Shown here: in pieces, positions 1 through 64,000 of the stretch
Layout of the letters: every line of letters begins with the position of its first letter
How positions within the stretch are numbered: the stretch's first letter is position 1
DNA from: a virus
Taxonomy: Duplodnaviria > Caudoviricetes
Direction: 5' to 3' (one strand)
DNA length: 64,000 bases
IMG/VR virus record: IMGVR_UViG_3300037424_000723
Location: 13,331-77,330 of that record
Translations under genes and position numbers: made by a program
Notes under the pieces: generated by a model
What the model was told of the DNA's origin: nothing
Seen by the model: only the letters and a program-made list of their open reading frames with translations
Database searches by the model: none

Positions 1-324
1 TATCTCGACAATCGTATGTATCTGGGTTATATCCTGCTTAGTCCGGTCTAGCCATTGTTTAAGATGATAAGCTTGATGGATTAAATTAGTACAGCTTGCA
101 TATCCATTCCCGGAATGAAGTGTATCACGACTAAATCCATCCCACCTAACTGGCATCATCCACTTATTCCAGTCTGTAGCCAATTCGTTATACTCAGGTG
201 TGACATGTGGCGCATTGCCGACAAACATAGTCGCCTGGATCGTTGACCACTGTAGGAAGTTATCTAGGCTTTCATTAGCGAGATGCGCTCTGAGTGATTG
301 CCGGTAATTATCCCAATTTGTCAT
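1..324 (-). CDS. Putative sugar O-methyltransferase, paralog of 6985..7779; C-terminal part cut off by the window edge
   Basis: Not in the ORF track. Manual translation from ATG at 324 gives MTNWDNYRQSLRAHL...NFLQWSTIQATM...TNLIHQAYHLKQWLDRTKQDITQIHTIVEI, open to base 1. It aligns with MNLIHQAYHIQQWEQASGKRINQLDTIVEFGGG of the 7 kb gene. Confidence 0.8.
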   Translation of the reverse strand, partial: MTNWDNYRQSLRAHLANESLDNFLQWSTIQATMFVGNAPHVTPEYNELATDWNKWMMPVRWDGFSRDTLHSGNGYASCTNLIHQAYHLKQWLDRTKQDITQIHTIVEI

Positions 325-1024
325 TATATCCTAATTTCTCCATCATCCATCCAAATTCATTCCAAATTTGCTCATTCATTGCAGGCGTAAAATAATTGCG
401 CCAGTTACCGACAATGCCAGTATGTATATTTTGCCGGCGTAGTTCGGCTTCATTGTCACCTATTTCAGCCTTACGAGTAGCAAAGGATTGACGTTTGATC
501 GCCTGAATAAGCCTGTTATCTTCATACTGTACATCAATTCGTCTCAAGGCGCGTTGGATCCAAAATTGAGGGTAATCTAATAATCGCTCATAGGTCATTA
601 TGGTCATTCTACGATTGCCCAGATAATACCACTTCTCGCAATATTCATCCCACCGACCACAGCCGGCCACGTCACCCCGTATCATTCGCTCTAAAAACAC
701 CTCATTGCTTACCTGCCAATGATACGCCCCGCTTACGCAGATAGCACGCGGGTCACGCACCAAAAAGATTATTTTTTCATCGGTTAATTGTTTCCAGGCT
801 AATTGATGCGCTTGCGGCACAAGCGCCCCCGCATCATCGTCTATTAAAGTGAAATGCCCGCGCCGAATAAGGTAAGGCCCAGGGCGCTTCCTGGTTACAA
901 TCCCAATCTCTGCCGGGGTAGATTCAATTGTAGATGAATTGAGCGCGTCACCCAATAGATTAGTAAGCCAAGTTGAGCCACTTTTGGGATAGGCGCTTAT
1001 TATGATCTCAGGTTTTGGCTTAAT
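308..1024 (-). CDS. PAPS-dependent sulfotransferase
   Basis: The frame extends upstream of the track start (955) to include SAYPKSGSTW (5'-PSB loop). It also has RDPRAICVS (3'-phosphate motif) and C-terminal TGIVGNWRNYFT. The start codon is uncertain (ATT at 1024). Confidence 0.85.
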   Translation of the reverse strand: MKPKPEIIISAYPKSGSTWLTNLLGDALNSSTIESTPAEIGIVTRKRPGPYLIRRGHFTLIDDDAGALVPQAHQLAWKQLTDEKIIFLVRDPRAICVSGAYHWQVSNEVFLERMIRGDVAGCGRWDEYCEKWYYLGNRRMTIMTYERLLDYPQFWIQRALRRIDVQYEDNRLIQAIKRQSFATRKAEIGDNEAELRRQNIHTGIVGNWRNYFTPAMNEQIWNEFGWMMEKLGYNDKLG

Positions 1025-1035
1025 TGTTCACAACC

Positions 1036-1338
1036 TTATATTTTATCGTCAACATATATATTAGCCTCATCTTTATGCACCCATTGATAACCCGCAAATG
1101 TAGCCCACTCTAATTGCATCCTAATTTCTAATGGCGTATCGGGATTTGTCATCAACTCAAATACTTCTCTGGATGCGATATGAGTACGCCTATATTCCCA
1201 ATCGGGACTTTTCATCTTTTCTTCTTCATCTTTGGCATGTTTTATCATCTGCTCTTGTATACGCCGAAATGTATCAATAAGACTAGGCGGTTCTTTATTT
1301 GAATCATAATCAAAGTTCACAAGAGTAGTGTCATCCAT
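1036..1338 (-). CDS. Hypothetical protein
   Basis: 100-aa ORF translationally coupled to its neighbours. Confidence 0.6.
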   Translation of the reverse strand: MDDTTLVNFDYDSNKEPPSLIDTFRRIQEQMIKHAKDEEEKMKSPDWEYRRTHIASREVFELMTNPDTPLEIRMQLEWATFAGYQWVHKDEANIYVDDKI

Positions 1339-2035
1339 TGGAATAATCCTCTTTTAATCGCCTCAATCCATCCTCAGTAATCACAAAGCTGATTAAGGTA
1401 TCAACGTGCAAAGCTACCTCGAAATAAGGGCACAGGAATTTACGCACCGCCCTATCTACACCCGGCCAGGGTAACGGGTGCATAACCTTACCAGTTAGTT
1501 GACCACTGGCATACACCCGCTTCTTATCAAAGTCGTGTACTGCCATAATGCCACCGGGTTTAATGTTGGGCAACCAGGCCAGTATGTCACCTTTTGCGCC
1601 TCGGTAGGAATGTGAGCCATCTATGAATACCATATCCACTAAATGTTTGTTTTGACCCCAAAGTCTAACCTCAAAATCAAACAATGGGGGTTTTTGCCAC
1701 ATCAAACCAATAGCTTTGCTATCACCCTGCATTTGAAAAAAACGATTATTACTGTATAGCCTTGTTTCTGGAAATGCCTTGTTGATTATTCTTTGTTCGG
1801 CTACTAAACAGCCAAATGGGCTATCATCTCTTTGTATATCAATAGTCCATAGTTTCAAATCCGGTCTACTCTCCATAAATGCCAGTCCGCTAGTGCCCGC
1901 GCCCGCGCCTAAATTTATAACCGTAGGATTATCAGGGAGTAACTTTGCTAGTTCCTTCAATGATCTTAATTCATTTTCTGTTAAGTACCCAAAAGCTTGC
2001 TGTAAAGTGTCTGATGAATGTATCATTTGTGCCAT
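1331..2035 (-). CDS. Class I SAM-dependent methyltransferase (Methyltransf_24-like)
   Basis: VINLGAGAGTSG motif I and VDMVFIDGSHSY...NIKPGGIMAVHD. Confidence 0.85.
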   Translation of the reverse strand: MAQMIHSSDTLQQAFGYLTENELRSLKELAKLLPDNPTVINLGAGAGTSGLAFMESRPDLKLWTIDIQRDDSPFGCLVAEQRIINKAFPETRLYSNNRFFQMQGDSKAIGLMWQKPPLFDFEVRLWGQNKHLVDMVFIDGSHSYRGAKGDILAWLPNIKPGGIMAVHDFDKKRVYASGQLTGKVMHPLPWPGVDRAVRKFLCPYFEVALHVDTLISFVITEDGLRRLKEDYSNG

Positions 2036-2077
2036 CGGTTCATTTGTGATATACTATAAAAAGGAGATAAAGTAAAT

Positions 2078-2623
2078 ATGGAAGAAATTTGGAGAGATAT
2101 TATTGAATATGAAGGACTATACCAAGTATCGAATCTAGGCAATGTAAAAAGTATTGTTGGCATTAGAATAGATAGTAGAAGTAGAATATACAAGTTACCT
2201 CTAAAGGTACTTAAATCACAGTACGATAGATATGGTTATCTTCATGTTAGTTTATATAGACAGAAAAAGGTTAAGCATAAATTGATACATCGTTTGGTAC
2301 TTGAGGCATTTATTGGTAATTGTCCTAAAGGAAACTATGCTAATCACAAAGACGGCAATCGAGCGAATAATAAATTAAATAACCTTGAATGGTGTACTCC
2401 AAGTGAAAACAACTTACATGCCTTTAGAGTATTAAATAGAAAACCAGTTTATGTATGTGGTATAAAAAACGCCAATGCCAAATTAACTGATGATAAAATA
2501 CGATATGCAAAAGAACTAAGACAAAAAGGATTTACCTTCCAGAAAATAGCAGATGAACTAGGCATTGCAAAGTCACACGCTAAACGAATAATTGATGGTA
2601 AGTCTTGGGGGCATATTTTATAA
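2078..2623 (+). CDS. NUMOD4-HNH homing endonuclease with C-terminal HTH, inserted antisense into the glycan operon
   Basis: WRDIIEYEGLYQVSNLGNVKS (NUMOD4) and IHRLVLEAF...NHKDGNRANNKLNNLEW (HNH). AT-rich, with its own AAGGAG RBS. Confidence 0.92.
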   Translation: MEEIWRDIIEYEGLYQVSNLGNVKSIVGIRIDSRSRIYKLPLKVLKSQYDRYGYLHVSLYRQKKVKHKLIHRLVLEAFIGNCPKGNYANHKDGNRANNKLNNLEWCTPSENNLHAFRVLNRKPVYVCGIKNANAKLTDDKIRYAKELRQKGFTFQKIADELGIAKSHAKRIIDGKSWGHIL

Positions 2624-2718
2624 TCTGGCAACATCTGAACAAGCTGTTTTAACGTTGCTAATTCAGCCTCGGTAAGATAGCCAAAAGCGGCTTGTAAATC
2701 AGCACTAGTTTGAGGCAT
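2620..2718 (-). pseudogene. Orphaned 5' remnant of the methyltransferase gene (about 33 codons)
   Basis: MPQTSADLQAAFGYLTEAELATLKQLVQMLPD matches MAQMIHSSDTLQQAFGYLTENELRSLKELAKLLPD of 1331..2035. Confidence 0.75.
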
Positions 2719-3829
2719 AAAACTCCCTCACCTTATCGCAAATAAAACTGACATTATCATCTGTCAACCCACAGTGAAGCGGTAGCAATAGCGTCTCGCG
2801 CGCCGCCCGTTCTGCATTGGGTAAGCTATCGGGTAGATTGTAGGCCCAATGTAGGGGGTAATAGCGGAAGGTGCAATAAATCGAGTTGGCCTTGAGATAA
2901 GCGGCTAATTCATCACGCTTGGGGGTTTGTATCCAGTAGAAGTAAAGCGATGTTCTTTTATTTGTTCCCCAAAGCCATATGTCCGGTTGCTTTATCTGGT
3001 TCATATTCTCAAATTGATTACGATAATGAGCGCAAATATCACGCCGTCTTTCGATAAATTGGGGCAACTTCTTCAACTGTTCTAACCCCATTGCCGCTGC
3101 TATGTCATTCATCACTGACCGTCTAGCCCCGGCAATGTCTACCCCAAATTCCCACCACCTATCCTTGTTGCTATTTAGCCCGCTTGCTTCACTTGTGCCT
3201 AGATAAATCTGCTTTCTAGCTCTAGTGGCTAACTCAGTATCCTTAAGCCACAGCATGCCACCGTCGCCAGTGCTGATGATCTTCATCGCATCAAATGACC
3301 ATACGCCAATGTCACCAAACGTGCCAACCGCTTGACCGTTGAAAGTCGAGGCCGGCGCATTGGCCGCATCCTCTATTAAGCGTATGCCGGGATGATAGCT
3401 CAGCAGGCTAGTTATCTCTGCCATACCACAAGGTACACCGCCATAATGATTGAGGATAAGCGCCTTAGTTTTGTTGGTTATCTTTGCCTGAATATGATCT
3501 GCCGTTACGTTTAACGTCCTGCTATTCACGTCGCAAAATACCGGAGTAGCCCCGGCTGCTATCACCGCTTGAGCTGCCCCCACAAAATGAATAGTCGGGA
3601 TAATCACCTCATCACCCGGCCCAATGCCTAATAATGCTACCGCTTGAAATAGCGCCTCAGTACAAGAGTTGATTGAGACAACATTAGCCGGGTTAGAGCC
3701 GATATGCGAGGCCCATGCCGCTTCAAATTCGTCAACCTTTGGGCCTTTGCCAATCCAGCCAGATTGAAAGCTATCGGCAATAGCCAGGAGTTCATCTTGT
3801 CCAGGCGAAGGAGAGAAAACAGGTATCAT
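2705..3829 (-). CDS. DegT/DnrJ/EryC1/StrS PLP-dependent sugar aminotransferase
   Basis: SINSCTEAL, LIEDAANA, and SFDAMKIISTGDGG with the catalytic Lys present. Confidence 0.93.
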   Translation of the reverse strand: MIPVFSPSPGQDELLAIADSFQSGWIGKGPKVDEFEAAWASHIGSNPANVVSINSCTEALFQAVALLGIGPGDEVIIPTIHFVGAAQAVIAAGATPVFCDVNSRTLNVTADHIQAKITNKTKALILNHYGGVPCGMAEITSLLSYHPGIRLIEDAANAPASTFNGQAVGTFGDIGVWSFDAMKIISTGDGGMLWLKDTELATRARKQIYLGTSEASGLNSNKDRWWEFGVDIAGARRSVMNDIAAAMGLEQLKKLPQFIERRRDICAHYRNQFENMNQIKQPDIWLWGTNKRTSLYFYWIQTPKRDELAAYLKANSIYCTFRYYPLHWAYNLPDSLPNAERAARETLLLPLHCGLTDDNVSFICDKVREFYASN

Positions 3830-4182
3830 CTCACTTGGTCTCTAATTTCTATTGGCACATCTAATAACCAATTGAGTAAATCAATCAACTCTGCCATATG
3901 AGTTACCTTTTTCTCATAGATTGATAATTGCTCAGGTTTTAGATTGTCAAAATCAAATTTACCACCCAATTCATCACTTATCTTTTCATTCATAACCTCT
4001 GCTATCCAAGAGGGGCGTAAGCAATAAAGTATATCTATGTCTGTTAAGTTTTGGTCATCAATAACGATATGAGCAAACGAATATCCAGTAGTCCAATCCC
4101 ATTTAGTTATTTCATCTATTGCCTTTGTAACATCTTCAACCGTAGCCAATTCTGGCTTGGAACGTTGAAAAAGGTTGCTCAT
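3826..4182 (-). CDS. Hypothetical protein
   Basis: 118-aa ORF with ATGA-type overlaps. Confidence 0.6.
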   Translation of the reverse strand: MSNLFQRSKPELATVEDVTKAIDEITKWDWTTGYSFAHIVIDDQNLTDIDILYCLRPSWIAEVMNEKISDELGGKFDFDNLKPEQLSIYEKKVTHMAELIDLLNWLLDVPIEIRDQVR

Positions 4183-5024
4183 TCAAACTCCCTCAACACA
4201 TTCAAGTATAGCCAATCCTCAGTAATGGCATAATCCTTTACGGTTAGTAGGTTCATGTAAATAGCCGGTAATTGTTTAACCCATTGTCCCGCCGATAACC
4301 CACCGAGTATCTTTTGTAACCTATCTACCGTATCAAATTGCAAGATACCTGCTGGCTCAAAGAACCTATGGATATTAGGCGCTCCCCAGAATATGGGTAT
4401 TGTGCCAAGCGCAAAGCAGTCGAGTAACCATTCGGTAAACAGGTTATCTTCTCTACACGTTTCAATTGCTAGGCTAAAGCAGTAATCGCCCAGGAGTAGC
4501 TTTTTAACGTCCTGCCCATAACCTACCTTTTGCCCGCCTATACCATAAATATCAACATTGTAACCCTGTTCTTTAATCATCTCGGCTATTTCGTGGCGTA
4601 TCCTGTGGCCTTCGGTAGTCATCTTGTTACCGATGAGCATAGAGCAGAGTTTGGTTTTGGGTTTGATACCCCAGTCGGATTTATCAATCCAAGTACCACC
4701 GTAGGGGCAAAACTTAAACTTACTATCAAATTCCCACAAATCAGTAATAGTCTTATAAGTTAAAATCAAATCAAATTTATCTCTATTGAATAACACATTG
4801 TGATATGTCTCAGGGTGCAAACAATAAGGCTCATGTAACCACCCGATTTTATACCGACTTTGCACCCTATCCACTATAGGGTTGTTGATCCATTCATCAG
4901 TGAAGATTGTCACGCCATCAAATGCGGATAAATCTCTAACCCATTGGATATATTGCGAGGTTTGATATGCTGTTGAAAAGCTATCGTGCCGGAAATTATC
5001 GTCAAACAAGTTACACAGCATCAT
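4179..5024 (-). CDS. GT10-like (alpha-1,3-fucosyltransferase-family) glycosyltransferase
   Basis: YCFSLAIETCREDNLFTEWLLDCFALGTIPIFWGAPNI resembles the GT10 GDP-sugar-binding motif. Confidence 0.75.
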   Translation of the reverse strand: MMLCNLFDDNFRHDSFSTAYQTSQYIQWVRDLSAFDGVTIFTDEWINNPIVDRVQSRYKIGWLHEPYCLHPETYHNVLFNRDKFDLILTYKTITDLWEFDSKFKFCPYGGTWIDKSDWGIKPKTKLCSMLIGNKMTTEGHRIRHEIAEMIKEQGYNVDIYGIGGQKVGYGQDVKKLLLGDYCFSLAIETCREDNLFTEWLLDCFALGTIPIFWGAPNIHRFFEPAGILQFDTVDRLQKILGGLSAGQWVKQLPAIYMNLLTVKDYAITEDWLYLNVLREFE

Positions 5025-5307
5025 TAACCCTATTCAAGGTCAATCCATTAAATGTTAAGCTATCCATGCCGTTTGGATCATCCAAAACCACAAACGATGC
5101 CCCATTACGATAAGTATTATTGGCTGGTAGTCTTAAAATCAATCCAATCCTACCGCTAGGGAGAAATATTGTACCAATACTAAGCTCAATAAAATTATTT
5201 GAATTGACAATAGCATTAAATCCATCTGGATTAAACTTTATAATTAAAGTTTCTTCGGGCTGTACCTCTATGGATACAATTTTGTTATCTGTTATAATTT
5301 TAGACAT
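5011..5307 (-). CDS. Hypothetical protein
   Basis: 98-aa coupled ORF, AT-rich. Confidence 0.55.
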   Translation of the reverse strand: MSKIITDNKIVSIEVQPEETLIIKFNPDGFNAIVNSNNFIELSIGTIFLPSGRIGLILRLPANNTYRNGASFVVLDDPNGMDSLTFNGLTLNRVNDAV

Positions 5308-5554
5308 TATGCCTCAACCTCTTTTTACTCCGCTTACCCTTTTCAATTTGCCTGTCCAATGAGTGATACATAGCCACCAAAAGCCCTAGCATCATTGTTT
5401 TAGTGGTACTCTCCTGCTGGTGCATTTCGTAGACAAAGCGGTATAGCTCTGGGTTAGCTGCTGCCATTTGCATGAACAGTTTGTCACTACCCTGCATGGC
5501 ATCTTCACCTACCTCGCGGATTGTTTCAATCGTTACAACGGGCAAGTTAGTCAT
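5300..5554 (-). CDS. Hypothetical protein
   Basis: ORF with probable start ATG at 5554 (MTNLPVV...), overlapping the stop of the TadE-like gene. Confidence 0.55.
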   Translation of the reverse strand: MTNLPVVTIETIREVGEDAMQGSDKLFMQMAAANPELYRFVYEMHQQESTTKTMMLGLLVAMYHSLDRQIEKGKRSKKRLRHNV

Positions 5555-6422
5555 TCCGCGTCTCCTGTATTTTTCTAAAACTAGCACGGCTGTACAAAAT
5601 AACCGGGTCAGTCCACAAATTGCTAATCCCCGGGAACCCCAATAATTGACGCTGGCTGAACCAAAGCTCTACCGTGATTGTGTTATTTGGCCGGGGTACA
5701 TTCCCCGCCGCTATCACATCACAACTATGCTTTTGTTGCAGCCGGCCCAGTTCGGCACCCATCAGTGCATAATTCAACTGGGTTTGGACCGCTGCCGTGG
5801 CCGGGAAAGTCCATGTAAAAGTGGGTACTTCCAGGGGAGTCGTGATCGTAAAGGGCAAAGTGCAGGCCGATTCAGCTTCGATATAGCTGATTATCATGGC
5901 CCCGGTTGCCTCGTTGTAATCTATCTGACTTGATATGCTTTCAAGGGTATGCGTCCAGACGCTTTGATAATTGGGGTTAGATGAGCGAAAGTCCAAGTAA
6001 TTCTGCCTAACTGCAAAACGAGCCGCTTCTCTACTGGCATTGGTGAGGATTAGGTAAGCGCGTAAAACCCAACCTAGCTCTAAAACCCCAATAAGCAGGA
6101 ATACGATAATTGAGAATATTAGAGCGCTTTCGACAAGTGCTTGGCCACTCGGTTGAAATGGGGGAGGCTTGGGACGTGGGTTTTTTGCCTCATATTGCGT
6201 ATCGTATTCAGCTTCAAACTTTTCAAGCGCAATGGCATAATCATCACTTGACTTTTGTTCCCATTTCCTATTGGCCTTATCAAATGCCGCCCATTCTTCC
6301 ATGTGTACCGGACAAGCCCAAAGCATAAAGCCAAATCCTACCCGATAACCTTCATTAGCAATTCTTATATTGTTACATCCTAAAGTACAGCAGCGTCGTT
6401 TCACAACTTTATCCTGTCGCAC
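5547..6422 (-). CDS. TadE-like minor pilin domain fused behind a Cys-containing N-terminal extension
   Basis: SGQALVESALIFSIIVFLLIGVLELG...LTNASREAARFA is a TadE prepilin signature, located about 92 residues into the ORF. Confidence 0.75.
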   Translation of the reverse strand: MRQDKVVKRRCCTLGCNNIRIANEGYRVGFGFMLWACPVHMEEWAAFDKANRKWEQKSSDDYAIALEKFEAEYDTQYEAKNPRPKPPPFQPSGQALVESALIFSIIVFLLIGVLELGWVLRAYLILTNASREAARFAVRQNYLDFRSSNPNYQSVWTHTLESISSQIDYNEATGAMIISYIEAESACTLPFTITTPLEVPTFTWTFPATAAVQTQLNYALMGAELGRLQQKHSCDVIAAGNVPRPNNTITVELWFSQRQLLGFPGISNLWTDPVILYSRASFRKIQETRND

Positions 6423-6790
6423 AAATCCAGCCTTAGTATGATTAGTTTGGGCTTAGGCGTACTGGCAGTAAATTCTACTGCCTCCTTTACTTTTCTTGTT
6501 TCTATAGAGTATTCACCAATAATTACAGTGATATTATAAATTGGCTTGTTTTCATCTGGATTACCATTTTCATCTAATTCGTATCTCAAAACAGGGTTAG
6601 CCAAGATATATGCTGTACCTTCATATTCAAATACTTTTATATCTTGTTCAGTAAAGGTAACAAGGGTCTTACACATCCGATTTTTAATTCGTTCGATAGA
6701 AGTTCGTATCTCGGAGGTATAATTCTCAGGCTCAATCAATCGCTCTGTCACAATAACCCCACCAAATGAAGATGCCAGAATAGCCACCAA
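6401..6790 (-). CDS. Hypothetical protein
   Basis: ORF track; the true start may be a downstream GTG. Confidence 0.5.
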   Translation of the reverse strand: MVAILASSFGGVIVTERLIEPENYTSEIRTSIERIKNRMCKTLVTFTEQDIKVFEYEGTAYILANPVLRYELDENGNPDENKPIYNITVIIGEYSIETRKVKEAVEFTASTPKPKLIILRLDLCDRIKL

Positions 6791-6984
6791 ATAACCGGAG
6801 TACCCAAAAGCGCAATGACAACACCATACCAGCCGCGCCGGTCAGCCTCGTTTAATTCAGCTTCTTTATATTTGTAATGGTCTGCAACGGATTCAGTTAT
6901 GATGTGCTGTGGCATTTTGCTTAGCCTTCATTTTACCCTTACGCCATCCCATATAAAACGCATCGAGAATTAGTCTGAGTAGTT

Positions 6985-7779
6985 TTACCATCCGATTGAG
7001 TACCAATTCTGCAAATCGGGAAGATGGCCTAACTCGATATGTTGCCAATTAAAGTCTTTTGCCATAGATGTTGCCATAGCAAACTGCTTAAACCATTCGA
7101 CATTATTCCACTGTTCCCATTGCCCACTATAAAGAAAAAGATAGCTATTAGCCCGTACTATCAAAGCATCTCGCTTACTTGGCTCAACTTCACTCAAGCT
7201 ATACAGCGCCATGAGCAAGTCAACGTCTTTCGGCTTGCGCTTGGGATTCCAACTCACCTTATCAAGCAATCCAAACTGTGATAAGTAATACTCTTGCAAC
7301 AGGCTAAATTCCGGCAAGTCGTAAATGATATACTTGCCACCAAAACCTAGCCGGTGACACAACAAGGCCATTGCCCCGTAGCCACCGCCAAACTCAACAA
7401 TGGTATCAAGTTGGTTAATGCGCTTGCCGCTTGCCTGTTCCCATTGTTGAATGTGATAAGCCTGGTGGATAAGGTTCATTGAAAACTGAGTGCTAAAATT
7501 AGACGTTGAGAAATAATCATCTGGGCCAAAATGTGGCACCAAAACAGGGTTGTGATACCCCTCGGTTAGTTGGCTAAATTCGTATTGTATCGCTTGTGTC
7601 CAGTGATTAACTAGCATCGTATGGTACACGCAGGACCATTCCCAAAACCGCTTAGGGTTATCGCCGTTTGTAACATGCTGCCATAGGTTAAGTCGCCAGG
7701 CGTCCCAAAACGGGGGCTTAAGTGTTGTCTCTGGTTTAGGCAGTTGCGACATACGATAGGCGAATTGGTTAGCGTCCAT
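6985..7779 (-). CDS. Putative sugar O-methyltransferase (TIGR04371-like)
   Basis: TIVEFGGGYGAMALL...YIIYDLPEFSLLQEYYL. Start placed at the ATG overlapping the upstream stop. Confidence 0.75.
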   Translation of the reverse strand: MDANQFAYRMSQLPKPETTLKPPFWDAWRLNLWQHVTNGDNPKRFWEWSCVYHTMLVNHWTQAIQYEFSQLTEGYHNPVLVPHFGPDDYFSTSNFSTQFSMNLIHQAYHIQQWEQASGKRINQLDTIVEFGGGYGAMALLCHRLGFGGKYIIYDLPEFSLLQEYYLSQFGLLDKVSWNPKRKPKDVDLLMALYSLSEVEPSKRDALIVRANSYLFLYSGQWEQWNNVEWFKQFAMATSMAKDFNWQHIELGHLPDLQNWYSIGW

Positions 7780-8917
7780 TATAATACTCTCTAACCGACT
7801 GAATAACATAATCTAAATCATCTTGGGTTAAGTCCTGATGCAAGCCCCAATATACCCCGTGATTATTCATAGACTTAGCTCTGGGATAATCAGCCTCGTT
7901 AAATAATCCTTTATAAACCGGCTGATTAGTTAATGGTACTGTGTCTCTAACCCCTATGCCTTTTTGGGTTAGATAGTCCATTAACCCTTGCTTAGGTTCT
8001 GTCATGGTGGCAATGGGAAACATCATGGGCGTAAATGATACATTAGGCCGAACTTGAGGCAATCTAATTTTATCTAGTCCTGATAGCTTATCTATAAAAT
8101 ATTGATGATTAAATTGGCGCTTGGTTTTAATGTCTTGCCAGTTATCTAATTGAGCCAACCCCAAAGCGGATTCAAGTTCTGTTATTCTCAGGCTATGGCC
8201 GATTGAATCAAAGACAAAATACCTCGATAGCATCATTGGGTCAAACTCATCGCTTGCAGACAAGTGCTTATAGGACAGGCCGTGATTTGAGAGACTTCTA
8301 AGCATAATGGCATAATCACGGTTGTTAGTAAGCGATATACCTCCCACGCCAGTTGTGATGATATGGGCCATATAAAACGAATGACAACCTATGCCATCCC
8401 AAGAGCTAATAGACTTGTTCTCCTGAGTAGCAAAAGCCGCTTCGCAACTATCCTCTATGATTTTTAGATTGTACTTGTCTGCTATCGCCTTAATAGTTGT
8501 CATATCGCACGGTTGCCCGAATAAATGAACCGGCATAATAGCTCTGGTTTTAGGGGTTATGGCCCGTTCTATTAAATCGGGGTCAATACAATAGGTACCA
8601 TCTATATCCACCAAAACAGGTTTAAGGCGATTTTGAATAATGGTATTTACGCTGGCTACAAAGGTTAAAGCAGGACACAATACCTCATCTCCCTTTTGCC
8701 AGCCGTGTACCTTTTTAAGCGTTTGCAGGGCAACGAGTAATGAGCTAGTGCCACTGTTTGACAGCACTCCATACTCACAGCCATGCATGGCGGCAAAGCG
8801 CTTCTCAAACTCCTGAGAAAGAGGCCCATAAGAAATTCTGCCTGAGCGTAGCACCTGATTTACCAGGTTAAACATTTCGGGGGTTGCGTTGAATGTGCCA
8901 AGCGTGACTTGTCTCAT
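7769..8917 (-). CDS. DegT-fold PLP/PMP enzyme with His replacing the catalytic Lys; ColD/E1-like 3-dehydratase
   Basis: SNSGTSSLL, IIEDSCEA and SFYMAHIITTGVGG, compared with SFDAMKIISTGDGG in the paralog. The E1-type Cys cluster is absent. Confidence 0.8.
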   Translation of the reverse strand: MRQVTLGTFNATPEMFNLVNQVLRSGRISYGPLSQEFEKRFAAMHGCEYGVLSNSGTSSLLVALQTLKKVHGWQKGDEVLCPALTFVASVNTIIQNRLKPVLVDIDGTYCIDPDLIERAITPKTRAIMPVHLFGQPCDMTTIKAIADKYNLKIIEDSCEAAFATQENKSISSWDGIGCHSFYMAHIITTGVGGISLTNNRDYAIMLRSLSNHGLSYKHLSASDEFDPMMLSRYFVFDSIGHSLRITELESALGLAQLDNWQDIKTKRQFNHQYFIDKLSGLDKIRLPQVRPNVSFTPMMFPIATMTEPKQGLMDYLTQKGIGVRDTVPLTNQPVYKGLFNEADYPRAKSMNNHGVYWGLHQDLTQDDLDYVIQSVREYYNGR

Positions 8918-9639
8918 CGTAGATACCCCAACTCTTTCAACTCCGCTAAATCACCAGGGGCAAGCGATGGCAGGCCGGTCATCACATCCTGATTCCAATC
9001 ACCCCTTTGAATGACGTTTGCGTGTTTAAGTGGCGCTTGACGTGTGCCCAGCACAAGCAATTCATCACCATACTGACTTAACCGGCTTGTACCATTTAGC
9101 TCTATTTGCTGTGCTGTCTCTCCGAATACCAATACCTTTTTGAGTAAATCACGCCGCCACAATCCACTCCATAAGCTCATATGATAAGGTGAGCCGTGAT
9201 CGGATTTAATCAAATCAAGATAGCCCAGTGTATCATAGGTGTGATAGCCGAATAAATACTTGCCCCCGCCATCGGCAAAGAGACGGTCAGTTGTTACGTC
9301 AAACTTAACCACGTAACGGAATTGGCCCATATAATCATAACACATCTTGATAGCATTGGTATCAACTTGCCGGGTAAGCAGGTAGTCATCTAACAGCAGT
9401 AAGAATACCTCATCGGCTACATTGTTGAGTACCTTGATGAGCGCATCACTCCAGCGTTGGGCCGGGTAATCATCCTGATTGCCAATGGAGTAAAAGTTGA
9501 AATAGGGGAGTTTAGGGTCAGTATAGCCGCAGACTAAAACAGGAGCATCATAAGCCGGTTGAAAATACTTGTGCCATTGGTGAGCAAAGGCCGGCAAGCA
9601 ATGACTGCCCTTATCGGAGGTTATGACTATGGTTTGCAT
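8914..9639 (-). CDS. Putative GT-A-fold glycosyltransferase
   Basis: RWSDALIKVL...VFLLLLDDYLLTRQVD (DXD-like), SLWSGLWRRDLL, and glycan-cluster context. Confidence 0.55.
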   Translation of the reverse strand: MQTIVITSDKGSHCLPAFAHQWHKYFQPAYDAPVLVCGYTDPKLPYFNFYSIGNQDDYPAQRWSDALIKVLNNVADEVFLLLLDDYLLTRQVDTNAIKMCYDYMGQFRYVVKFDVTTDRLFADGGGKYLFGYHTYDTLGYLDLIKSDHGSPYHMSLWSGLWRRDLLKKVLVFGETAQQIELNGTSRLSQYGDELLVLGTRQAPLKHANVIQRGDWNQDVMTGLPSLAPGDLAELKELGYLR

Positions 9640-10214
9640 ACCACCTCGCCAAAAACAAAAGCCCCGCAGTTACAAGGTTCACTCGTTGCGGGGTTAGGGT
9701 TATTCCAATGATGTCGGTTATTACAAAGTTGAGTTGAATCAGTTCTGTAAAAGAGTTGATGTGTAGTACGGATTTGATCTAGTATTTTAATGATATAACT
9801 ATTCGTAGAGATATTGTTGCCTTTTGCTTCTCTCTCAAGCCAAAACATTAAATTATCTGGAAGACGTATTGACATAGCCCTATAGGTTACAGCTCTTTTA
9901 CGTTGCCCAGTATTTCCACCCTGGCCGCCATCAGTAAAGTTAGTTAAATTGTGGCTATTCTCTCTGTAAAAAGCAATCCATTTCTTTTCGGCTTCTACCC
10001 AATTATCAGAATTAACTTCTTCTAAGATTTCTAATCTTGGACATTTCCCTTGTCTGATTAATGATTGCACCCATCGGCTTTTGTGGCTTTGTTTATTATG
10101 ATACCCGCAAATATGGCTCTTGTATCGCATGTGGGGATTGTCGGATTTACCAACGTATCTAACTTCGTTGGTATCTGGACATATTAAAGCATAGATAAAT
10201 GTTCTTTCACTCAA
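9627..10214 (-). CDS. GIY-YIG endonuclease with an Arc/RHH-like C-terminal segment
   Basis: FIYALICP...VRYVGKSDNPHMRYKSH, EKKWI, LTN; followed by MSIRLPDNLMFWLEREAKGNNISTNSYI. Confidence 0.85.
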   Translation of the reverse strand: MSERTFIYALICPDTNEVRYVGKSDNPHMRYKSHICGYHNKQSHKSRWVQSLIRQGKCPRLEILEEVNSDNWVEAEKKWIAFYRENSHNLTNFTDGGQGGNTGQRKRAVTYRAMSIRLPDNLMFWLEREAKGNNISTNSYIIKILDQIRTTHQLFYRTDSTQLCNNRHHWNNPNPATSEPCNCGAFVFGEVVCKP

Positions 10215-10359
10215 TGGTTATTCCCTGCTTTTCTATTTCTTGCAAAACGAGGCGATGTAACAAGTCTACTAAGGGCATATCACAGTGAGCCGCAAGTATC
10301 TTCGCTAATCGCCTCGTTACCTTCCATATTTTTATAGTAGTGAGTGAACCTTTATCCAT
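10207..10359 (-). CDS. Small ribbon-helix-helix-like regulator (50 aa), probably leaderless
   Basis: Not in the track. MDKGSLTTIKIWKVTRRLAKILAAHCDMPLVDLLHRLVLQEIEKQGITIE; the ATG lies 7 nt after TATAAT. Confidence 0.6.
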   Translation of the reverse strand: MDKGSLTTIKIWKVTRRLAKILAAHCDMPLVDLLHRLVLQEIEKQGITIE

Positions 10360-10366
10360 TGTTGTA

Positions 10367-10395
10367 ATTATACATCTTTTTACTTTTCACGTCAA
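10367..10395 (-). promoter_or_regulatory. Sigma70-type promoter facing the glycan cluster
   Basis: TTGACG-17 nt-TATAAT on the minus strand. Confidence 0.8.
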
Positions 10396-10401
10396 CCCAA
10401 C

Positions 10402-10432
10402 AAAAAAGAGGCTGATAATCTCAGCCTCTTTT
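10402..10432. terminator. Intrinsic terminator after the major capsid gene
   Basis: AAAAAAGAGGCTGA-taatc-TCAGCCTCTTTT. Confidence 0.85.
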
Positions 10433-10450
10433 GAGCTAAATTGATAAAGG

Positions 10451-11938
10451 TTACGATTCCCAAACCGCCTGTAAGTTCTGAGCGGGCCGGGTTGAAACCC
10501 CTCCATTTACGAGGTACGGAGACGATGCCGTTGACCCTCGCAGGTGTTGCAGCGGGCTGTACAGAATGTTGTCAATTCGTCCTGCTAATGCCGGAGTACG
10601 CAGTACAATGCGCCGCTCTGTTTTAGCACTCAACTTGGTACACCATTTGATAATCGGGTCAAGCGCCCAGCTAAATGAGCCGCCGTCAGTCCACCACGTT
10701 TGATGGCCCATTAGCGCCTGAATCTGTTGCATCCCGATGCGATAATCCTTGTACTCAAGATAAGTGACCGGGAAACCGCCGTTGATTGTCAGCGGAACCA
10801 TATAGATACTACCCGCATAACTGCCTGCCGGGATGTTAGCATTATCACCGTTGACTTGCTCGTTGACGCCATCGTCAACGATAACCGGGTAAATGCGTCC
10901 ATTGATGGCAACCGTCATTTGCTGGCGCATCGCATCCATATCCTCGCGCATGGAGCGCCCGTCAAGATTGAGCCGGGTATTACCAACGGTCAGCAGTTCA
11001 GCGCCTCTATTGGTATTGTAGGCAATGGGCCAGGCCGCCGTAAATTCTGCCCACAAGTTGGGATTCATTACCACTACCCATTCAACCGGGTCAAGGCCCA
11101 TTCGAGTAGCATTAAAACGCAGGTAGTATTCCAACATTGACAGATACCAGACGATATTGGGGGTATTGTTGGCATTATTGCTAAACAGCGATTGGTAGTT
11201 ATAGTTTTTTACATCACTATCAGCTGCTGGGCAGGCTGTACCTGATTGGGCGTCAATAATGCCGGTGGTGATCTGGCTATCAAGGCCGGGGTACTCTTTG
11301 TAACCGCCGCCCGCCGTATTGTTAGCAGGGGAACCTTGCCAGTTTTGCTCAGTCAAGCCCATCTGATTAGTTGAGCCACGTGCCATTAACATACCGACTT
11401 TGACCATCTCGGAGTAGTAGACAATCCATTCCATTTGTTGCGCCGATAAGTCACGGGGGTAGTCAGCTTCACTCAAGCCGAGTAAGCGCCCGCGCAGGCG
11501 TAGATCGGTATTGACGCCAGCGTTAAGTGTAGTAAAGATTTGGTCAAATTCAATCGTGGCTGTATCGAACTGTAACCGGCCCAGTTGGAAGAACAGGTTA
11601 CACGCCTTGAGATAGCCGGTGGGGGCATCGCTACAGGGATTAGCAACCGCCGCCGCCCCGTCATCCTGAATACCAGTGATTAAACCGAGTACAGGCTGTT
11701 CAATGATCGTCGGGAACATATGCCCACGTCGGGCTAATTCACCTGAGATGCCATCGGGCCGGACATAGGTGCTGATGATATTGGCATCAAGGCCGAATAC
11801 GGCGAATAGGCCAGTATCACCAAACAGGAGTTGAGCCGTGTTGGTAGTGGCGGCTGTTTTTTCGTGAGTACCTTTAACCTGAGTGAACGCCTGGTACATT
11901 GCCAGGAACTCTTGAAACTCTTTCGTATTCATGTCCAT
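10451..11938 (-). CDS. Major capsid protein
   Basis: 495 aa, directly after the protease/scaffold gene and followed by a strong terminator. Synteny-based call. Confidence 0.7.
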   Translation of the reverse strand: MDMNTKEFQEFLAMYQAFTQVKGTHEKTAATTNTAQLLFGDTGLFAVFGLDANIISTYVRPDGISGELARRGHMFPTIIEQPVLGLITGIQDDGAAAVANPCSDAPTGYLKACNLFFQLGRLQFDTATIEFDQIFTTLNAGVNTDLRLRGRLLGLSEADYPRDLSAQQMEWIVYYSEMVKVGMLMARGSTNQMGLTEQNWQGSPANNTAGGGYKEYPGLDSQITTGIIDAQSGTACPAADSDVKNYNYQSLFSNNANNTPNIVWYLSMLEYYLRFNATRMGLDPVEWVVVMNPNLWAEFTAAWPIAYNTNRGAELLTVGNTRLNLDGRSMREDMDAMRQQMTVAINGRIYPVIVDDGVNEQVNGDNANIPAGSYAGSIYMVPLTINGGFPVTYLEYKDYRIGMQQIQALMGHQTWWTDGGSFSWALDPIIKWCTKLSAKTERRIVLRTPALAGRIDNILYSPLQHLRGSTASSPYLVNGGVSTRPAQNLQAVWES

Positions 11939-13422
11939 TATCGCACCACCCCGCGCTGGTCATACCACGCTTGATTGACGTTGACAAACTGCTCAGCAAA
12001 CCCAGCGCCAAGTTGAGGCTCAGGCTTAGTTTCCTTTGGCCCGTCCTTTGCCTCTGCCGTGCGCCCGTCTACCTTTGCTTCTGGTTTGCCAACTACTGAC
12101 ATTGATTTGAGAAGGGCCACAAGGTCATAGCTCTCTTCTTCCTTTTCCTCGACTACCGGCTTTGTTTCCAGCGCCTTAAGGCGAGTGTCAACCGCTACAA
12201 ACATTTCCTTGATGGCATCGGTGAAACTTGCCAGGTCTTTGACCGTCAACGCCTGGGTTGCTTCCTTCTTTTCAATGCCGGCTTCATCGGCCTCTTTAGC
12301 CTTATCAGCCAAAGTTGCCTCAATCTGTTGGACTTTATCCTCTCCAAATGCTTTGACAAATTCATCACGTTTGTGAGCAGGTAAGCCCTTTTCTACTTCG
12401 CTCATACTGGACTCCTTGTGAATAATGCTAAATGCTAATTTATTGGCCGCTGCCCACAAAGGCAGAAACGTTATTTCTTTGGTTCTGTGACGAATGATAA
12501 TTGTCGGGTCGGCCTCATCCCGCTTAATCCATTCGTTTGGCATACCGTGCGAATTTTTATCCCACCCGGCTTTGACAATGCCCTCTGCTGCCCACTCCAT
12601 ACCAGGGTAGAAATGCCCAGCCGCCACAGGGAAGCCGGTGCTTTCATCAAAAGCGTGATAATCGGTAATACCCACTGCGTAAGGCACGTGCCACAGCCAC
12701 GCTTCCGGCATGTCCCACTCGCCTTTGTGCAAAGCTTCATCAAACTCTTTGTGGGATTCCGTGCTGATAATTTCAGGGGGGTTGTCACTGTCACGCCGGT
12801 TATTGGAGTATGCCGCAAGCCATCTATAGATATCGCCCTCTTTCCAGATATACAGCGATTGCGTATCAGGTTGATTGCCACTATCCCCGCCGGGGTTGTC
12901 CTGCTGTTTAACGGGTTGATTGTCGCCTGCTATCTGTTTAATAAGCGTTGCCGCTTTATCCTCGGTCATTTCCTCTTGAATACGAGTGCCAACTAAGGCC
13001 GCGTATTCATTAGCCAGGGCCACCAAAGCGCCGGCCTTGTCATCAGTATCGCTGTTCATAATGTTGCGTGACAAGCGCCCAAATTGATCGGTAAGCTCAT
13101 ACATCTCGTATTGCGCTTCGCGGGCTGCCTGTTCTGCCGCCAAGTCAGCAAAGGAGAGAGGGCCATGATCCATACCGTCAACCATTACAACGGGAACAGG
13201 ATCGCCATAGTAGTCTTTGGTGGTTTCCTCCGTTACCGCCTCGTCCTCGATTAAGTCCAGTTCCTTTTTGGGCTTATTTTCATTAGCCATTAAAGCAGCA
13301 ATTTGCCTTTGAGCCGCTTTATCATCAGGGTGTAATCCCAATCGCTTGCCTACTTTCTTTTTATCAGGGCCAACTTTATAGACAGCAACCTTACCATCTT
13401 CAGGGAATTTACCGTATGGCAT
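11938..13422 (-). CDS. Prohead protease / scaffold protein
   Basis: Protease-like core (RWLAAYSNNRRD...EIISTESH...LWHVP...KEITFLP) with a long charged C-terminal scaffold; sits before the capsid gene. Confidence 0.65.
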   Translation of the reverse strand: MPYGKFPEDGKVAVYKVGPDKKKVGKRLGLHPDDKAAQRQIAALMANENKPKKELDLIEDEAVTEETTKDYYGDPVPVVMVDGMDHGPLSFADLAAEQAAREAQYEMYELTDQFGRLSRNIMNSDTDDKAGALVALANEYAALVGTRIQEEMTEDKAATLIKQIAGDNQPVKQQDNPGGDSGNQPDTQSLYIWKEGDIYRWLAAYSNNRRDSDNPPEIISTESHKEFDEALHKGEWDMPEAWLWHVPYAVGITDYHAFDESTGFPVAAGHFYPGMEWAAEGIVKAGWDKNSHGMPNEWIKRDEADPTIIIRHRTKEITFLPLWAAANKLAFSIIHKESSMSEVEKGLPAHKRDEFVKAFGEDKVQQIEATLADKAKEADEAGIEKKEATQALTVKDLASFTDAIKEMFVAVDTRLKALETKPVVEEKEEESYDLVALLKSMSVVGKPEAKVDGRTAEAKDGPKETKPEPQLGAGFAEQFVNVNQAWYDQRGVVR

Positions 13423-13446
13423 CGTTTTAATCCTTTGCCGGGAAAC

Positions 13447-13480
13447 AAAAAACCAATTATGAAAAACCCATAATTGGTTT
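13447..13480 (-). terminator. Terminator-like hairpin just upstream of the protease gene
   Basis: AAACCAATTATG-loop-CATAATTGGTTT, followed by a U-run on the minus strand. Confidence 0.65.
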
Positions 13481-13636
13481 GAATAAATAAGTTATTTAAT
13501 TGTGAGTGGCCTTGACCCCAACTAACCTGACCAGGGGGTGCTACGAAATGTCAGGCTTGCCCCGGCTACCACACCACTCTTGGCCGGCCTAGAATGATTA
13601 TGATAGATTTGACTCTATCGTAATCTATTGCTAATG

Positions 13637-13665
13637 ATTATATGCGAAGTTGTACACTATGTCAA
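13637..13665 (-). promoter_or_regulatory. Consensus sigma70 promoter with an inverted repeat over the -35
   Basis: TTGACA-17-TATAAT; GTACACT...AGTGTAC brackets the -35. Confidence 0.8.
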
Positions 13666-13674
13666 TAGAGTGTA

Positions 13675-13899
13675 CTAAAGTGACGAATATAACTCCAATA
13701 ACGTCTTAGCCCTTGCGCCTGGCTCGACATTGCTACTCTCTACAATCCACGTTAAGGGGTTGCCCTCACAATCTACCAATAGTGAGACGCTAATGGCTAC
13801 TACCGCTTGCGCCTGTGTCCCATTCAGGTGTTGATTTTTCAACCGTTGCCCTGTTTCAAGTCGTATGCGGTTTACCAGTTTATCCCACTCGGTTATCAC
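13675..13899 (-). CDS. Hypothetical protein
   Basis: 74-aa coupled ORF. Confidence 0.55.
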   Translation of the reverse strand: MITEWDKLVNRIRLETGQRLKNQHLNGTQAQAVVAISVSLLVDCEGNPLTWIVESSNVEPGARAKTLLELYSSL

Positions 13900-14513
13900 T
13901 TTTTCTTTTTACCCTTACCACAGCCACCCGGCCCACGTAAGGCCGGAGGTCTACCCTTTGTTATTGGCAAATCGGTTGGCTTGCGTTGACACTTGCAATG
14001 ACCACCGAAGCACGCTAATTTTGGAGATTGGGTCTCGATGCCATACTTAGCCCATATCGAATTTCGATATACCCGCCCATTCATACGAAGGCAGTCACAG
14101 CAGTGCTCACCCCCGTCAATTATCCACAATTCCTTGAGGTCTTTACAGGCCATCTCACGTGCTATCGTTTCAATGTAAGTATAGCGGGCAATCCACTCTT
14201 GCGCCCTTGCTTTAATCATCTCGAATGGTGCGCCGGATGCCTTATTATGGGCTACAATCCATTCAATATACCGCCCGACATACTGATAGTTGTCACCAAT
14301 GAGCCGGGTAAGTTCGGCGCTCTCTTCCTCGGTGCGCTCATCTGCCTTGATTCCACAAGCCTTTTGACCCTCAGTAAAAGCCTGTTCGTATCCCCGGCCT
14401 ACTGCGCTGAATAGGGCATCAGCACCCTCGAATGAGGTTAGAGTGCCGGTATACACGCCCCGGCTTAGAGCCATAACTGAGGCTCGAAAGGTAGAGAGCG
14501 ATTTATCTAACAA
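13896..14513 (-). CDS. Head morphogenesis protein (Mu gpF/SPP1 gp7-like)
   Basis: EHCCDCLRMNG and ACFGGHCKC Cys/His motifs; located after the portal gene. Confidence 0.7.
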   Translation of the reverse strand: MLDKSLSTFRASVMALSRGVYTGTLTSFEGADALFSAVGRGYEQAFTEGQKACGIKADERTEEESAELTRLIGDNYQYVGRYIEWIVAHNKASGAPFEMIKARAQEWIARYTYIETIAREMACKDLKELWIIDGGEHCCDCLRMNGRVYRNSIWAKYGIETQSPKLACFGGHCKCQRKPTDLPITKGRPPALRGPGGCGKGKKKK

Positions 14514-14706
14514 TGCCCACCTTGCGTATCAATCCAGTATAAGGTGTAAGGGTCAAACCACCACCGAATCCAGTAAGCTTCATAGCCAAAAATAACCCCC
14601 CAATAACTGACAATTGGGTTAAATGGTAACTTCCATCTAGTCCAGTGATGATCGGTATAACCAAAGTTTGGGTAAGGATGCTCCTTATCCTGCTTAAGTT
14701 TATCCA

Positions 14707-14883
14707 CTAGCGATTAAGAAACGTGATAACTTGCTCTGCCCCAGCGAGTAGAAAAGCCAACATACCAGCAAAGAACATTAACCGGCCTACCTCTGCCCAC
14801 ATTGCACCACGTGGACTTGGGGTATTGATAATGTATAGTATCAATCCACCAACCAATACGAGTACGGGTAATAAAACTACCAT
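14707..14883 (-). CDS. Small two-TM membrane protein (moron-like) between portal and head genes
   Basis: AAGGAGGA RBS before ATG 14883; two hydrophobic segments. Confidence 0.55.
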   Translation of the reverse strand: MVVLLPVLVLVGGLILYIINTPSPRGAMWAEVGRLMFFAGMLAFLLAGAEQVITFLNR

Positions 14884-14972
14884 TGCAAAATCCTCCTTAT
14901 GATAACTCTGATAACGCTTCAATCATAGCTCTACGGGCTAGGTTTACACCATGCCAATACTTTTAATAGGCG

Positions 14973-16697
14973 TCACATCACCTCTAATTCCTCTTGCTTA
15001 GGCGCTGGTTTATCCGGCTTCGCTTCATCAGTTTCAACATCTGCCCCTAGCACATCCTCACTCGCCATATCCTGCTCAACTTGCTCTGCTATCTTCGCCC
15101 CCTCGTAAAGCGCCTTGAGTGCGATAAGTGCCGCAAACGCCTGTTTAGCAAGATCAAACTCTTTTGGCCGTTCTGGACTGGCAAGCGTAGCCCGTAACTC
15201 AATCTCTTTGTCGGCTATCATCTCCAAAACGAAGTCTTTATCATTCGCCGCCGGATTGAGTATGTCGCCTACTGAGATAGCTAACATCTCTTGCATCATT
15301 GGGTCAGTTGAGTAAAACAGGTTAAGCACATCCTGCCCATCTGGTAAACGACCATCGGCTAATTCCATATCATCGAACTGCTGTTCGGTTATGTCGCCCA
15401 CATCAAGCGCCTGTAATCGGGTAGTGCGAATATCGGTTATGCCGCTGCCCAGGTTAGCCGTGTAAACCTCTGAGCGTAATTTTCTAATCTCAGCCTGGCT
15501 CCTGTCCTGCTCATCATCCTGATAATCGAATATCACCTCGCAATAGGGTGGTACTGGCTTGCCTAAAACATCGGCTAACTTGTCACCCCCTAATAGCGAT
15601 TTAAGTATCATTATGAGATGGCCTACACCCCCACCCATGCCAGCTACGTGCTGGAACATGGCATCGGCCTTAGTTGCGCCGGTTGACGTTGCGGGCCATA
15701 ACCAGCGTGGGGGGATGTTGAGCGCCAGGGCAATGAGGAACATACCCAGAGTGATTGAGCGCTCCTTATCTTCGCCCATTAGAGCCGCGTGTAAGTCCTG
15801 CACATCTATTTCAATAGCGTTAGCCGGGGATGGCTTAACGTCCTTAGAGCCGATAATCACATTCTTGGAATAGCGCCTTAATCCCTGATTATCCATAACC
15901 AAATCGGCCTGACTAAAAGCGCTGGCTATCTCACTAGCCGTTATGCCGGATTTACCGATAATAATACGACGTTTGGGCCGGCTGCCTAATTCCTCTTGTT
16001 CTGCTATGGCTATATCCCAGAGGTGTTGAGCCGTGTGTATCATCCGGCTTAAAGCACAAAATCCAACCCCTCGTAAGTCGGCTATCCAGCTAGGCAGTGA
16101 ACTGGTCATCATTACCCGTGTATGATGGAAGCGGTAACGCTCACCTGATATATCGGTGTAGATTAGGGGGTATTCGGGGTTTGACGTGCGCTGGCATCTG
16201 AGGCTGTCGAGTATTGCCAAACCGTAAAAGTTCACGCGGGGTTTGCTAAAGTCCTTGCGAGAGCGCCGGGTTATCGGGTCGAAAACTTTGGGCGCATCTC
16301 CTATTTGTTCAATGAATACACCGTTGTCTTGAGTGGTATAAGCCATTACAAAGCGTATTGCCAGCGATGGAGTCCAGCCTGCGCCATAATCTGAGATTGA
16401 GTTGATATTACTTGTCAAGTCACCAGCAACCTTAACGTGACTTTTGATGCTTGGGTCTCTAGCGATAACCTTAACCGGAATTGAGGCAAACTTAGAGGCA
16501 AGCATACTAAGGGCACTTGAGACGTGATCTTCTTTCATCCAGAAACGCGATAGCTCATAATCCCGTGCCTTTGACCAGTAGGGGGGGATTAACTCACCGG
16601 CCCGTAGGAATAGGGGGATAATGTCAAGGCCGGAGGGGTAGTCAAGATGTACCTGAGATTGGGCCGTGTTTTGTAGGACGCCGTTTAAGTCTGCCAT
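14973..16697 (-). CDS. Portal protein
   Basis: 574 aa immediately after terL; SKFASIPVKV, DNGVFIEQ and LNIPPRWLW portal-like segments. Confidence 0.75.
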   Translation of the reverse strand: MADLNGVLQNTAQSQVHLDYPSGLDIIPLFLRAGELIPPYWSKARDYELSRFWMKEDHVSSALSMLASKFASIPVKVIARDPSIKSHVKVAGDLTSNINSISDYGAGWTPSLAIRFVMAYTTQDNGVFIEQIGDAPKVFDPITRRSRKDFSKPRVNFYGLAILDSLRCQRTSNPEYPLIYTDISGERYRFHHTRVMMTSSLPSWIADLRGVGFCALSRMIHTAQHLWDIAIAEQEELGSRPKRRIIIGKSGITASEIASAFSQADLVMDNQGLRRYSKNVIIGSKDVKPSPANAIEIDVQDLHAALMGEDKERSITLGMFLIALALNIPPRWLWPATSTGATKADAMFQHVAGMGGGVGHLIMILKSLLGGDKLADVLGKPVPPYCEVIFDYQDDEQDRSQAEIRKLRSEVYTANLGSGITDIRTTRLQALDVGDITEQQFDDMELADGRLPDGQDVLNLFYSTDPMMQEMLAISVGDILNPAANDKDFVLEMIADKEIELRATLASPERPKEFDLAKQAFAALIALKALYEGAKIAEQVEQDMASEDVLGADVETDEAKPDKPAPKQEELEVM

Positions 16698-16700
16698 TGT

Positions 16701-17939
16701 TTACCAACTATCTACGGTTAGAATTTCGATGCCCACACTGTTTGTAACCGCCCGCCAGGAAAGCGCCCGGCCTATAACCGTATCGTCATTCATGCCGCTT
16801 GGCGCTGAGTAGGTAGGCCGGTTTGTGTTGGGTGACATCTTGAGTTCATATGATTCAAGCTCACCTGTACAAACGGGATTATCTAGCCACTGACATTCTG
16901 CCCGTTCAAAGCAGAGAGCCAAACTTTCAATAAGCGGGGGTTTACTTACGGCAGTAGTTTGAAAGCCAACTACGGGAAAGCCAGAGCGTTGCAATTCTTC
17001 TATGTTTGGCTCTCCAATGCTGTTTGCCTCAGCTTCTATGTGTACCACATTCCAACTATTCCATAAAGCGCCTAGCCGGTCACGTTGGAAATGATAGTCA
17101 ATCTGATTAAATCTGTCCTGGGCTACTTCCTGCTTACAGTCAGCACAAACGAGTGAAGTAAAAGTAAAGTCGTTTTGTTTGGCCCAATCCAGGCCAGCTA
17201 CTATTCTATGGCCCTCATGTTGAGCCGGGGTTGTTTGAGGTGCGCTCATGCAGGCGGCTAAATTCCTGAATACCTGCCCTTCACTTTCAAGAAATTCAGC
17301 TAGTATCTCTTGCCGGTATGCCGCATCTGTCATGTCCTGAGTTATCTCAGCCAGGGCATCTTTGCTTAAGTAGGGGTTGTCATGCGAGGTAAAGTGCCAG
17401 GCTTGCCAACGGCCCGACGTGTCACTAATAGCCCGCTGGTAAAGTTTATAGGCGTGATTTTTGCGCTTGGGGGTAAAAATAAAAGTAGCATTGCCGTTGT
17501 TATCCAATAACATTGGCGCAGCTACTTCTTCCCAGGCGTTGGGATTCATCAGGCTATATTCTTCCATAAATAAATCATCGGCATAATCACCCCGTAAGCT
17601 ATCGGCGTCCCAGGCAGTTTTGGCCCTGATACGTCCGCCATCTCTAATTTCCAAAACTCTATCGGTCTCATTTTTGTGGATAATACCGGCAGCTATCGGT
17701 TCACGTAAAAACCGCTTTACTCTGGCCCAAAAGGTACTCGTTTGATCTGCGGTAGGAGCAGCATATAAAACACGTCTACCGGCTAACAATGATTCAGATG
17801 CCTTACCGGATACCCCCATTGTTTTACCAGAGCGACGGCCAGCGACAATCACTTTACGCTTGGCCTTACTGCGGGTAAAGTCAATTTGCTTGGCGTGATA
17901 TTTAGGTAGATGCGCTTGGAGTTCCATCGCCCGTATCAT
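16701..17939 (-). CDS. terL: Terminase large subunit
   Basis: VAGRRSGKT Walker A, LRGDYADDLFMEE, AGLDWAKQNDFT RNase H-like domain, and NDDTVIGRAL. Confidence 0.95.
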   Translation of the reverse strand: MIRAMELQAHLPKYHAKQIDFTRSKAKRKVIVAGRRSGKTMGVSGKASESLLAGRRVLYAAPTADQTSTFWARVKRFLREPIAAGIIHKNETDRVLEIRDGGRIRAKTAWDADSLRGDYADDLFMEEYSLMNPNAWEEVAAPMLLDNNGNATFIFTPKRKNHAYKLYQRAISDTSGRWQAWHFTSHDNPYLSKDALAEITQDMTDAAYRQEILAEFLESEGQVFRNLAACMSAPQTTPAQHEGHRIVAGLDWAKQNDFTFTSLVCADCKQEVAQDRFNQIDYHFQRDRLGALWNSWNVVHIEAEANSIGEPNIEELQRSGFPVVGFQTTAVSKPPLIESLALCFERAECQWLDNPVCTGELESYELKMSPNTNRPTYSAPSGMNDDTVIGRALSWRAVTNSVGIEILTVDSW

Positions 17940-18402
17940 CGTGAATAATCTTAATTATAAAGGGGCTGTCAGATGTACCAGTTTCAGTACCTAGCAACTT
18001 GTGATGTTTGGCTAACCGTTCAAGGTTGACATCTGCCGGGTAAAGTTCGAGTTCTATTTCCTCATACCGGTTTTCGTTTTTGTCGTAAGTAACTTTGCGC
18101 TTGAACTTTTTGATTACTTGGGCTTTATCACCCAATTCAGCTAAATCGGAATCTGATTGAATATGAGCAAAGTCAGCAATGTTAGACCGGGCCATATTAG
18201 CCAAGCGTAAAATAGTCTCATCGGCTGACATTTTTAGCGAGGCTATTCTATTAGCTATATAAACACTGATACTAGGATTTACAAGGTTTTTAGGCCCTTC
18301 AACATTAGGATAGGCGTACCCGGCCCGCCTTGCTGCCTCTGTTGCGTTCCAGCAAGTTAAATAGTTTTCAATAAATACCTGCTGCTTGTTACTTAATGCC
18401 AT
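17902..18402 (-). CDS. terS: Terminase small subunit
   Basis: LSNKQQVFIENYLTCWNATEAARRAGY...NLVNPSI. Confidence 0.92.
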   Translation of the reverse strand: MALSNKQQVFIENYLTCWNATEAARRAGYAYPNVEGPKNLVNPSISVYIANRIASLKMSADETILRLANMARSNIADFAHIQSDSDLAELGDKAQVIKKFKRKVTYDKNENRYEEIELELYPADVNLERLAKHHKLLGTETGTSDSPFIIKIIHDDTGDGTPSAST

Positions 18403-18424
18403 ACTCTACTCACAAAACGGGTAA

Positions 18425-18673
18425 TCAAATCTGACTACCCGTAAACTCAATCGTTTTTAGTATTTTGTCGGCCTGTTCCCTGTCGCCCTCTTTTTCATTC
18501 TCCGGTAACGCAGCGTAAGGCGTATTCATTTGGCGCTGCCATCGCTCGACTTTATCAGCCGGCATTGTCCAGGTGCCATCGGCGTTAAATGTGCCGACGC
18601 TAAACATCCATTTCATCCAATGCGACCAAATTGAATGGCTAATATCTGACAACTCTTCTCTTAATGCACTCAC
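18425..18673 (-). CDS. Small protein with an RyR-repeat-like motif
   Basis: LSDISHSIW...PYAALPENEKEGDREQA. Confidence 0.5.
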   Translation of the reverse strand: MSALREELSDISHSIWSHWMKWMFSVGTFNADGTWTMPADKVERWQRQMNTPYAALPENEKEGDREQADKILKTIEFTGSQI

Positions 18674-18851
18674 TTTACCCTCACCTCTAACCGCTTCTTA
18701 TCCCCACTCACCGTAAACCGCCCATCGGTTAAATCCAGCGTCTTGCCACTTGGGACGGTTACAATCTTGCTCAGGCCATCGGGGGTTAGTTCGATACCCC
18801 AATCGAATATGCTGAGCTTGTCAGTTATAAGCGGCTTAGTGGTTTTATCAC

Positions 18852-19096
18852 TCATAATTCCGACTTCCTCAAATCCATCCCGGTCAACCTGTCAACGCGC
18901 TGTCTAAGTGGCATATCATCTAGCCGTAGACTGTTGAGCCAGGCCGACATATCGCACTCGTAACGTTGCCTGTAAATCGGAAACGAGCGCTTGTTGCCAT
19001 AGCACCAGTAGCAAGTACCGCCATTACGTTTCAGGCTCTTTTGGTCGGCCTTTGTAGTGGCTCATTACACCCTGGGCAGCGCGGGTTATCACTCAT
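18852..19096 (-). pseudogene. Zn-finger gene interrupted by a -1 frameshift
   Basis: MSDNPRCPGCNEPLQRPTK stops at TGA. The -1 frame continues SLKRNGGTCYWCYGNK...SEL and ends on the start of the next gene. Confidence 0.5.
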
Positions 19097-19175
19097 ACCG
19101 TTATTGTAAATCATAATGGATAAAAAATCAATAGCGGGTTATAGGTAACAAGTTTTGGTATTATGTCAGATAGAC

Positions 19176-19203
19176 TTGACATCTATCAAAACTGTGTTAT
19201 AAT
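19176..19203 (+). promoter_or_regulatory. Strong rightward early promoter with an operator-like inverted repeat
   Basis: TTGACA-16-TATAAT with a TGn extension; GATAGA-cttgaca-TCTATC. Confidence 0.8.
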
Positions 19204-19245
19204 TAGATTTATAACTGATTATTAAATAGATAGGAGATTAAATTT

Positions 19246-22200
19246 ATGGGAAAACGAGGGCCGCGCCCTACTGGTAAAAAGTCATACGTCGGCTTATTTG
19301 CTTTTGATTATCCATCTGCGGTTGAAGCTCAGGCTATACAGGAGTTGGTATTTGCAACCCCGGCCAAACGTACATTGTTATCAGGGGAATGGTTTAGAGC
19401 TTGGGCCAGAGAAAAGGGGTTTGTACATTGCCCTAACTGCCTTATGTACTTCTCTCCCTTACAGGATAATTGTTTAAGCTGTGGTCAGATTTTGCAAGCA
19501 AAGGAGCAAACCGATGAGAAAATGTAAATGCGGAAATGAGGCAAAATGGCTAAAGTTAAATCGGCGCTGGCTGTGTGACGCCTGCGCCAAAGAGCAGGGT
19601 TTTTTAGTGCCTTGTCACGGAGAAGCCCACTCAAACCCATTTATTGATAATTGCGGCGTGTGTATGCCGCGTTGGGGATTGGTGGAAGTTAAAAAGGAGC
19701 AACCGAGCAATGAGTAACTTAGACAACGTTAAGGAAGGTGACACTGTAGCCCTTCAAACCGGCTGGCATAGCACCGGCTTTCATTCTGGCATTGCCATCT
19801 ATGAAAAGGCCGTAGTTAAAAAGGTGACGGTCAAAGAAGTAACCGTCAACGGTAAACGTTTCTTGAAGCGCAATGGTTTTTTGTTTGGCGCTGGCAACTA
19901 TCCCGGCCCCAGAGAATTAAGAATCCACGCACTCACCCCTGATATGGAAAAGATCATTAACATCAATATCCTGCTGGTGGCAGAGGACAAAAAGCGCCAG
20001 AGCTATCTAAGAATTATTGAAAACGCCAAGTTCAAGGATTTAGATACCAGCAAGCTGGCTAAATTAGCGGCTATTCTACAGGAGAAAACCGGCAATGAGT
20101 AACCCCCTTAGCTTTATAAAGATACCCGCAAACGGGCTGAAATCTTACTGCAAGCCACAAAGGAGTAAACCAATGAGTAACAAATACTTTTATAAAAATA
20201 TTGAAGGTTCTTACTCAATTCGTCGCCGTGAACCTTCGCACCCTAACGGCTATGTGCATATCTGTTGGGAGTATAGCCTAACAGACGCAAAGGAACATGT
20301 CAAATTACTAAACAAAGCTAATCAGGAGCAAAAATCTAATGAATAACTACGCCCTCCACATCGCTGGCGACACTGCCATTTATCCATACTATTTTCTTGA
20401 GATCGCTATCCATATTGGGATAGCACACAACGTCCACTTTACCGTTGAAATGGTATCACCTGAGATGATAGTATGCTTCTGGCAGCCAGGTATGTCGGAA
20501 GTGGCGTACAATGAGACTTATAAGCGCCATATGGAAGATCAGCAGAGAGCGTTGCAACGGGTGAGGGGATGAAATACACCACTTCGATAACACTTCACAA
20601 GTTTCAAAATCACTGCCAGATTTATCGGTGTAAACGTAATAAGTTTTATGATGGCTTTTCTCAAGCATCACGCTTACGTCTGATAAGAGTCACAAACCAT
20701 TTATCATATCATATTAACCGAGTTGATAGTGATTATATTTTTTGGAGCGATTAAAATGACCACAATCACAACCGCCCGACAAATCTTCTACAACTATCTC
20801 AAACTACCCGTTGACGCGCCCATGCCGGAGTATGTTAGTTTGGGGGATTATGAGGCGCTTAGAACTGCTGCAAAAGAAATGAAAAACGAAGCACAAAATG
20901 TTCTAAACGAAAATGAGATGCTATTGACACTACTCAGGCAATGGGCAGAGATTGGATCATTCCTTCAAACGCGTACATCTATGGCCCATGCCGACAAATT
21001 AGATCAACTTAGAATTGACACTAAAGCGGCATTGGATGTCCAACCGGGCAACAATCCCGGTACTTTAGACCGCGCCGATTAGTGCCATTTGACCCTTATA
21101 ACTCCTGAGCATATCGGCTATACTAGTCTCATAAGTAAATTCACTCAGGAGCAAGTTCAAAATGATTGATACCATAATGCACTACATTTACGATAGCTTA
21201 CTTGACGATTGGAACCTCCCTCATTGGGACAAGCAGACGGCGACAGAACTTGGTTTTACCCTGGCCTTCATAACCCGAATGGCCCATACCGAGGATGAAG
21301 TAACACTGGCAAGTCGTAACTTGAAGTGGAGCTTTTAACAATGACCACCCAACAGCAACGCGAAAATGCTCAACAAATCCGCATGGCCCTACTTGCTGCA
21401 ATGCAAGATGTTGGCAATCCCGATGACGTTATCGAAGTGGATTACCTAAGCGCAGATGATAATATGCCAGCTACGGGTAAGATCAATTTAGCCGATGTGT
21501 GCGGGGGTGTTAAGCGGGTTGACCCCTACTTGAAAATAAGGATGGCCCCCAATGACTGCTTTTACCGATAATGGTTTGATTGCGACTAATGGCAAATGGA
21601 TTAACTGCGCCCAAACTCAACATATGAATACCAGAATCGCCAACACAGGGCTAGGGCCATTTGTCGAATGTAGAACGGGCGACACCGCTGAATTTGAAGC
21701 GTTCTACACTGTTGACCACACACTACCCACTCAGGCTCAATTTGAAACTTTGGTGGATTGGTGTACTGCAATGGGAGAACGATTTGAGGATGTTACCGAT
21801 TGTTGGCGTAAACCCTGGCAAAAGTGGCGGGGTGATGACTAATGCGCCTCACGCTGTACCGACTACTTACCCGGCTTATCATGTGGCTAGACGGCCCAGA
21901 GCCAGGACAGGTGAACTATCAAAATAAGAAATGGAGAGGATGACAAAATGCAATGTGAAGGATGGCGACGAACTGGCGGAGCATTTACGTTTGGGCCGGT
22001 TAAGTGGGAGCAATGCACGAATGATGCCATTGTAACCCTAGAAGTAACACAAGATGGCAAAACAGAGAAAATGCTTGCCTGCCTGAAATGCTGGAATGAA
22101 GCAATTGGGGCTGGTATTAAAATATCAGAGGCATTGCCAGTAGAATTAAAATAGGGCTAGTCCCGCCACCAGACTAGCTCTGAAAGGAGGGGAACGCCCA

Positions 22201-22924
22201 GCAAACCGGGATACGAGAAGCACAAACTAAATCATACAACTGAATACCAATTAAAACAAATCACAAAAAGGATACTTCAAAATGTTACGCAAAATCAAAC
22301 TCGCACTTCACAAAGCGTTCTGTATTAACTGTCAATTTGGAAATCACTGCGGTCGCTGTACCTGCTGTAAAGGGTAATCAAATGTCAACTGCAATCTCAA
22401 AAGAGGATTTAGAAGCATTGGCAAAAGCCTTGAAAGAGGCCAAACCAGAAATCAAAAGTGAAGATACATTCAGGGACGCCTGCAAGGGTATAATGAGTCG
22501 GCAAGCTACAAAGAAGGAACCTCAAGATGTTACGTAGATTATTGGACATCATTTGGGGAACAATCTACTGTATGGATTGTAGTAACCCCATAGGGAGTTG
22601 TGACGGCGAGGACAGTAGCGGGTTATGCTCAGGATGCGCCAGCAAGCGAGATGCAAACGGCGGCAATAGTTAATAACAGCGGCTTAACGCGGAGAGGATT
22701 AAGTAATGACTAAACAAGAACATTTAGACTGGTGCAAAGGGAGAGCTTTGGAATATGTCAAAGATAATGACTTGAGAAATGCCTGGACTTTAATGGCATC
22801 AGACTTAAGTAAACATCCCGAAACTGAAAATCACCCGGGTATTCAACTCGGTATGATGCTACTGATGGCAAACCAACTAAACACCCCGGCCGAAATGGAA
22901 AAGTTCATTAACGGGTTTAACTAA
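19246..22924 (+). other. Cluster of about 15 small early hypothetical ORFs, several Cys-rich
   Basis: Tightly packed ORFs with AGGAG RBSs, e.g. 19246..19527, 19710..20102, 20339..20572, 21552..21842, 22706..22924. Confidence 0.65.
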
Positions 22925-22938
22925 AACAACCGAATAAC

Positions 22939-22968
22939 AAAAGACCCTCGTTAATTGAGGGTCTTTTT
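22939..22968. terminator. Bidirectional terminator between convergent operons
   Basis: AAAAGACCCTC-gttaatt-GAGGGTCTTTTT. Confidence 0.85.
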
Positions 22969-23057
22969 ATTTCCCCTTATCCATGTCATCCAGGATTGTC
23001 ACCAGTAGATAAATGCACACTATCAGGACGACAACTATAAAAACGATACCCGGCATA

Positions 23058-23384
23058 TCACCTCACTATCAGCCAACCGTTAGCCCCCACCAAGTCATCC
23101 CTATTCGTATCCACTAATAATCCCCGTGCTTCCATTTGCCCTTTATGCTCATCGGCCTGACAGTCAACAATCACGGTAGAAAACACACCCTTGCTAGTAA
23201 TGAGCCAACCTTGACGGGCCATAAGATTGCAATTCGACGGCGCTGATAACACGTCAAAATCCCGTGTGCCTTCCCAACCTTTTCGGGCGACAACCGCATC
23301 TAAATCGGCGTAGCTCATCGCACCGGGTCCGTAAATCTGCTCAATTGGCAACAGGAGTAGCAACCCGATTAAGAGGCTAATCAT
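23058..23384 (-). CDS. Exported or membrane-anchored hypothetical protein
   Basis: Hydrophobic N-terminus MISLLIGLLLLLP and a Cys pair (SNC...VDC). Confidence 0.55.
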   Translation of the reverse strand: MISLLIGLLLLLPIEQIYGPGAMSYADLDAVVARKGWEGTRDFDVLSAPSNCNLMARQGWLITSKGVFSTVIVDCQADEHKGQMEARGLLVDTNRDDLVGANGWLIVR

Positions 23385-23704
23385 TCCCGGATAGCGCCAT
23401 TCTAACCCGCTCTAATTTGTCCATTAAAACCTTGACAGATGACTCATTTGCAAATTCAAAACGCAAAAAACATCCAAGTTCATCGGTGGATTTGCCCACA
23501 GAAGATGGATTTTCCTCACCTATCTCGCCCGGCTCTTTTTGCCTAAATGCAATGCCATAATCCAGGCACCCGTTTTCGGGTCTAATTGTGCCTATCTCAA
23601 TATCACCGCTCCCAAATTTTACTACCAATTCACCTAAAATAACCGACATAACACAAAACCTCCATTATTTAATATGCCTAACAATAGGCAGATAAGCGCG
23701 GCTA

Positions 23705-24073
23705 TCATTCCTCCCCCAATAACTTTTCTACCAACTGTATCATGTACATCGCTGAATAGGGCTTTTTTATGAATGTAGTAGCACAAGCCCGCAGTACATC
23801 GCTGATGGCCTGACTATCGGCTACACCAGATAAAACGATAATCGGTAAGGTTGGGTTACTTTGTCGCAAAACAACACAAACTTCCTCTCCCGTTATCTCA
23901 CTCTTACCCAGATCATAATCCAGGATTACCAGCGCCGGCGGAGTTGTCATAGCTGCCTCAATAGCCACCTCGCCAGTATGGGCCAGGACAATGTTATGAT
24001 TGAGTTGCCCCAAAGTGGCCTTTAGAACCTCTGCCACTTGCACCATGTCATCAACGATTAAAATAGTATTCAT
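23705..24073 (-). CDS. Single-domain response regulator (CheY-like receiver)
   Basis: ILIVDD, LVILDYDL (phospho-Asp), PIIVLSG and FIKKPY. Confidence 0.92.
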   Translation of the reverse strand: MNTILIVDDMVQVAEVLKATLGQLNHNIVLAHTGEVAIEAAMTTPPALVILDYDLGKSEITGEEVCVVLRQSNPTLPIIVLSGVADSQAISDVLRACATTFIKKPYSAMYMIQLVEKLLGEE

Positions 24074-24488
24074 CTACCCCCCCGTAGGCTAATTCATCAA
24101 CCTCTAATGCTTCAAATTGTCGAGCCATTCTTTCAATAACTGGCACAATTTCAGTGTCGCCCATCTCATTAGCCCGGCTGATACAAATGCTCTCCGCTGT
24201 ACTGATTTGCATAAAGCGGGTTTCACAATCATCGGACTTCCATTCATCCCGACGCTTACGGGTGGTATTCGTGGCGTCAAGTATGACAGTAGTGTGACCG
24301 GCCAAAAATAGCGCCCGTACCATTGTCTTGGCTACGGCCCAAACAAAAGGCTCCGCTACCGAAACAAACCGCTGGCCGTGAATAGCAAGACGAATCGAGT
24401 CCGGATTGACGATTGGAAACCCCTGCTCTTTAGCCCAGGTGGTTTTGCCCGAACGTGGTAAACCAACTAATAGAATTAAAGTGTTCAT
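24051..24488 (-). CDS. AAA_33 / polynucleotide-kinase-like P-loop protein
   Basis: LVGLPRSGKTTWA, VNPDSIR and VILDATNTTRKRR. Confidence 0.85.
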   Translation of the reverse strand: MNTLILLVGLPRSGKTTWAKEQGFPIVNPDSIRLAIHGQRFVSVAEPFVWAVAKTMVRALFLAGHTTVILDATNTTRKRRDEWKSDDCETRFMQISTAESICISRANEMGDTEIVPVIERMARQFEALEVDELAYGGVDEYYFNR

Positions 24489-24961
24489 TATTCTCCCTTA
24501 ACAATCCTGTCTATCGCTTTATCCAATGCCTCAATTTGTCGCCAGCCACGCGGCCGGCGAGCAACCTCTATCAATACCTTGTCAAACAGATACGGGTGTA
24601 AGTCGGCTATCTGCTGCGCCAATAGCAGGTAATCCAGCCGTTTGTCATCGTAGACCATTGAGGTATCTGCTGCAAGTTCCGCCGAATCCTGGGCGCTCTC
24701 ACTGGCCGCGTCCGATTGCCTGGCAAGTAGGTCGAATAGCTTGGTTAGCACTGATAGCTTGTAATTTTGTAACGTAAGCGCCTGCGAACAGGTAAGCACT
24801 ATCTCGCTAAACTTGGAATGATAGGGAATGTAATCGGAGGCTTGCAGGCGGGCTATGGCATCAGCTAGGGCGGTTATCTGTTGCGCGCTGCGCTGGGCCG
24901 ACCGGGCGACGCGTTGGGCATTGGTGAGGATTCTCTCGACTCTAACAGGTTTGATGCTCAC
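24488..24961 (-). CDS. Helical hypothetical protein
   Basis: 157-aa ORF with a coiled-coil pattern. Confidence 0.55.
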   Translation of the reverse strand: MSIKPVRVERILTNAQRVARSAQRSAQQITALADAIARLQASDYIPYHSKFSEIVLTCSQALTLQNYKLSVLTKLFDLLARQSDAASESAQDSAELAADTSMVYDDKRLDYLLLAQQIADLHPYLFDKVLIEVARRPRGWRQIEALDKAIDRIVKGE

Positions 24962-25542
24962 TGCTCTAATTCCCTAATCTTTTCCTCTAACCCAGCTATC
25001 TCTATTTCTTCTTTTTCAATCGCCCGAATCACATTTACAGGCACGTCAAGGCCATAACCAGCAGCCCTCAATTTGAAGTTGTGGAGCGTATTATTGTGTT
25101 CAAGTAGTAGCTCTTGAGCTTGCAACACTTTTAGCCGTTTGGGATGGCCTAACCGCGCATCCCGAATATCTACGCTGTTTTGGCTCAACAGAGCGTATTG
25201 TGCCTTTTCGCTATCTATCTGGGCAGCGGTTAGACGCCTAACCGAATCGTTAAGCCTTTGGACGGTCTCGCCAAAGCTATCATCAATGGTAACAAGTTTG
25301 GCCGTAGTCTCTGCCTGTTGCGTCATAAATAGCTGAATACGCGATTCGGACCGATTAAGGCGCTCGCGTTCAAGCGCAATCGTTTGGGCCTGTAAATCAA
25401 GCTCACGCGCCCGATTGTCAACCTCTCTGCGCTGAATTGTTAATTCATCATCCTTAAGCCGGTTAGCCTCTGCCGTTACTTTGGCGAGTTCGGCAACCTG
25501 ACTTAATATGTTTGCCGCGTCCTGCTGCGTTCTGTCATCCAA
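24958..25542 (-). CDS. Coiled-coil hypothetical protein
   Basis: Heptad-rich; ends with FKLRAAGYGLDVPVNVIRAIEKEE. Confidence 0.6.
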   Translation of the reverse strand: MDDRTQQDAANILSQVAELAKVTAEANRLKDDELTIQRREVDNRARELDLQAQTIALERERLNRSESRIQLFMTQQAETTAKLVTIDDSFGETVQRLNDSVRRLTAAQIDSEKAQYALLSQNSVDIRDARLGHPKRLKVLQAQELLLEHNNTLHNFKLRAAGYGLDVPVNVIRAIEKEEIEIAGLEEKIRELEQ

Positions 25543-25643
25543 GATACCAGCCCCAAATAAAAAGCCCGTTTAGGGTAGTATATCACCAAACGGGCTATGT
25601 GTCTATGGACTTATGGCAAGATTAAGACTTCTAACTTTTTGAG

Positions 25644-25886
25644 CTATTCATAAAGCACTGTTACAATCTCGTTATGTCGTTTGCTGTAGACCACTATCAT
25701 AACCTTACCTTGATACGTCACCCGATGTAATGATCTGTCCAATGAAGTACGCCGAATAAACTCGGATTTGCCATCCTTGATAAGCTGCCGGATTAGGCGT
25801 GTATCTTGGCTAGTTAGATTAAGTCCGAAGCGTTCATTGGCCCGGCGCTTGGTATGATTGCGGAATTGTCTATCGCGATGTGACAC
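25644..25886 (-). CDS. Small basic protein with a possible RelE-like fold
   Basis: HTKRRANERF...IVVYSKRHNEIVTVL. Confidence 0.45.
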   Translation of the reverse strand: MSHRDRQFRNHTKRRANERFGLNLTSQDTRLIRQLIKDGKSEFIRRTSLDRSLHRVTYQGKVMIVVYSKRHNEIVTVLYE

Positions 25887-26394
25887 TTTTATTTACTCGC
25901 CTCAACTCACTCTGTAGCTTCTTAATCTCACACATCAACTTGGCATTTAACTCAACTTGTGCATTTAGGCGTAGTAAGGCATCGTGATATTTTTGGGCCA
26001 TTGTGTCAAGTTCTTCTACTTCATCGGTGGTCATTCTTCCCTTAACCTTCGCTCCGCTTCATTGTTTAGTCTATTTGCTTCACATTCCAACTCAAACATA
26101 TCAAAACCAGCCGCTTCGCAAACTATCCACAATTTAGCCAACAGAGTACGAGCATCGTCTTTGCCCATCATCACGTATAGGAAAGATTCATTAAAAAACG
26201 GCGCACCGTCACTTTGTTTGGCAAAGTCCTCTGGTAGTCCAGTTACGCATATAAAGTCAGACGGTTTTGTTAATTCAGGAATCCATCTAAGCAAATGAAT
26301 TAAAGCATCTTTAAGTGTCATAATTCCCCCTTTCGCCATAAATAATAGTGATGTTGACAATGTACTATCAGCGCCAGCGGTGGATAAATCGTTT

Positions 26395-27099
26395 TCATTT
26401 TGGATAAGGCAACACGGGCCATTTTAGCGCCTTACGCAGTTCTTTGCGTTGACGCTTGTTACCGAGAAAATAGACGTAACGATGCTTAATAGTCCTTTTC
26501 TCTTTTGTAACATCTAATCCCAGGCTAACCAATTGCTCTATACTTTGTGTTCCATAAATATTAAAAACACCCTTACCGCTTATCCTGTTCCCATTTACCG
26601 TCATTTCGCTAGATGTGCCACCAGGAGAACTAAGGCCCGTATAAATCCAATTAGTAGCCTGATAAATATATCCAGTGTGGTTTTGTCCTTTATCGGCGTA
26701 GCTAACAAATGCTAAATAGTTAGATGGCATCACCTTAAACGATTGTCCAATTAGCCAGCTTTCTCCGTTTCTGCCAACCCAATCAGAAATATAAAGTCGG
26801 TTTAGTTCAAGTGTATTTTGGCGATATTTTTCACCGCATACCCCTTGAACCTCTGGGGCTGGCGGTATACCGTAAGTACAAACCCCTGCTAGTATCCCAT
26901 CAACGAACATACCAACGGCCACAACAATAGATGGCACTCTATGAGCATAATGGTAGGTCTCTACCATCCTAGCCGCTGTCTCGTGATTTATCAACCGTGC
27001 CTCACATCGAGTAACATCCAAAACCGGCATAACGGGATGATCTAAGTCGAATAGGTTAAGCTGTGCCTCTGCTACTTTATATGATTTACGTTTGCTCAT
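26395..27099 (-). CDS. mom: Mom-family adenine modification (methylcarbamoylation) protein
   Basis: YHYAH, GVCTYG, LELNRL, NGESW and VSYADKGQNHTGYIYQATNWIYTG. Confidence 0.88.
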   Translation of the reverse strand: MSKRKSYKVAEAQLNLFDLDHPVMPVLDVTRCEARLINHETAARMVETYHYAHRVPSIVVAVGMFVDGILAGVCTYGIPPAPEVQGVCGEKYRQNTLELNRLYISDWVGRNGESWLIGQSFKVMPSNYLAFVSYADKGQNHTGYIYQATNWIYTGLSSPGGTSSEMTVNGNRISGKGVFNIYGTQSIEQLVSLGLDVTKEKRTIKHRYVYFLGNKRQRKELRKALKWPVLPYPK

Positions 27100-27310
27100 A
27101 GCTCACCTTATCGTTCTCATCCCAACCCTTCATAGTCAGCCATACCGCCGCCTTACCCTTATTGACCAGGCCGGCACGTTGCATCCGGCACAAGTGGGTA
27201 TTGATTGTGTTATGGTTTTGGCCCGTAAGCGCAACGATTTGCGCCTCGGTTGACTTACCACCATTCAGGGCGATTAAGTGAATGATGCGGAGTTGCGTTG
27301 GTGTTGACAT
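27086..27310 (-). CDS. Winged-HTH protein
   Basis: QLRIIHLI...TEAQIVALTGQNHNTINTHLCRMQRAGLV. Confidence 0.65.
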   Translation of the reverse strand: MSTPTQLRIIHLIALNGGKSTEAQIVALTGQNHNTINTHLCRMQRAGLVNKGKAAVWLTMKGWDENDKVSYEQT

Positions 27311-27581
27311 TAGTCACTTTCCACCAGTTTAACAAGGTCAACATTAGGATTATCCGACCGTCGCCAGGCTATTTTCATAGCATCATTTGCACCAAGTACG
27401 ATGTCAAGGATGTTGAGCCACTTTTCACGGTCATCTTGATTTTCCAATGTGATAATTATATCAACACGTCTATCGGGCATTTTGACTACTTCAGCCCTAA
27501 ATTGCTCAATTTGTCTTTGTTCATTGGGAGTTAAAAGTCGCATCAGATTAAACCTCCTTTATATAATTCATATCCAATAAC

Positions 27582-27609
27582 TTGCATGTCTGACATATCA
27601 TGCTATAAT
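27582..27609 (+). promoter_or_regulatory. Promoter for a leaderless HNH transcript
   Basis: TTGCAT-16-TATAAT with TGc extension; ATG 6 nt downstream at 27616. Confidence 0.65.
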
Positions 27610-27615
27610 ACTCTT

Positions 27616-28341
27616 ATGTCAAATCAAAAAATACGTGATTATCATAATAATCGAAGACGACTTATAAAGTTGGGACAATGGATACCAAGTAGACCAGCAG
27701 GAAGGCTTGGAAAAAACATTGTTTGCGATAACTGTAAAAAAGAGTTTTATCGAAGTCCAGCAAATAGAGGGCCAGGTAATCAATATTGCTCTGAAAAATG
27801 CATGTCTGAGGCATTCATAGGTAAGCGTCTCGGAAAAGACCACCCCAGATGGAAGGGAGTAGAAATTAGACCATGTGGAGGATGTGGAAAAGAAGTATCT
27901 AGGCCACCGTGGAGAGCAAAAGGCCGAACAAATTTCTTTTGTGACCAAAAGTGTTTCGCTATATGGAAAGCGGAAAATTACACAGGGAAAGATAACCCAT
28001 GCTGGCGCGGTGGTCATCCTCCCTATTATGGCCCAAACTGGCAACGGCAATCTAGGGAAGCTAGAAAAAGGGACAATCATCAATGCCAAAGTTGTAATAT
28101 TCACGAGGATAATCTTAGACGTGCTTTGGATGTACATCATATTCTACCAATAAGATATTTTGAGGAAGAAAATTACAAAGAAGCAAATAAACTTAGTAAT
28201 TTAATATCCCTGTGTGAGGTATGCCATACTACAGCAGAGCATATATGTAAATATGGTACTATCTCAACATGGAGTGAACTTAAACCACTTCTTTTATCTC
28301 GTATTGACCCGACGCAATCTCGCAATCTAAAAGGTTCTTAA
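27616..28341 (+). CDS. HNH endonuclease with Zn-ribbon repeats, antisense to the surrounding operon
   Basis: CDNCKKEF...YCSEKC, CGGCGKEV...FCDQKC and CQSC...LDVHHI...NLISLCEVCH. Confidence 0.9.
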   Translation: MSNQKIRDYHNNRRRLIKLGQWIPSRPAGRLGKNIVCDNCKKEFYRSPANRGPGNQYCSEKCMSEAFIGKRLGKDHPRWKGVEIRPCGGCGKEVSRPPWRAKGRTNFFCDQKCFAIWKAENYTGKDNPCWRGGHPPYYGPNWQRQSREARKRDNHQCQSCNIHEDNLRRALDVHHILPIRYFEEENYKEANKLSNLISLCEVCHTTAEHICKYGTISTWSELKPLLLSRIDPTQSRNLKGS

Positions 28342-29758
28342 TACCAGTATACCAATACTCTGGCTTTAGTTCTGCTAAGATTGCTTTTCTATTTAGCTTG
28401 ATTGCACTTACCCCCTCCGAAGCAATTCCCCCATAGGGAGACATAACCACTTCACCCGATTTAGTATACTCTAAAATCAAACGCTCAATTAAGTCCAGTT
28501 GCAAGGGGCAAATATGCTTCTCTGAGGCATCATCCTTAACCCCCTTAGAATTTAGCACATTAGTTTGAACAATATCCATCCAACAATTCGGATGCGATTC
28601 CGGCAAGCCTTCCAAGTCAAACCAAACAGGCGAAGCGTAACGTTGCCAGGTTAGAATCGAGTAATAACCCTGATCTCTCCAACCTGTCGGCGGTAGTGTG
28701 CCAACATAATCAGGATGAAACTCATTACCTCTGATAATCGGTTCTCTCCACGTTTCCCGATGCTCTTCTATAAATTCAACCTCACCGTCAACCTGTTTGG
28801 AGAATCGCTCGACTATCTCGAACTTTTGGTAATCTACGTCAGGCGGTTGCAGGTGATGCTGGACGGCGCCCGATTCAAATTCGCCGGCCCAATTGCGAAA
28901 AGTGACTAGAAATGAGCCATCGGTTAAAGAGGTGCGAGAGTGAAACTTCCAACCATCAACCGCTTCAAATCTCTGGACAATATCAGTCATCATTTGCGCT
29001 GTACAATGGATAGTTACCAAACGGCCGGGAGTAGTCACGTTTAGGAGCTGACTGATAAACGGATAGTCATACTCCTTACCTGTCCAGAATGAATACTGAA
29101 TCGGTTGACTTAAGAACGGGGTATCAACTCGCCCTCTAATATCCTGACAAAGCGGAGTTGATATTAAATCGCCCTCGTTTGTCCACTGATGAACGCAACG
29201 CTCAATTGTACCAGCATTAGCAGGGGGTAACTCATCTTCTACCTGCTTACCACCCTTTTGGAAGATTAGGACATAATCAGCGCACCCTTGCCGGGTAACT
29301 TCTCCCCGTTCCCTAAACGACTTGTGAAGCAGGCCATAGGTTTTAGTCCGTTGCATCTCAATTACCGGGTCTTTCCAGATGGTTATCCAACGGGCAAAAG
29401 TAAACCCAACCGATTGAGCCAAGCGGATGATATGGCCGGGGAAGTCATATAGACCAGCGTAACCATGAGAGGACATATAGCGCATGGTATCCTTGCAGTG
29501 GATAGCAATATACCGACCATCTTTTAATATACGGAATTTCTCTTGCAGAGCAAAGCGATAACCCTCATAAAATTCAGCCTCAGAGCCGGTGTTGCCGAGG
29601 TCAGCAATGGAGTCCGAATAAATATACAGCGACAAAAACGGTAAACTTTCACATTGAAAGTCAATGCAATTATCGGGTAGGTTTTGCATAACGAATACAC
29701 AGTCACCATTATAGCTTACCCAGTTCTTTCCAAATTTTTGGTTAATTATTGTACTCAA
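28280..29758 (-). CDS. N4/N6 DNA methyltransferase with an internal degenerate duplication
   Basis: NGDC...IDFQCESLPF, KDPVIEMQRTK, WQRYASPVW, HICPLQLDLIER and VMSPYGGIASEG. Probable start TTG at 29758. Confidence 0.85.
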   Translation of the reverse strand: MSTIINQKFGKNWVSYNGDCVFVMQNLPDNCIDFQCESLPFLSLYIYSDSIADLGNTGSEAEFYEGYRFALQEKFRILKDGRYIAIHCKDTMRYMSSHGYAGLYDFPGHIIRLAQSVGFTFARWITIWKDPVIEMQRTKTYGLLHKSFRERGEVTRQGCADYVLIFQKGGKQVEDELPPANAGTIERCVHQWTNEGDLISTPLCQDIRGRVDTPFLSQPIQYSFWTGKEYDYPFISQLLNVTTPGRLVTIHCTAQMMTDIVQRFEAVDGWKFHSRTSLTDGSFLVTFRNWAGEFESGAVQHHLQPPDVDYQKFEIVERFSKQVDGEVEFIEEHRETWREPIIRGNEFHPDYVGTLPPTGWRDQGYYSILTWQRYASPVWFDLEGLPESHPNCWMDIVQTNVLNSKGVKDDASEKHICPLQLDLIERLILEYTKSGEVVMSPYGGIASEGVSAIKLNRKAILAELKPEYWYTGIKNLLDCEIASGQYEIKEVV

Positions 29759-30458
29759 TGATAAACTCCTTTTGTGTGTTTTCTCGACTATGTACCCAGT
29801 AATGACAAGGTTCACAAAGTAAAACTAAATTACAAAGTTGTCCTCTGGCTTCCCTGCAAGCAAAGCTGATTATATGATGAATATCAAGCGGGGTTTTATT
29901 TTCATTGTATTTGACTAATCCACACTTGCGACATTTACCATAATCTCTACGCCAAACGAGATTAGCGGTTTGTTTCCATTCAGGAGTACCATAGAACGCT
30001 TGACGTTCTGGAGTTATACCACCCCTCCAAACGGGACTAATTGCTCCTGTCTTACCCTTGAGCCAATGGACACCATCTTTGTTTAGATAAGGTACTCGAC
30101 CATCTTTTAATGCGGCTTGCCTAATTTTTTCTTTTGTCTCAAGTGTTGACTTTCTACCTTTAGGATTAAAAGCTTCGGGGTTGTTTTTTCTAGCCTTAAC
30201 TATATTTTGCCCACGCGGTCTAGTTGGTATACCCGCCGCTTTAAGCATGCGCCAAACACTTTTAGGTGCTCTGTTTATCAACCTGCCAATATCATAAATG
30301 CCTAACCCCTCATCTATATACTTTTGCTTTAACCATTCATCGGTAACAAGAGTATATTTTCGAGTACCCTCCGCAACACAACCTACTGAGCAATATTTTC
30401 TAGGGACATGCGCTTCAATATCGTTACCACAATTCAGGCAAATAGAATGAATACTCAT
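29742..30458 (-). CDS. HNH endonuclease
   Basis: KYCSVGC, HTH segment and CRKC...LDIHHI...NLVLLCEPCH. Confidence 0.9.
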   Translation of the reverse strand: MSIHSICLNCGNDIEAHVPRKYCSVGCVAEGTRKYTLVTDEWLKQKYIDEGLGIYDIGRLINRAPKSVWRMLKAAGIPTRPRGQNIVKARKNNPEAFNPKGRKSTLETKEKIRQAALKDGRVPYLNKDGVHWLKGKTGAISPVWRGGITPERQAFYGTPEWKQTANLVWRRDYGKCRKCGLVKYNENKTPLDIHHIISFACREARGQLCNLVLLCEPCHYWVHSRENTQKEFIIEYNN

Positions 30459-31060
30459 TTTAACTCCATCATAACCTGAATTGAATTTAATCGTTCTGCT
30501 GCCTGTCCCCCTGTTGCCACGTCAATTTCGTATCCGATACACTCGCGGTCTAATTGCTCACAAACATAGGGAACAGTACCAGAGCCACAAAAAGGGTCAA
30601 AGATTAAGTCGCCCTTGTGAGTAAAGTCTAAAATCCAGCGCCGGTATGCTTCAGTGTTTTTATTCCACTTGTGCTTGCCCTGCGCTGCGCCTTTGGCTAT
30701 TATGGTATCAAGAGTACGGGTATGAGGCTTGTGCTTACCCTTTGTAAACCAGAGGGCCGGAGTTGTCCAAGTCATGATATTGTAACCACGTAACGCAGCG
30801 AATTGTTTAGCCTGGACAACGTAGTAAAGCGGTTTAACAAAAGTGAGATGACGCATCATAACAAGGTGACAAGCAAACATCTTAATATCACTACAAAAGG
30901 CAATAACTGAGGAATCGGGCTTAAGCACCCGTAAAGCGGTTTTTGCTAACCATTCATAATCCTCTATGTTTTCATACACCGGATCAGTAATAATAAAATC
31001 AACCGACTCATCCGGTATTTGTTTGGCTAACTCAATAGCATTACCTACCGTTATAGCCAT
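30455..31060 (-). CDS. Beta-class N4/N6 DNA methyltransferase
   Basis: VDFIITDPVY and IFDPFCGSGT. Confidence 0.88.
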   Translation of the reverse strand: MAITVGNAIELAKQIPDESVDFIITDPVYENIEDYEWLAKTALRVLKPDSSVIAFCSDIKMFACHLVMMRHLTFVKPLYYVVQAKQFAALRGYNIMTWTTPALWFTKGKHKPHTRTLDTIIAKGAAQGKHKWNKNTEAYRRWILDFTHKGDLIFDPFCGSGTVPYVCEQLDRECIGYEIDVATGGQAAERLNSIQVMMELK

Positions 31061-32511
31061 GTCGGTAACTCCATTTTCATAGTACCAGTGTCAGTTGTCA
31101 ACAGTTTGCGGTCAGTACGCCACAACCCGAATTTGTCATAGATGCGCTTAATCCAGATGTGCATGTGTTTATCTTGATGCTCTTTACGCTTGATAGAGTT
31201 GATAATCCCCTGCTCAGTTTCAGTGGCTATCATATTGACGGTGGTTTGCCGCTTATTACCATAACGATTAGTACGGGCTATCATCTGAGCAAATTTCTCC
31301 CAAGAGTAATTGATACTAACCATCGTTTGCACATTGCAGTGTTGCCAATTTAGGCCGAGGCCCGCTATCTTTGACTTGGTGACAATTCGCCGCGCATCGC
31401 CCCGACTAAAAGCGTCAAGCTTCGCTTCTTTGTTTTCAAGCGAGTCATCGCCCTTAACCTCTACGCCCCAATCTTTACCGTATTTATCCTGTAGCTGTTT
31501 GGCAAGTAGCTCGGATTCAACGTTGAGATCACACCAGAGAATATGATAATCGTTGACCTGCTCATCTAATTCAATAGCCTTACAAACCCGGTCAGAGTAG
31601 GTAACTTGTTTTTCTCGCCACATATTAGTAGAGGAAGGGTTATCGGGCAAAAAAAGAAGGTGTTGACCGCGCTTATCAGTCATCTCCCATGCTCGTTTAT
31701 GGTCAACATCAAGGGTATAAAAGCACATATCAAGTGGGGGTAAGGTGTAGCCCTCATCACTGCCACCGATAACTGAGGGAGTATCAACTACGAGCGCCCA
31801 GGTTGTAACCCAGCGCCAGAAGTCCTCTTCTCCCAATGGCTTGATCTTATACTTACCGGCTACAATCTCACCCGTTTTAACTTTGCCCATTGTCATAAAC
31901 CAATTAGCAAGCATCTGGTTTGATGGCATAACTCCCAACGCCTCGCCCTGATTGCCAATTTCCATATAATCATTACGGGTAAATGTACCAGAGGCACATA
32001 GTCCGTAGCGTACTTGGTTCATAAAAGGAATAACAAACTTTTTAGTCTCACCCTGATAACTGGCAAGGATACTAGATTCGTCAATTATCAAACCACCCTT
32101 TTTCCACATATCAGGAGTAAACTTGCGCCGGAACATATCAAAGTTGACAATGGTTATAGGGGAGTCGGCTAGTCGAGCGTCATCCATAGAACGGATTAGC
32201 TCAATATCTACGCCGATCTTTTGGCCCTCGCGGATTGTTTGACGGGCGACGGCAAGGGGAGTTACAATTAAAACCCTTTCCCCTTTCGTGTACTTATTAA
32301 CCAATCTAGCAAACTCGACTTGGGCTATTGTTTTCCCAAGTCCCATTTTCCAACCCATCAATGCTTTACCGAGCTTCAATGACCACTGCACCCCTAATGC
32401 TTGCCAGTCAAATAGCATCGGGTGAATTTCCGATAGATCAATATCAAAACCTTGCGGGGTAGCTGATATTTGTTTATAGAGTAGATAATCTTCATAAGTG
32501 GCAAAGCTCAT
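31051..32511 (-). CDS. SNF2-related superfamily 2 helicase
   Basis: KMGLGKT, IIDESS, ILWCDLNVE, SKIAGLGLNWQ and IARTNRYG. Confidence 0.88.
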   Translation of the reverse strand: MSFATYEDYLLYKQISATPQGFDIDLSEIHPMLFDWQALGVQWSLKLGKALMGWKMGLGKTIAQVEFARLVNKYTKGERVLIVTPLAVARQTIREGQKIGVDIELIRSMDDARLADSPITIVNFDMFRRKFTPDMWKKGGLIIDESSILASYQGETKKFVIPFMNQVRYGLCASGTFTRNDYMEIGNQGEALGVMPSNQMLANWFMTMGKVKTGEIVAGKYKIKPLGEEDFWRWVTTWALVVDTPSVIGGSDEGYTLPPLDMCFYTLDVDHKRAWEMTDKRGQHLLFLPDNPSSTNMWREKQVTYSDRVCKAIELDEQVNDYHILWCDLNVESELLAKQLQDKYGKDWGVEVKGDDSLENKEAKLDAFSRGDARRIVTKSKIAGLGLNWQHCNVQTMVSINYSWEKFAQMIARTNRYGNKRQTTVNMIATETEQGIINSIKRKEHQDKHMHIWIKRIYDKFGLWRTDRKLLTTDTGTMKMELPTWL

Positions 32512-32689
32512 AAATCCCCCAAAACATTCATAACGAATGATACTAAATCATCAGTAGTCCATTCGTCAATTTTCACTTCTGGATTTTCAGCCAGCGACTT
32601 GATAATATCGTCAATATCTTCTACGTTGACGAATGGATATTTGATGCTCACAAGCCAGTGTACTTTTTTGAGTTTGAGTTGGTTTTTCA

Positions 32690-32899
32690 TTAGTCCTCCA
32701 ATTCATAACGCACTCGCACCCGTCGCCTGAAATAGGCAGCGAATTGGGTACGGGCATACTTGCTCACCCGTTCAGGATTGGTGAGCAACCGCTGAACAGT
32801 GTTGCGACCGAGGCTGGTCAAGTGGGGCAATTCAGCCCGACTTAAACCGGCCTCGTGTACCAGTTGCAAAAAGGGGTTAGCCGTTGGTTTGTGGCGCAT
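32690..32899 (-). CDS. HTH DNA-binding protein
   Basis: GLSRAELPHLTSLGRNTVQRL. Confidence 0.6.
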   Translation of the reverse strand: MRHKPTANPFLQLVHEAGLSRAELPHLTSLGRNTVQRLLTNPERVSKYARTQFAAYFRRRVRVRYELED

Positions 32900-33713
32900 T
32901 GGACTTCTCAGCTATCCTTAATTCGGCGTGGGCAATAGCAGCAGCCAGATAATCAGCCCAGCCGCTTAAATCCTTAGCTTCAGGAAAAACCACCCCTACC
33001 GCATTGTGTAAGCGACTGGCATTACCCTGGTAATAATCAACCCCCAGCGCCTTATCTACAGCCATCATAACCAACTTGGGGCTATTTGGTATATCGGTAG
33101 GGGTTGCGCTGTGAGCCTGTTGAGGCGTAGCCTTTGCCTCACTCGGTTGACTAGCGGGTTGGGCCGGGCGGGGTTGCTCAATAGTTGCGGGGGCTTTTGT
33201 GGCCTGCTGTTTGGCCTGCTGAATTTCTCGCTGGACTTGCTGTGGATTGGCGGTATTTACCTCAGAATCGGAGTCGTATAAGTCCAGAGCGATACCCAGT
33301 AACGAGGCGCACTTTTTAAGCGCATCTGTGGCCGCGCCCTTATAGGCATCACCCAGGCTAACCGGGGCGCTGCCATCCTTTAACATCTCAATAGGCTGTG
33401 AGCCAAATTGCATCTTGGTGACTTCAACCTCACCAATGCGTACCGTTAGCTTGCCCCGGCAACGAGCCTCAAACGGACGTTCACCTATCCATAAGATTTC
33501 TTCGTGATCGGCCTCAAAACTCCAATTCCAGCTAAACGCCTCGTTAAGTGTGCGGATGACATAAGCGCCATCGGTATATAAAAGGTTTTTACCACCGCGC
33601 CCAGACCGGACTCTAATTTCCTGCTTGGGGGTTTGCTGGGTAAACATCTGCCTCAAAGCTTCTGAGGCCATAATACTATTATTACCAGTTGTCGTTAATT
33701 CGTTGCTCATCAT
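32877..33713 (-). CDS. sak: Rad52/Rad22-family (Sak) single-strand annealing protein
   Basis: RSGRGGKNLLYTDGAYVIRTLNEAF...YKGAATDALKKCASLLGIALDLY. Confidence 0.88.
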   Translation of the reverse strand: MMSNELTTTGNNSIMASEALRQMFTQQTPKQEIRVRSGRGGKNLLYTDGAYVIRTLNEAFSWNWSFEADHEEILWIGERPFEARCRGKLTVRIGEVEVTKMQFGSQPIEMLKDGSAPVSLGDAYKGAATDALKKCASLLGIALDLYDSDSEVNTANPQQVQREIQQAKQQATKAPATIEQPRPAQPASQPSEAKATPQQAHSATPTDIPNSPKLVMMAVDKALGVDYYQGNASRLHNAVGVVFPEAKDLSGWADYLAAAIAHAELRIAEKSNAPQTNG

Positions 33714-33995
33714 TCCTCACTTTTTCGCAGTTCAAATAAAATATTGATTAAGTCAATCAAAAATTCTCCGCTATCTCCATCGCCCCCAAAGTCAAGGCCC
33801 AACGAGTCGCTGTATAGTAACCAATCCAAAGCAGCTATTTCGCGGGCCATATTTTCGGCCTCTGTGGAACGTTCCTGCCCGCGTTCCCATCTGGCACTGA
33901 GGTCGTAATCAATACCAGACTTTTGCAGGCGGGCCGCCATTTGATGATGACTGTCTATGACGGGCTGATTTACAAATGCCATCATTCCTCACTTT

Positions 33996-34238
33996 CTATC
34001 TATCACCATAATTAGACGGATGGCCCGGATGCCAACTCATATCATCTTCGTCATCGGCATAGGATTCATAATCATCTTCCTCTGGCGTGCCATCGGGTAA
34101 TATGTTTCTTGTCCCTTTACACTCAGGATAAGTAGAGCAACCCCAAAACTTCTTGTCATCAGACCGGCGAGTCCTGAGTACCATATCTTCATAACACTCT
34201 GGACACTTAGGAACGGGGATTGTGCGAATATTCATCAT
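33996..34238 (-). CDS. Topoisomerase C4 zinc-ribbon domain protein with an acidic tail
   Basis: CPECYEDMVLR...FWGCSTYPECKGT. Confidence 0.8.
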   Translation of the reverse strand: MMNIRTIPVPKCPECYEDMVLRTRRSDDKKFWGCSTYPECKGTRNILPDGTPEEDDYESYADDEDDMSWHPGHPSNYGDR

Positions 34239-34792
34239 TCCTCACTTAGTAAACGAATCCAAGTTTCAGCCCTTGTGATTCTACCAATAGTTGACATGGT
34301 TATACCAAACTTCATTGATAACTCCTTGTGGGTAGTGTTGCCTTTTCTGTATTCATTATAAACATCAAGAACAATATCACTCGTTAATTTCGTGGCGGGG
34401 TTTTTCTCGCCAAACAACCTTAATTCAGGATGCTTACGAAAACCACTTCTATCACCTGTTGCGTGATTCCCTCTTCCCCTGATCTCCCTATCTCTGGCAT
34501 TTTCCTTTTCTGTTCCAAGATATAAATGTTCTGGATTAACGCAATTTCTAACATCGCACATATGAAGCACATGTAATCCGTTAACTATTGGGCCGTTGTG
34601 GATAAGCCAAGAAAACCTATGAACTATCAATGTTTTCTTCTTTGAGCTTATATGTCCGTATCCTTTACGTATTTTTCTTCCTGTCCATACCCAACATGGT
34701 GTACCAACGTAGGGAACTATTGGCCCATATTTATTAACATTAGACCAAAATTTGGCAAGAACCACTTCATCATAATATGGATTATAGATCAT
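34235..34792 (-). CDS. HNH endonuclease
   Basis: CWVWTG, GYG, VHRFSW and VLHMCDVRNCVNPEHL. Confidence 0.92.
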   Translation of the reverse strand: MIYNPYYDEVVLAKFWSNVNKYGPIVPYVGTPCWVWTGRKIRKGYGHISSKKKTLIVHRFSWLIHNGPIVNGLHVLHMCDVRNCVNPEHLYLGTEKENARDREIRGRGNHATGDRSGFRKHPELRLFGEKNPATKLTSDIVLDVYNEYRKGNTTHKELSMKFGITMSTIGRITRAETWIRLLSEE

Positions 34793-35436
34793 AATTATCC
34801 TAAAACGGGATTGAATCCAGAGCCGCCGCGCTCAACTCTGCAAACCGTTGATAGGCAGGGCCAGCGGGTAAGTCACGCGATTCGAGCTTGCCATCCCATA
34901 CGACGCAAAAGGCCACATCAGGGCCGTACATGTATACATCGTTTGGCAGCAGGCTAACGTCGGTTTGCTCAGTTACCGGAGCTTGCCAGGCTTCGATAGC
35001 GGTAAGGTCTGTTACATCAAAAAGATTGGGGATAGTGGCTACGTCATTGGCATCATAGGGCAACCGAGCGTTATCATACCACGCCTCATTGTCACCCTGC
35101 TGGGGATCGTAGCCAACTTTATCAGCGAAAATATCATTGTCATTGTATTGAGTGGTCATCATTCCCCCCACGAATTAAATGGCATCGTTCGCATTGCGGA
35201 ACGATTCTCATCTAATGTACTGATGGTAGACGCAAACAACACATTCAACTCTGCCAACTGTTGAGCGATAACAATCATCGCTTGTGCTTGGGCGATAGCT
35301 GCACAAATCGCGGCTGCGTTAGGCTTTTCTACCTCTCCCGATAGAGACAATGCCGACTCTGTAAGGCCAATTGCTTGATTTAATAATTCTGTGGTCATTG
35401 GTTAAGCTCCTGTTGCTAGTGGATTTGAATATACCT

Positions 35437-35523
35437 TATAGTATCATACTTTTGTTTATTTGTCAAGCGTTAAATTATCAAAATTGTAACCACTTGACAG
35501 ATAAATATTATAGTGGTAAAATA
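35437..35523. promoter_or_regulatory. Divergent promoter pair (possible genetic switch)
   Basis: Plus strand: TTGACA-17-TAAAAT at about 35494-35522. Minus strand: TTGACA-17-TACTAT at about 35438-35466. AT-rich. Confidence 0.65.
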
Positions 35524-35544
35524 ATTGCGGAGGTAATATATTTT

Positions 35545-35769
35545 ATGAGCAAAAATCCATTAAAGGAATTGATTGACAGCCATTTAGGGTTAGCGCCCTA
35601 CCGGGTAGCAGATGAGGCTGGTTTGACGCGGGGGGCCGTGTATCGTCTTTACCGGGCCGATGATTTACCCAACGCCGAAACCGATACACTAAAGGCTATA
35701 GCCTGGGTTTTAGGGCATCGGCTGGTTATTAGCTTTGAACCCGTCGAGAGCGATGACAATGGCAAGTGA
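35545..35769 (+). CDS. XRE-family HTH regulator (Cro/CI-like)
   Basis: PYRVADEAGLTRGAVYRL...TLKAIAWVLG. Confidence 0.75.
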   Translation: MSKNPLKELIDSHLGLAPYRVADEAGLTRGAVYRLYRADDLPNAETDTLKAIAWVLGHRLVISFEPVESDDNGK

Positions 35770-36133
35770 TCTGACCGAAGTCCAAAAGGAATTAAAGCGG
35801 CAACAACGTCAAGCCCTGGTCAATCTGTTTGACACCCAATGGCGACGGCTAGGCGGCAAACCGCTAACGGCTGAATGGAAATTCCACCCTACCCGCAATT
35901 GGCGATTTGATAGGGCTAATATCCATCTAAAGATAGCAGTCGAGGTAGATGGGGGAACCTGGATTCAAGGGCGTCATACTTCTGGGGTTGGCTTTGCCAA
36001 CGATTGCGAGAAGTTAAACAATGCCGCCCTGCTTGGTTGGCGCGTGTTTAGGTTTACCAGTGATATGCTGACAAACGATCCGGCCAAACATTTGACGCCG
36101 GTTATCAGGCTTATACAGGAGCAAAGCAAATGA
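35753..36133 (+). CDS. DUF559/Vsr-like PD-(D/E)XK endonuclease
   Basis: WRFDRA...IAVEVDGGTW...RH...GWRVFRFT. Confidence 0.8.
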   Translation: MTMASDLTEVQKELKRQQRQALVNLFDTQWRRLGGKPLTAEWKFHPTRNWRFDRANIHLKIAVEVDGGTWIQGRHTSGVGFANDCEKLNNAALLGWRVFRFTSDMLTNDPAKHLTPVIRLIQEQSK

Positions 36134-36447
36134 CAACTCACTGGCAGGATGACCCGTATGAAGATAACTTTGATGACTATGACGAATGGGAGGATGAGGA
36201 CGAAGATGAGGACATTTGGCCGCACGATTATGAGGATTACCCACCCGACTATGACGGATTTGAATATGACGACGACCCCGTACCTCTAACTCTACTTGAG
36301 CGATTGCAAAACAAAATAGGCTGGATCTGCTGGCGTCTTGAGCATTGGTGGGATTATGGCCTGAATATGCGCCGATGCGGTGACTGTGGCAAACGTTATC
36401 GCTTTGGTAATCACGATCAATGTATACCGTTTTAAGGAGTTGAATAA

Positions 36448-37161
36448 ATGACAACCCACTTCCAATACACCACACGCGGCCTGATCGTAACCGGCAATCC
36501 AACTATAGAGGACTGGTTAGCTGAGTTTGGCGCACTTAAAACTAATGCCAAAGGGATGTATAGAAAAATAGGGGATATGCTAACCTGGGGTGAGTTAACC
36601 TATGGAGATTTGAGTCATCAGGTAAATGACAGTGATGATTGCGATGATCCTATTTTTAATCCTGGTACTCTCTACAATGCCAAGTGGGTATCTAGTAGAT
36701 GGTGGCCGGTTGACCGGCGTATCTATGATTTACCCTGGTCATATTACCAAGAGACATCGGCCCTCAAGCCAGAACAGCAAGATTTAGTTATGGCAATGGC
36801 TGAGGCTAAAAAGTGGAATCGTGACCAGATACGGCTTGAGGTAGCTAAATATCAGCAGTTTAACGGCAAAAGGGATTACAAACCCCTGCGACCTGATGAC
36901 ATCATTTTTGACCAGCAGCAGAGATTACAAGCGTTACAAGAACAGATTGACCAGAAATCTCACGCGGCGTTAGATTCACAATCCCCCGCCGAATCCCCCA
37001 TAACCTACGGCGGTACACTCCCCGATGGCAGCACCTTAACCGAATGGGAGCAAGATCAAATTAGGGCTATTGGCGACGTGGCGAAAAATAACGGCTGGCT
37101 ATCGGTAACGGTTTTTGAGGATGGCCGGTTTATGGTAGAACCTAAAAAGGACGGTGACTGA
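36448..37161 (+). CDS. LmbU-like DNA-binding protein
   Basis: IGDMLTWGE, TLYNAKWVS...RRIYDLPWSYYQE and WNRDQIRLEV. Confidence 0.5.
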   Translation: MTTHFQYTTRGLIVTGNPTIEDWLAEFGALKTNAKGMYRKIGDMLTWGELTYGDLSHQVNDSDDCDDPIFNPGTLYNAKWVSSRWWPVDRRIYDLPWSYYQETSALKPEQQDLVMAMAEAKKWNRDQIRLEVAKYQQFNGKRDYKPLRPDDIIFDQQQRLQALQEQIDQKSHAALDSQSPAESPITYGGTLPDGSTLTEWEQDQIRAIGDVAKNNGWLSVTVFEDGRFMVEPKKDGD

Positions 37162-38398
37162 TGGCACAAGTAAAACACGAGGTTACTTTTGATGGCATCC
37201 TATTTGATAGCGAGGCTGATTTAATAAACTTTCTCAAACATTCGTATTTTGCCAATAAATCCAGCGAAAAGACATTACGGGCTGATTTAGACAAATTATC
37301 TAAGAAAGTAAAAAGGTTATCGTTTGCAATAACAACGGGTGCATATAATCCTAAAAAGGACGGTGAGTGATGGATGAAAAAATAGTAGTATTTATCGTAA
37401 ATGATGAGCAATTTGGCCAGATTATCGCCCCGACCGTTGAGGGGGTGCTGGCCTATCTCAAAAGCTATCTGGCCGAATTGCCGGATGGATGTGAGATTGT
37501 TTTCGAGATAAAACGTCGGGATATGACGCTGGACGAAATAGATAAAGCGGCGGTAGTGTGACATGGCACAAGAAACTAAATGGTGTATAGCTAGTTGTAA
37601 AAAGAACGAAATAGCCCTGGCCCTAATTATTGATGGCATCCCGCAAGATTTATTGTGGTTGGCCGTACAAGAGGATGCTCAGGAATGGTTTGATAAATAC
37701 TGGCAATGGCAAACTACACGGTGCCCGTTTTTGCCAAAGGAGATACAATGCCACCCTGTAACCGTGCCTACTTCCTGACACCCTCAGCCGCCTATCGTTG
37801 CCTTGAAATCCTGGACGCGCTGGGTTGGCTATCGGGTGAATGGAGACCGGTCAAGTGCGAGTGTGGGAAGTGGCATTGTGAGTGTGTAAGATGACCGAAC
37901 TAACCCCCGCCAAAATCCATAGTCAACTCGCCTGGTTATCCCGTTACCGACGCGGCTTGTGTCGTGATTATACCGCTGCCCACCTTGCCAGCGACGAAAC
38001 CGAGATGCACAGCATCAGGGCCGAGTATCGGTTGATCGGTAACTTGATGGCTAAGTTGCGAGGCGAGTTGAGGGAATTTGAGGCATTGCAGAGTGAGCAG
38101 GTGGCGGCAGTTGTGTTTGTAGAGGAGTTACTAAATTTAAGTTGACAACGCCTCAGTTATCGGTTATAGTTGATAGATTGAGGATTGACAAAATTTAAGA
38201 AGTAGAGTATCATTATGATTAACAACCGCGTGGGGGTGACGCCCCACCTTAAGCGGAAAAGAATAAGTGGTAGAGATAAAAAGAAAACCCTTGAGTTTTT
38301 TGTCAAGGCTATTAAGTAGGACACCGGGCCGTCAACCCGGTCTCTACCCAAAAGCCGAAAGATAGCCTTGACAAAGGATTTGAGGGTTTTTTAATTCT

Positions 38399-39139
38399 AT
38401 GTCAACTTCAAAGCTACAAAAACAGGTAAAGCAGCAATTGTTTAATTATTTTTACCATTACCACATTGAAGAAAATTACCGTCCCGATTGGCTTATGTAT
38501 CAAAACGGCAACAACCTAGAGATTGATTTTTACATAGAAAGATTAAGCGTAGCAATTGAAGTGCAAGGTGAGCAACACTTTATTTACAGTCCGTTTTTTC
38601 ATAATAGCTATGATGATTTTATAGCCCAGACGAATCGGGATAAATTCAAGAAAAATATCTGCCAAGAAAAGGGTATAGTTTTTATAGAAATATCATCCCC
38701 AAGTCAGATAGATAGATGTCTTGAAAAACTACTATTGATTGAAAATAACCCAAAGGAACTAAGTCACGCATTGTTTGATAAAAAACTAAAATCAATGGTA
38801 AATGCCTTATCAAAAAGTGAACAATGCTATTTTAATTTCAATGGGATATGCAAGACGTATGAAGAAATAAAGCCCTTACTTAAAGACTACAAAAGCATGC
38901 ATGGAGACACACCTGAAAGAAGAGAACTAAGAATCCTTATCGGGCGCAAATTATCCAAAATAAACTCAAAACTAATTCATCTTAAAAAATCTAAAAACGA
39001 TAACGAGGTATCCGGTCTAGCTAAAGAATTATGGGACAAATTAAACAGTACCGGAATGTTTTTTGTATTCAAAAAATTCAAACCAAAACGCCCCGACAAA
39101 TCTGAGAGTAACTTTTTCTCTCAGTTGATTTACAAGTAA
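38399..39139 (+). CDS. PD-(D/E)XK-type endonuclease, AT-rich insertion
   Basis: YRPDWL...LEIDFYIERLSVAIEVQGEQH...DKFKKNIC. Confidence 0.8.
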   Translation: MSTSKLQKQVKQQLFNYFYHYHIEENYRPDWLMYQNGNNLEIDFYIERLSVAIEVQGEQHFIYSPFFHNSYDDFIAQTNRDKFKKNICQEKGIVFIEISSPSQIDRCLEKLLLIENNPKELSHALFDKKLKSMVNALSKSEQCYFNFNGICKTYEEIKPLLKDYKSMHGDTPERRELRILIGRKLSKINSKLIHLKKSKNDNEVSGLAKELWDKLNSTGMFFVFKKFKPKRPDKSESNFFSQLIYK

Positions 39140-39983
39140 GGGCGTTTTTTATTTCCTGCAAAGGGTAGATAAATGACAAAAAGCATCTGGCTCGAAAATG
39201 GTATTCATATGGATTTATCGGATGATGCCACCGCTGAAGATGTAGCCACTATCAAGGCATATGCCGATAAATTGATAGTAGAGACACGCAAGCGCAAAGC
39301 GGCATTTAATCACGCCTGGGAAGCTGCACAGGCAACGGGTGACAAAGAAGCGGCCTGGAAGTGGTTCGATACCGGCTGTGATTGGATAAGCCAGAGGCAG
39401 GCACAATGAGCCTCATTAAAAAGCTATTCCGCACTCCCGCCCCTAAGCCCCGCCGCACTTGCAGCCCATTCGCCGGTATGTCAACGGGTGCGAGGTTGGA
39501 TGCCTGCCTGCTGCTGGGTTGGTATGATCCGCGAATATTCGAGGGATGGTGAGTGATGACACTTAACGAAAAGATCAAATCCATTATGGATGATGTTGAA
39601 AAAATCAAGGGCGCTGAGTTTTGTGTACCTGATAACAATTGTGGCGTGTTCGTTTTGCCGAATGGGGAACACATAGAAATATGTGGCGGCGATTTACTGA
39701 TTGCCCTGTGCCAACTTTTGGGCATCAAAATAGAATGGGATTTGGGGTGATGGGCATCTGGCAACTCAAAGTTGAGGATTGACTATGGCAACGAAAGGAT
39801 AACCAACAATGAACCAACCGCAATACCCACCAATCAACCTATCCTCTGAGCTTACCCAAGCTCTGGCAATGGAGGAATACCACCGAGATCAACTCATCTG
39901 GTGGAAGTCACGCCGGGAATTTTTAGAAACACAACTACCCATCAATAACCCCTTTTACGACTTTATACAGGAGATTCCCGACA

Positions 39984-40907
39984 ATGACAACACAGAGACT
40001 ATCAAGGGCTGATATTGCATCTCTACCGAATTACAAATCCAAAGGCAAAACGGAGAAAGAGTTTAGCTCTGCCTGCCCTCAATGCGGTGGGGTTGACCGT
40101 TTTTTGTACTGGCCGGATAAAGGTAATTTTTATTGTCGGCGCTGTGAGTTGTCAGGATTCGTTTTAGAGACTGACCAACGCTTAATAACTGATGAGCAAC
40201 GTGAAGCCTGGAAAAGAGCTAACAACGAGCGCAGACTAAAGGATATAGAGGCGCGGTTATCGGCCATAGAACGGTTGCAAAAGCAGGTTGACCGCGTTCA
40301 TTGGTATCATAGCCAGGTAAGTCAGGCCCTTGACTACTGGTATTCACAGGGGTTACAGGACAGCACAATTGAGGCGTTTTGTCTGGGATATTGTCCAGCC
40401 TGCCCTATTGAGCCAGAATCGCCCTCGTATGTCATCCCCTATTTTCAGTCCAAGCAGTTAATCAATTTGCGCCACAGATTGCAATTCCCGAATGGGCACG
40501 GCAAGTATCGCCCTGAGTTTGCCGGCCTGGGTAATCAGATTTTTAACCTTGATACGCTCAGTATTGATTTCGACTTTGGACTACTTGATGAAAATGAAGT
40601 GGTGATCGTGGAGGGTGAAGTCAAAACAATGGTACTCGAACAGGCCGGATTTAAGACCGTTGGCATACCTGGGGCGAATAGTTGGCAGGAAGATTGGGGC
40701 AAGGCCCTAAAGGGCATTAGTCGGGCTTATGTCTGCCTTGACCCTGGTACCAATGGGCAAGCCGATAAAATAGCAATGTCACTCAAGGGATACAACATAG
40801 AAGGGTTAGTATGTCGAGTGCCCGTTAAGCCGGATGACATGCTCACACTCTACGGTGGTAGTCCAATGGACTTATTAGGATTCATTAAACAGGGACGGCG
40901 GGTTTGA
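39984..40907 (+). CDS. DNA primase (Zn finger + TOPRIM)
   Basis: CPQCGGVDRF...CRRC, IVEGEVKT and CLDPG. Confidence 0.85.
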   Translation: MTTQRLSRADIASLPNYKSKGKTEKEFSSACPQCGGVDRFLYWPDKGNFYCRRCELSGFVLETDQRLITDEQREAWKRANNERRLKDIEARLSAIERLQKQVDRVHWYHSQVSQALDYWYSQGLQDSTIEAFCLGYCPACPIEPESPSYVIPYFQSKQLINLRHRLQFPNGHGKYRPEFAGLGNQIFNLDTLSIDFDFGLLDENEVVIVEGEVKTMVLEQAGFKTVGIPGANSWQEDWGKALKGISRAYVCLDPGTNGQADKIAMSLKGYNIEGLVCRVPVKPDDMLTLYGGSPMDLLGFIKQGRRV

Positions 40908-41134
40908 GGGTTGCAATTTTAGGGGATAGGTGATATAATGGATTTAATTAAATCGTATCCAATTGAGATACAAAACCAATGCCATTTAACCCTTTGGCCG
41001 GGGTTGGCTAGGTAACGATAGCGCAAACAGCACTCCTGTTTTTATATGGGTGTTGGATTTGTAAGCAGTTTTTGCGCTATCGTTATGCTTACAAGGCCAG
41101 CCAACATCCGTATAAGAATGGGAGTTTTTTTATT

Positions 41135-41848
41135 GTGATAACCGACCTGCAAGAAATCAAGAACTTTGATAGTGATTTAGTAAAACTGAATACGGGCATT
41201 GATGAGCAAAAAATTATTATCAATGACGCAAAGGAAAGAGTTGCAAATCTAAAAAAAGAAATTCAGACTACGGCCTTTACCGCTATGCTTGAAGCAATGA
41301 AAAAGCACCCTGACAAGATACTGGCAATTACCTGGCATTTTTACTGGTGTGCCTCAGAGATAACCACCACTACTATATACAATGCTTTAAGTATGGTTTT
41401 ATCTCAAGACAAAGCCAAGCAGTCAATGGCTATGGCTAAAGACCTGGCTAGTATGGATATACGTTGCTCAGAATGTAGCAAGGTATGGACTGTAAAAGTA
41501 ACCAGTCGAAATGATTATCAAACCAAACTCAATTCACAGCGATATATAACATGTGATGAGTGTAAAGAGAAACAACATAAAGCCTATGAGATTCAACGGG
41601 CTACTATTCAAAACCGACTATATCAACTCAAGACAATGCCATATCAAGAGTATCTACAAACCGATGAATGGAAAGAAACCAGACTAAAGGCACTGAAGCG
41701 AGCCGACTTCAAGTGTCAGGTATGCAATAGACCCGATAAATTAAATGTTCACCACAGAACCTATGAAAACCGAGGCAATGAACAAAACAGAGACTTAACC
41801 GTACTGTGTGAAGATTGCCATAAACTTTATCACTTTGGAAAGGATTAG
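41135..41848 (+). CDS. HNH endonuclease
   Basis: MPYQEYLQTDEW...CQVC...LNVHHRTY...LTVLCEDCH. Probable GTG start after GGGAG. Confidence 0.88.
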   Translation: MITDLQEIKNFDSDLVKLNTGIDEQKIIINDAKERVANLKKEIQTTAFTAMLEAMKKHPDKILAITWHFYWCASEITTTTIYNALSMVLSQDKAKQSMAMAKDLASMDIRCSECSKVWTVKVTSRNDYQTKLNSQRYITCDECKEKQHKAYEIQRATIQNRLYQLKTMPYQEYLQTDEWKETRLKALKRADFKCQVCNRPDKLNVHHRTYENRGNEQNRDLTVLCEDCHKLYHFGKD

Positions 41849-41850
41849 TC

Positions 41851-42675
41851 ATGAGCGGCATAATCAGAATCGAAAAGAACAAGAATTACTCAGTAGTCAG
41901 CAATGTACCAGCAAACGATGACAAACTATCTTGGGAGGCGCGGGGCATCCTTTACTACTTGCTAACTAAACCCGATGGGTGGGAATGTCGCAATCAGGAC
42001 TTAATCAACAAAGGGCCGGCAGGGGGTGACAAGATTGAACGCATTATAGATGAGCTACAGGAACATGGTTATATCACCCGTCAACGATACCAGAAAGAAG
42101 ATGGCACATTTGATTGGGTGACTACTATCCACGAAATGCCAGTTGAACCAGAGGAAACGGTTAAAGAGCGAATAGCCAAAAAGCGAGCTACCTCTCTTGA
42201 GAAAAACCGTAGACGGGCAGCCCGTCGTAAGGGTTTAACCATAGGGGTGTTACCCACTGATGGTTCACCCACTAATGGAGAACACCCCCATATAGTAATT
42301 ACTAAATCAGTAATTAATAAAAAGAAGATTACGATTAAAAATCAAAAGGTTGAATTAGGGCCAATCGCCAAGAAACTGCTGTCTATCTGTTGTCTCAATG
42401 AGGACAGACTAACTAAGAGGCAGGGGGAATACCTAAAAGAAGCGCTTGAAATATTGATACATAAGATAAATGTAACTGAGGCCCAACTCGCCCAATTTGA
42501 CCTATTTTGGAGGCAATCCTGGCGCAAGGGCAGCCCGCCGACATTACTCCAAGTGCCTGAGCTATGGGGTGAGTTTGAACAGTGGCAAGTCAACCCCCTC
42601 CCCCCACCCAATGGCAAGCAAACCGGGCCCAACATCCAAACCATTAACGGAAGGAATACATTGGTAATAAACTGA
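41851..42675 (+). CDS. Replication initiator / replisome organizer (wHTH)
   Basis: YSVVSN...LSWEARGILYYLLTKPDGW...ELQEHGY; located before DnaB. Confidence 0.8.
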   Translation: MSGIIRIEKNKNYSVVSNVPANDDKLSWEARGILYYLLTKPDGWECRNQDLINKGPAGGDKIERIIDELQEHGYITRQRYQKEDGTFDWVTTIHEMPVEPEETVKERIAKKRATSLEKNRRRAARRKGLTIGVLPTDGSPTNGEHPHIVITKSVINKKKITIKNQKVELGPIAKKLLSICCLNEDRLTKRQGEYLKEALEILIHKINVTEAQLAQFDLFWRQSWRKGSPPTLLQVPELWGEFEQWQVNPLPPPNGKQTGPNIQTINGRNTLVIN

Positions 42676-43670
42676 TGCTACAAATAGACCACAAAAAGCT
42701 AAACCAGATAACCAAAAATGGATCGTTATTTTTATTCTCACCCGCAGAGGCAGCTACCTACTATGTGCAGGATGTAGAGGAATTATTAGCCGCCCCGGTG
42801 ATAGATTGGGGAGCCAGGTCACTAGATTCCAATATCACCCCAATGCGACCCGGTGAGCAGCCTACCTACGTGATAGCCCGGCCCGGTAACGGCAAAACGT
42901 CTTGGATGATTTACATGGCCCGTCGCCATGCTATGCGGATCACAGAACCTAAAAAATGTGTCATCTATGTCACCTGGGAAGAAACGGTAGAATCAATAGA
43001 GATGAGCATACAGGCCGGCGTAGACTATACCTCTGAGCAAGTGGCATGGGGAACGGTAGATATTGAGGCCGTGAAGCGCAATGCGGTTAAACGCGCCAAC
43101 CTGCCTATATTTATCATCGGCCAGTCGGCGGTTAAAGACAGAGACAAACGCAAACCCCCGATGACCTTAGAGCGCGTCTATGATACCATCCTGGCCTTAT
43201 ACTATGAGTTTGGAATTGAGCCGGTATTGATCTGCTTTGACTACCTGCAAAAGATACCCATTGAGCGTGCCAAAACCAGAATTGATGAAGTAACCGAGGC
43301 TGTATTCAAAACATCAGAATTAACCAAGATTATCAGAAGTCCGATATTGGTAGGCGCACAGGCCACCCGTGATGTAGATGACCAGGGCTTACCCATTCCA
43401 ACTCTGGCCGGCGCACAGTGGACAAGCTCAATTGAGCAAGAGGCTTTTAGGATGATCGGTCTACTCAGGCCGATAACCGTAGCCCCCAAGAATGGCGTAC
43501 CTTTGCAAACCATCACGGTAGACAACCGAGAATATACGGTAGACAAAAACCTAATGCTTTTGAGACTACTTAAGCAGAGAAAATACTTCCCCGCTAAATC
43601 AATCTATCCTGTACACTTTAAGCCTGATTTATTTGAGTTGTCAGATTATCAGATAATGGGATTGGATTAA
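42675..43670 (+). CDS. DnaB-like replicative helicase
   Basis: ARPGNGKTS, FDYLQ, GAQATR and SSIEQEA. Confidence 0.88.
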   Translation: MLQIDHKKLNQITKNGSLFLFSPAEAATYYVQDVEELLAAPVIDWGARSLDSNITPMRPGEQPTYVIARPGNGKTSWMIYMARRHAMRITEPKKCVIYVTWEETVESIEMSIQAGVDYTSEQVAWGTVDIEAVKRNAVKRANLPIFIIGQSAVKDRDKRKPPMTLERVYDTILALYYEFGIEPVLICFDYLQKIPIERAKTRIDEVTEAVFKTSELTKIIRSPILVGAQATRDVDDQGLPIPTLAGAQWTSSIEQEAFRMIGLLRPITVAPKNGVPLQTITVDNREYTVDKNLMLLRLLKQRKYFPAKSIYPVHFKPDLFELSDYQIMGLD

Positions 43671-44014
43671 TGAATCACGCCCCCGCTTATCACCGTTACC
43701 TCTACACCTGGCAATGGCGTTTCCGGCGCCGGCTGCGGCTGCTATGGGCCGGCCACAAGTGCGAGAATTGCGGCAGTCGCAAGGGCTTACAGGCGCATCA
43801 CCTAACATATGAGCGCCTTTATCATGAGCGCATATCCGATTTACAAATATTGTGCGAGGTATGTCACCCGCTAGCAGATGCCCAGCGCAGGTATGACAAA
43901 GCACTTCAAACCTATTGCGTCAAGCGATGGGGGCCGATGTGGGTACAAGTTGTTAGGCCAGATGAGGCTAAGGCGGAATTTGATAAGTGGTTGACAACAA
44001 AACAGGAGCAATAG
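43670..44014 (+). CDS. Small HNH endonuclease
   Basis: CENCG...QAHHLTY...LQILCEVCH. Confidence 0.85.
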   Translation: MNHAPAYHRYLYTWQWRFRRRLRLLWAGHKCENCGSRKGLQAHHLTYERLYHERISDLQILCEVCHPLADAQRRYDKALQTYCVKRWGPMWVQVVRPDEAKAEFDKWLTTKQEQ

Positions 44015-44016
44015 AA

Positions 44017-44595
44017 ATGAAAACCATCCTCTCTCTTTTTGATTATTCCGGCAATTGGTCTAAGCCATACCGGGAGGCTGGTTACAATGTCATTCAGGTA
44101 GACATCAAACTTGGTATTGATATTCTCACCTTTGATTATCAGGCCATCCCGGAAATTTACGGAATCCTGTGCGCTGTGCCTTGCACTGATTTTGCTGTAA
44201 GCGGAGCGCGTTGGTTTGCTGAAAAGGATAAGGATGGCAGAACTGAATTGAGCATTAGCCTAGTTAAAAAGTCTCTTGAGATTATCAATTACTTTAATCC
44301 GGTATTTTGGGCATTGGAAAATCCAGTAGGTAGGATAGCCAGATTAGTACCGGAGTTGGGTAAGACGAGTCTGATTTTTCAGCCATGTGATTATGGCGAT
44401 GCCTATCGCAAGCGCACATGCTTATGGGGTAAATTTAATCATCCCATCAAAAACCCAGTTGAGCCATTGGGTATTCGTAAGGGTCAACCCGATGAATGGT
44501 ACTCTAAAATGGGCGGCAAAAGTGAAAAGACAAAAGCTTATCGCAGTCAAACCCCGTTAAAGTTTGCACAAGCCTTTTATGAGGCAAATCAATAA
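44017..44595 (+). CDS. Short C5-cytosine DNA methyltransferase
   Basis: LSLFDYSG, AVPCTDF, ALENPVG and KRTCLWG. Start at MKTILS. Confidence 0.82.
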   Translation: MKTILSLFDYSGNWSKPYREAGYNVIQVDIKLGIDILTFDYQAIPEIYGILCAVPCTDFAVSGARWFAEKDKDGRTELSISLVKKSLEIINYFNPVFWALENPVGRIARLVPELGKTSLIFQPCDYGDAYRKRTCLWGKFNHPIKNPVEPLGIRKGQPDEWYSKMGGKSEKTKAYRSQTPLKFAQAFYEANQ

Positions 44596-44613
44596 TTCCC
44601 CCATAACAAAAAT

Positions 44614-44641
44614 AGAGCCTACTCGTTATTGAGTAGGCTCT
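44614..44641 (-). terminator. Intrinsic terminator for leftward transcription
   Basis: AGAGCCTACTC-gttatt-GAGTAGGCTCT with a U-run on the minus strand. Confidence 0.75.
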
Positions 44642-45033
44642 CCCCAAGAAACCTAAAACCTAGTGATAAAAAATTACCCCCGGTCAAGCGGGCCGGTACG
44701 CTTTTGTCACCTATAGTGGGCTAGGCTACATTAGACAATAACACGCACGTATAAAGAAATCCTCATTCTTCAACTTAAGTTTTGCCACAGTTTATTAGCC
44801 TGTCACCTCGCTTTCTTAGTTTCAAAGGTGAGCGCTTATTACTTCTGACTGTCGCCTGTTTGGGCCGTTGGTAAGTACGCTCGGTGATACGCACCTATTG
44901 ATAAACAGCGGGCCGGATTCGATTCCGGCTTGATCCTTTCACGCGATTCAGGGTTTACGTGTTCCCTCGCGTCCGTTCAGGTAGCACACGTTCCGATACC
45001 TACGATTCCTAACATCGCTGCCGCTGCTTATTC

Positions 45034-45537
45034 CTAAATATGAGACCAGGTTCTTTTACTTATTACATAGCATATAGTAACCTGGGTTACATTAAAGATA
45101 ACCGATAATTCTTTTGATGTATATTTTTTATCCTGATAGAACTTTCTAATTTGCAAGACCTGCTCTGGGTTTAATTTTGCGGTAGGAGTTTTGTTTCTAT
45201 TTATAAATTCTGGTATTCTTCTACCTTTTTTGATGGCATCTTGATTATTATCTTTATGAGTACCCAAGAATAAATGAGACGGATTGATACATTTGCGATT
45301 ATCACAGGTATGACAAACTAATATATCAATCGGTAAATCAATATCATTGGCTAAACTATATGCTACCCTTGAGGCAGTAATAAGATTACCGTCTACCCAA
45401 AATCTACCGTATCCTGAATTACCTACTTTTCCTTGCCATTCCCAACATTCATCAGGATTACCAATTTTTACTTTAGACCAAAATCTATTTATTTGGTCTT
45501 TACTTAATTTAGGTATATTTCTAATTTTTAATTTCAT
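45034..45537 (-). CDS. HNH endonuclease
   Basis: CWEWQG, GYG, ASRVAY and VCHTCDNRKCINPSHL. Confidence 0.92.
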   Translation of the reverse strand: MKLKIRNIPKLSKDQINRFWSKVKIGNPDECWEWQGKVGNSGYGRFWVDGNLITASRVAYSLANDIDLPIDILVCHTCDNRKCINPSHLFLGTHKDNNQDAIKKGRRIPEFINRNKTPTAKLNPEQVLQIRKFYQDKKYTSKELSVIFNVTQVTICYVISKRTWSHI

Positions 45538-45680
45538 TATTCACTTTTTAATGGGCCGGTAAATCCAATGTTTCTAGCCGACGGTTCTCTGGCGCTTTTG
45601 CGCCCTTGACATTCTGGCATAGTCGCCAGGGGATTTACCAGCCCAGTCAGCCCTTGCGGGTTGTGACCTTATTCATAATC

Positions 45681-45713
45681 GTTTCAATCCACGCCCCCCG
45701 TGTGGGTTGTGAC
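45681..45713 (-). CRISPR. Solitary type I-C-like CRISPR repeat, with a degenerate second copy at about 45635-45667
   Basis: GTCACAACCCACACGGGGGGCGTGGATTGAAAC. Then 13 nt later GTCACAACCCGCAAGGGCTGAC. No cas genes in the window. Confidence 0.65.
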
Positions 45714-45995
45714 CGGACTCCAATATGAACGATGTTTTGCCGATTGCCGCCATTCAACACGAGGGCCAAAACAATTAAAGCAGATGAATAAAAAACCCCT
45801 ACTTTCACCCATGTGGCCGTAGGTTTTAATCTGTCTGCCTTCGTTGTTTTGCCCACAATTCCGGCAAACATTTATTTGGGTTTTTTCTCGCTCATCAGTT
45901 ATGACGATCATAATAACCCTGTTGTTAAACTTTGCCAGCGCATGCCGCTTAAGCGTACACTTACCCCTCACTGGCTTGTAACCGTTTTTTAGCAC
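45684..45995 (-). CDS. Small Zn-finger protein whose stop codon lies in the CRISPR-like repeat
   Basis: CRNC...CFNC; ends SPVTTHTGGVD*. Confidence 0.55.
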   Translation of the reverse strand: MLKNGYKPVRGKCTLKRHALAKFNNRVIMIVITDEREKTQINVCRNCGQNNEGRQIKTYGHMGESRGFLFICFNCFGPRVEWRQSAKHRSYWSPVTTHTGGVD

Positions 45996-46422
45996 TAGGC
46001 TGGGTACAGTACGGTCAAACCCGCCGTTATTGGTCAGTCCGGTTTATCTGATCTTATCGGAGATAACGGCCCATTGGCCCTTTCTTCACTTCCCGTTTTT
46101 CCTAATATTGCAAGGCGGCCCAGGTACGGGATAAGCGACCTGTATTTTGCCCTAACTCGGCAATACTTCCCACTTCATATCCGATGAGTTTGTGTGACAC
46201 TAGGGCCATAATCATTGCGCCGATTACCCCCGGCGTTGGGGTTTGCCTCACTAAACCGTTTAGCCCATATAGAGCCTTGCGTCTACCCGTGCGTGATTAG
46301 CACGTAGCAAGTTATCACGGTTTATGAAGCTGTTAAGTTGGCTCAATTATTGCCTGTTCTTTTCGGGCGGTCTATCAATGATGCCATTTCCCTAAAGCGG
46401 TCTAATGATTAAGCCTGAAAAC

Positions 46423-46451
46423 AGTATAACCGATAATGGATTGAATTGCAA
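46423..46451 (-). promoter_or_regulatory. Leftward promoter for the Zn-finger/repeat/HNH transcript
   Basis: TTGCAA-17-TATACT with the ATCGGT discriminator motif. Confidence 0.7.
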
Positions 46452-46563
46452 TACTTTTTTGATTAAGAAAACTTAAAATTAAGCAAACTCATAAAAATAT
46501 GCTTGCATTTTTAATTCAGGTATGTTAATATTAGGTATCTTAATTTTCGAGGTATCAATGACA

Positions 46564-46605
46564 TCCTCCCCTGACAAGATGTCAGGGGTTTCCGACAGCC
46601 GGAAC
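46564..46605 (+). repeat. Twin-hairpin repeat, copy 1
   Basis: tcctCCCCTGACaagatGTCAGGGGtTTCCGacagcCGGAA. Confidence 0.75.
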
Positions 46606-46633
46606 TTATTTACAAAACGAGGCATAGCGTAGC

Positions 46634-49398
46634 GTGAGCGCAAAATCTTATCCTTATAGTTTGAGCAATATTCCCGGCAGTTGGAAGTACTTGCAAACGG
46701 CCGAGGAACCAAAGGCCAGTTTCGTTTGTCCAGATTGTGAAGAACGCAAATATCTACTAGATCATAGTGTCAATAGTGATGGAGCAGTATCCCCTAGCGT
46801 AATTTGTGATTGCGATTTTCACGAATGGATTGTCTTGGAAGGATGGAACCCTGATGGCAACGCATTGTGATATAGGAATATCTCCAAAGGTGGCCTCAGT
46901 CCTGGCTATAAAACCAACGATAGATTATTTGTGTAATGACTACTCAGATGGCGGTAGTAGCATCAGACAATCAGATGTTGATTTCGATTGGACATTGCCC
47001 GCCGCCGTTGATTGTCCGAAATGTATTAGGGTACGTGATTTGTGGCGAGGTGGGAAAACACTGAAGCAGGCTCGTAAAATTGTAAAATCATCCCCCGCCC
47101 AGCTAGAAGCCGGGATGGGAGCGACCAAACTTTAGAGAGGAGTAGGTAAGCCTTGCTCCTCCCCTGAGAATATCTCAGGGGTTTCCGCAAGGCTGGAAAT
47201 CTATGAGCAAACGAATTAACGCAGTAGTAACAGATGCTAAGTTTGATTTTATCGAAAGTGTCTCAAAAGGTAATCGCTCATTTGTTATCAACGAGGCACT
47301 GCGGGCGTTATTTGAAATGCAGCGTCTTTTTGGGATAACGACTTGGGGCGACAAATGCTTGATTGCTTACGAGATTATGTTGCTCTTTTCCGGCTCTCTC
47401 GCCGAGGCACAAGAGGCGCGGCAGGCGCTGGCAAGGCTACAGCAGTTATACCCGAAGAAGTGGCAGGAATTGATAAAGGATGGTAAATGATGACTAAAAC
47501 CCCCTACACTAAGCGCACGTTGCCAGATACCCCCATAAAAAAGGGGCAATGCTGGTACTCTAACAGTGACAACCGACGTATATTGCTCATTGAGCGTGTT
47601 GATATTGGCACGTTCAAAGCCTACGGAATCAACACAAAAACACTTCGCCCATTTGCCATTTCTATCCTGCGATTTGGCAGCGGTCGAGCAAGCGGGTTTA
47701 GCTTGCTAACGAGAGGTGAATGATGGCGATTGAGCTTAAATTAAACAGTGGCAAAATGAGAACAAGGGCCCGGGGGGAAGATTGGGAATGGTATACAGCT
47801 ACTGTCAATTTACTGGTGGTAATCCACGCCCACAACCGAACTGATACCGGACGCTGGGCATACGTTATCGGTTCATTGGCTGAATTGAAAAGCAAAAATA
47901 CCTATGTTGATAAAAATGAGGCGTATAAGGTAGTCATACAACGCCTCAAAATATTAGTGGAAGATTTATTAGCCGAGGTGAATGATGCACAATAAGCTAC
48001 CCACCCTGCTCGCTGAATTAAGCGAGCGAGCACCGGATGTGTGTAAATCGCTGGCCGGCTGTTATGAGATCGGTGTATACCGTTTTTGGATAGGTGGCTA
48101 TGATGAGCTATACGCCGTTGTTTTTGATGATAATTCCTATGCTGTAGGCCAACCCGCCCTAGACTGGTTGCAGGGCGCCCTGCAACGTGCGATTGAGGCG
48201 CGGGGGTGGTACTTTCTCATAGAGCGATGGCCCGACGAGGCGAGAGTAAAATTGGTACTGTTGCCATCTGGACAGCAACGGCATGCTGATGCCCCCCATA
48301 CAACAGTGGCACTACTAGCCGCCCTGGTGGCGGCGTTAAAGAGCGAGGTAAAATGACGTTGTTCAAAATAGGTGAACCGGTAACGTGGACTTCAACTGCG
48401 TCCGGGGTTGACAAGACAAAGCGGGGCGAGGTTTTGGTGATTATACCTGCCTTTACTCGCCCTTACAAGGTTATGTATAGATTTAGTCCCCAATGGCAGA
48501 CAAAGTACCACAATATCAGTGTGCCAGGCTATGGTATTTTACCCCGTAATCATGAGAGCTATGTAATCGCAGTACCGGCCAAAACCAGCAAGGGCAAAAC
48601 TAAACTGTATTGGCCGGTTGTGAGTTTGTTGGAAGAGGTGAATGATGCCTTACGATAGCGAAGTGAGCCGCTTACAAGGTGAGATAACCCAGCTTGAAAA
48701 AGAGATAGAGGCAATCCAAAATGCTATCGAGTATGTAAAATCTTACAGCGTAAAGCCTACTACATATTTATATAGCACTATCAACCGTTTAAAAGACAAC
48801 TTGGAGCATAAACAAATGAAGCTGTCAACACATCGGCAGCACACAAAGGAAAGTGGGGTAAAGTATTAATGCCCAGCGTCATATCACTACAGGCTAGAAT
48901 CTTACGGGTAAATCACATTTACTTATCTCATTACGTGTCTGGTTTTGATGACAATTTTGATATTCGGTTAAGTCAAAAACTAGCTGAGTTTGATTACCTG
49001 GATTTGTCTACCATTAAAAAGGTAGTCAAAAATATTAAGACAAACTTCTTTAGAGTCCATAAAGTAAATCGGGAACAATACGCACAACGATTATTTGATG
49101 ACTTAAGAGCTTGCGAGTTGCCAGGTGAGCAACCCAAAAAAGAGAAGGGTAAAGTAAAAAGATGACTAAAAAAGAAATTCAGCAACTAATGGCAATTGTT
49201 AGGCCGGCAATTATCGCGGTACATGGCCGTCAACCATTGACCTTAATCGGCTATGAGATTGGCTTGATTTATCAAAATACTACCAAGTGTTACCAATTAG
49301 CAGTAGATGGCAAAGATGGCAATAAGTTCTTTGTCGAGTTGGTAAACGACAAAAACAAAGTACCGCAGGTAACGCGGTTAGGGAAGGTGGGAGAATGA
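46634..49398 (+). other. Cluster of small hypothetical ORFs, including an RHH-like protein at 47203..47490
   Basis: Coupled ORFs; MSKRINAVVTDAKFDFIESVSKGNRSFVINEALR resembles an RHH. Confidence 0.6.
47157..47199 (+). repeat. Twin-hairpin repeat, copy 2
   Basis: tcctCCCCTGAGaatatCTCAGGGGtTTCCgcaaggctGGAAA. Confidence 0.75.
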
Positions 49399-50240
49399 GC
49401 AATATTCAACTCGAAAAACAGTATCCATTTTCTAGGCCTGGTTTAACTCTGCAAATTTTCATACTTGGTCTAATCGTTGTCAGCGGCTTAATCGCTCTGT
49501 TCTTTGCCGCTTTCCACGCCTTTAGATTGGTTGCGGAACCCACTCAGGCTTTTTTCGCCGCGCTGGTAATCGAAGCCGGCCTGATTGCCGAATGTCTGGC
49601 TATCATCAATAAGCCCCGCTCGGTTGCGCCCTGGTTGGGTTTGGTCATTAGCTACGTGGTATCAGGCACTTACAACTATACTCAGGCAGCAAAAGCTGGA
49701 GAAGGGTTGGGCGGTTGGGAGTTGGGCGCGTTGGCCTTTGGCCCGCTATCTGCGCTGGCTGTTGTCTCGCTTGCTTTTGGTAATGAGTTAAGAAGCTACC
49801 AGGAGCGGGTGGAAGATTGGAGCAAGACGCGGGCCGGTTGGGTGGAAGGTGAGTGGAGAAGATTAGAGACTTTGGCAACCGAAAGGGAACAAAAGCGGCT
49901 AGAAGTTGAAGCGCAACAGAAGCAAGCTCAACTCGAATTACAGGCAAAACAAAAACAAGCCCAGCTCGAAGCGGAGCAAAAACACGCCGAAAAAATGGCG
50001 AGAATTGAAGCGAAAAAAGATAAAAAAGTAACGCGAAATAAACCAACTAAAAAGCGAATCTCAAAGATAGAGAAGCGTGAAATATCAATCAGTATAATCC
50101 GCGAAAATCCGTTAATTTCGGGTGCTGAATTAGGACGGCAATTAGGTTCAAGCGAACGCACTGGACAAACAATTTTGAATGAACTTACCGAGGCCGGCGC
50201 AATCCATCGCAATGGATCGGGCTGGCAGGTGCTGCGATGA
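49395..50240 (+). CDS. Multi-TM membrane protein with coiled coil and C-terminal wHTH (DUF2637-like architecture)
   Basis: Three to four hydrophobic segments, a Q/E/K-rich coil and ISGAELGRQLGSSERTGQTILNEL. Confidence 0.6.
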   Translation: MSNIQLEKQYPFSRPGLTLQIFILGLIVVSGLIALFFAAFHAFRLVAEPTQAFFAALVIEAGLIAECLAIINKPRSVAPWLGLVISYVVSGTYNYTQAAKAGEGLGGWELGALAFGPLSALAVVSLAFGNELRSYQERVEDWSKTRAGWVEGEWRRLETLATEREQKRLEVEAQQKQAQLELQAKQKQAQLEAEQKHAEKMARIEAKKDKKVTRNKPTKKRISKIEKREISISIIRENPLISGAELGRQLGSSERTGQTILNELTEAGAIHRNGSGWQVLR

Positions 50241-50947
50241 GCAACATCTATGACGAATTATCCAAAGGTGAGGTATTCGGCTTCATTGACCCCCTCATAG
50301 CTGAAATTCAGCACTACATCAAAGGTCCCTCAACCGTGTTGAGCGTACCGGCCAGCGTGTGGAGCCGGGGCGATGTCCGCAAGTTCCTAAAGTCCAAAGG
50401 GTTAGACGCGTGGGGATTCGTGCTTATCGGGGATGACATCACATTCAGCGTTAAAAAGCAACAGGCTAAGTTGATCGAGATGTTGCTCAAAGATAATCAG
50501 CCGCCAGTTAAAAAGGGCTGGTGGGCATGGTGACAATGCAAAATACAACTAACTGGCAATTTAGCGATATGCCAACCGCACAAATTATCTATATCCGCCT
50601 TGATGCCATTAACGAGGTAACTGAGGCGATTATATTGATGTTAGGCGCAACTATCCGATTATTTGATAGCCTGAATAGATTACTGCAATTAACACTCGTT
50701 TTAATCGCCATTGTGTTGGAATGTGCTGAGATGGCAGTATCGGTTTGCAATCGGATTTATAGGGTTTATGCAGAGATTGACAGGCAATTAGTGAGGTGGT
50801 TTAGTCGGCTGGTCTATGTGCCAGTGTATCGGGGGATAGGCTAATGGACTTCGCAATCATCATAGCCACTTGCATCTGTTCGATTGGAGCTATCGCCGGA
50901 ATTGTGATTTTTATTATGGCTATTTTGTATATTGTGGATAAATTTTA

Positions 50948-52186
50948 ATGCTCACTCGCCTGATAATTGCCCTTACCATAATCACCATAGCCATCTGCGT
51001 TATATTCTCAGATGTGATCTCGGTATGGCTGCAAGTGGTAGCAATAATTATAGCGGTATTTTTGATGGGGGTTTCAGGTATCACCTTATGGATAGGCACA
51101 GAACGTGCCCGCAGCGAGAGAGAAGATAGATTATTGAAAGAAAATCAGCGCAAGGCAGCAGGGTTTACAACCCAGATAGACGGGTACGGGATGCTACATT
51201 TGATAAATATTATCAATGGACATACTCAAAATCTAACCCTTGACGCCAGAGCATACCGAAATGGGCATTATGAAGCGCCTACCCCCGATGAGGTAAAAAC
51301 CTTACACGCTATTTTAGCGTCTCGCCATTCTACTACTACCCCAAAAATGGTAGTAGAAGGCTCTACTACCGCTATTTCTCAGGTAGTAGAGGTTGATCTA
51401 CTGGCTATTTTCACTCAGCCTTCGCAAAGTTACGCTTTCATTGCCGGTCAACAGGTGGGTAAAACGTTCCAGGCCCGGCGCATTGCTCAACACTGGATTA
51501 ACTCAGGCATTACCCCTATTGTTATCGCCCCAAAATGGGATCGTGGGGAATGGGAAGGTTGTCGGTTATTTGGGGGTGAATATGATTTTGATAAAGTGGC
51601 CGGGGGGATGCGCCGGATTGAATACCTTGCCCAAACTCGCCATGCTAACAAAGAGATGAGCCACAAAGAACACCCTTTGCAACCCGTGTTTTTTGATGAT
51701 TGGACGGGCATCAGGGCGAAATTAGAACAGGATGCGGAGAAGTTTATAGTTGATGCCACCACGTTTTACGCCTCGGTAAATATCATCCTGTATTTTATGC
51801 TACACGCTGACACAGCAGCAACCTGGGGCGTTGGCAAGGTAGGGGCAGCCCTACATCAGAATTTTATCAAGCTATTTATTGAGCCAGGATTCAATGAGGC
51901 CGGAATGATTGACCGTACCCGAAATGTTGGCTGGCTCCTGATGGCAGGGCAGAGCAAAAAAGACCGGCGTCAAGTACGCTTGTTTAATGGTGTGGGGCAG
52001 CCGCTATTGATACCAGACTATGTAAATCAGCCAGTGACAATACAACCCCGTGATAGTGACGCGTTATTTGTTGATCTGGTAAAAATCGGTAGAAGTCGCA
52101 ATGAAGCCAGCCTAGAAGCGTGGGGGAGAACCTACGCCGGTAACTTGGTTGAGCGTGGTAAACGATTACTAGGGGAAATAGAATGA
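50948..52186 (+). CDS. Membrane-anchored P-loop ATPase (FtsK/TraB-like, divergent)
   Basis: Two N-terminal TM helices, AGQQVGKT Walker A and VFFDDW Walker B. Confidence 0.55.
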   Translation: MLTRLIIALTIITIAICVIFSDVISVWLQVVAIIIAVFLMGVSGITLWIGTERARSEREDRLLKENQRKAAGFTTQIDGYGMLHLINIINGHTQNLTLDARAYRNGHYEAPTPDEVKTLHAILASRHSTTTPKMVVEGSTTAISQVVEVDLLAIFTQPSQSYAFIAGQQVGKTFQARRIAQHWINSGITPIVIAPKWDRGEWEGCRLFGGEYDFDKVAGGMRRIEYLAQTRHANKEMSHKEHPLQPVFFDDWTGIRAKLEQDAEKFIVDATTFYASVNIILYFMLHADTAATWGVGKVGAALHQNFIKLFIEPGFNEAGMIDRTRNVGWLLMAGQSKKDRRQVRLFNGVGQPLLIPDYVNQPVTIQPRDSDALFVDLVKIGRSRNEASLEAWGRTYAGNLVERGKRLLGEIE

Positions 52187-52810
52187 CAAAGACCTATATC
52201 ACCATAACTATTTTAACAACGATGTTTTTTCAATTTGGCCTAACGTATTTTATCGGCATCTCATTACAGCATGACACTGGATTATGGTCAGTTATCACGA
52301 TTGCCTATTCCGTTGCATTGCCCTTTTGGTCACATCCCTTAGATGACTGGATTCACTTTCAAATCACCCTACACAAAGAACGCATCCAGCGCCGCCGGAA
52401 TTATGAACTATTCCGGGACGGTGTTAAATCCGGCTTAATTGCCACCGATGAGCAGTTCGATAGTGAGGCGAGGAAGGTGATTAAATGAAAATATTATTAT
52501 GGAAATGGCAACTATCAATTGAGATTACCCCCAAAGATAGGTACTATGAAATTATTGGGGGTTATACGGGAACCGTTATAGGTTGGACTTCTGACCCAGA
52601 GGGGGTTTTGGAAGAAGAACCTAAGGCAACCTTTAGGGAGATTAGTAAGCGTGAATACGAGAAACGCATAAGCGAATAACGGTTCGCTTTTGCAAGAGGG
52701 CAAAGTACCATGAGGCATTTTATTAAGTACTAATTGCTGATGACATACCCCTCATAATCGGTTATACTGAGGTCATAAGTAAATCAGTAGCAACTCAGGA
52801 GCAACGAAAA

Positions 52811-53895
52811 ATGAGCGCCACAACATACGATGCAAACGGAAACCAAGTAGGTAGCACATCTGGCATTTGCGCTCGTTGTGGCGCTCATATCAAGCACATT
52901 TTTACCTGGGACGGTCAAACCTACGGCTCTGAGTGTATCGAAGTTGTAACCGGCATTGGTCGAGATTATCAGGTTTTTAATGGTCGTAATCTGGATTTAG
53001 AAGCCAGCAAAGCCCGTAAGGCTCAGGCTGAAACTGATAAAGCTACTCGCCTCGCTGCTTATGAGGCCAAACGCCAGGCTGCCCGTGAAGTTCAGCAAGC
53101 TAACGTCAAGCGTTTTGAAGAAATAATTTACCTCCTAGAAAATAGCTCAGGTGACTTTTGCGCCTCGGTAGCTTGCCAAATTAAGCAAGCTGAATATTCA
53201 ACCGAACTTTACAATATCTTGAGTGATAGAGCTTTTGAGATAGTTAGCGAGATTTACGGCAAGACAGCAGGCCGCAAAGGTAGCAAGGGCTATGAGGCCA
53301 GAGTAAACGAGTTTTACCAAAAATACGGAGAGAAGAAGGAATAACCCCCCCCGGCGCTATCTGGGCAACAGGAGTAATGTGATGTTTTACGTAGAATTTC
53401 CCAAAAATGAAGGTATAGATTTTGACGGCGGTTTTGAATTTGAGTACCTGGCAAACGGCGGGGTTAAGGTTTACCCAATCTCACCAGAGGGTGAACCGTT
53501 CCGAGTATCACGAAAGATTTATGCCCAGATGTGTCAATATGCCAGAAATCAATTGCCGGGGTTGCAAGCCGAATGTGATGCAATGATGGCAGAAAGTAAG
53601 TATTAAAATGAATAACCCTACCTGCCCCCTATGCCACGCAGACAACCCGCAACCCGCAACCTTGATAGTTGGCAGCAGGCGCAAAGGTGACGGCTGGGAA
53701 GCGTATACCGGTTATGTCTGCGAGGTTCACGATCAAGAGTATCGTGAACTGATGCGAGTTACCAAACCTTGCCCGATGTGCAAAGAGCCAATGATTGCAA
53801 TCGGTGAAATATTTACCATTGCCGATGAGCCACAAAGTTGGCTACGGTGCGCCAAAGGACATTATAATTTATACTCAGATAAAGCTATTGAGTGA
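52811..53895 (+). other. Small operon of three hypothetical genes behind a repeated promoter/RBS module
   Basis: 52811..53344 (CARC...SEC), 53379..53606 and 53608..53895 (Cys-rich). Confidence 0.6.
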
Positions 53896-54307
53896 GGTAC
53901 ATGTACTAAGGAGATTACAATGAAAACCAAACAGCAAGCTGCCAAACAAGAATACACTGATTACCTTGAAGCCATCCGCAACCGGCTTACCGCTTTACAA
54001 AATGATGTTGCCTCAGCCATGGGCGATTGATGCTATTATAAATATTCTGGAAGAGGTAAGAGATACCAAGTCGCTATAACAGGCGGCTTTTTTGTTACCC
54101 CCCTCCCGGCTAATCCTCCAAAACCGCTTCCCTGGCAACTAACGCCAGGCCCATTAGCAAAACAAGACCAGATGTGCTATAATACATATGTCACCCAAAG
54201 TAAGATAATTGCTTAAAATATGCCGATGTGCTATTGTTAGTTTAGCGCCTTTGGCCCGCTTACTTTGGGTGACACTTAAGTTGAGCAATGGGCCGGAGGT
54301 GCTTTTT

Positions 54308-55108
54308 ATGTTGCAAGTAATTGGGATTTATCGGATCACTAATAAGATAAACGGCAAGGTCTATATTGGAAGTTCTGCCAATATTCCACAAAGGCTAAAG
54401 AACCATTTAGCGGAATTACGTAATGGTCATCATCGCAATGGACATCTACAAAACGCTTTCAGGCTTTACGGGGAAACGGCCTTTGATTTTGGCGTAGTAG
54501 AATACACTGGTGACGTTTCTGATTTAATACCTCGCGAGCAATACTGGATTGACAGCATCGGGTCTGACAAGCTTTACAATATTTGCCTCGTTGCCGATAT
54601 ACCTCCAAGTTGGAAAGGTAAAACTATATCCCTTGAATCAAGGACGAAAATATCACTTGCGAATACAGGAAAGATTCGCACGCCAGAACAAAATCAGAGA
54701 AACTCACTTGCGCGTAAAGGACGGGTATCGGTCAATAAAAAGCCGGTAAAGCAAATTGACCTAACCACTGGCAATGTCGTGGCAACCTTCACCAGTGCAA
54801 CCGAGGCCGGATTCGCTCTTGGGCTAAAGTATCCTGAGAAAATAAGCGGTGCATGTCGAAGCGCGGGCCAAAAAACAGCAGGCTATCGGTGGAGGTATAT
54901 AGAGAACGAAATCCCAATAATCGAGAATACCTACAAAAGCAAAGCCGTAGAGCAAATTGACCCTGATACCGGGGAAGTGATAGCGACTTTCCTTAGCATT
55001 CTCAAAGCGGCCTCCGGGGTCGGATTAAATATCTCCGCTAATATATCTGCGGTCTGTAAAGGAAAACGAAAGACAGCGGCGGGTTACGGCTGGCGATACG
55101 CTTCTTAG
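54308..55108 (+). CDS. GIY-YIG homing endonuclease with NUMOD3/NUMOD1 repeats
   Basis: GIYRITNKINGKVYIGSS...R...H; two VKQID...TF.S...A....ISGAC/ISAVC...TAGYRW repeats. GGAGG RBS before ATG 54308. Confidence 0.92.
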   Translation: MLQVIGIYRITNKINGKVYIGSSANIPQRLKNHLAELRNGHHRNGHLQNAFRLYGETAFDFGVVEYTGDVSDLIPREQYWIDSIGSDKLYNICLVADIPPSWKGKTISLESRTKISLANTGKIRTPEQNQRNSLARKGRVSVNKKPVKQIDLTTGNVVATFTSATEAGFALGLKYPEKISGACRSAGQKTAGYRWRYIENEIPIIENTYKSKAVEQIDPDTGEVIATFLSILKAASGVGLNISANISAVCKGKRKTAAGYGWRYAS

Positions 55109-55361
55109 GTCAACCCTATTCCTCGGCAATGGATTCTCTTGATACCAATGTGTTACCTGTTAGTAGCCGCTTAAGTTTTGTTTTATTGGCGGCAGAACCG
55201 GACGTAAACAAGGCATCAACTAGGGCGATAATCTCACCTTCGAGCGCCGTTGAACTCAGCGTGAATATCTGCTTGGCATTAGGGTTGGCAGCCAGCCAGA
55301 TAAGGCGCTCGGCTTTGGCTTGCTCTTTGTCGGTTGTCAAAACTACGATCATTTCATCTCC

Positions 55362-58300
55362 TTAATATTCTGCCGTAACAACGGCAACTACTGAGGGACC
55401 AATTCTAAGGCTAGCAATGTCGCCAGCCGTACCGCTCCAACTTGTGCCGGCCGCAAAATCTATCCTGACATTATTGGTATTCGCTGCGCCGAAAGCGACG
55501 GTCAAAGCGCCGGTTATCGTAAAAAATGCGTTGGTTGTTTGGTCAACTAATCCGATAGTGGTAGTCCCCGGTGCGCCAGCTGTGTAGCCGGAGATATTTT
55601 GGGCCAGGGCGGTCGGGGCAACCCGCATGGTGGGTAGAGGAATGATTATCGAAACGTTTGTAGTTGAGGATTTGCGGCCAAATCCCAAATCCATGGCGTT
55701 GGATGATGGACTGAGCAAATAGGCATATCGCTGGCAAGCTGCGGTAAGCTCCTGGATTGTGCCGTAAGGGTTTGGTAACATTGGCCGGGCGTAAGGGCCC
55801 GGAACAGGATCACCCATAATTATCCTGAAATTATTGGCTATATCATCGCAGCCGTTGACCTGATTAGATGTAGCTATGAAATTGCCCGTTTCCCACGTTC
55901 CGGCGGTGGTTTGAAATGTTGAGCCACAGGCCAGGGCAACGGTGATTTGTAGCCCCGCGCCGGTGGTATAGTCCCAAGTCCCGGCACTGGGCGAAGCGGG
56001 TACTGTTACCGGGAAATACCCCCAGGCATCACTACCCGCCGCCGTAAATTCGGCAACGTAACTCCGATCGGTCCCACTGTTGCGAAATGCAATGCAATAG
56101 ACCCCGGCCTTTGTAGCTGCCACCCACATTGGAATGGTGAACTGCTGCTGCGCTATTTTGAGAAAATCATAACCCTCTAAAACCGTGCGAATAAAAACAG
56201 CATCCCCCGCCGCTATCGAGGCGTCAACAGTGGTGCAGTCAATGAGCATTGAGTATTCAAACAGGCTGCCAATCTGGGCAACACTAGGCACTGAGGTATC
56301 ACGGCTGAGGGTGTGAACCGCAACACTGCCCGTTTTGTGATAGCTAAACCGATCCGCGAAATATTGTCCCGTTGCCGCAGCCGCGAACGAAGTCCCACGC
56401 TGCCACACAAGGGGGTGTCCGTTCATTAAAATGGGAGGCGTGGGGGTTGGCATAATATTGGATCGGGGGTAAGTGCCTGAATTGTTTACCGTATTGTGAA
56501 CTAAAATCGTGCCGTAGGTTGCCAGTACACTACCGGCCCGCGAGGGGTAGACATCATAGGTGGAGCCGCTTATCTGGCCGCCGTAAATCTCACAAGCTCC
56601 GTCTGCTATCTGGTTGATATAGCCATAATTACCCGTGCCGCCGGATACGGTAATGGTCGGATTGTAAACCTTAGCCCCTACCCCGCCTTGTTGGTCAAGC
56701 CCTGAGTTTTGAAGCGGCGCACCAGAGGTGGTAATTGTTAGATTCCTCAGTACCACCCCGTCAACATTCCAGCGCACACCTGTTGCTGCCGCGCCCGCGC
56801 CCGAATTATTGATTATCAAATCATCCAGCATTGCCGCCGCTGTCAGATTAAAAATAGCGACATTGTTAGTCGAGGTGGCAAAAACTGTCTGCCCTAAAAA
56901 CCCTTTAATTGTTATGGCGACTGATACGGCAATATCAGCCGTTACGGTATACGTTCCTGGTCCGCATGTGATGACATCTCCGGCTGCCGCTGCTGCTAGT
57001 GCTGCTGCAAACGCCGCCGCCAAAGAGGTACTTGCGTAATGTGTTCTCAGTTCGGTGCTGGCATCTTCTAGCCAGACCCCGCCCGACATACCGGAGCCAT
57101 TGACAAAAATCTCATTGCCGTTTGCGTCAAAATACCAGCCCTTGACCGTGCCGGCAGCCACCGATAGCCCACCGCCTTTAAGTTGTGGCCCTTTGAGAAT
57201 CACCGTTGCACTGGCGTGATTTACTCGAATGTCGGCTGTGACTGCTGAAAATTGCCCACCCTCAATGACCACCGTTGAGGCGGCAGTATCAATCAAGACA
57301 CCGTATTTTGCGGTGCCGGCAGCCACCGATACGTCACAATCCTGAAGGATGTGACCCGACGAGTTGCCCCCAAAAATCCATATGCCTGCCGCCGTGGTTG
57401 CCGCGCCGGAGGTTTTGACCGTCCTTACGTGATCGTAAACTGAGCCATCTTGATTAGAGGTAATGCAACCGGCTAACGTACCCGCCGCCGTGTGAGCTAC
57501 CTGCATATAGCGCAAAATAACCCCGGCATTGGTGATCTTAAGCGTAAAATCATTACTGATTGAGCTTGTTATTTCCGGCTGCCCCATGCCGCCGGTGATT
57601 GTTATTCCAAGCACACTTAAAGTAGTGGCAGAGGCAGAGCTAAACTGCTCCGCATCAAGTACCAGGCCATCCCGAAAACCCAGCAGGCCGGAGGCGATAG
57701 CGGCGGCAATGCTGACAAAATCCGCATCGGGATCGGTGGTGGATATGCTCCAAATGCTGGCAAAGGGCCAACTACTAAAGCTATCTATATCAGTCCATAA
57801 AATGCGCCGGTTGGTAATATCATCAGCCAGACTGATGCTAGTTTGTGTATCATCTATCAATACGGTTGATAGCTGAAATGCACCATCGGGCCATGCCGGT
57901 TGTGGTGCGGTTGAGGCAATAGCGATAGAAGCGCCATAAATTACCTGTAAGGTATTGGATGCGTCAAGATACAGGCCGGCTAGATAATGCTCGCCCGGAT
58001 TCGGGTTTTGAGTAAGCGCAATCCCGACTTGCCCAGCAAAAGTGACACGCACCCCGGCGTAGACATAATCACCGCTTACGACATTTACAACCAGTCCTGT
58101 ATCATCAGGGTATGTTGCCAGGGGTATCATCAGTCGGGGGTCTAGCCATAAGCGCAACTCCCCCCCCACCTGTAAATCTTCCAATCCCAATGCTTCCCAA
58201 CTTCGGCCCGTCGTGCTGCTAGGTTGGAAAAATTCATAGTCAGTACGTAGCACTTCCTGAGTGCGAGAAAGCGGATCGGCATAACCAACAATGACACCTA

Positions 58301-58526
58301 ACCCAATTGAGGGATTGGCGATTTTGACGCATAAAACCTGATACGCCTGCACCCCACCAATGGGCATAATCCAGACGCGGCGCTGCGCTCGGTTGGCCCA
58401 AATGTCACCGCTGCCGCTCTGGTTGCCCAATTCGTCAACAATCACGGCTCGGAACTGTGCTTGTTTGTCCTGTTTTAGGAACAATTCTTTTTGGCGTTTT
58501 TGCTGAATATCCCGATATTGAATCAA
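55362..58526 (-). CDS. Tail fibre/spike with a beta-helix region and a C-terminal receptor-binding domain
   Basis: 1054 aa with G/T/A-rich beta-helix-like repeats; NGHPLVWQRGTSF...YFADRF is typical of phage fibre modules. Confidence 0.75.
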   Translation of the reverse strand: MIQYRDIQQKRQKELFLKQDKQAQFRAVIVDELGNQSGSGDIWANRAQRRVWIMPIGGVQAYQVLCVKIANPSIGLGVIVGYADPLSRTQEVLRTDYEFFQPSSTTGRSWEALGLEDLQVGGELRLWLDPRLMIPLATYPDDTGLVVNVVSGDYVYAGVRVTFAGQVGIALTQNPNPGEHYLAGLYLDASNTLQVIYGASIAIASTAPQPAWPDGAFQLSTVLIDDTQTSISLADDITNRRILWTDIDSFSSWPFASIWSISTTDPDADFVSIAAAIASGLLGFRDGLVLDAEQFSSASATTLSVLGITITGGMGQPEITSSISNDFTLKITNAGVILRYMQVAHTAAGTLAGCITSNQDGSVYDHVRTVKTSGAATTAAGIWIFGGNSSGHILQDCDVSVAAGTAKYGVLIDTAASTVVIEGGQFSAVTADIRVNHASATVILKGPQLKGGGLSVAAGTVKGWYFDANGNEIFVNGSGMSGGVWLEDASTELRTHYASTSLAAAFAAALAAAAAGDVITCGPGTYTVTADIAVSVAITIKGFLGQTVFATSTNNVAIFNLTAAAMLDDLIINNSGAGAAATGVRWNVDGVVLRNLTITTSGAPLQNSGLDQQGGVGAKVYNPTITVSGGTGNYGYINQIADGACEIYGGQISGSTYDVYPSRAGSVLATYGTILVHNTVNNSGTYPRSNIMPTPTPPILMNGHPLVWQRGTSFAAAATGQYFADRFSYHKTGSVAVHTLSRDTSVPSVAQIGSLFEYSMLIDCTTVDASIAAGDAVFIRTVLEGYDFLKIAQQQFTIPMWVAATKAGVYCIAFRNSGTDRSYVAEFTAAGSDAWGYFPVTVPASPSAGTWDYTTGAGLQITVALACGSTFQTTAGTWETGNFIATSNQVNGCDDIANNFRIIMGDPVPGPYARPMLPNPYGTIQELTAACQRYAYLLSPSSNAMDLGFGRKSSTTNVSIIIPLPTMRVAPTALAQNISGYTAGAPGTTTIGLVDQTTNAFFTITGALTVAFGAANTNNVRIDFAAGTSWSGTAGDIASLRIGPSVVAVVTAEY

Positions 58527-61500
58527 CTCACACTCACCACTACCGCTTTACCCTGATTGCTATCCCCCGAATCGCCATAGCACAATAATACCTTAGTTGA
58601 TGATATTTTTGCTACCGCTCCTTCAAAAAATCCACTTGTTACGTCATTTGTGCCAAATGTGATAATATCCTGAACCATTATTGTTGCGTCTGAAATATTC
58701 AAAGGCACTAATCCACCATACTGTAATTGGTCGTAGCAACAGACGCAACAGGTATCAGTTATGGGGATAACACCCGCCGTACTGTCGTAGCCATAGGTTT
58801 TTTCGCTAACAAAAACACTTGTTCCTGCCGTTATCGTTGTGCCTGAGATCGTCAAAACAACGGCTTTGATTCTATATTCTTCAGGTGCGCTATAAGCGTT
58901 TCCCGTTTGGTAAACGACAATGAGTTTATTAGCCTCAACTAATTTCACATAGTTGAAGCCCCGGCTATCAAATGTACCAACGGCATCTATATTGATGCCC
59001 CCACCCTCGACCGTAAACGTAGTGGTTATGCTACTTAATATTTTGGCAAAAAGTTTTGTACCCCCATCGCCTATTACACAGATAGCGGTGGAGCTATCTA
59101 GCATCTCTACCGCCGTAGAGACAAATACCCCGGTATTGTCAATCACAACTGCCGTGTTGGGCGTGATAGTCGAACCGCTTACATCCAAAACACAACCTTC
59201 AGCTTGAGTACTGGTTGAATATGTCACCAGAGCCTTGATACTGGTCAAGGTGATAACGCCAGTGCTGCCAAACTGAGAAACTGCGCTAAATGTTGCTGCT
59301 GCCCCTGGTGTTATCGTTGTGCCCGATATATCCAAAATACAGGCTTGACCATAATTCGGGCCAACACCATTATCCCGATAAGTAACAATTACTTTGGTAG
59401 TTGACAACATAGCTACGCTGATATAGAGGGTTGAGCCAGTGGCAAAAGTAACCGGCGTCCCTGCTGTCACTGTGGTTCCGCTTACCTGAATAATACAGGC
59501 AGTTCCGATGCTGCCGTTGCCGAAATCGGAATAACATACAATAAAATCTGTACTCGATAGGGCAGCAATAGCCGTGTAGTTTGTGCTACCCGTTTCGAAA
59601 GTAACCGGCGTCCCAAGTGTCAGGGTTGTACAAATATTTGGTGGTATCCAACCAGGCGTAGGTAGAGCCGGCGTGGGATAACCTAGTGGATAGTTTCCTT
59701 GCACTCCATCAGGGCCGCTGGCTTCTGGCTCAAAAACTACTGAGGTGGATATAATACCAGCGGCATGGTCAAAAGTGTAAGCAATATTCCGGCAAATCAA
59801 AAGCCGTTCAAAAAGTTCGGTGTTACGTTTTAGGTCAGCGTCAGAAATACCCCAGGAGTACCAGCCAATAGAGGGGATAATATCAAAAGCGCCTATATAA
59901 TTAGAAGGGGTTGTAAATCTCAATTCGCGGGGGTTATTATTCGCCTGAGCCAACACGCGGCCAATACGTTCATTGCTATCGGTTTGGCTGCTCAAAATCT
60001 GATTACCAACTGACAGTGATCCACCCCCGCGCAGTTCCGGCAAAATGTAAGTCACGGAGGATTCCCGATAGCCAGGTAACACACTGATAAATGGAGTTGA
60101 GGTTGTGCCGTTAAAAGAAAATCCATTAAGCTCAGCAAAGGCGGTTGTTTCTTCCGGTTGCCTGACTAGCGTCACTATACCGGAAATATCAGCCTCTAAA
60201 ATGGTCATTACTGTATCTAGCGCGGCCCTACCTGCCATGTTCAAAATCTGGCTATCCTTAACAAGATAAAGTTGCCCTAGCCGATTGCACATCATCTTGG
60301 CGTAGATACCCCGGCCATAAGCCAGTGAGTTGGCTTGCTGTAATAAACTCTGTTCGGTAAAGTCGGTATTGAGTACACCCCGACTATCATCGGTCAATCC
60401 GTAAACATCCCATAATTGCAGCACACCATAGCTCTGATATTTAATCAGGTGATGAATGGCCCGCCCGGTAGTCATCCAAGAGGCATAATGCCACCACTTT
60501 GCTACCGTTGCCCGCGCATTTAGTGAAACACTGCCAAGTTCCCAGATAGAATCTAAAACCGCGTCCGGTGTAGTAAACTCAAACGAAGCAGACCCCGTGC
60601 CATCAGAGAATGTGTCGGTGTCTGTATCCTGCCGAATATAGCCTTCAACGATGATATTATCCGCGTTGACATCCCATAAGTCTACGTACCCTTCAGTGGC
60701 ATCAAAGACGTTTTCATACCAGATAAGGCAGAGTGTTCTATCCGGTATATCTGCCAATGTGTCAGCGCCGGTAATATTGAGCGTGCCCCGATAGCCGTTT
60801 GTGTTCCAGTCACCCGTAAGCGATTGCACGGCAAAATCTTTATAAGGGGGATTGTCGTCATCATAGACAAAGATAGCCCGATAAGTGGATTGAGTCTTGC
60901 CGTTGTCATCCGTTACAATCAGCCGTAGCCAATATTGCCCGGCGTTTTCAATGGTTATCGTGGTACTGGCTGCTGCGGCATTAGCAATGGTAATCCCCAC
61001 TGTGCCCCCCCCGTTTTTTACACAAGTCCAGGCATAGGTAGAGATAGCCGCGCCATTGGCAATGGCATAGCTAGGTGTGGCATCAAGGGTAAAAGTGGCA
61101 TCGGTAAAAGTTACATTTAGCCCGGCTGATTTTGCCACATCTCCTTCATAGGCATAAAAAGACCGTACCGCAGTCCCGCCGTTATTATTGATAAAGAGTT
61201 GAATAGCGTCCCCTGCCGATATGCCACCCAAGTCTACAATTTCTTGAATAATGGTAGATATATCCGGTGTAGCGTAAACCGTATCCACTACCCAGGCCGT
61301 CCCAAATGTCCAATTAACCGTTGCCACTGTTCTGACCCGACTATTGTAATCAGTCGTATCTATCGGTGCGATTGGGTCAAGTGCTAATTCGCCTTGTATG
61401 TTTACATCAATTGTGCCGGTATTGGCGGCAAAGGCAGTTAAATCCACTGTAGCGCTGGTTATCGTTGCGCCAAGTGGAATATCAACCGGGCTAATAAATC

Positions 61501-62119
61501 TAATCCAGGTATCTATATTTGTGCCACCCGAAAATCCCATGCGTACCGAGGTGGTCGAGTTAAGAAAGGCAATTAAAATATAACCGTCATCTGGCCCGGT
61601 TGCTATCTGAGTGTTACTTATTGTCCCAGGCGAGGCATAAAAAGCCCGGTGTGGGCCGGCAATAGCAACAGGAGTTGGTTCTTCATTTTGGTCGGTATAA
61701 GAAATTGAATAAAACTTGTAAAATACCTGCGAACGAATAACGGGGGGGATAGGTTGAATTTCCCAAACATGGTAAATCTCGATAATCGTGTTGTCTGGCA
61801 CGTTGCCCGCACTGCCGCAAATGTCGTTTTCATCAATCTCAAACGAACCGCTAACCTCATCTCCGGTTATGCTCTTGATTCGGCTGCGCTGGATGCCAAT
61901 ATCGGTATAAAACCAGATAGTCTGACCGGCCTGGATAGTGGCAAATTGTCCGGCTGTACCCGTGCCTGTGTTGTAGAGAAATGTACGCGTTCCTCTGGCA
62001 AATGCACCGTTTGTTTGAGCGGTTAAAAGTGTAGCCGGTTGCAAGATGCTTATGTACGGTGTGGCACGTGCGGTTTTAGTGCGGAGATTGATTAGACTTC
62101 CAGCAGACATAACTGCCAT
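58523..62119 (-). CDS. Large tail/baseplate protein with PKD-like domain and C-terminal repeat (propeller-like) domain
   Basis: FTLDATPSY...STYAWT...GQYWLRLIVTDDNG (PKD-like); repeated GTPVTF / ISGTTIT units. Confidence 0.7.
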   Translation of the reverse strand: MAVMSAGSLINLRTKTARATPYISILQPATLLTAQTNGAFARGTRTFLYNTGTGTAGQFATIQAGQTIWFYTDIGIQRSRIKSITGDEVSGSFEIDENDICGSAGNVPDNTIIEIYHVWEIQPIPPVIRSQVFYKFYSISYTDQNEEPTPVAIAGPHRAFYASPGTISNTQIATGPDDGYILIAFLNSTTSVRMGFSGGTNIDTWIRFISPVDIPLGATITSATVDLTAFAANTGTIDVNIQGELALDPIAPIDTTDYNSRVRTVATVNWTFGTAWVVDTVYATPDISTIIQEIVDLGGISAGDAIQLFINNNGGTAVRSFYAYEGDVAKSAGLNVTFTDATFTLDATPSYAIANGAAISTYAWTCVKNGGGTVGITIANAAAASTTITIENAGQYWLRLIVTDDNGKTQSTYRAIFVYDDDNPPYKDFAVQSLTGDWNTNGYRGTLNITGADTLADIPDRTLCLIWYENVFDATEGYVDLWDVNADNIIVEGYIRQDTDTDTFSDGTGSASFEFTTPDAVLDSIWELGSVSLNARATVAKWWHYASWMTTGRAIHHLIKYQSYGVLQLWDVYGLTDDSRGVLNTDFTEQSLLQQANSLAYGRGIYAKMMCNRLGQLYLVKDSQILNMAGRAALDTVMTILEADISGIVTLVRQPEETTAFAELNGFSFNGTTSTPFISVLPGYRESSVTYILPELRGGGSLSVGNQILSSQTDSNERIGRVLAQANNNPRELRFTTPSNYIGAFDIIPSIGWYSWGISDADLKRNTELFERLLICRNIAYTFDHAAGIISTSVVFEPEASGPDGVQGNYPLGYPTPALPTPGWIPPNICTTLTLGTPVTFETGSTNYTAIAALSSTDFIVCYSDFGNGSIGTACIIQVSGTTVTAGTPVTFATGSTLYISVAMLSTTKVIVTYRDNGVGPNYGQACILDISGTTITPGAAATFSAVSQFGSTGVITLTSIKALVTYSTSTQAEGCVLDVSGSTITPNTAVVIDNTGVFVSTAVEMLDSSTAICVIGDGGTKLFAKILSSITTTFTVEGGGINIDAVGTFDSRGFNYVKLVEANKLIVVYQTGNAYSAPEEYRIKAVVLTISGTTITAGTSVFVSEKTYGYDSTAGVIPITDTCCVCCYDQLQYGGLVPLNISDATIMVQDIITFGTNDVTSGFFEGAVAKISSTKVLLCYGDSGDSNQGKAVVVSVS

Positions 62120-62559
62120 CAGCTTACCACCGGCGAGGGGTCAACCAAAATAACAATGTTGGTCAGTACCAGTCTGACGTTACTAAATACTGTTCCCCTA
62201 GATTGAGAGATATAGTCAAATTGTAGGGGCTGAACGATACATTGACAATCAACGAAATCATTAAGCAACTTCTGTCCATGTGCCCGGTCTATCGTTGCGT
62301 ACAAGATACTATTCGTTGCCCCGTCTATCAAGTCATTCAACACTTTGATTTGCAAATAGGTCATCTGATTCCACAGAAGCGTAATGTTTTGATACCCCTG
62401 CTCGCTTAGCCCGCCTTGCGATTGTGGCACAAGTTGAGTATATGGGCTGAAGTCCGGTAAATCAGGCGGAGGCAGACCTCTGGCAAAGAAGTTGCCTTTT
62501 GTTAGCCCACCTTGAGTTGTGGCAATGCGCCAGTATAAAAGCCAACGCGGATTTTCCAT
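62119..62559 (-). CDS. Probable distal tail protein
   Basis: 146 aa directly after the tape measure gene; positional call. Confidence 0.5.
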   Translation of the reverse strand: MENPRWLLYWRIATTQGGLTKGNFFARGLPPPDLPDFSPYTQLVPQSQGGLSEQGYQNITLLWNQMTYLQIKVLNDLIDGATNSILYATIDRAHGQKLLNDFVDCQCIVQPLQFDYISQSRGTVFSNVRLVLTNIVILVDPSPVVS

Positions 62560-64000
62560 CAGCTTACCTTGCCCAGTTCATTCAAGATCAAATTTCTCAA
62601 TCCGGCCACGAATATCGGGTTTTGCAACAATCCTGTATCGGTTACGGGTAGGTTAATCATCTGTGTTTTACTATTGCTAATGCTCCCGGCTATCCCGTTG
62701 CCTTGCGTATTCATCATGACTGCCGTATTTGGCACAATGCGCCCGTTGGAAGATGGCACAAATAGCTCTGGCCCACGCTCACCTACAGGTACAGCTTGAC
62801 CGGCATTGACCAATCCCCCAAAAGCCCTACCTTGTGTTGATTGCATTGCACCACTGCTGCCATTGCTACCCGGCCCGCCACCAATAGTACCGGGATTGTC
62901 ACCAAATCCAGCAGTGTCACCACCCGTTGTACTTGGCACTCCTTCACCGGCGGCCGCTTCTGCCGTAAGTGCATATTCATCGCGTTTGGCCTGTTCGTAT
63001 TCCTGAATTAGGGCAAGTTCTGCCTTGAGCGATTCCTCTAAATCAGCAATCTTGCGTTCATATGCTTTATTCGCATCCTCAATATCACGTTGTCTGTTTA
63101 GCTCCAATTCTTCCAGTTTACGCGCCTCGGCTATTGACAAGTCCTCTTGTTCCCGGTCTAGTCGTGTTCTGTTTTCCTCCAATGCCCTGGCGTTATAGAG
63201 GCGAATGTCCTCTAACTTGTGCTCATTGGCTAATCGAGCATCCTCTATTTCACGCTGCTGCTGGATTGCTAGTTCTTCGCGTTTCTTTTCGCCTTCAAGC
63301 TTAGCATCGTTAATTGAGCGTTGTCGGTCAATTTGAGCTTGATTTACTTCCTCATTACGTTGACGCAAAGCCCGTAAAAATCCAACCGCATCCCGGTTAC
63401 GTTCTGCTTCTTCCGCATCAAGCTCAAATTGCCGCCTAATGTCTCTTAACCTACGCCGATAATCAACCTCAATATCAATGCGTTTATTGGCCTGTTCCCG
63501 CTCTAGGTCGGCTTGTTCCCTGACAAACTTAAGGGCTATGTCCTGTTCTTGCCGGTTTAGGTCAATTATTGCATCTTGTATCTTTTGCTCAGTTTCACGG
63601 GCAATGTCCTCTAGTCGCCTGGCATTGTCGCGGGCCAAATCCTCACGTTTGTTGGCAAATTCCTCTAAGATGTCAAAACGCTTGCGGGCTGTTTCAATCT
63701 CAATATCTTCTAACTTCTGGCCTAATTCCTCCTGTGCCTCGGCAAATTTCTCATTAACTTTTGCTAATGCTTCCTCATATTCGGCATTTGCCTCAGCCGC
63801 TTCCTTAGCCGCTTGTTTTTGAGCCAGGATTGCATCTGCTGCATCAGTGCCGGCCCCTGCTGTTTCCTCTAATTCCTCCCTTAAGTCTGCTTGGCTATCC
63901 TTATTGCCATCTAAGGCGCTTTGATAATCAGCAAACGCCTTTTGGGATTCAAGAATAGAGGCGTTAAAAGCGTCTTGCCCTGCTGCCAAGTCAGTTGTCG
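62559..64000 (-). CDS. Tape measure protein, C-terminal part (frame open past the window edge)
   Basis: Long E/R/A coiled coil and RAFGGLVNAGQAVPVGERGPELFVP, a typical TMP C-terminus. Confidence 0.85.
   Translation of the reverse strand, partial: TTDLAAGQDAFNASILESQKAFADYQSALDGNKDSQADLREELEETAGAGTDAADAILAQKQAAKEAAEANAEYEEALAKVNEKFAEAQEELGQKLEDIEIETARKRFDILEEFANKREDLARDNARRLEDIARETEQKIQDAIIDLNRQEQDIALKFVREQADLEREQANKRIDIEVDYRRRLRDIRRQFELDAEEAERNRDAVGFLRALRQRNEEVNQAQIDRQRSINDAKLEGEKKREELAIQQQREIEDARLANEHKLEDIRLYNARALEENRTRLDREQEDLSIAEARKLEELELNRQRDIEDANKAYERKIADLEESLKAELALIQEYEQAKRDEYALTAEAAAGEGVPSTTGGDTAGFGDNPGTIGGGPGSNGSSGAMQSTQGRAFGGLVNAGQAVPVGERGPELFVPSSNGRIVPNTAVMMNTQGNGIAGSISNSKTQMINLPVTDTGLLQNPIFVAGLRNLILNELGKVS

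Follow-up and report, generated by a model that had tools for sequence, protein, structure and literature searches.

The locus analysed here raises the question of why a phage genome would carry a run of sugar-related enzyme genes directly behind its major capsid gene, and of what those enzymes might decorate. Our analysis concerns the 64,000-nt window of IMG/VR record IMGVR_UViG_3300037424_000723; all coordinates are positions within that window, and the minus strand is that of the capsid gene. The reading that we favour, with somewhat better than even confidence, is predicted from the genes: the glycan island, about 14 kb in size, glycosylates the phage's own virion proteins in the cytoplasm, giving an unusual glycan.

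The initial annotation had placed the cluster inside the virion module, between the head and tail genes, had seen it run off the left edge of the window, and had raised the possibility that the DNA beyond that edge is host chromosome. The complete record is a closed circle of 77,203 bp whose two ends overlap by 127 bp, and a tape-measure-like ORF of 883 aa reads unbroken through the circular junction. To the left of base 1 come the remaining island genes (an O-methyltransferase paralog, a GT4, a double GT2 and a DUF1360 gene) and then phage structural genes, which puts the island between the capsid and neck/tail genes, as had been proposed. On that side the island borders on connector-like, virion and tape-measure genes, so that the sequence beyond base 1 belongs to the phage and not to the host. 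The surrounding structural features are the following.

10451..11938, minus strand: major capsid protein, 495 aa, HK97 fold (AF2 pLDDT 76, Foldseek)
11938..18402, minus strand: head module upstream of the capsid gene, with TerS, TerL, 574-aa, 205-aa and 494-aa genes
55362..64000, minus strand: tail module, with the tape-measure-like C-terminal part and 146-aa, 1198-aa and 1054-aa tail-fibre genes
Left of base 1, same strand: connector-like protein, 443 aa
Left of base 1, same strand: virion structural protein matching PHROG phrog_1645
Left of base 1 into the far edge of the window: tape measure, its N-terminal part matching tape-measure PHROGs

The capsid, island, connector-like, phrog_1645 and tape-measure genes share one strand. 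TerS and TerL were assigned by PHROG terminase matches and a tail fibre by phrog_4492 (E 2.5e-28), while the 574-aa gene is portal-sized and the 494-aa Ala/Lys/Glu-rich gene scaffold-like, putative roles taken from position and composition only; the gene order of the head module is kept in relatives. The capsid model matches the Sf14, PhiTE, SU10 and P23-45 capsids (Foldseek prob 1.0, E 6e-10), and more than 900 homologs were found, none with a Pfam family and none among 50,697 phage records. The capsid-gene family carrying the island is entirely uncultured, and among sequencing runs this sequence occurs in DNA runs from sediment only.

An assembly chimera, or a prophage flank with a host polysaccharide locus, would fit the G+C of the island (0.41-0.44, slightly below the 0.48 of the head genes) and the completeness of only 63% that CheckV gives to the record. 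However, the circle closes with an ORF spanning the junction, phage structural genes flank the island on either side, and 20 independent contigs, drawn from many samples, repeat the layout. Genome closure and synteny already refute this explanation, and we rejected it as having next to no probability.

Those 20 relatives are distinct contigs in which at least 5 kb of sequence follows the capsid gene and whose capsid identity is 37-60%. Glycan genes follow the capsid gene in all of them, so that the neighbourhood proposed initially is found again wherever the contig of a relative extends far enough. A core consisting of the GT-A (17 of 20), GT4 (17) and GT2-GT2 (15) genes is conserved, and the three outliers still hold GT2, sulfotransferase, DegT, oxidoreductase or deacetylase genes. 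The tailoring periphery is variable, with His-type DegT in 10 relatives, sugar methyltransferase in 9, Methyltransf_24 in 8, GT10 in 7, sulfotransferase in 6 and Lys-type DegT in 2. Such patchiness is the pattern expected for a surface structure under diversifying selection. The GT-A gene mostly lies about 100 bp past the capsid gene, a spacing found in 11 distinct relatives.

Within the window the island and its boundary with the capsid gene are composed as follows.

10402..10432, minus strand: intrinsic terminator immediately behind the capsid stop codon (G+C-rich stem of 12 bp, loop of 5 nt, U-tract)
10367..10395, minus strand: sigma-70-like promoter, TTGACG-17-TATAAT (11/12; consensus match only)
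9627..10214, minus strand: GIY-YIG homing endonuclease between the capsid and GT-A genes (Pfam GIY-YIG, E 7e-7)
8914..9639, minus strand: GT-A-fold glycosyltransferase-like protein, 241 aa (AF2 pLDDT 87, Foldseek prob 1.0)
7769..8917, minus strand: His-type DegT, ColD-like PMP-dependent sugar 3-dehydratase (PF01041, E 2.9e-87)
6985..7809, minus strand: sugar O-methyltransferase-like protein, 274 aa (TIGR04371, E 5e-9, below cut-off; weak Methyltransf_2)
6401..6790, 5300..5587, 5011..5307, 3826..4182 and 1036..1338, minus strand: small interspersed ORFs, no Pfam matches
5547..6422, minus strand: TadE-like single-pass membrane protein (PF07811, E 2.6e-11, residues 93-135; one hydrophobic segment)
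4179..5024, minus strand: GT10-like (fucosyltransferase-like) glycosyltransferase (PF00852 Glyco_transf_10)
2705..3829, minus strand: Lys-type DegT sugar aminotransferase, TlmJ/perosamine-synthase-like (PF01041, E 4e-83)
2449..2718, minus strand: remnant ORF
2078..2623, plus strand: HNH/NUMOD4 homing endonuclease (Pfam NUMOD4 and HNH_3, each E about 7e-12)
1331..2035, minus strand: Methyltransf_24 SAM-dependent methyltransferase (PF13578, E 1.6e-10)
308..1024, minus strand: PAPS-type sulfotransferase (PF00685 Sulfotransfer_1, E 9.6e-18)
1..324, minus strand: 5' part of a second sugar O-methyltransferase-like gene, 246 aa (TIGR04371, E 1e-8)

HMM searches and structure prediction located the enzymes named by the initial annotation behind the capsid gene on the same, minus strand, and its GT-A-like and GT10-like glycosyltransferases, both DegT enzymes, the Methyltransf_24 and the sulfotransferase were all borne out. 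The GT-A protein has no Pfam match; its fold is upheld by the AF2 model, which gave VIA Z scores of 14.0 with GnT-I (1fo9), 13.1 with B4GALNT1 and 12.7 with POMGNT1. D85, within an LLDDY motif, is invariant, the DD motif is retained, and a profile search gathered a family of 1,912 cluster representatives. The GT10-like enzyme scored 33 bits against a cut-off of 23.9 and matched the structures 9s6a and H. pylori FucT 2nzw at E about 3e-6.

The top PDB match of the His-type DegT is E1 (3BCX), with His185 aligning with E1 His220 at the position of the catalytic Lys; this His is kept in 13 of 13 orthologs among the relatives. In both ColD (GDP-4-keto-6-deoxymannose 3-dehydratase) and E1 (CDP-6-deoxy-L-threo-D-glycero-4-hexulose 3-dehydrase), a His replaces the Schiff-base Lys of the DegT fold, as here, although the E values of the matches are only about 1e-48 (E1) and 1e-31 (ColD). 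Since the Cys-rich Fe-S insert of E1 is missing, we infer a ColD-type mechanism; unlike the ColD system, the phage encodes no ColC-like reductase. The Lys-type DegT best matches TlmJ (5UID, E 7e-110) and retains Lys183, and the Lys is kept in its orthologs. DegT-family enzymes, some annotated as 3-dehydratases, are already present in cyanophage records (S-CAM7, S-H68; 26-30% identity); there, however, they are isolated auxiliary genes in large genomes, outside any capsid-adjacent island as far as our search shows.

Of the two paralogous O-methyltransferases reported initially, the pair exists (39% identity; TIGR04371 is a 'putative sugar O-methyltransferase' profile), but the paralog is the ORF straddling the left edge, with 417 nt lying left of the window, and not a neighbouring gene. 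The candidate at 5547-6422 was rejected as a methyltransferase on the basis of PF07811; this TadE-like protein, called at 202 aa in the 97% sister contig L003, is probably not a sugar enzyme. In the sulfotransferase, the 3'-PB motif RDPRAICVS and GxxGxWRNYFT align with SULT structures. The 5'-PSB loop PKSGSTW is encoded ahead of the first canonical start codon, and a complete enzyme requires a rare ATT start (238 aa from ATT at 1024; 215 aa from TTG at 955).

The initial annotation went too far in having the phage make its own amino/dideoxy sugars. No NTP_transferase, SDR/4,6-dehydratase, GDP-mannose dehydratase or APS kinase was found in the genome, and the phage can therefore only tailor host NDP-4-keto-6-deoxyhexose, using host SAM and PAPS; host enzymes are needed to complete the pathway.

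Our proposed scheme is a prediction in its acceptor, its donor nucleotides, the order of its steps and the production of any glycan. The head-to-tail operon would be transcribed late in infection, with the terminator and then the promoter past the capsid gene lowering the dose of the downstream enzymes. These soluble enzymes would work in the cytoplasm, where capsids and tails are assembled. The GT-A, GT4 and double GT2 core may build a glycan on exposed virion-protein residues, with the capsid protein as prime candidate acceptor, and the variable tailoring set would diversify it. The His-type DegT would take the 3-OH off host NDP-4-keto-6-deoxyhexose, probably GDP-4-keto-6-deoxymannose, and the Lys-type enzyme could draw on the same pool for a 4-amino-4,6-dideoxy sugar. 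The GT10-like enzyme may transfer a GDP-linked 6-deoxyhexose, three SAM methyltransferases would methylate, and the sulfotransferase would add sulfate from host PAPS.

The terminator and promoter were already known to part the cluster from the capsid gene, and both consensus features are real. The leader fold at the terminator has a z of -5.6, and in L003 the stem (with a different loop) and the -35 box are kept. Given this separate terminator and promoter, the island may be expressed at a different time from the late genes. An own promoter would also suit remodelling of the host envelope, in which soluble transferases act on lipid-linked O-antigen, capsule or S-layer intermediates and a host flippase and ligase export the altered glycan, blocking superinfection or keeping progeny off cell debris. 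In surface-polysaccharide pathways, GT2 and GT4 enzymes are as a rule soluble peripheral proteins; the island transferases of these types are soluble too, and their nearest NCBIfam/PHROG families are EPS, teichuronic-acid and GtrB-like enzymes. The small DUF1360 and TadE-like membrane proteins, within or ending the island, point the same way.

These two proteins are the only ones of the island with hydrophobic segments, and none of the enzymes has one. A hydrophobicity scan of all ORFs gave no polytopic protein, and therefore no flippase, polymerase, priming phosphoglycosyltransferase or GtrA/GtrC-type protein; since peripheral O-antigen GT2/GT4 enzymes are also soluble, this is compatible with action on lipid-linked host glycans. 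However, no integrase or resolvase was found in the phage, and the island lies within the structural operon rather than in a moron or lysogeny region, in a position held down to 37% capsid identity. The seroconverting gtrABC/O-antigen cassettes of temperate phages likewise carry GT2-type transferases, and the GT2 N-terminus weakly resembles GtrB-like PHROGs across about 100 residues, but the integrase, the GtrA/GtrC-type proteins and, by the same scan, the GT2 transmembrane tail are missing here. We regard envelope remodelling as unlikely, if worth keeping in mind; of the initial proposal of a glycan on capsid or tail or on the host surface, in which the target was inferential, the second part is weakened.

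Hypermodification of DNA with a variety of glycans by phage transferases is also known (Pyle 2024, cited in PMC12619734). Decoration of modified bases against restriction, as in T-even/TET-associated systems, would agree with the Mom-family protein and N6/N4 methylases of this genome. Yet neither a thymidylate-synthase-like hydroxymethylase nor a TET/JBP dioxygenase was found, and the structural-operon site is far from the replication/modification genes at 26-33 kb, making this very improbable. Finding no integrase, no polytopic export protein and no hydroxymethyl-base enzyme led us to favour cytoplasmic virion glycosylation over host-surface or DNA modification.

Searching the virion proteins revealed no acceptor motif or sequon enrichment, a point against the favoured reading which, with the antibiotic-pathway enzyme TlmJ as best match of the Lys-type DegT, would suit a non-virion phage or host protein as target, or a small molecule like a natural-product glycoside. 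No scaffold-forming PKS/NRPS genes were present among the proteins scanned, however, and the tight ancestral GT-A-capsid adjacency is hard to reconcile with such a target, which we consider improbable.

Virion glycosylation has precedents. In mycobacteriophages, phage-encoded transferases attach glycans to the capsid and tail-tube subunits (Freeman 2023, cited in PMC12363180 and PMC12619734). In Che8, Corndog and Myrna (Freeman et al. 2023, Cell Host Microbe 31:1216), as far as the citing papers relate, soluble transferases lie among the structural genes, in some with methyltransferases, and capsid/tail decoration in the cytoplasm was proposed or shown. Our tblastn searches with the GT-A and GT2-GT2 proteins found no match in actinophages, and the analogy with Che8 is therefore functional and not by descent. 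In contrast to those systems, the present island, a predicted glycosylation system, is much larger, adds a 3-dehydratase, a 4-aminotransferase, a GT10-like enzyme and a sulfotransferase, and characterises a family without any cultured member. In giant viruses, PBCV-1 capsid N-glycans hold O-methylated sugars, and Mimivirus/Megavirinae fibrils hold viosamine and bacillosamine (PMC9614988, PMC7826918, PMC10117803). There too, virus-encoded cytoplasmic transferases, DegT aminotransferases and methyltransferases put rare, clade-specific, bacterial-like sugars on virions, with gene content differing from clade to clade. Those viruses, however, infect eukaryotes and encode early steps (4,6-dehydratases and others) that the phage lacks, and the giant-virus glycosylation review makes no mention of sulfation or a sulfotransferase.

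Two homing endonucleases break into the stretch, the GIY-YIG gene at 9627-10214, which is missing from the corresponding place in L003, and the HNH gene at 2078-2623. The first ~32 residues of the remnant ORF duplicate the Methyltransf_24 N-terminus (BLASTP 46% identity, E 9e-11), and one of the small interspersed ORFs, h95, has an ortholog in L003.

The source record, from IMG/VR, is 77,330 bp long, with the window as its bases 13331-77330, and its ends share a 127-bp overlap, removal of which leaves a circle of 77,203 bp. An 883-aa ORF whose N-terminal part matches tape-measure PHROGs runs unbroken over the circular junction, and the overlap together with this continuous ORF indicates that the genome is closed. 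The sequence left of window base 1, which the initial annotation had flagged as a possible host flank, was checked for host chromosome and proved to be phage DNA carrying structural genes within the closed genome. An assembly chimera is excluded by this closure and by 20 independent contigs. CheckV gave the record a completeness of 63% despite the circular closure; the low estimate probably reflects missing reference genomes for this phage family.

Structural genes and sugar-enzyme island, from TerS onward (L002 is the locus of the same record left of window base 1, in its own coordinates)
Window 17902-18402, minus: TerS, PHROG terminase match
Window 16701-17939, minus: TerL, PHROG terminase match
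After TerL, minus: 574-aa portal-sized gene, 205-aa gene and 494-aa Ala/Lys/Glu-rich scaffold-like gene, roles putative
Window 10451-11938, minus: major capsid protein, 495 aa (AlphaFold and Foldseek)
Between promoter and GIY-YIG gene, minus: 50-aa ORF
Window 9627-10214, minus: GIY-YIG homing endonuclease between the capsid and GT-A genes, absent at this site in L003, a 97% sister contig
Window 8914-9639, minus: GT-A fold transferase-like protein, 241 aa (AlphaFold pLDDT 87 and VIA)
Window 7769-8917, minus: His-type DegT enzyme, PMP-dependent sugar 3-dehydratase-like (ColD/E1)
Window 6985-7809, minus: sugar O-methyltransferase-like, TIGR04371 sub-threshold
Window 5547-6422, minus: TadE-like single-pass membrane protein
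Window 4179-5024, minus: GT10-like, PF00852 at 33 bits (cut-off 23.9)
Window 2705-3829, minus: Lys-type DegT enzyme, Lys183; TlmJ E 7e-110, perosamine synthase next best
Window 2078-2623, plus (opposite the island strand): HNH/NUMOD4 homing endonuclease
Window 1331-2035, minus: Methyltransf_24 (Pfam)
Window 308-1024, minus: PAPS-type sulfotransferase (Sulfotransfer_1)
From window 324 to 417 nt left of the window, minus: 246-aa O-methyltransferase paralog
L002:11196-12203: GT4, island continuation
L002:10775-11275: DUF968-like, homing-endonuclease-like gene
L002:8717-10702: double GT2 (GT2-GT2), 661 aa, island continuation
L002, after the double GT2: DUF1360 small membrane protein, island continuation
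L002:6661-7992, minus: connector-like 443-aa protein (Atlas places it near head-tail connector clusters, a lead only)
L002, after the 443-aa gene: virion structural protein, phrog_1645, E 1.6e-63
L002:3607-5109, minus: 500-aa protein, followed by small genes and the tape measure
L002:3036-3605: HNH paralog, homing-endonuclease-like
Window right end: tail-fibre gene, phrog_4492

The island occupies about 14 kb, bounded on one side by the capsid gene and on the other by connector, neck and tail genes, and the phage-encoded GT-A, GT10-like, GT4 and GT2-GT2 enzymes all fall within that interval. The 495-aa protein has no Pfam or PHROG match, and its identification as the major capsid protein comes from its AlphaFold model (33 homologs, pLDDT 76), which matches the HK97-fold capsids Sf14, PhiTE, SU10, P23-45 and HK97 at a Foldseek probability of 1.0. 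The portal-sized and scaffold-like genes and most neck and tail genes likewise have no PHROG or Pfam match, and phmmer against PDB gave no match for the capsid, 494-aa, 443-aa or 500-aa proteins. The 443-aa gene directly follows DUF1360 in 10 relatives; in its product, what looks like an insertion holds a tight cluster of cysteines (CCSSCGGSGCIAC...C). The 500-aa protein, which matches nothing in Pfam, PHROG or PDB sequences, shows by eye Asp-box/BNR-like repeats such as SVDGGITW within its C-terminal half, which is rich in Gly, Ala and Thr. A virion protein of beta-propeller, glycan-binding or sialidase-like type is conceivable.

The arrangement recurs in relatives, whose loci were recovered with a capsid alignment query (a single capsid protein query found none). 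We examined 5 Logan/JGI and 25 IMG/VR contigs, 20 of them distinct with 5 kb or more of sequence past the capsid gene. GT-A and GT4 are each present in 17/20, the double GT2 in 15/20, DUF1360 in 12/20, DegT-His in 10/20, the sugar O-methyltransferase in 9/20, Methyltransf_24 in 8/20, GT10 in 7/20, the sulfotransferase in 6/20 and DegT-Lys in 2/20; some relatives have a single fusion protein of about 1,000 aa in place of separate GT4 and double GT2 proteins. Of the 17 distinct contigs with a GT-A gene, 11 (12 table rows, L007 and L031 being the same contig) have its start 87-320 bp past the capsid gene, and the wider gaps contain insertions. Three contigs without BLAST matches still carry glycan genes by Pfam: a sulfotransferase, GT2, DegT, GT4 and GT2-GT2 in L005; GT2 and a deacetylase-like gene in L028; and a sulfotransferase, GT2, TOD1-like, GFO/IDH/MocA oxidoreductase and DegT genes in L015, the last set behind a TnpB insertion. 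A hallmark of this phage family is an island at a constant site within the structural operon, conserved at its core and exchangeable at its periphery. The family's capsid homologs number more than 900, all uncultured, and tblastn of the capsid protein found none in 50,697 phage records. Five MAG-binned contigs contain the capsid family under conflicting labels (Anaerolineales, Desulfuromonadales, Gammaproteobacteria, Starkeya, Herpetosiphonaceae), and the runs listed as containing the stretch are two sediment DNA runs and no RNA run.

Pfam, structural and motif evidence, gene by gene, bears out the sugar-enzyme cluster that had been proposed behind the capsid gene on the capsid strand. The GT-A protein has no match in Pfam, PHROG or NCBIfam, and single-protein locus scans with distant members of its family found no loci. 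Its model aligns with GnT-I (1fo9) at VIA Z 14.0, with an rmsd of 3.8 A over 188 residues and a Foldseek probability of 1.0, followed by B4GALNT1 (13.1) and POMGNT1 (12.7) in a range of Z 11-13 that includes TarP and TarS; nucleotidyltransferases of the same fold reach Z 9-10. A DXD-type acidic motif after strand 4, LLDDY, in which D85 is invariant among 33 aligned homologs, may bind metal and donor. In DegT-His, His185 aligns with E1 His220 in the place of the Schiff-base lysine, a position marked by the H220K mutant entry 3BB8, and this histidine is conserved in 13/13 orthologs. An E1-type [2Fe-2S] cluster was not found in this enzyme, the Cys-rich insert of E1 being gapped out in the alignment, which points to a ColD-like, reductase-independent mechanism. 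The catalytic lysine is kept in DegT-Lys orthologs.

Two paralogous O-methyltransferase-like proteins are present, and window 5547-6422 is TadE-like rather than a methyltransferase. That gene, with its Flp/Tad pseudopilin N-terminal motif, lies inside the island here and also occurs at L003:12884-13492; the ORF of the window has an extra Cys/His-rich N-terminal extension of about 90 residues. The GT10-like protein is matched over residues 120-240 only, where the C-terminal GDP-fucose-binding domain is found, and aligns to plant FucTA (9s6a) and H. pylori FucT (2nzw). The sulfotransferase contains in frame both the 5'-PSB loop PKSGSTW (of the PKxGTTW type) and the 3'-PB motif RDPRAICVS. The loop's codons follow an in-frame TGA and precede TTG 955, the earliest canonical start, so that none of ATG, GTG and TTG is available ahead of the loop. 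The complete 238-aa protein can be obtained only from ATT 1024, with AAGG ahead of it; the gene may use a rare start codon or may be N-terminally crippled. Sulfotransferase orthologs occur only in islands with GT10 (6/6: L006, L010, L012, L023, L026 and L030), usually as neighbours, and GT10 occurs once without one, which suggests that the sugar added by GT10 is the one sulfated.

The claim that the phage makes its own amino and dideoxy sugars was too strong. NTP_transferase (PF00483), SDR/epimerase-dehydratase (PF01370) and GDP-mannose dehydratase (PF16363), the families of the nucleotidyltransferase and 4,6-dehydratase steps, are absent from the genome, with controls positive in 14/14 reference genomes, and so is APS kinase (PF01583). 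A 145-aa AAA_33 kinase at window 24051-24488 was considered as an APS kinase and dropped, PF01583 being absent. We therefore infer that the phage only tailors a host NDP-4-keto-6-deoxyhexose and uses host SAM and PAPS. What stood of the original proposal is the placement between capsid and connector/tail genes, upheld by the closed circle and by synteny; the sugar autonomy did not. The precursor would be GDP-4-keto-6-deoxymannose, as suggested by the GDP-sugar enzymes among the relatives of both DegT enzymes (ColD, perosamine synthase, TlmJ), by the use of GDP-fucose by GT10 enzymes, and by the neighbouring positions of GT10 and DegT-Lys here, in L010 and in L023. From it the two DegT enzymes would divert a 3,6-dideoxy branch and a 4-amino-4,6-dideoxy branch.

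A reading of the island as phage virion glycosylation with unusual chemistry is partly supported, the comparative support being strong and the glycan itself predicted. A hydrophobicity scan found no hydrophobic segment in any island enzyme, and such soluble enzymes could act in the cytoplasm on virion proteins under assembly, the conserved core of GT-A, GT4 and GT2-GT2 building a chain that the methyltransferases and the sulfotransferase would complete. Because the GT-A gene ancestrally adjoins the capsid gene, the capsid protein is the prime candidate acceptor; among virion proteins no acceptor tag (tripeptides, SGE, [ST]-G-x-[ST]) was enriched. Directly 3' of the capsid stop are a terminator with a 12-bp stem and U-tract and then a TTGACG-17-TATAAT promoter, and L003 keeps the terminator stem and the -35 box. 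A plausible effect of the terminator is to keep the enzymes scarcer than the capsid protein. The separate promoter would also suit enzymes that remodel lipid-linked surface glycans of the host, a possible alternative for which peripheral GT2 and GT4 enzymes require no membrane span. However, the island sits in the structural operon, and the genome scan found no lysogeny genes and no export or priming protein: there is no tyrosine or serine recombinase (Phage_integrase, Resolvase) in the genome, and the hydrophobicity scan found no multi-span membrane protein (GtrA/GtrC, Wzx/Wzy-like) in or near the island. O-antigen seroconverting cassettes of temperate phages, in contrast, come with lysogeny functions and polytopic partners.

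Glycosylation of phage DNA by these transferases is argued against by the absence, across the whole genome, of the base-hydroxymethylating step (PF00303, thymidylate-synthase-like hydroxymethylase, for which positive controls rang, and PF12851, TET/JBP), unlike known DNA base glycosylation systems, which have an enzyme for the hydroxymethylated base. The genome does encode a Mom-family protein (window 26395-27099, E 1e-36) and two N6/N4 DNA methylase genes (window 28280-31060) split by an HNH gene; these DNA-modification genes stand apart from the island.

To our knowledge, experimental proof of virion glycosylation by phage-encoded enzymes is confined to a few mycobacteriophages. Mycobacteriophage virion glycosylation (Freeman 2023, as described in PMC12363180 and PMC12619734) is the closest functional analogue: in Che8, Corndog and Myrna, as here, glycosyltransferases are encoded with virion structural genes. 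There the glycans are proposed or shown to be covalently attached to capsid and/or tail-tube subunits; for the present island such attachment is predicted. Homology to actinophage enzymes was not seen in the 50,697 phage records, where tblastn gave no match for GT-A and two weak non-actinophage matches for GT2-GT2; cyanophage records contain DegT-like genes. In chemistry, giant viruses with their autonomous glycosylation (PMC9614988, PMC7826918, PMC10117803) come closest; unlike our phage, they also encode early steps (nucleotidyltransferase, 4,6-dehydratase). Sulfation goes unmentioned in a comprehensive review of giant-virus glycosylation.

Taken as a whole, the proposal that this uncultured sediment and aquatic family (>900 capsid homologs) would carry a strain-variable coat of O-methylated, sulfated deoxy- and amino-sugars on an HK97 capsid, started by an unclassified capsid-linked 240-aa GT-A, is tentative, and we consider it somewhat less probable than otherwise. 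If true, this abundant, uncultured phage lineage would have glycosylation as an ancestral, family-defining and fast-diversifying trait, with a chemistry unreported for any virus particle (3,6-dideoxy and 4-amino sugars, O-methylation, sulfation); this would be the first sulfated virion glycan built by a virus and would define a new family of protein-glycosylating transferases. It would also bear on particle persistence, avoidance of decoys and grazers, and host recognition in sediments, and the compact soluble enzyme set with a candidate capsid-directed GT-A would be directly testable by co-expression with the capsid protein.

Four homing-endonuclease-like genes are scattered across the island and neck region (GIY-YIG, HNH, DUF968-like and the HNH paralog), and in L015 a TnpB (OrfB_IS605 / Cas12f-like TNB, L015:11544-12992) is inserted right after the capsid gene, before the glycan genes. 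The HNH/NUMOD4 gene is flanked by Methyltransf_24 and an 89-aa ORF (window 1331-2718), whose first ~32 residues duplicate the Methyltransf_24 N-terminus (46% identity, E 9e-11), a pattern consistent with a second 5' end of that gene brought or left by the endonuclease insertion.

Follow-up and report, generated by a model that had tools for sequence, protein, structure and literature searches.

In the genome of this uncultured sediment phage, a folded RNA leader whose design recurs stands before most nuclease genes (of homing-endonuclease type) that have a strong promoter of their own. The stems of these leaders probably belong to structured 5′ leader RNAs close to the promoter, which would control nuclease expression in cis. 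The leader most likely holds potentially toxic nuclease genes at a low dose. The whole phage record comprises 77,330 bp, of which bases 13331-77330, the 64,000-nucleotide stretch analysed here, are called the window; positions refer to the window unless another record is named. Such a leader is found before seven of the 12 nuclease genes (HNH, HNH_3, GIY-YIG, EndoVII-like, PD-(D/E)xK-like) and in 0 of 28 non-nuclease upstream regions, while three nuclease genes embedded in operons and two that have a promoter to themselves (2078, 27615) lack one. The strongest sigma-70 matches in intergenic DNA precede these leaders, and the strong promoters of non-nuclease genes are followed by short leaders only, of 20-40 nt.

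The stems are not due to chance. The three that the first-pass annotation had described were all found where it placed them: a perfect 15-bp stem at 41013-41027/41071-41085, a 15-nt stem at 45552-45566/45631-45645 whose one mismatch is a G.U pair on the minus (HNH) strand, and a perfect 16-bp stem at 54189-54204/54259-54274 that starts 6 nt past a TATAAT; the arms of the 38.3-kb element lie at 38284-38312/38362-38390. Perfect inverted repeats with a stem of at least 11 bp and a loop of 20-100 nt number 12 in the whole record against 1.3 in shuffles, and stems of at least 14 bp number 6 against 0. Seven of the 12 lie inside nuclease-gene leaders, that is, at most 150 nt upstream, in about 2.3% of the genome (binomial p ~3e-9); the other five are inside coding regions. 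With dinucleotide shuffles as the control, the folding z-scores of the elements range from -3.0 to -9.0.

The helices are specific to nuclease leaders. In 146-nt upstream regions, an MFE z of -3.3 or lower was obtained for seven of the nine nuclease genes with an upstream non-coding region and for 2 of 30 non-nuclease regions, both of which are the reverse strands of leaders E1 and E2 (Mann-Whitney p 8e-4 for nuclease versus non-nuclease z; Fisher p 3.5e-6 for 7/9 versus 0/28). A score for two interleaved helices (A<B<A'<B') exceeded every shuffle in the identical seven of nine nuclease leaders (43-90; shuffle mean 8-34) and in 0 of 28 non-nuclease regions. The shape was found before unrelated nucleases in three further cases, namely the GIY-YIG gene at 9627-10214 (-) and, upstream of the window, an HNH_3 and an EndoVII-like gene, and Pfam and PHROGs agree that the genes behind the stems encode nucleases of differing families.

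The fullest form is seen in five leaders (E1, E2, E4, E5, and E7), in which a predicted sigma-70 promoter of consensus type is followed by a helix A:A' closing a loop of about 45-55 nt, an interleaved helix B:B', a U-tract, and the start codon. A:A' is a perfect Watson-Crick helix of 12-16 bp in E1, E2, E5, and E7 and of 8 bp in E4. B:B' carries G.U pairs, the base of its stem directly abuts 5-7 U, and the SD is located inside the 3′ arm B' in E4, E5, and E7 and just downstream of it in E1 and E2; only a few nucleotides separate this part from the start codon. Among about 90 pairs of A:A' in seven elements there is no G.U, which a palindrome in the DNA or a site bound by a protein could show too. 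In E2, E4, E5, and E7 the sense fold is more stable than the antisense fold by 8.7-16 kcal/mol; in the E5 homologue of a distant phage, G001, the difference is 30 kcal/mol. The G.U pairs and the stabler sense folds show that the element works as RNA, on the nuclease-sense strand.

Leader E5 (40911..41134, +) begins with a promoter at 40911-40939 and a hairpin P0 at 40988-41005, which contains the conserved block CCCTTTGGCCGGGG. Its perfect 15-bp helix A 41013-41027/A' 41071-41085 excludes the fold made of B 41032-41056/B' 41101-41125 (25 bp with G.U) and C 41058-41067/C' 41086-41096, and vice versa. The loop sequence ACTCC (41032-41036) is indeed an anti-SD, as had been proposed, and pairs within B:B' with the SD GGGAG (41120-41124), after which U7 (41125-41131) leads to the GTG start at 41135 of a 237-aa HNH nuclease gene (41135..41848, +; C-terminal HNH motif, Pfam PF01844, PHROGs HNH families). 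Two nt after this gene, a replication initiator/loader-like gene is followed by DnaB. Leader E4 (38142..38398, +; z -9.0) has two promoters (38142-38170 and 38185-38213, 11/12 matches each), a small hairpin at about 38230-38247, and a helix A 38269-38276/A' 38341-38348; the loop that the long hairpin B 38284-38312/B' 38362-38390 closes contains A'. B' holds an SD-like GAGGG (38382-38386), and U6 (38387-38392) ends 6 nt upstream of the ATG at 38399. The gene that follows (38399..39139, +) is nuclease-like, its translation having a PD-(D/E)xK-type motif (EIDFY...AIEVQGEQH); its product matches a domain known from homing or intron-encoded endonucleases (PHROGs 559/9084/7140, E 5e-13 to 3e-7; weak DUF2726). 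Since E4 and E5 both head multi-gene replication operons, they may control more than the nuclease.

Leader E7 (54154..54307, +) has a promoter with a TG-extended TATAAT (54154-54183), a perfect 16-bp helix A 54189-54204/A' 54259-54274 that begins at about +1, and a 13-bp helix B 54245-54257/B' 54290-54302 with three G.U pairs, which contains the SD GGAGG (54295-54299); the loop GGCCC complements, as previously noted, the GGGCC adjoining this SD. U5 (54303-54307) is followed by the ATG at 54308, a better placed start than that of the ORF list, of a homing-endonuclease-type gene of the GIY-YIG family whose product carries an I-HmuI NUMOD-like DNA-binding domain (54308..55108, +; PF01541 E 5e-13, PF22083). 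The paralogue of leader E7, leader E1 (L002:2914-3035), precedes an HNH_3 gene. Leader E3 (10212..10395, -; upstream z = -3.7) has the promoter TTGACG-17-TATAAT (10395-10367) and a hairpin with perfect 11-bp arms (10308-10318/10246-10256), in all 17 bp with one bulge and a 51-nt loop, then UUUU, ahead of a 195-aa GIY-YIG nuclease gene (9627..10214, -; TTG start 10214; Pfam PF01541 E 7e-7). Leader E6 (45538..45650, -; z -5.6) is a branched hairpin inside a longer minus-strand unit, in which the 15-bp stem 45631-45645/45552-45566 encloses an inner GGCGC/GCGCC hairpin; it stops 14 nt upstream of the ATG at 45537 of a 167-aa HNH_3 homing-endonuclease-type gene (45034..45537, -; Pfam PF13392). The class is not uniform, since E3 and E6 are without clear B:B' or SD masking and E6 is also without a U-tract. 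A doubtful relative, E8 (52811..52888, +), is a perfect 14-bp stem with a 50-nt loop that begins at the ATG of a 177-aa ORF behind a 10/12-match promoter (52740-52768); this ORF is not recognisable as a nuclease, and the antisense fold is more stable than the sense fold.

The helices also covary, in two comparisons of two sequences each. Phage G001 is distant from this phage (DnaB 56% aa; just 4 proteins detectably in common), and its leader and E5, folded independently by MFE, have 34 pairs in common alignment columns, of which 19 are identical, 3 are changed on one side, and 12 are double changes. A:A' is perfect in both but differs in sequence, with 5 of 10 pairs doubly changed, and conservation extends to collinear exact blocks of 14, 12, 10, and 13 nt, to the P0 loop, and to GGCCAGCCA. 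Between the paralogues E1 and E7, the 13 pairs of B:B' show 7 double and 2 one-sided changes with none broken, A:A' shows 1 double change, and unpaired stretches are kept, for example UGAGC.AU between A' and B'. The leaders, described earlier as differing in sequence, are thus not all unrelated; the arms are fully different among E3, E4, E5, and E6. The nucleases behind E1 (HNH_3) and E7 (GIY-YIG) have no protein similarity, and the HNH proteins encoded behind the 41-kb leader are different and unrelated between this phage and G001. As the helices compensate in both comparisons while the downstream nucleases are unrelated, the sequences favour a generic cis-acting element, presumably a terminator or ribosome-site gate. 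The structure does not go along with the nuclease family: among GIY-YIG relatives of other phages, a comparably strong fold was found in 3 of 40 tested and the interleaved-helix test was passed at the p floor by 4 of 65. In the relatives L096, L097, and L107, long-stem, large-loop leaders precede non-nuclease replication genes, which counts against reading the leaders as nuclease gates.

The leaders are best read as switches, of translation as first suggested or of transcription. A near-consensus sigma-70 promoter would start the transcript, in which the strong A:A' helix would fold first and enclose B, the 5′ arm of the second helix. B:B' resembles an intrinsic terminator and, with the U-tract, may halt transcription and/or hide the ribosome site (OFF). 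By forming earlier, A:A' would trap B in a closed loop, so that B:B' would be possible only as a strained pseudoknot or once A:A' opens, giving an ON or a delayed OFF state. B:B' is the stabler predicted fold of the full-length transcript except in E7, and in growing-chain MFE predictions A:A' persists until B' is nearly complete and then flips, with the loss of 17-47 pairs (at nt 99 in E1, 113 in E2, and 176 in E5). The balance between the two helices could keep the dose of a nuclease that may damage the genome low, and possibly limited in time, when it is made from a strong promoter of the early type. We only infer that the promoters are used, that transcription terminates, that the ribosome site is masked, in which order the helices fold, and what factor, if any, shifts the balance.

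Strong promoters directly followed by terminator-like hairpins are also the layout of sRNA genes, and the stretch from promoter to U-tract could be one, for a stable RNA of about 105-190 nt that acts as a nuclease decoy or inhibitor or as a regulator in trans, the nuclease being made only by read-through, in the way of type III toxin-antitoxin loci. The conserved single-stranded stretches of E1 and E7 (UGAGC.AU) and the conservation of the P0 loop and GGCCAGCCA would fit such an RNA. Still, this reading is unlikely: unrelated nucleases stand behind homologous leaders, which disfavours a specific RNA-protein pairing and, for E1/E7 and the 41-kb leader versus G001, speaks against the RNA antitoxin, cofactor, or guide first put forward; the leaders are without tandem repeats; the HNH and GIY-YIG proteins are DNases rather than endoribonucleases; and in three leaders the SD is within B', which links the structure with how the ORF is translated.

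The perfect arms could alternatively be sites for a protein, which might be the nuclease itself, repressing its own gene in the manner of I-TevI, or a common phage regulator. The protein would recognise the arms in the DNA, as a palindrome located at or downstream of the transcription start, and/or in the RNA, as a hairpin, as in Aca2-type dual control. A:A' is always perfectly Watson-Crick while B:B' tolerates G.U, A starts at about +1 with the common core TGTCAC in E1, E2, and E7, TGTCACCC occurs in 8 copies in the window against 1.5 expected (0/100 shuffles reach 8), and there are precedents in I-TevI autorepression (PMC2988022) and in the binding of structured 5′ UTR motifs by Aca proteins (PMC13551039). 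However, the arms are wholly different among E3, E4, E5, and E6; in E1 and E7 they are common while the nucleases are unrelated, which rules out autoregulation there, and the core-to-core spacing of 70 bp in E1 and 78 bp in E7 puts the cores out of helical phase. The single-gene cassettes encode no regulator gene, and B:B', its G.U pairs, and the U-tracts are left unexplained. Both variants together have only a small chance of being right.

RNase III sites are known in T7 early mRNAs and in the lambda N leader, and the long helices might likewise serve processing or stability, as RNase III sites or mRNA-protecting 5′-terminal stem-loops. The helices of 25-31 bp in E4 and in the OFF fold of E5, the position of helix A at the predicted 5′ end of E1, E2, and E7, and the cutting of segB, segG, and mobE transcripts by RNase E (PMC2988022) would agree with this, yet for an RNase III site, the 10-16 bp of the A:A' helices around a 50-nt loop are few, and the interleaved second helix, the SD pairing, and the U-tracts find no explanation. 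A processing role is very improbable. Chance, or functionless palindromes that remained after mobile nuclease cassettes had inserted, is hardly credible. Although perfect inverted repeats also occur within coding regions and the relatives are too few for strong statistics, the enrichment over shuffles is roughly ten-fold, the association with nuclease leaders is strict, and selection is indicated by the bias between strands and by the compensatory changes, seen independently in two comparisons.

Among known systems with a structured RNA beside a nuclease gene are type III toxin-antitoxin loci of the ToxIN type, whose order is antitoxin RNA, terminator, toxin, and the guide RNAs of IscB and TnpB (HEARO, omega RNA). 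The terminator between RNA and toxin ORF is a likeness to ToxIN, but the leaders described here have no tandem repeats and no match to any Rfam family, HEARO included, precede small HNH or GIY-YIG DNases without RuvC, and are common to unrelated nucleases. In phage acr-aca operons, structured 5′ UTR motifs are bound by Aca regulators (PMC13551039). As there, a structured 5′ UTR behind a strong early promoter would restrain a gene that is harmful when over-expressed (PMC13551039), with inverted repeats near the transcription start potentially readable as DNA and RNA; here, however, neither an HTH nor an RHH regulator is encoded in the cassettes, the loops are much larger, and any binding is hypothetical. 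Like terminator/antiterminator attenuators and riboswitch expression platforms, the leaders are promoter-proximal, with a terminator-like hairpin and U-tract ahead of the ORF and an earlier-transcribed helix that competes, both folds being conserved by covariation (E5 versus G001). Unlike in these systems, the competition would be topological, or pseudoknot-like, because A:A' encloses a terminator arm (A<B<A'<B') without overlapping it, the sole case of overlap being E1, where 5 nt of A' lie within the inner terminator stem. No sensor, be it a ligand, a leader peptide, a tRNA, or a protein, was identified, and the leaders have no conserved aptamer-like core in common.

The closest known precedent is the set of hairpins that sequester the ribosome site of T4 homing endonucleases. 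Such hairpins are found in I-TevI, I-TevII, I-TevIII, and segB of T4 and in mobE of Aeh1, terminators are associated with mobE and segF, and the control of T-even homing endonucleases has several layers, namely the choice of promoter, terminators, RNase E, and autorepression (PMC2988022). Similarly, E4, E5, and E7 have a stable hairpin pairing the SD of a homing-endonuclease-type ORF, and terminator-like elements would limit endonuclease transcripts for the same purpose, a low nuclease dose. The classic T4 layout, with the promoter within the hairpin, is present in two GIY-YIG relatives of other phages (L026 and L028), whereas in the leaders described here the promoter is upstream of the entire structure, so that no transcript would be without the 5′ arm. 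They further differ from T4 in that the promoters are of sigma-70 consensus (host, early type) and not of the middle or late kind; that a further helix, the perfect A:A', interleaves with the sequestering one, which in turn is followed by a U-tract adjoining the start codon; and that the design recurs at seven genes of one genome.

Seven of the twelve nuclease-type genes in this phage record follow a structured leader, and seven of the record's twelve perfect inverted repeats (stem of at least 11 bp, loop of 20-100 nt) are found immediately before nuclease genes (binomial p ~3e-9). Shuffled sequence yields 1.3 such repeats, and none with a stem of at least 14 bp, of which the record holds six; over the whole record the loops cluster at 43-56 nt. 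The long stems that the first-pass annotation had placed before four unrelated endonucleases were found exactly as described, three of them in the leaders E5, E6 and E7 and the fourth in the 38.3-kb element (38284-38312/38362-38390), and the single-sequence folds of the stems reach z values of -3.0 to -9.0 against dinucleotide shuffles. Four more perfect inverted repeats of 11-15 bp, with loops of 47-79 nt, are situated in coding regions (window 16914-17014, 32558-32637, 58682-58750 and 63329-63431), a number that still exceeds the shuffle expectation. The record, 77,330 bp long with direct terminal repeats, originates from sediment metagenomes and has no close relative among GenBank phages, where megablast of 38-56 kb found no match. 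The sequencing runs listed as containing the sequence are all of DNA (metagenome), none of RNA, and two of them, from sediment, may represent the source sample.

Two of the leaders lie in L002, the part of the genome before the window: E1 (L002:2914-3035), followed by an HNH_3 gene, and E2 (L002:10719-10837), followed by an EndoVII-like gene. The corresponding cassettes of promoter, leader and nuclease (L002:2880-3035 and L002:10685-10837) are antisense insertions within a minus-strand operon. In the window, E3 (10212-10395, minus strand) precedes a GIY-YIG gene, E4 (38142-38398) a PD-(D/E)xK-like gene, E5 (40911-41134) an HNH gene, E6 (45538-45650, minus strand) an HNH_3 gene and E7 (54154-54307) a second GIY-YIG gene. 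The encoded proteins have 145-266 residues and single nuclease motifs. Of the five nuclease genes that lack such a leader, three are embedded in operons (29742-30458, 34235-34792 and 43670-44014) and two have a promoter with a very short leader (at 2078 and 27615). At the HNH gene at 27615, TTGCAT-17-TATAAT ends 6 nt before the ATG (window 27586-27620), and its mRNA is possibly leaderless. A doubtful relative, E8 (window 52740-52888), has a 10-of-12 promoter and a Shine-Dalgarno (SD) sequence, then a 14-bp perfect stem with a 50-nt loop. This stem starts at the ATG of a 177-residue ORF; the MSATT codons are complementary to the RCGAH codons. The protein (52811-53344) matches no Pfam or PHROGs family and, in the ESM Atlas, only viral hypothetical clusters, and is therefore not countable as a nuclease.

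Five leaders, E1, E2, E4, E5 and E7, have the design in its fullest form and run from a predicted sigma-70 promoter through two interleaved helices to a U-tract and the start codon. The first helix, A:A', is perfect, with 12, 14, 15 and 16 bp in E1, E2, E5 and E7 and 8 bp in E4, and begins about 6 nt after TATAAT in E1, E2 and E7. The 5' arm of the second helix (B) is located inside the A:A' loop and its 3' arm (B') after A'; the U-tract of 5-7 residues adjoins the 3' end of B', and the start codon follows 0-18 nt beyond. The tails are UUUUUAUU in E1, UUUGUAUUUU in E2, U6 in E4, U7 in E5 and U5 in E7. Predicted SD sequences form part of B' in E4 (GAGGG, 38382-38386), E5 (GGGAG, 41120-41124) and E7 (GGAGG, 54295-54299), and in E1 and E2 the SD comes after the U-tract, not in a hairpin arm. 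E5 additionally has a 5' hairpin, P0, and a third helix, C:C', which together with B:B' gives a hairpin of 35 bp. A simpler form is seen in E3 and E6, each a single long branched hairpin adjoining the start, with no clear SD pairing; the tail of E3 is only U4 and E6 has no U-tract. Directly upstream of E6 (window 45646-45713, minus strand), GTCACAACCCACACGGGGGGCGTGGATTGAAAC resembles a type I-C CRISPR repeat and has a partial second copy; no cas genes were seen with it.

The near-consensus promoters of the fullest leaders are the best predicted matches in intergenic DNA, and the stretches between the arms yielded no promoter-like site. A simple terminator scan misses these hairpins because its loop limit is 3-8 nt. 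G.U pairs occur in B:B' and never in A:A', and sense folds are more stable than antisense folds by 8.7-16 kcal/mol in E2, E4, E5 and E7; selection on at least B:B' has therefore been at the level of RNA, in the sense direction of the nuclease gene. This is a real feature, and one that acts at the RNA level. A conserved leader peptide was sought and rejected, as the frame in which the conserved block is read differs between the small ORFs of E5 and of its homologue in a distant phage, and no upstream ORF is common to E1 and E7.

Within this genome the structures are specific to nuclease genes. Folding of 146-nt upstream regions gave z <= -3.3 for seven of the nine nuclease genes having an upstream non-coding region, and for two of 30 non-nuclease regions, both being the opposite strands of E1 and E2. 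When interleaved helices were sought explicitly (A<B<A'<B', the end of B' being at most 40 nt from the start) and scored against shuffles, the same seven of nine lay above all shuffles, compared with 0/28 non-nuclease regions (Fisher p 3.5e-6). Strong predicted promoters before non-nuclease genes (19176+, 35466-, 35494+ and 25605-) are followed by short, unstructured leaders. An equal frequency of such stems before other genes, which the first-pass annotation had named as refuting its proposal, is therefore not what is observed. E4 and E5 stand at the head of multi-gene replication operons, and in relatives, long-stem leaders also stand before non-nuclease replication genes; early transcription units of the lineage may habitually have this design, and in this genome such units are mostly nuclease cassettes. 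In one such relative (DnaB 45%), two paralogous leaders of ~250 nt (L096:4030-4300 and L096:7810-8090) precede non-nuclease early/replication genes; both consist of a promoter, a small hairpin with a U tail and a 60-nt loop closed by a stem of 10-11 bp.

E1 and E7 are paralogues within the genome, identical in 81 of 137 aligned columns, and the 13 pairs of their B:B' helices show seven double and two single changes with none broken, in addition to one double change in A:A'; the HNH_3 and GIY-YIG proteins behind them have no similarity. At -35 the promoters of E1 and E2 both have GACTTAAA, and TGTCAC, a hexamer that occurs 42 times against 20 expected, is the common core of the two A helices. 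The octamer TGTCACCC is present in eight copies in the window against 1.5 expected, a number reached in 0/100 shuffles; its sites (15581, 16830, 35090, 39337, 42024, 43862, 54189 and 54267) are mostly inside genes, and it may be a protein-binding word.

The second comparison is with a distant phage (IMGVR_UViG_3300022682_000042, here G001), the one relative recovered by a DnaB search in IMG/VR. The two phages detectably share only four proteins, with amino acid identities of 56% for DnaB and 42% for primase, and G001 carries a homologue of E5, with a U6 tail, at the same primase / replication-initiator junction. Four exact blocks are collinear (CCCTTTGGCCGGGG, ACTCCTGTTTTT, GGCCAGCCA and ATGGGAGTTTTTT); global nucleotide identity is uninformative, as unrelated ORFs also reach ~62% with the aligner settings used. 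Independent minimum free energy (MFE) folds place 34 pairs in identical alignment columns, with 12 double and three one-sided changes. The alternative helix A:A' is perfect in both phages with differing sequences; registered on the shared ATAG core, five of its ten pairs are doubly changed. The downstream HNH proteins differ in architecture and are alike (35% identity) only over the 54-residue HNH motif. Alignment of DnaB against metagenomes gave 13 loci, of which the closest, L096 and L097, are more distant than G001 and have neither HNH gene nor leader between primase and loader; the next gene follows primase within ~10 nt. Promoter, leader and HNH gene are therefore an inserted cassette. 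The decamer TTGGCCGGGG, which forms part of the conserved P0 hairpin of E5, has ~20 copies in the 82.5-kb G001 (L089-L093) and four in this genome, mostly in coding DNA (window sites 5687, 19367 on the minus strand, and 40994). Iteron arrays of the CATATGACTCCGAGTCATATG and GTTCTGTCCGACAGAAC types inside replication-initiator-like genes of relatives (L097:4308-4401 and L107:8528-8607) are probably replication origins.

No relative was found of the structural protein adjoining E1; the matches to DNA patterns of the E5 blocks and the E1/E7 arms were all either due to chance or part of iteron arrays of unrelated phages, and 249 kb of sequence scanned with a covariance model of E5 and G001 contained no additional copy. 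The GIY-YIG protein has 80 related loci in IMG/VR, at identities of at most 43% (best segment at most 48%), and long stems are not enriched upstream of them (0.135/kb against a background of 0.169/kb). Only 3/40 reach z <= -3.3, and 4/65 pass the interleaved test at its p floor. With so few comparable leaders among these relatives, the expectation that the stems would be conserved upstream of homologous nucleases elsewhere fails in the narrow sense; what is conserved is the structure, as a leader family. One GIY-YIG locus, L027, has the interleaved topology in unrelated sequence. In this leader (L027:2860-3005, from an unrelated 133-kb phage), a 5' hairpin contains GCGGCAAC, and its complement GUUGCCGC lies in the loop of a 13-bp hairpin, after which come a U-rich run and AUG. 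Two other loci, L026 and L028, have the promoter inside the hairpin, the classic T4 arrangement.

The feature is most likely a cis-regulatory leader, with predicted promoters, terminators and ribosome sites. When the chain is folded as it grows, A:A' is optimal in E1, E2 and E5 until B' is nearly complete and then yields to B:B' with the loss of 17-47 pairs; in E7, A:A' stays the optimum. Once A:A' has closed, B would be held in a closed loop, and B:B' (11-25 bp) could form only as a pseudoknot or after A:A' has melted; in E1, E2 and E7, B and A' are separated by 1-3 nt, as in H-type pseudoknots. From this folding order and geometry, the leaders are therefore read as cis-acting gates. B:B' and the U-tract would serve as terminator and mask of the ribosome site, and A:A', as the helix that forms first, would delay, modulate or, as a pseudoknot, reinforce B:B'. 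The perfect Watson-Crick pairing of A:A' could reflect maximal short-helix stability, dsRNA recognition, or a DNA- or protein-binding role.

Among the rival readings, a palindrome bound by a protein fits the perfect arms and the over-represented TGTCACCC, but leaves B:B' unexplained. Roles in RNA stability or RNase III recognition are possible as additions. A stand-alone small RNA (antitoxin, decoy or guide) would fit the layout of promoter and terminator, which sRNA genes also have, but is less likely, since nucleases unrelated to one another follow homologous leaders and the structure incorporates the SD. Chance is effectively excluded. An ORF at window 19644-20102 has a weak, sub-cut-off match (E 7e-5) to a phage ProQ C-terminal-like domain; that such a ProQ/FinO-type RNA binder is a candidate trans factor for terminator-bearing leaders is pure speculation.

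Beyond the cis-regulatory leader, a bolder and rather improbable proposal is that promoter and interleaved-helix leader make up a portable, phage-owned expression slot with an exchangeable nuclease ORF, the helices acting as a kinetic, pseudoknot-type timer. The leader would persist and covary while unrelated ORFs were swapped downstream, as seen within one genome at E1 (HNH_3), E7 (GIY-YIG) and perhaps E2 (EndoVII-like), and across distant phages at E5, whose leader is paired with two different HNH proteins. New transcripts would be translatable briefly and then locked shut, and ORF exchange might take place by recombination at the leader itself. If true, mobile nucleases would have a class of regulatory RNA that has not been described before.

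Phage genomes abound in homing endonucleases, and to our knowledge it is only in T4-like phages that the tolerance of many such enzymes is understood in detail. The uncultured phage examined here uses a single structural design at seven nuclease genes of at least four families, with predicted host-type consensus promoters, and compensatory changes preserve the design as one nuclease gives way to another downstream. The idea of the first-pass annotation is thereby redirected: the RNA goes with the expression slot and not with a nuclease family. Confirmation would make the design a new compact cis-regulatory RNA module combining terminator, ribosome-site control and an enclosing helix, a way to spot regulated nuclease cassettes in metagenomic phages, and possibly a tool for tightly limiting the expression of toxic genes.

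Rfam 15 gave no match at gathering score in the window, L002 or L083. Under permissive settings, 38-55 kb produced sub-threshold matches of the kind expected by chance and none on E5-E7, the one overlapping E4 (38189-38342) being to Pseudomonadales-1 (23.5 bits; gathering score 68). ARAGORN detected neither tRNA nor tmRNA. Type III toxin-antitoxin systems (ToxIN-like) pair a tandem-repeat antitoxin RNA with an endoribonuclease toxin, whereas these leaders have no tandem repeats and their proteins are of HNH, GIY-YIG or PD-(D/E)xK type. IscB/TnpB effectors are large, RuvC-containing proteins with a cognate conserved RNA (HEARO/omega RNA), unlike the small single-motif proteins here, whose leaders are common to unrelated proteins and have no HEARO match. 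Group I introns, retrons, integron attC sites and MITEs were rejected on the lack of an Rfam intron match, of a nearby reverse transcriptase or integrase, of shared sequence and of target duplications, and on the upstream promoters.

The closest known case is that of T-even phages, in which homing endonucleases are restrained at both translation and transcription (PMC2988022). Sequestration of the ribosome-binding site by hairpin-SD pairing is also predicted here, in E4, E5 and E7, but the T4-type late promoter is inside or after the 5' arm, so that transcripts from it are unable to form the hairpin, whereas the predicted promoters here all precede the structure; promoter class, the interleaved second helix and the U-tract at the start codon differ as well. 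The leaders resemble intrinsic-terminator attenuators in the predicted hairpin and U-tract between promoter and ORF. A:A' is conserved and covarying and is the MFE structure of the nascent chain, but it encloses the terminator arm instead of overlapping it as an antiterminator would; the two helices may exclude each other or form a pseudoknot. In acr-aca loci, structured 5' UTRs likewise restrain strongly promoted early phage operons (PMC13551039).

Follow-up and report, generated by a model that had tools for sequence, protein, structure and literature searches.

The virus record (IMG/VR; 77,330 bp, 45.4% G+C, with 127-bp direct terminal repeats) comes from sediment metagenomes. Its gene matches are those of a tailed phage, with a large terminase, a tail fibre, helicases, a DnaB-like helicase and DNA methyltransferases; the terminase shares at most about 25-28% identity with that of any isolate. 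We analyzed a window of 64,000 nucleotides (positions 13,331 to 77,330 of the record), to which all coordinates refer. The locus described here is a minus-strand unit among plus-strand genes. It runs, in order, through a promoter-like site, a 510-nt leader, a small gene for a Zn-ribbon protein (ZnF), a 33-nt repeat unit (R1), the leader of an HNH gene, the HNH_3 gene itself, about 390 nt of non-coding RNA and a terminator. R1 is sense to both ZnF and the HNH gene. The features are the following.

46423-46451, minus strand: promoter-like site (TTGCAA, 17 nt, TATACT; 9/12 match), a possible start of the unit.
45684-45911, minus strand: Zn-ribbon gene of 75 aa (CxxC...CxxC), delimited by homologue alignments.
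45669-45931, minus strand: 263-nt block (RBS, ZnF gene, R1, 12 nt) that seems to be an indel when compared with a related contig of run X2.
45704-45714, minus strand: first copy of the 11-mer GGTCACAACCC, which gives R1 positions 1-10 and the codons (P)VTT.
45681-45713, minus strand: R1, a type I-C-like repeat of 33 nt, best read as chimeric and recognized by sequence match to array repeats; positions 1-10 are phage-type sequence shared with the duplicated 11-mer, and positions 11-33 hold the loop, the 3' stem arm, the cut site and the 11-nt 5' handle TGGATTGAAAC.
45669-45703, minus strand: 35 nt read as a foreign insert, made of repeat positions 11-33 (23 nt) and the 12 nt GATTATGAATAA.
45658-45668, minus strand: second copy of the 11-mer, an exact duplicate.
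45645-45668, minus strand: the second copy extended, with a hairpin of its own (GGUCA/CCC-GCAA-GGG/UGACU).
45553-45644, minus strand: HNH leader, folding into a 14-bp stem (45644-45631 with 45566-45553) with a structured loop of 64 nt.
45034-45537, minus strand: HNH_3 homing-endonuclease gene, from Pfam and PHROG matches.
44614-44641, minus strand: terminator-like hairpin (11-bp stem and U-run) that closes the unit.

The initial annotation had placed the repeat in sense orientation downstream of a consensus promoter. The orientation stands; the promoter matches at 9 of 12 positions, and sites of this 9/12 type number 7 in the region against 6.5 expected in shuffled sequence. The 5' leader (45912-46420) is not significantly structured (z = -0.85). 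The fold of 45538-45760, which takes in the HNH leader, reaches z = -2.74, and the non-coding RNA of about 390 nt after the HNH gene reaches z = -2.3. The HNH gene lies after the repeat as annotated and is AT-rich, with 31-35% GC in the composition profile compared with 45% for the phage. No homologue of its product exceeds 59% identity, and none exceeds 47% over most of the protein length; in a search of a phage collection for relatives it was the sole match. Rfam at gathering thresholds gave no family match in the whole window, and with E-values up to 10 it gave neither a family nor a group I intron in 44400-46800. No tRNA or tmRNA was found. The position of R1 between two cistrons, upstream of the strongly structured HNH leader, invites the conjecture that it is a Cas5c-dependent processing site, which would cut the transcript between the ZnF message and the HNH leader and would set endonuclease expression only in I-C hosts. 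The argument is one of position, and a scan with a profile of authentic repeats found no second repeat-like site in the phage genome; we regard this conjecture as highly improbable.

The small gene before R1 had been annotated as a Zn-finger ORF that ends inside the repeat. Its stop codon (45684-45686) does lie within R1, which supplies the last nine codons as well as the stop, so that 30 of the 33 nt of R1 are translated as the end of ZnF. The annotated ORF (45684-45995) is too long, as the true start is M29 at 45911, where the homologue alignments begin. An exhaustive HMMER search gave 54 ZnF homologues of about 70 aa. The invariant residues of the family are C16, C19, C44, C47 and W54; a near-invariant SP closes the conserved region directly before R1, and the tails that follow vary from 1 to 25 aa. 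An AlphaFold model of the protein has a pLDDT of 90.5, with the repeat-encoded tail disordered. A candidate element 37 nt upstream, CGTGTTGAATG, was rejected as a coding coincidence: it codes for the conserved GPRVEW motif of the family.

ZnF had also been proposed as an anti-CRISPR (Acr) candidate, a proposal that is left with position as its argument. The protein matches nothing in Pfam or NCBIfam and no Acr or other named family; a weak PHROG match leads to a PHROG of unknown function, the protein-atlas matches are hypothetical viral clusters only, and Foldseek against the PDB returned nothing below E = 0.001. At seven other loci the family sits in runs of small phage genes, with the next gene or unrelated sequence directly after it, and nothing repeat-like was found there. 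Synteny with the R1 region is absent from two loci found through ZnF (L125 and L126) and from one found through DnaB (L127). The check on conservation that the initial annotation had called for found no relative that carries the element.

R1 is an authentic CRISPR derivative. The I-C-like 33-mer announced for the minus strand is present at 45681-45713, with one copy in the window, one in the whole 77,330-bp record and none in 100 shuffles. Genome contigs, one genome per species, were scanned with the 3' 25 nt of R1 as the only query and the loop left free, and at least 120 loci matched; the majority are plainly arrays whose repeat has 33 nt. The best authentic repeat among the matches listed, that of the Chloroflexota MAGs L036 (Brevefilum sp.) and L078 (Ardenticatenaceae), is identical to R1 at 30 of 33 positions. 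The identity is complete over the last 26 nt (positions 8-33), including the cut site and the whole 11-nt handle; the three mismatches, at positions 4, 6 and 7, all fall in the 5' stem arm. In the Brevefilum MAG, the array has 34 repeats and lies behind cas3-cas5d-cas8c-cas7-cas4-cas1 on the same contig. As this is a canonical I-C cas operon, the repeat family of R1 is type I-C. With the repeat profile, R1 ranks first of 154,596 phage windows and the next window scores far lower. R1 derives from a type I-C CRISPR repeat, and the likeness is far beyond chance.

The comparison with this authentic family, whose repeats end in GGGGGGCGTGGATTGAAAC (for example, Brevefilum MAG locus L036/G001), also defines what R1 is not. 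R1 shares the length of 33 nt, the ACAC loop, the 3' arm, the cut site and the 11-nt handle, and thereby has the sequence marks of a type I-C repeat (32-33 nt, with the handle TGGATTGAAAC after the 3' stem arm). Unlike its relatives, it lies outside any array: it is a single copy in 77 kb and is followed by 13 nt rather than by a spacer of 33-36 nt, and its differences at positions 4, 6 and 7 break three of the eight stem pairs. The repeat match had been expected to predict the host as well. An authentic I-C match was obtained, but R1 tells more about the CRISPR subtype than about the host; the host prediction is loose, because the 3' half of the repeat is common to many phyla (among the matches listed, Acidobacteriota, Lentisphaerota, Desulfobacterota, Gemmatimonadota and others). 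The spacers of the 120 listed array loci gave chance-level matches to the phage only, of 14-20 nt. The variant of R1 itself, with its ACAA arm, had no match in viral contigs, and 241 million metagenome records contained no array with this arm. As annotated, the phage lacks cas genes: neither Cas5d nor Cas1 was found in the 77,330 bp searched.

The loss of pairing in R1 goes further than the "partly broken" stem of the initial annotation. The nearest authentic repeat folds at -15.9 kcal/mol into an 8-bp stem with the ACAC loop. R1 folds at -8.6 kcal/mol into a hairpin of shifted register that is no better than shuffles (z = -0.5), and five of the eight canonical pairs can form, among them C5-G20 and the closing C3-G22. 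The canonical 8-bp hairpin is lost because the 5' stem arm of R1 is phage sequence and the mismatches lie there. A type I-C stem, that is a G+C-rich helix of 7-8 bp with a loop of 4-5 nt and the cut site at its 3' base, is thus not found in R1.

This bears directly on the decoy against the host I-C system that the initial annotation had put forward. In the validated operon, acrIC5 is followed after 11 nt by RacrIC1 on the same transcript, and each of the two is an inhibitor of I-C (Camara-Wilpert et al. 2023, PMC10651486). R1 resembles this pair: it is a lone repeat of I-C type, in sense orientation directly behind a small gene and probably co-transcribed with it, its 5' handle and cut site are intact, and the phage that carries it has no cas genes. 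It differs in that its 5' arm is phage sequence and its hairpin is lost, that it is largely part of the coding sequence rather than 11 nt beyond it, that a partial second copy follows 13 nt downstream, that its partner is an uncharacterized Zn ribbon and no known Acr, and that R1 is known from sequence only. By analogy, R1 might be a working RNA anti-CRISPR of the Racr type, co-transcribed with ZnF: Cas5c would bind it and perhaps cut it, so that Cas5c would be titrated or an aberrant Cascade would be seeded on phage RNA, with ZnF as a possible partner Acr. What Cas5c mainly recognizes is the cut site, the UGG that follows it and the handle; the loop and the 5' overhang are not central, and changes in both are tolerated (PMC8524198). 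As R1 keeps all of these sequence determinants and the closing pair C3-G22, binding is conceivable. Cleavage by Cas5c is described as specific for structure as well as sequence and as inhibited by mutations at the stem base (PMC8524198), and the activity of RacrIF1 was abolished by stem disruption (PMC10651486). The placement and the genuine, solitary I-C-derived repeat speak for such a function; the lost hairpin, the translation of nearly all of R1 and a ZnF family that is otherwise free of repeats speak against it. We consider it possible but doubtful.

The rules by which solitary repeat units have been collected lead to the same doubt. SRUFinder masks ORFs, requires at least 90% identity and coverage, and drops units with partial copies nearby (PMC10651486). 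R1 aligns without gaps at 30/33 (90.9%), and its mismatch-free local alignment of 26/33 (79%) would count as partial in SRUFinder. It is not intergenic, with its 30 translated nucleotides inside a Zn-ribbon ORF that belongs to a real family, and it is not solitary by the rule of no partial copy within 100 bp, since its first 11 nt (16/18 when extended) recur 13 nt downstream.

The sequence around R1 provides an explanation for its broken arm. After R1 come 13 nt (45668-45680), the spacer of the initial annotation, and then GTCACAACCC again at 45667-45658. The "degenerate copy" seen there is correct insofar as the repeat start recurs; what recurs is an exact duplication of 11 nt, and the 3' half is weakly repeat-like. 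Close duplications of 11-mers like GGTCACAACCC number 4 in 64 kb, against 0.75 in shuffles. The three mismatches of R1 (positions 4-7) are shared with the downstream copy of the 11-mer. If 46 nt (the insert and one copy) are deleted, the second copy enters the ZnF frame and the protein ends in ...YWSPVTTRKG*, a family-typical tail, with the restored stop TGA at 45647-45649. The homologue with the closest tail in the ZnF family, P0004, ends in SPVTTGT (DNA GTCACGACC), so VTT is plausibly native gene sequence; we estimate the coincidence, if VTT were not native, at about 4%. The insert changed this end from ...SPVTTRKG* to ...SPVTTHTGGVD*.

The length of the insert fits as well. Among 1,297 spacers of the repeat family of R1, counted at lengths of 20-50 nt, 93.5% have 33-36 nt and the range is 29-47 nt; the 35 nt of the insert fall within the former and the 13-nt "spacer" falls far outside the latter. 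The 12 nt GATTATGAATAA are possibly the start of the donor's spacer. A metagenome scan for the donor array, with the handle and these 12 nt as the query, gave no match, and neither did viral contigs searched for insert-free or related alleles. The three differences in the 5' arm are best read as phage sequence rather than as a mutated repeat, which makes R1 a chimera. We conclude fairly firmly that R1 is a recently captured I-C array fragment, whose insertion at the end of ZnF produced an 11-nt duplication.

The second copy deserves separate consideration. Scored for likeness to the 5' half of the repeat, its first 17 nt come seventh among 154,596 windows, and they are themselves the copied 5' part of R1; its last 16 nt rank 6,610 of 154,596. 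Its hairpin (-9.3 kcal/mol) is no better than shuffles and is followed by UGG in register, and 20 of 33 positions, counted from the sequence, agree in register with the authentic repeat. The layout recalls that of Cracr, CreA and CreR, in which a short spacer-like stretch lies between two degenerate repeats, with a conserved handle-coding end in the first unit and a conserved 5' part in the second. The initial annotation had offered a crRNA-like regulator. In the CreA/Cracr type, an RNA that represses a host cas or toxin promoter would take its 5' handle from R1 and its 3' handle from the second copy, with the 13 nt as its guide. As a variant, the 35 nt after R1 might guide host Cascade against insert-free siblings. 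Viral Cracrs for I-C do exist, with shortened guides of about 18-22 nt that match host cas or toxin promoters (bioRxiv 10.1101/2024.10.29.618823), the second copy shows a hairpin and then UGG in register, and the 13-mer is AT-rich and promoter-like. A guide of this type is unlikely because 13 nt is too short: the median is 19 nt for cracrIF and CreA/CreR have 23-27 nt (bioRxiv 10.1101/2024.10.29.618823), and the minimum among the spacers counted above is 29 nt.

The targets point the same way. Regulators of the CreA/Cracr type have guides of about 18-27 nt that agree with a cas or toxin promoter at nine or more PAM-proximal positions; for the 13-mer, no TTC-flanked match of 9 nt or longer turned up in the 120 listed array loci or in the complete I-C locus of the nearest genome. 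A 10/13 match of the 13-mer upstream of cas3 in the Brevefilum I-C locus is at chance level and was rejected, having the wrong PAM and a seed mismatch. The targeting of siblings fails as well: a TTC does occur 12 nt upstream in the reconstructed insert-free allele, but the PAM-proximal match is 4/12. The second unit can also be taken for the gene's original end, a difference from Cracr, CreA and CreR.

The same two copies could be the remains of a virus-borne mini-array, a former repeat-spacer-repeat that used host Cas proteins against competitors and then suffered a spacer deletion of about 22 nt and erosion of the second repeat. Both copies have the same variant 5' arm, and the 20/33 agreement in register, which fits the profile ranks, speaks for such an origin. 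Against this, 26 nt of the first repeat show no erosion, while the second has none of its 3' half left; translation through the second copy gives a sensible end to the gene; and two intact repeats with a normal spacer are not present, the 3' half of the second copy ranking 6,610 and the spacer measuring 13 nt. We judge the mini-array quite unlikely. The second copy leaves some room for it and for the crRNA-like reading, unconvincing as both are.

Our preferred reading, which we hold tentatively, is that the captured fragment is now a neutral scar or at most a weak decoy, and not an optimized RNA anti-CRISPR; a recombination scar is at least as likely as an RNA decoy. An array fragment of 35 nt would have entered the phage from an array of the host or of another mobile element, through an illegitimate, microhomology-guided or integrase-type insertion. 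It lies between two exact GGTCACAACCC copies at the 3' end of the Zn-ribbon gene; as the upstream 11-mer resembles the 5' end of an I-C repeat, the two together simulate a full-length "repeat" of 33 nt. Any activity would come from the ZnF-HNH transcript, which would offer Cas5c an intact sequence of cut site and handle. The shared mismatches, the in-frame, family-typical tail after the 46-nt deletion and the spacer length of the insert favor the scar, as do the lost hairpin, the absence of ACAA-variant arrays and the seven repeat-free ZnF loci. Several observations run counter to it. The perfect 26-nt end with cut site, UGG and 5' handle is what selection for a decoy would keep; pairs C3-G22 and C5-G20 survive; the sense placement behind a small gene mirrors acrIC5-racrIC1; the donor array was not found in the metagenome scan; and the second copy keeps U23-G24-G25 in register, with its rank of 7/154,596 above the expectation for a random gene end.

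What the locus means depends on the outcome. If R1 were active, RNA anti-CRISPRs would extend to uncultivated sediment phages, and an I-C decoy would work with the cut site and 5' handle alone, free of a hairpin and inside a coding region. Such elements would escape searches that mask ORFs, like SRUFinder, and a so far uncharacterized Zn-ribbon family would become a candidate for the partner Acr. Should R1 instead be a scar, it is still a clean, dated case of a phage acquiring a fragment of a CRISPR array, with its 35-nt insert, 11-nt duplication and chimeric repeat, and it bears on the origin of solitary repeat units and on the share of database "SRUs" that are functional. Neither outcome alters a major open question.

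A specific route for the insertion may be imagined, which we consider very unlikely. The insert could be an off-target spacer integration by the Cas1-Cas2(-Cas4) of a host I-C system into replicating phage DNA, the prespacer coming from the repeat-spacer junction of the host array and the target being the phage's best mimic of a repeat start able to form a hairpin. Off-target integration by Cas1-Cas2 is known (Nivala et al. 2018, as cited in PMC6698737), and the locus would resemble such events in its insert of spacer length (35 bp), the direct duplication of the target, the repeat-start-like site and the possible hairpin. It would differ in that the target is phage DNA and in that the duplication has 11 bp and not repeat length, which argues against this route. 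Were it true, it would be one way in which solitary repeat units, the raw material of Racrs, arise in phages.

Public contigs provide a view of the population, in which the region proves to be polymorphic. In run X2, the stretch 44605-46244 forms a separate contig of 1,640 nt. A related contig, about 90% alike, has the flanks and an island of 23 nt equal to the second-copy hairpin, and nothing of 45669-45931. The joint (45668>45932) has 23 nt on its shorter side and is seen in contigs only, with holes in the X2 cover, so it counts as a weak hint. Taken as such, it suggests that ZnF, R1 and the 12 nt are possibly mobile as a single block of 263 nt, which would speak for a working RNA anti-CRISPR and against a scar. 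In the same contig the second-copy hairpin seems to occur while ZnF and R1 are missing, an equally weak hint that favors the scar and speaks against both the crRNA-like regulator and the mini-array. Across the R1 region the phage population has one and the same sequence in three data sets, which leaves no time for decay and favors the scar; nor is there any variation able to reveal selection. At a larger scale, a JGI contig whose neighboring methyltransferase has 86% nucleotide identity (L132) is without the whole 44603-53344 block, and a second JGI contig agrees with the window over 3.6 kb at 100% identity.

Comparison of the window with contigs from two sediment metagenome runs (X1 and X2) provides insights into the organization of the minus-strand unit, which looks like a mosaic cassette and is possibly mobile. 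In the X2 assembly, window 44605-46244 stands as a separate contig of 1,640 nt, which has a depth of 112 and differs from the window at 0 positions. Positions 46244 and 46264 are points at which other contigs depart from the window sequence. A variant of the leader that lacks 45977-46210 (234 nt) is present in contigs of both runs. The separate contig covers the following:

44605-46244: HNH gene, R1 (the type I-C-like repeat), Zn-ribbon gene and most of the leader

A related phage fragment (L132, JGI 3300020041) carries a methyltransferase gene with 86% nucleotide identity to that of the window (compared over 44020-44602), and this gene is followed directly by sequence like window 53.3-53.6 kb (match at 53345-53636). 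Because of this junction, the 8.7-kb block 44603-53344 must be either absent from the relative or located elsewhere in it. In the window, the methyltransferase gene (phrog_757-type DNA methyltransferase) is flanked by two unrelated nuclease genes located within 1.5 kb:

43670-44014, plus strand: HNH-type nuclease gene
45034-45537, minus strand: HNH-type nuclease gene, markedly AT-rich (31-35% G+C)

The base composition of the second gene suggests its recent arrival.

Directly 5' of the start codon of this minus-strand HNH gene, a 14-bp stem encloses a structured loop of 64 nt (45553-45644, minus strand; fold z = -2.74), and 84 nt of this leader (45562-45645) seem to be absent from a related contig. 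Two further minus-strand stretches belong to this 1.8-kb unit. The ~390 nt located 3' of the HNH gene, within 44605-45033, gave a fold z of -2.3, and the ~430 nt located 5' of the Zn-ribbon gene, within 45996-46420, gave -0.85; no convincing ORF, Rfam match or database relative was found for 44605-45033 or 45996-46420. The 13-nt pseudo-spacer directly after R1 matches at 10 of its 13 positions an intergenic site upstream of cas3 in a Brevefilum MAG (G001 contig C41, about 14230; locus L138/L139). As a target this site was rejected: its PAM is wrong (CCT), seed position 4 is mismatched and the match is at chance level.

The Zn-ribbon gene (45684-45911, minus strand) belongs to an uncharacterised family of phage proteins of ~70 aa, aligned here from 54 representatives, in which a CxxC motif is followed by ESRG..FICF.CFGPRI.W and then by SP. 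The fold is predicted with confidence (pLDDT 90.5), and a Foldseek search with the model gave no PDB match below E = 0.001. Genes of this family usually reside in runs of small early-type genes.
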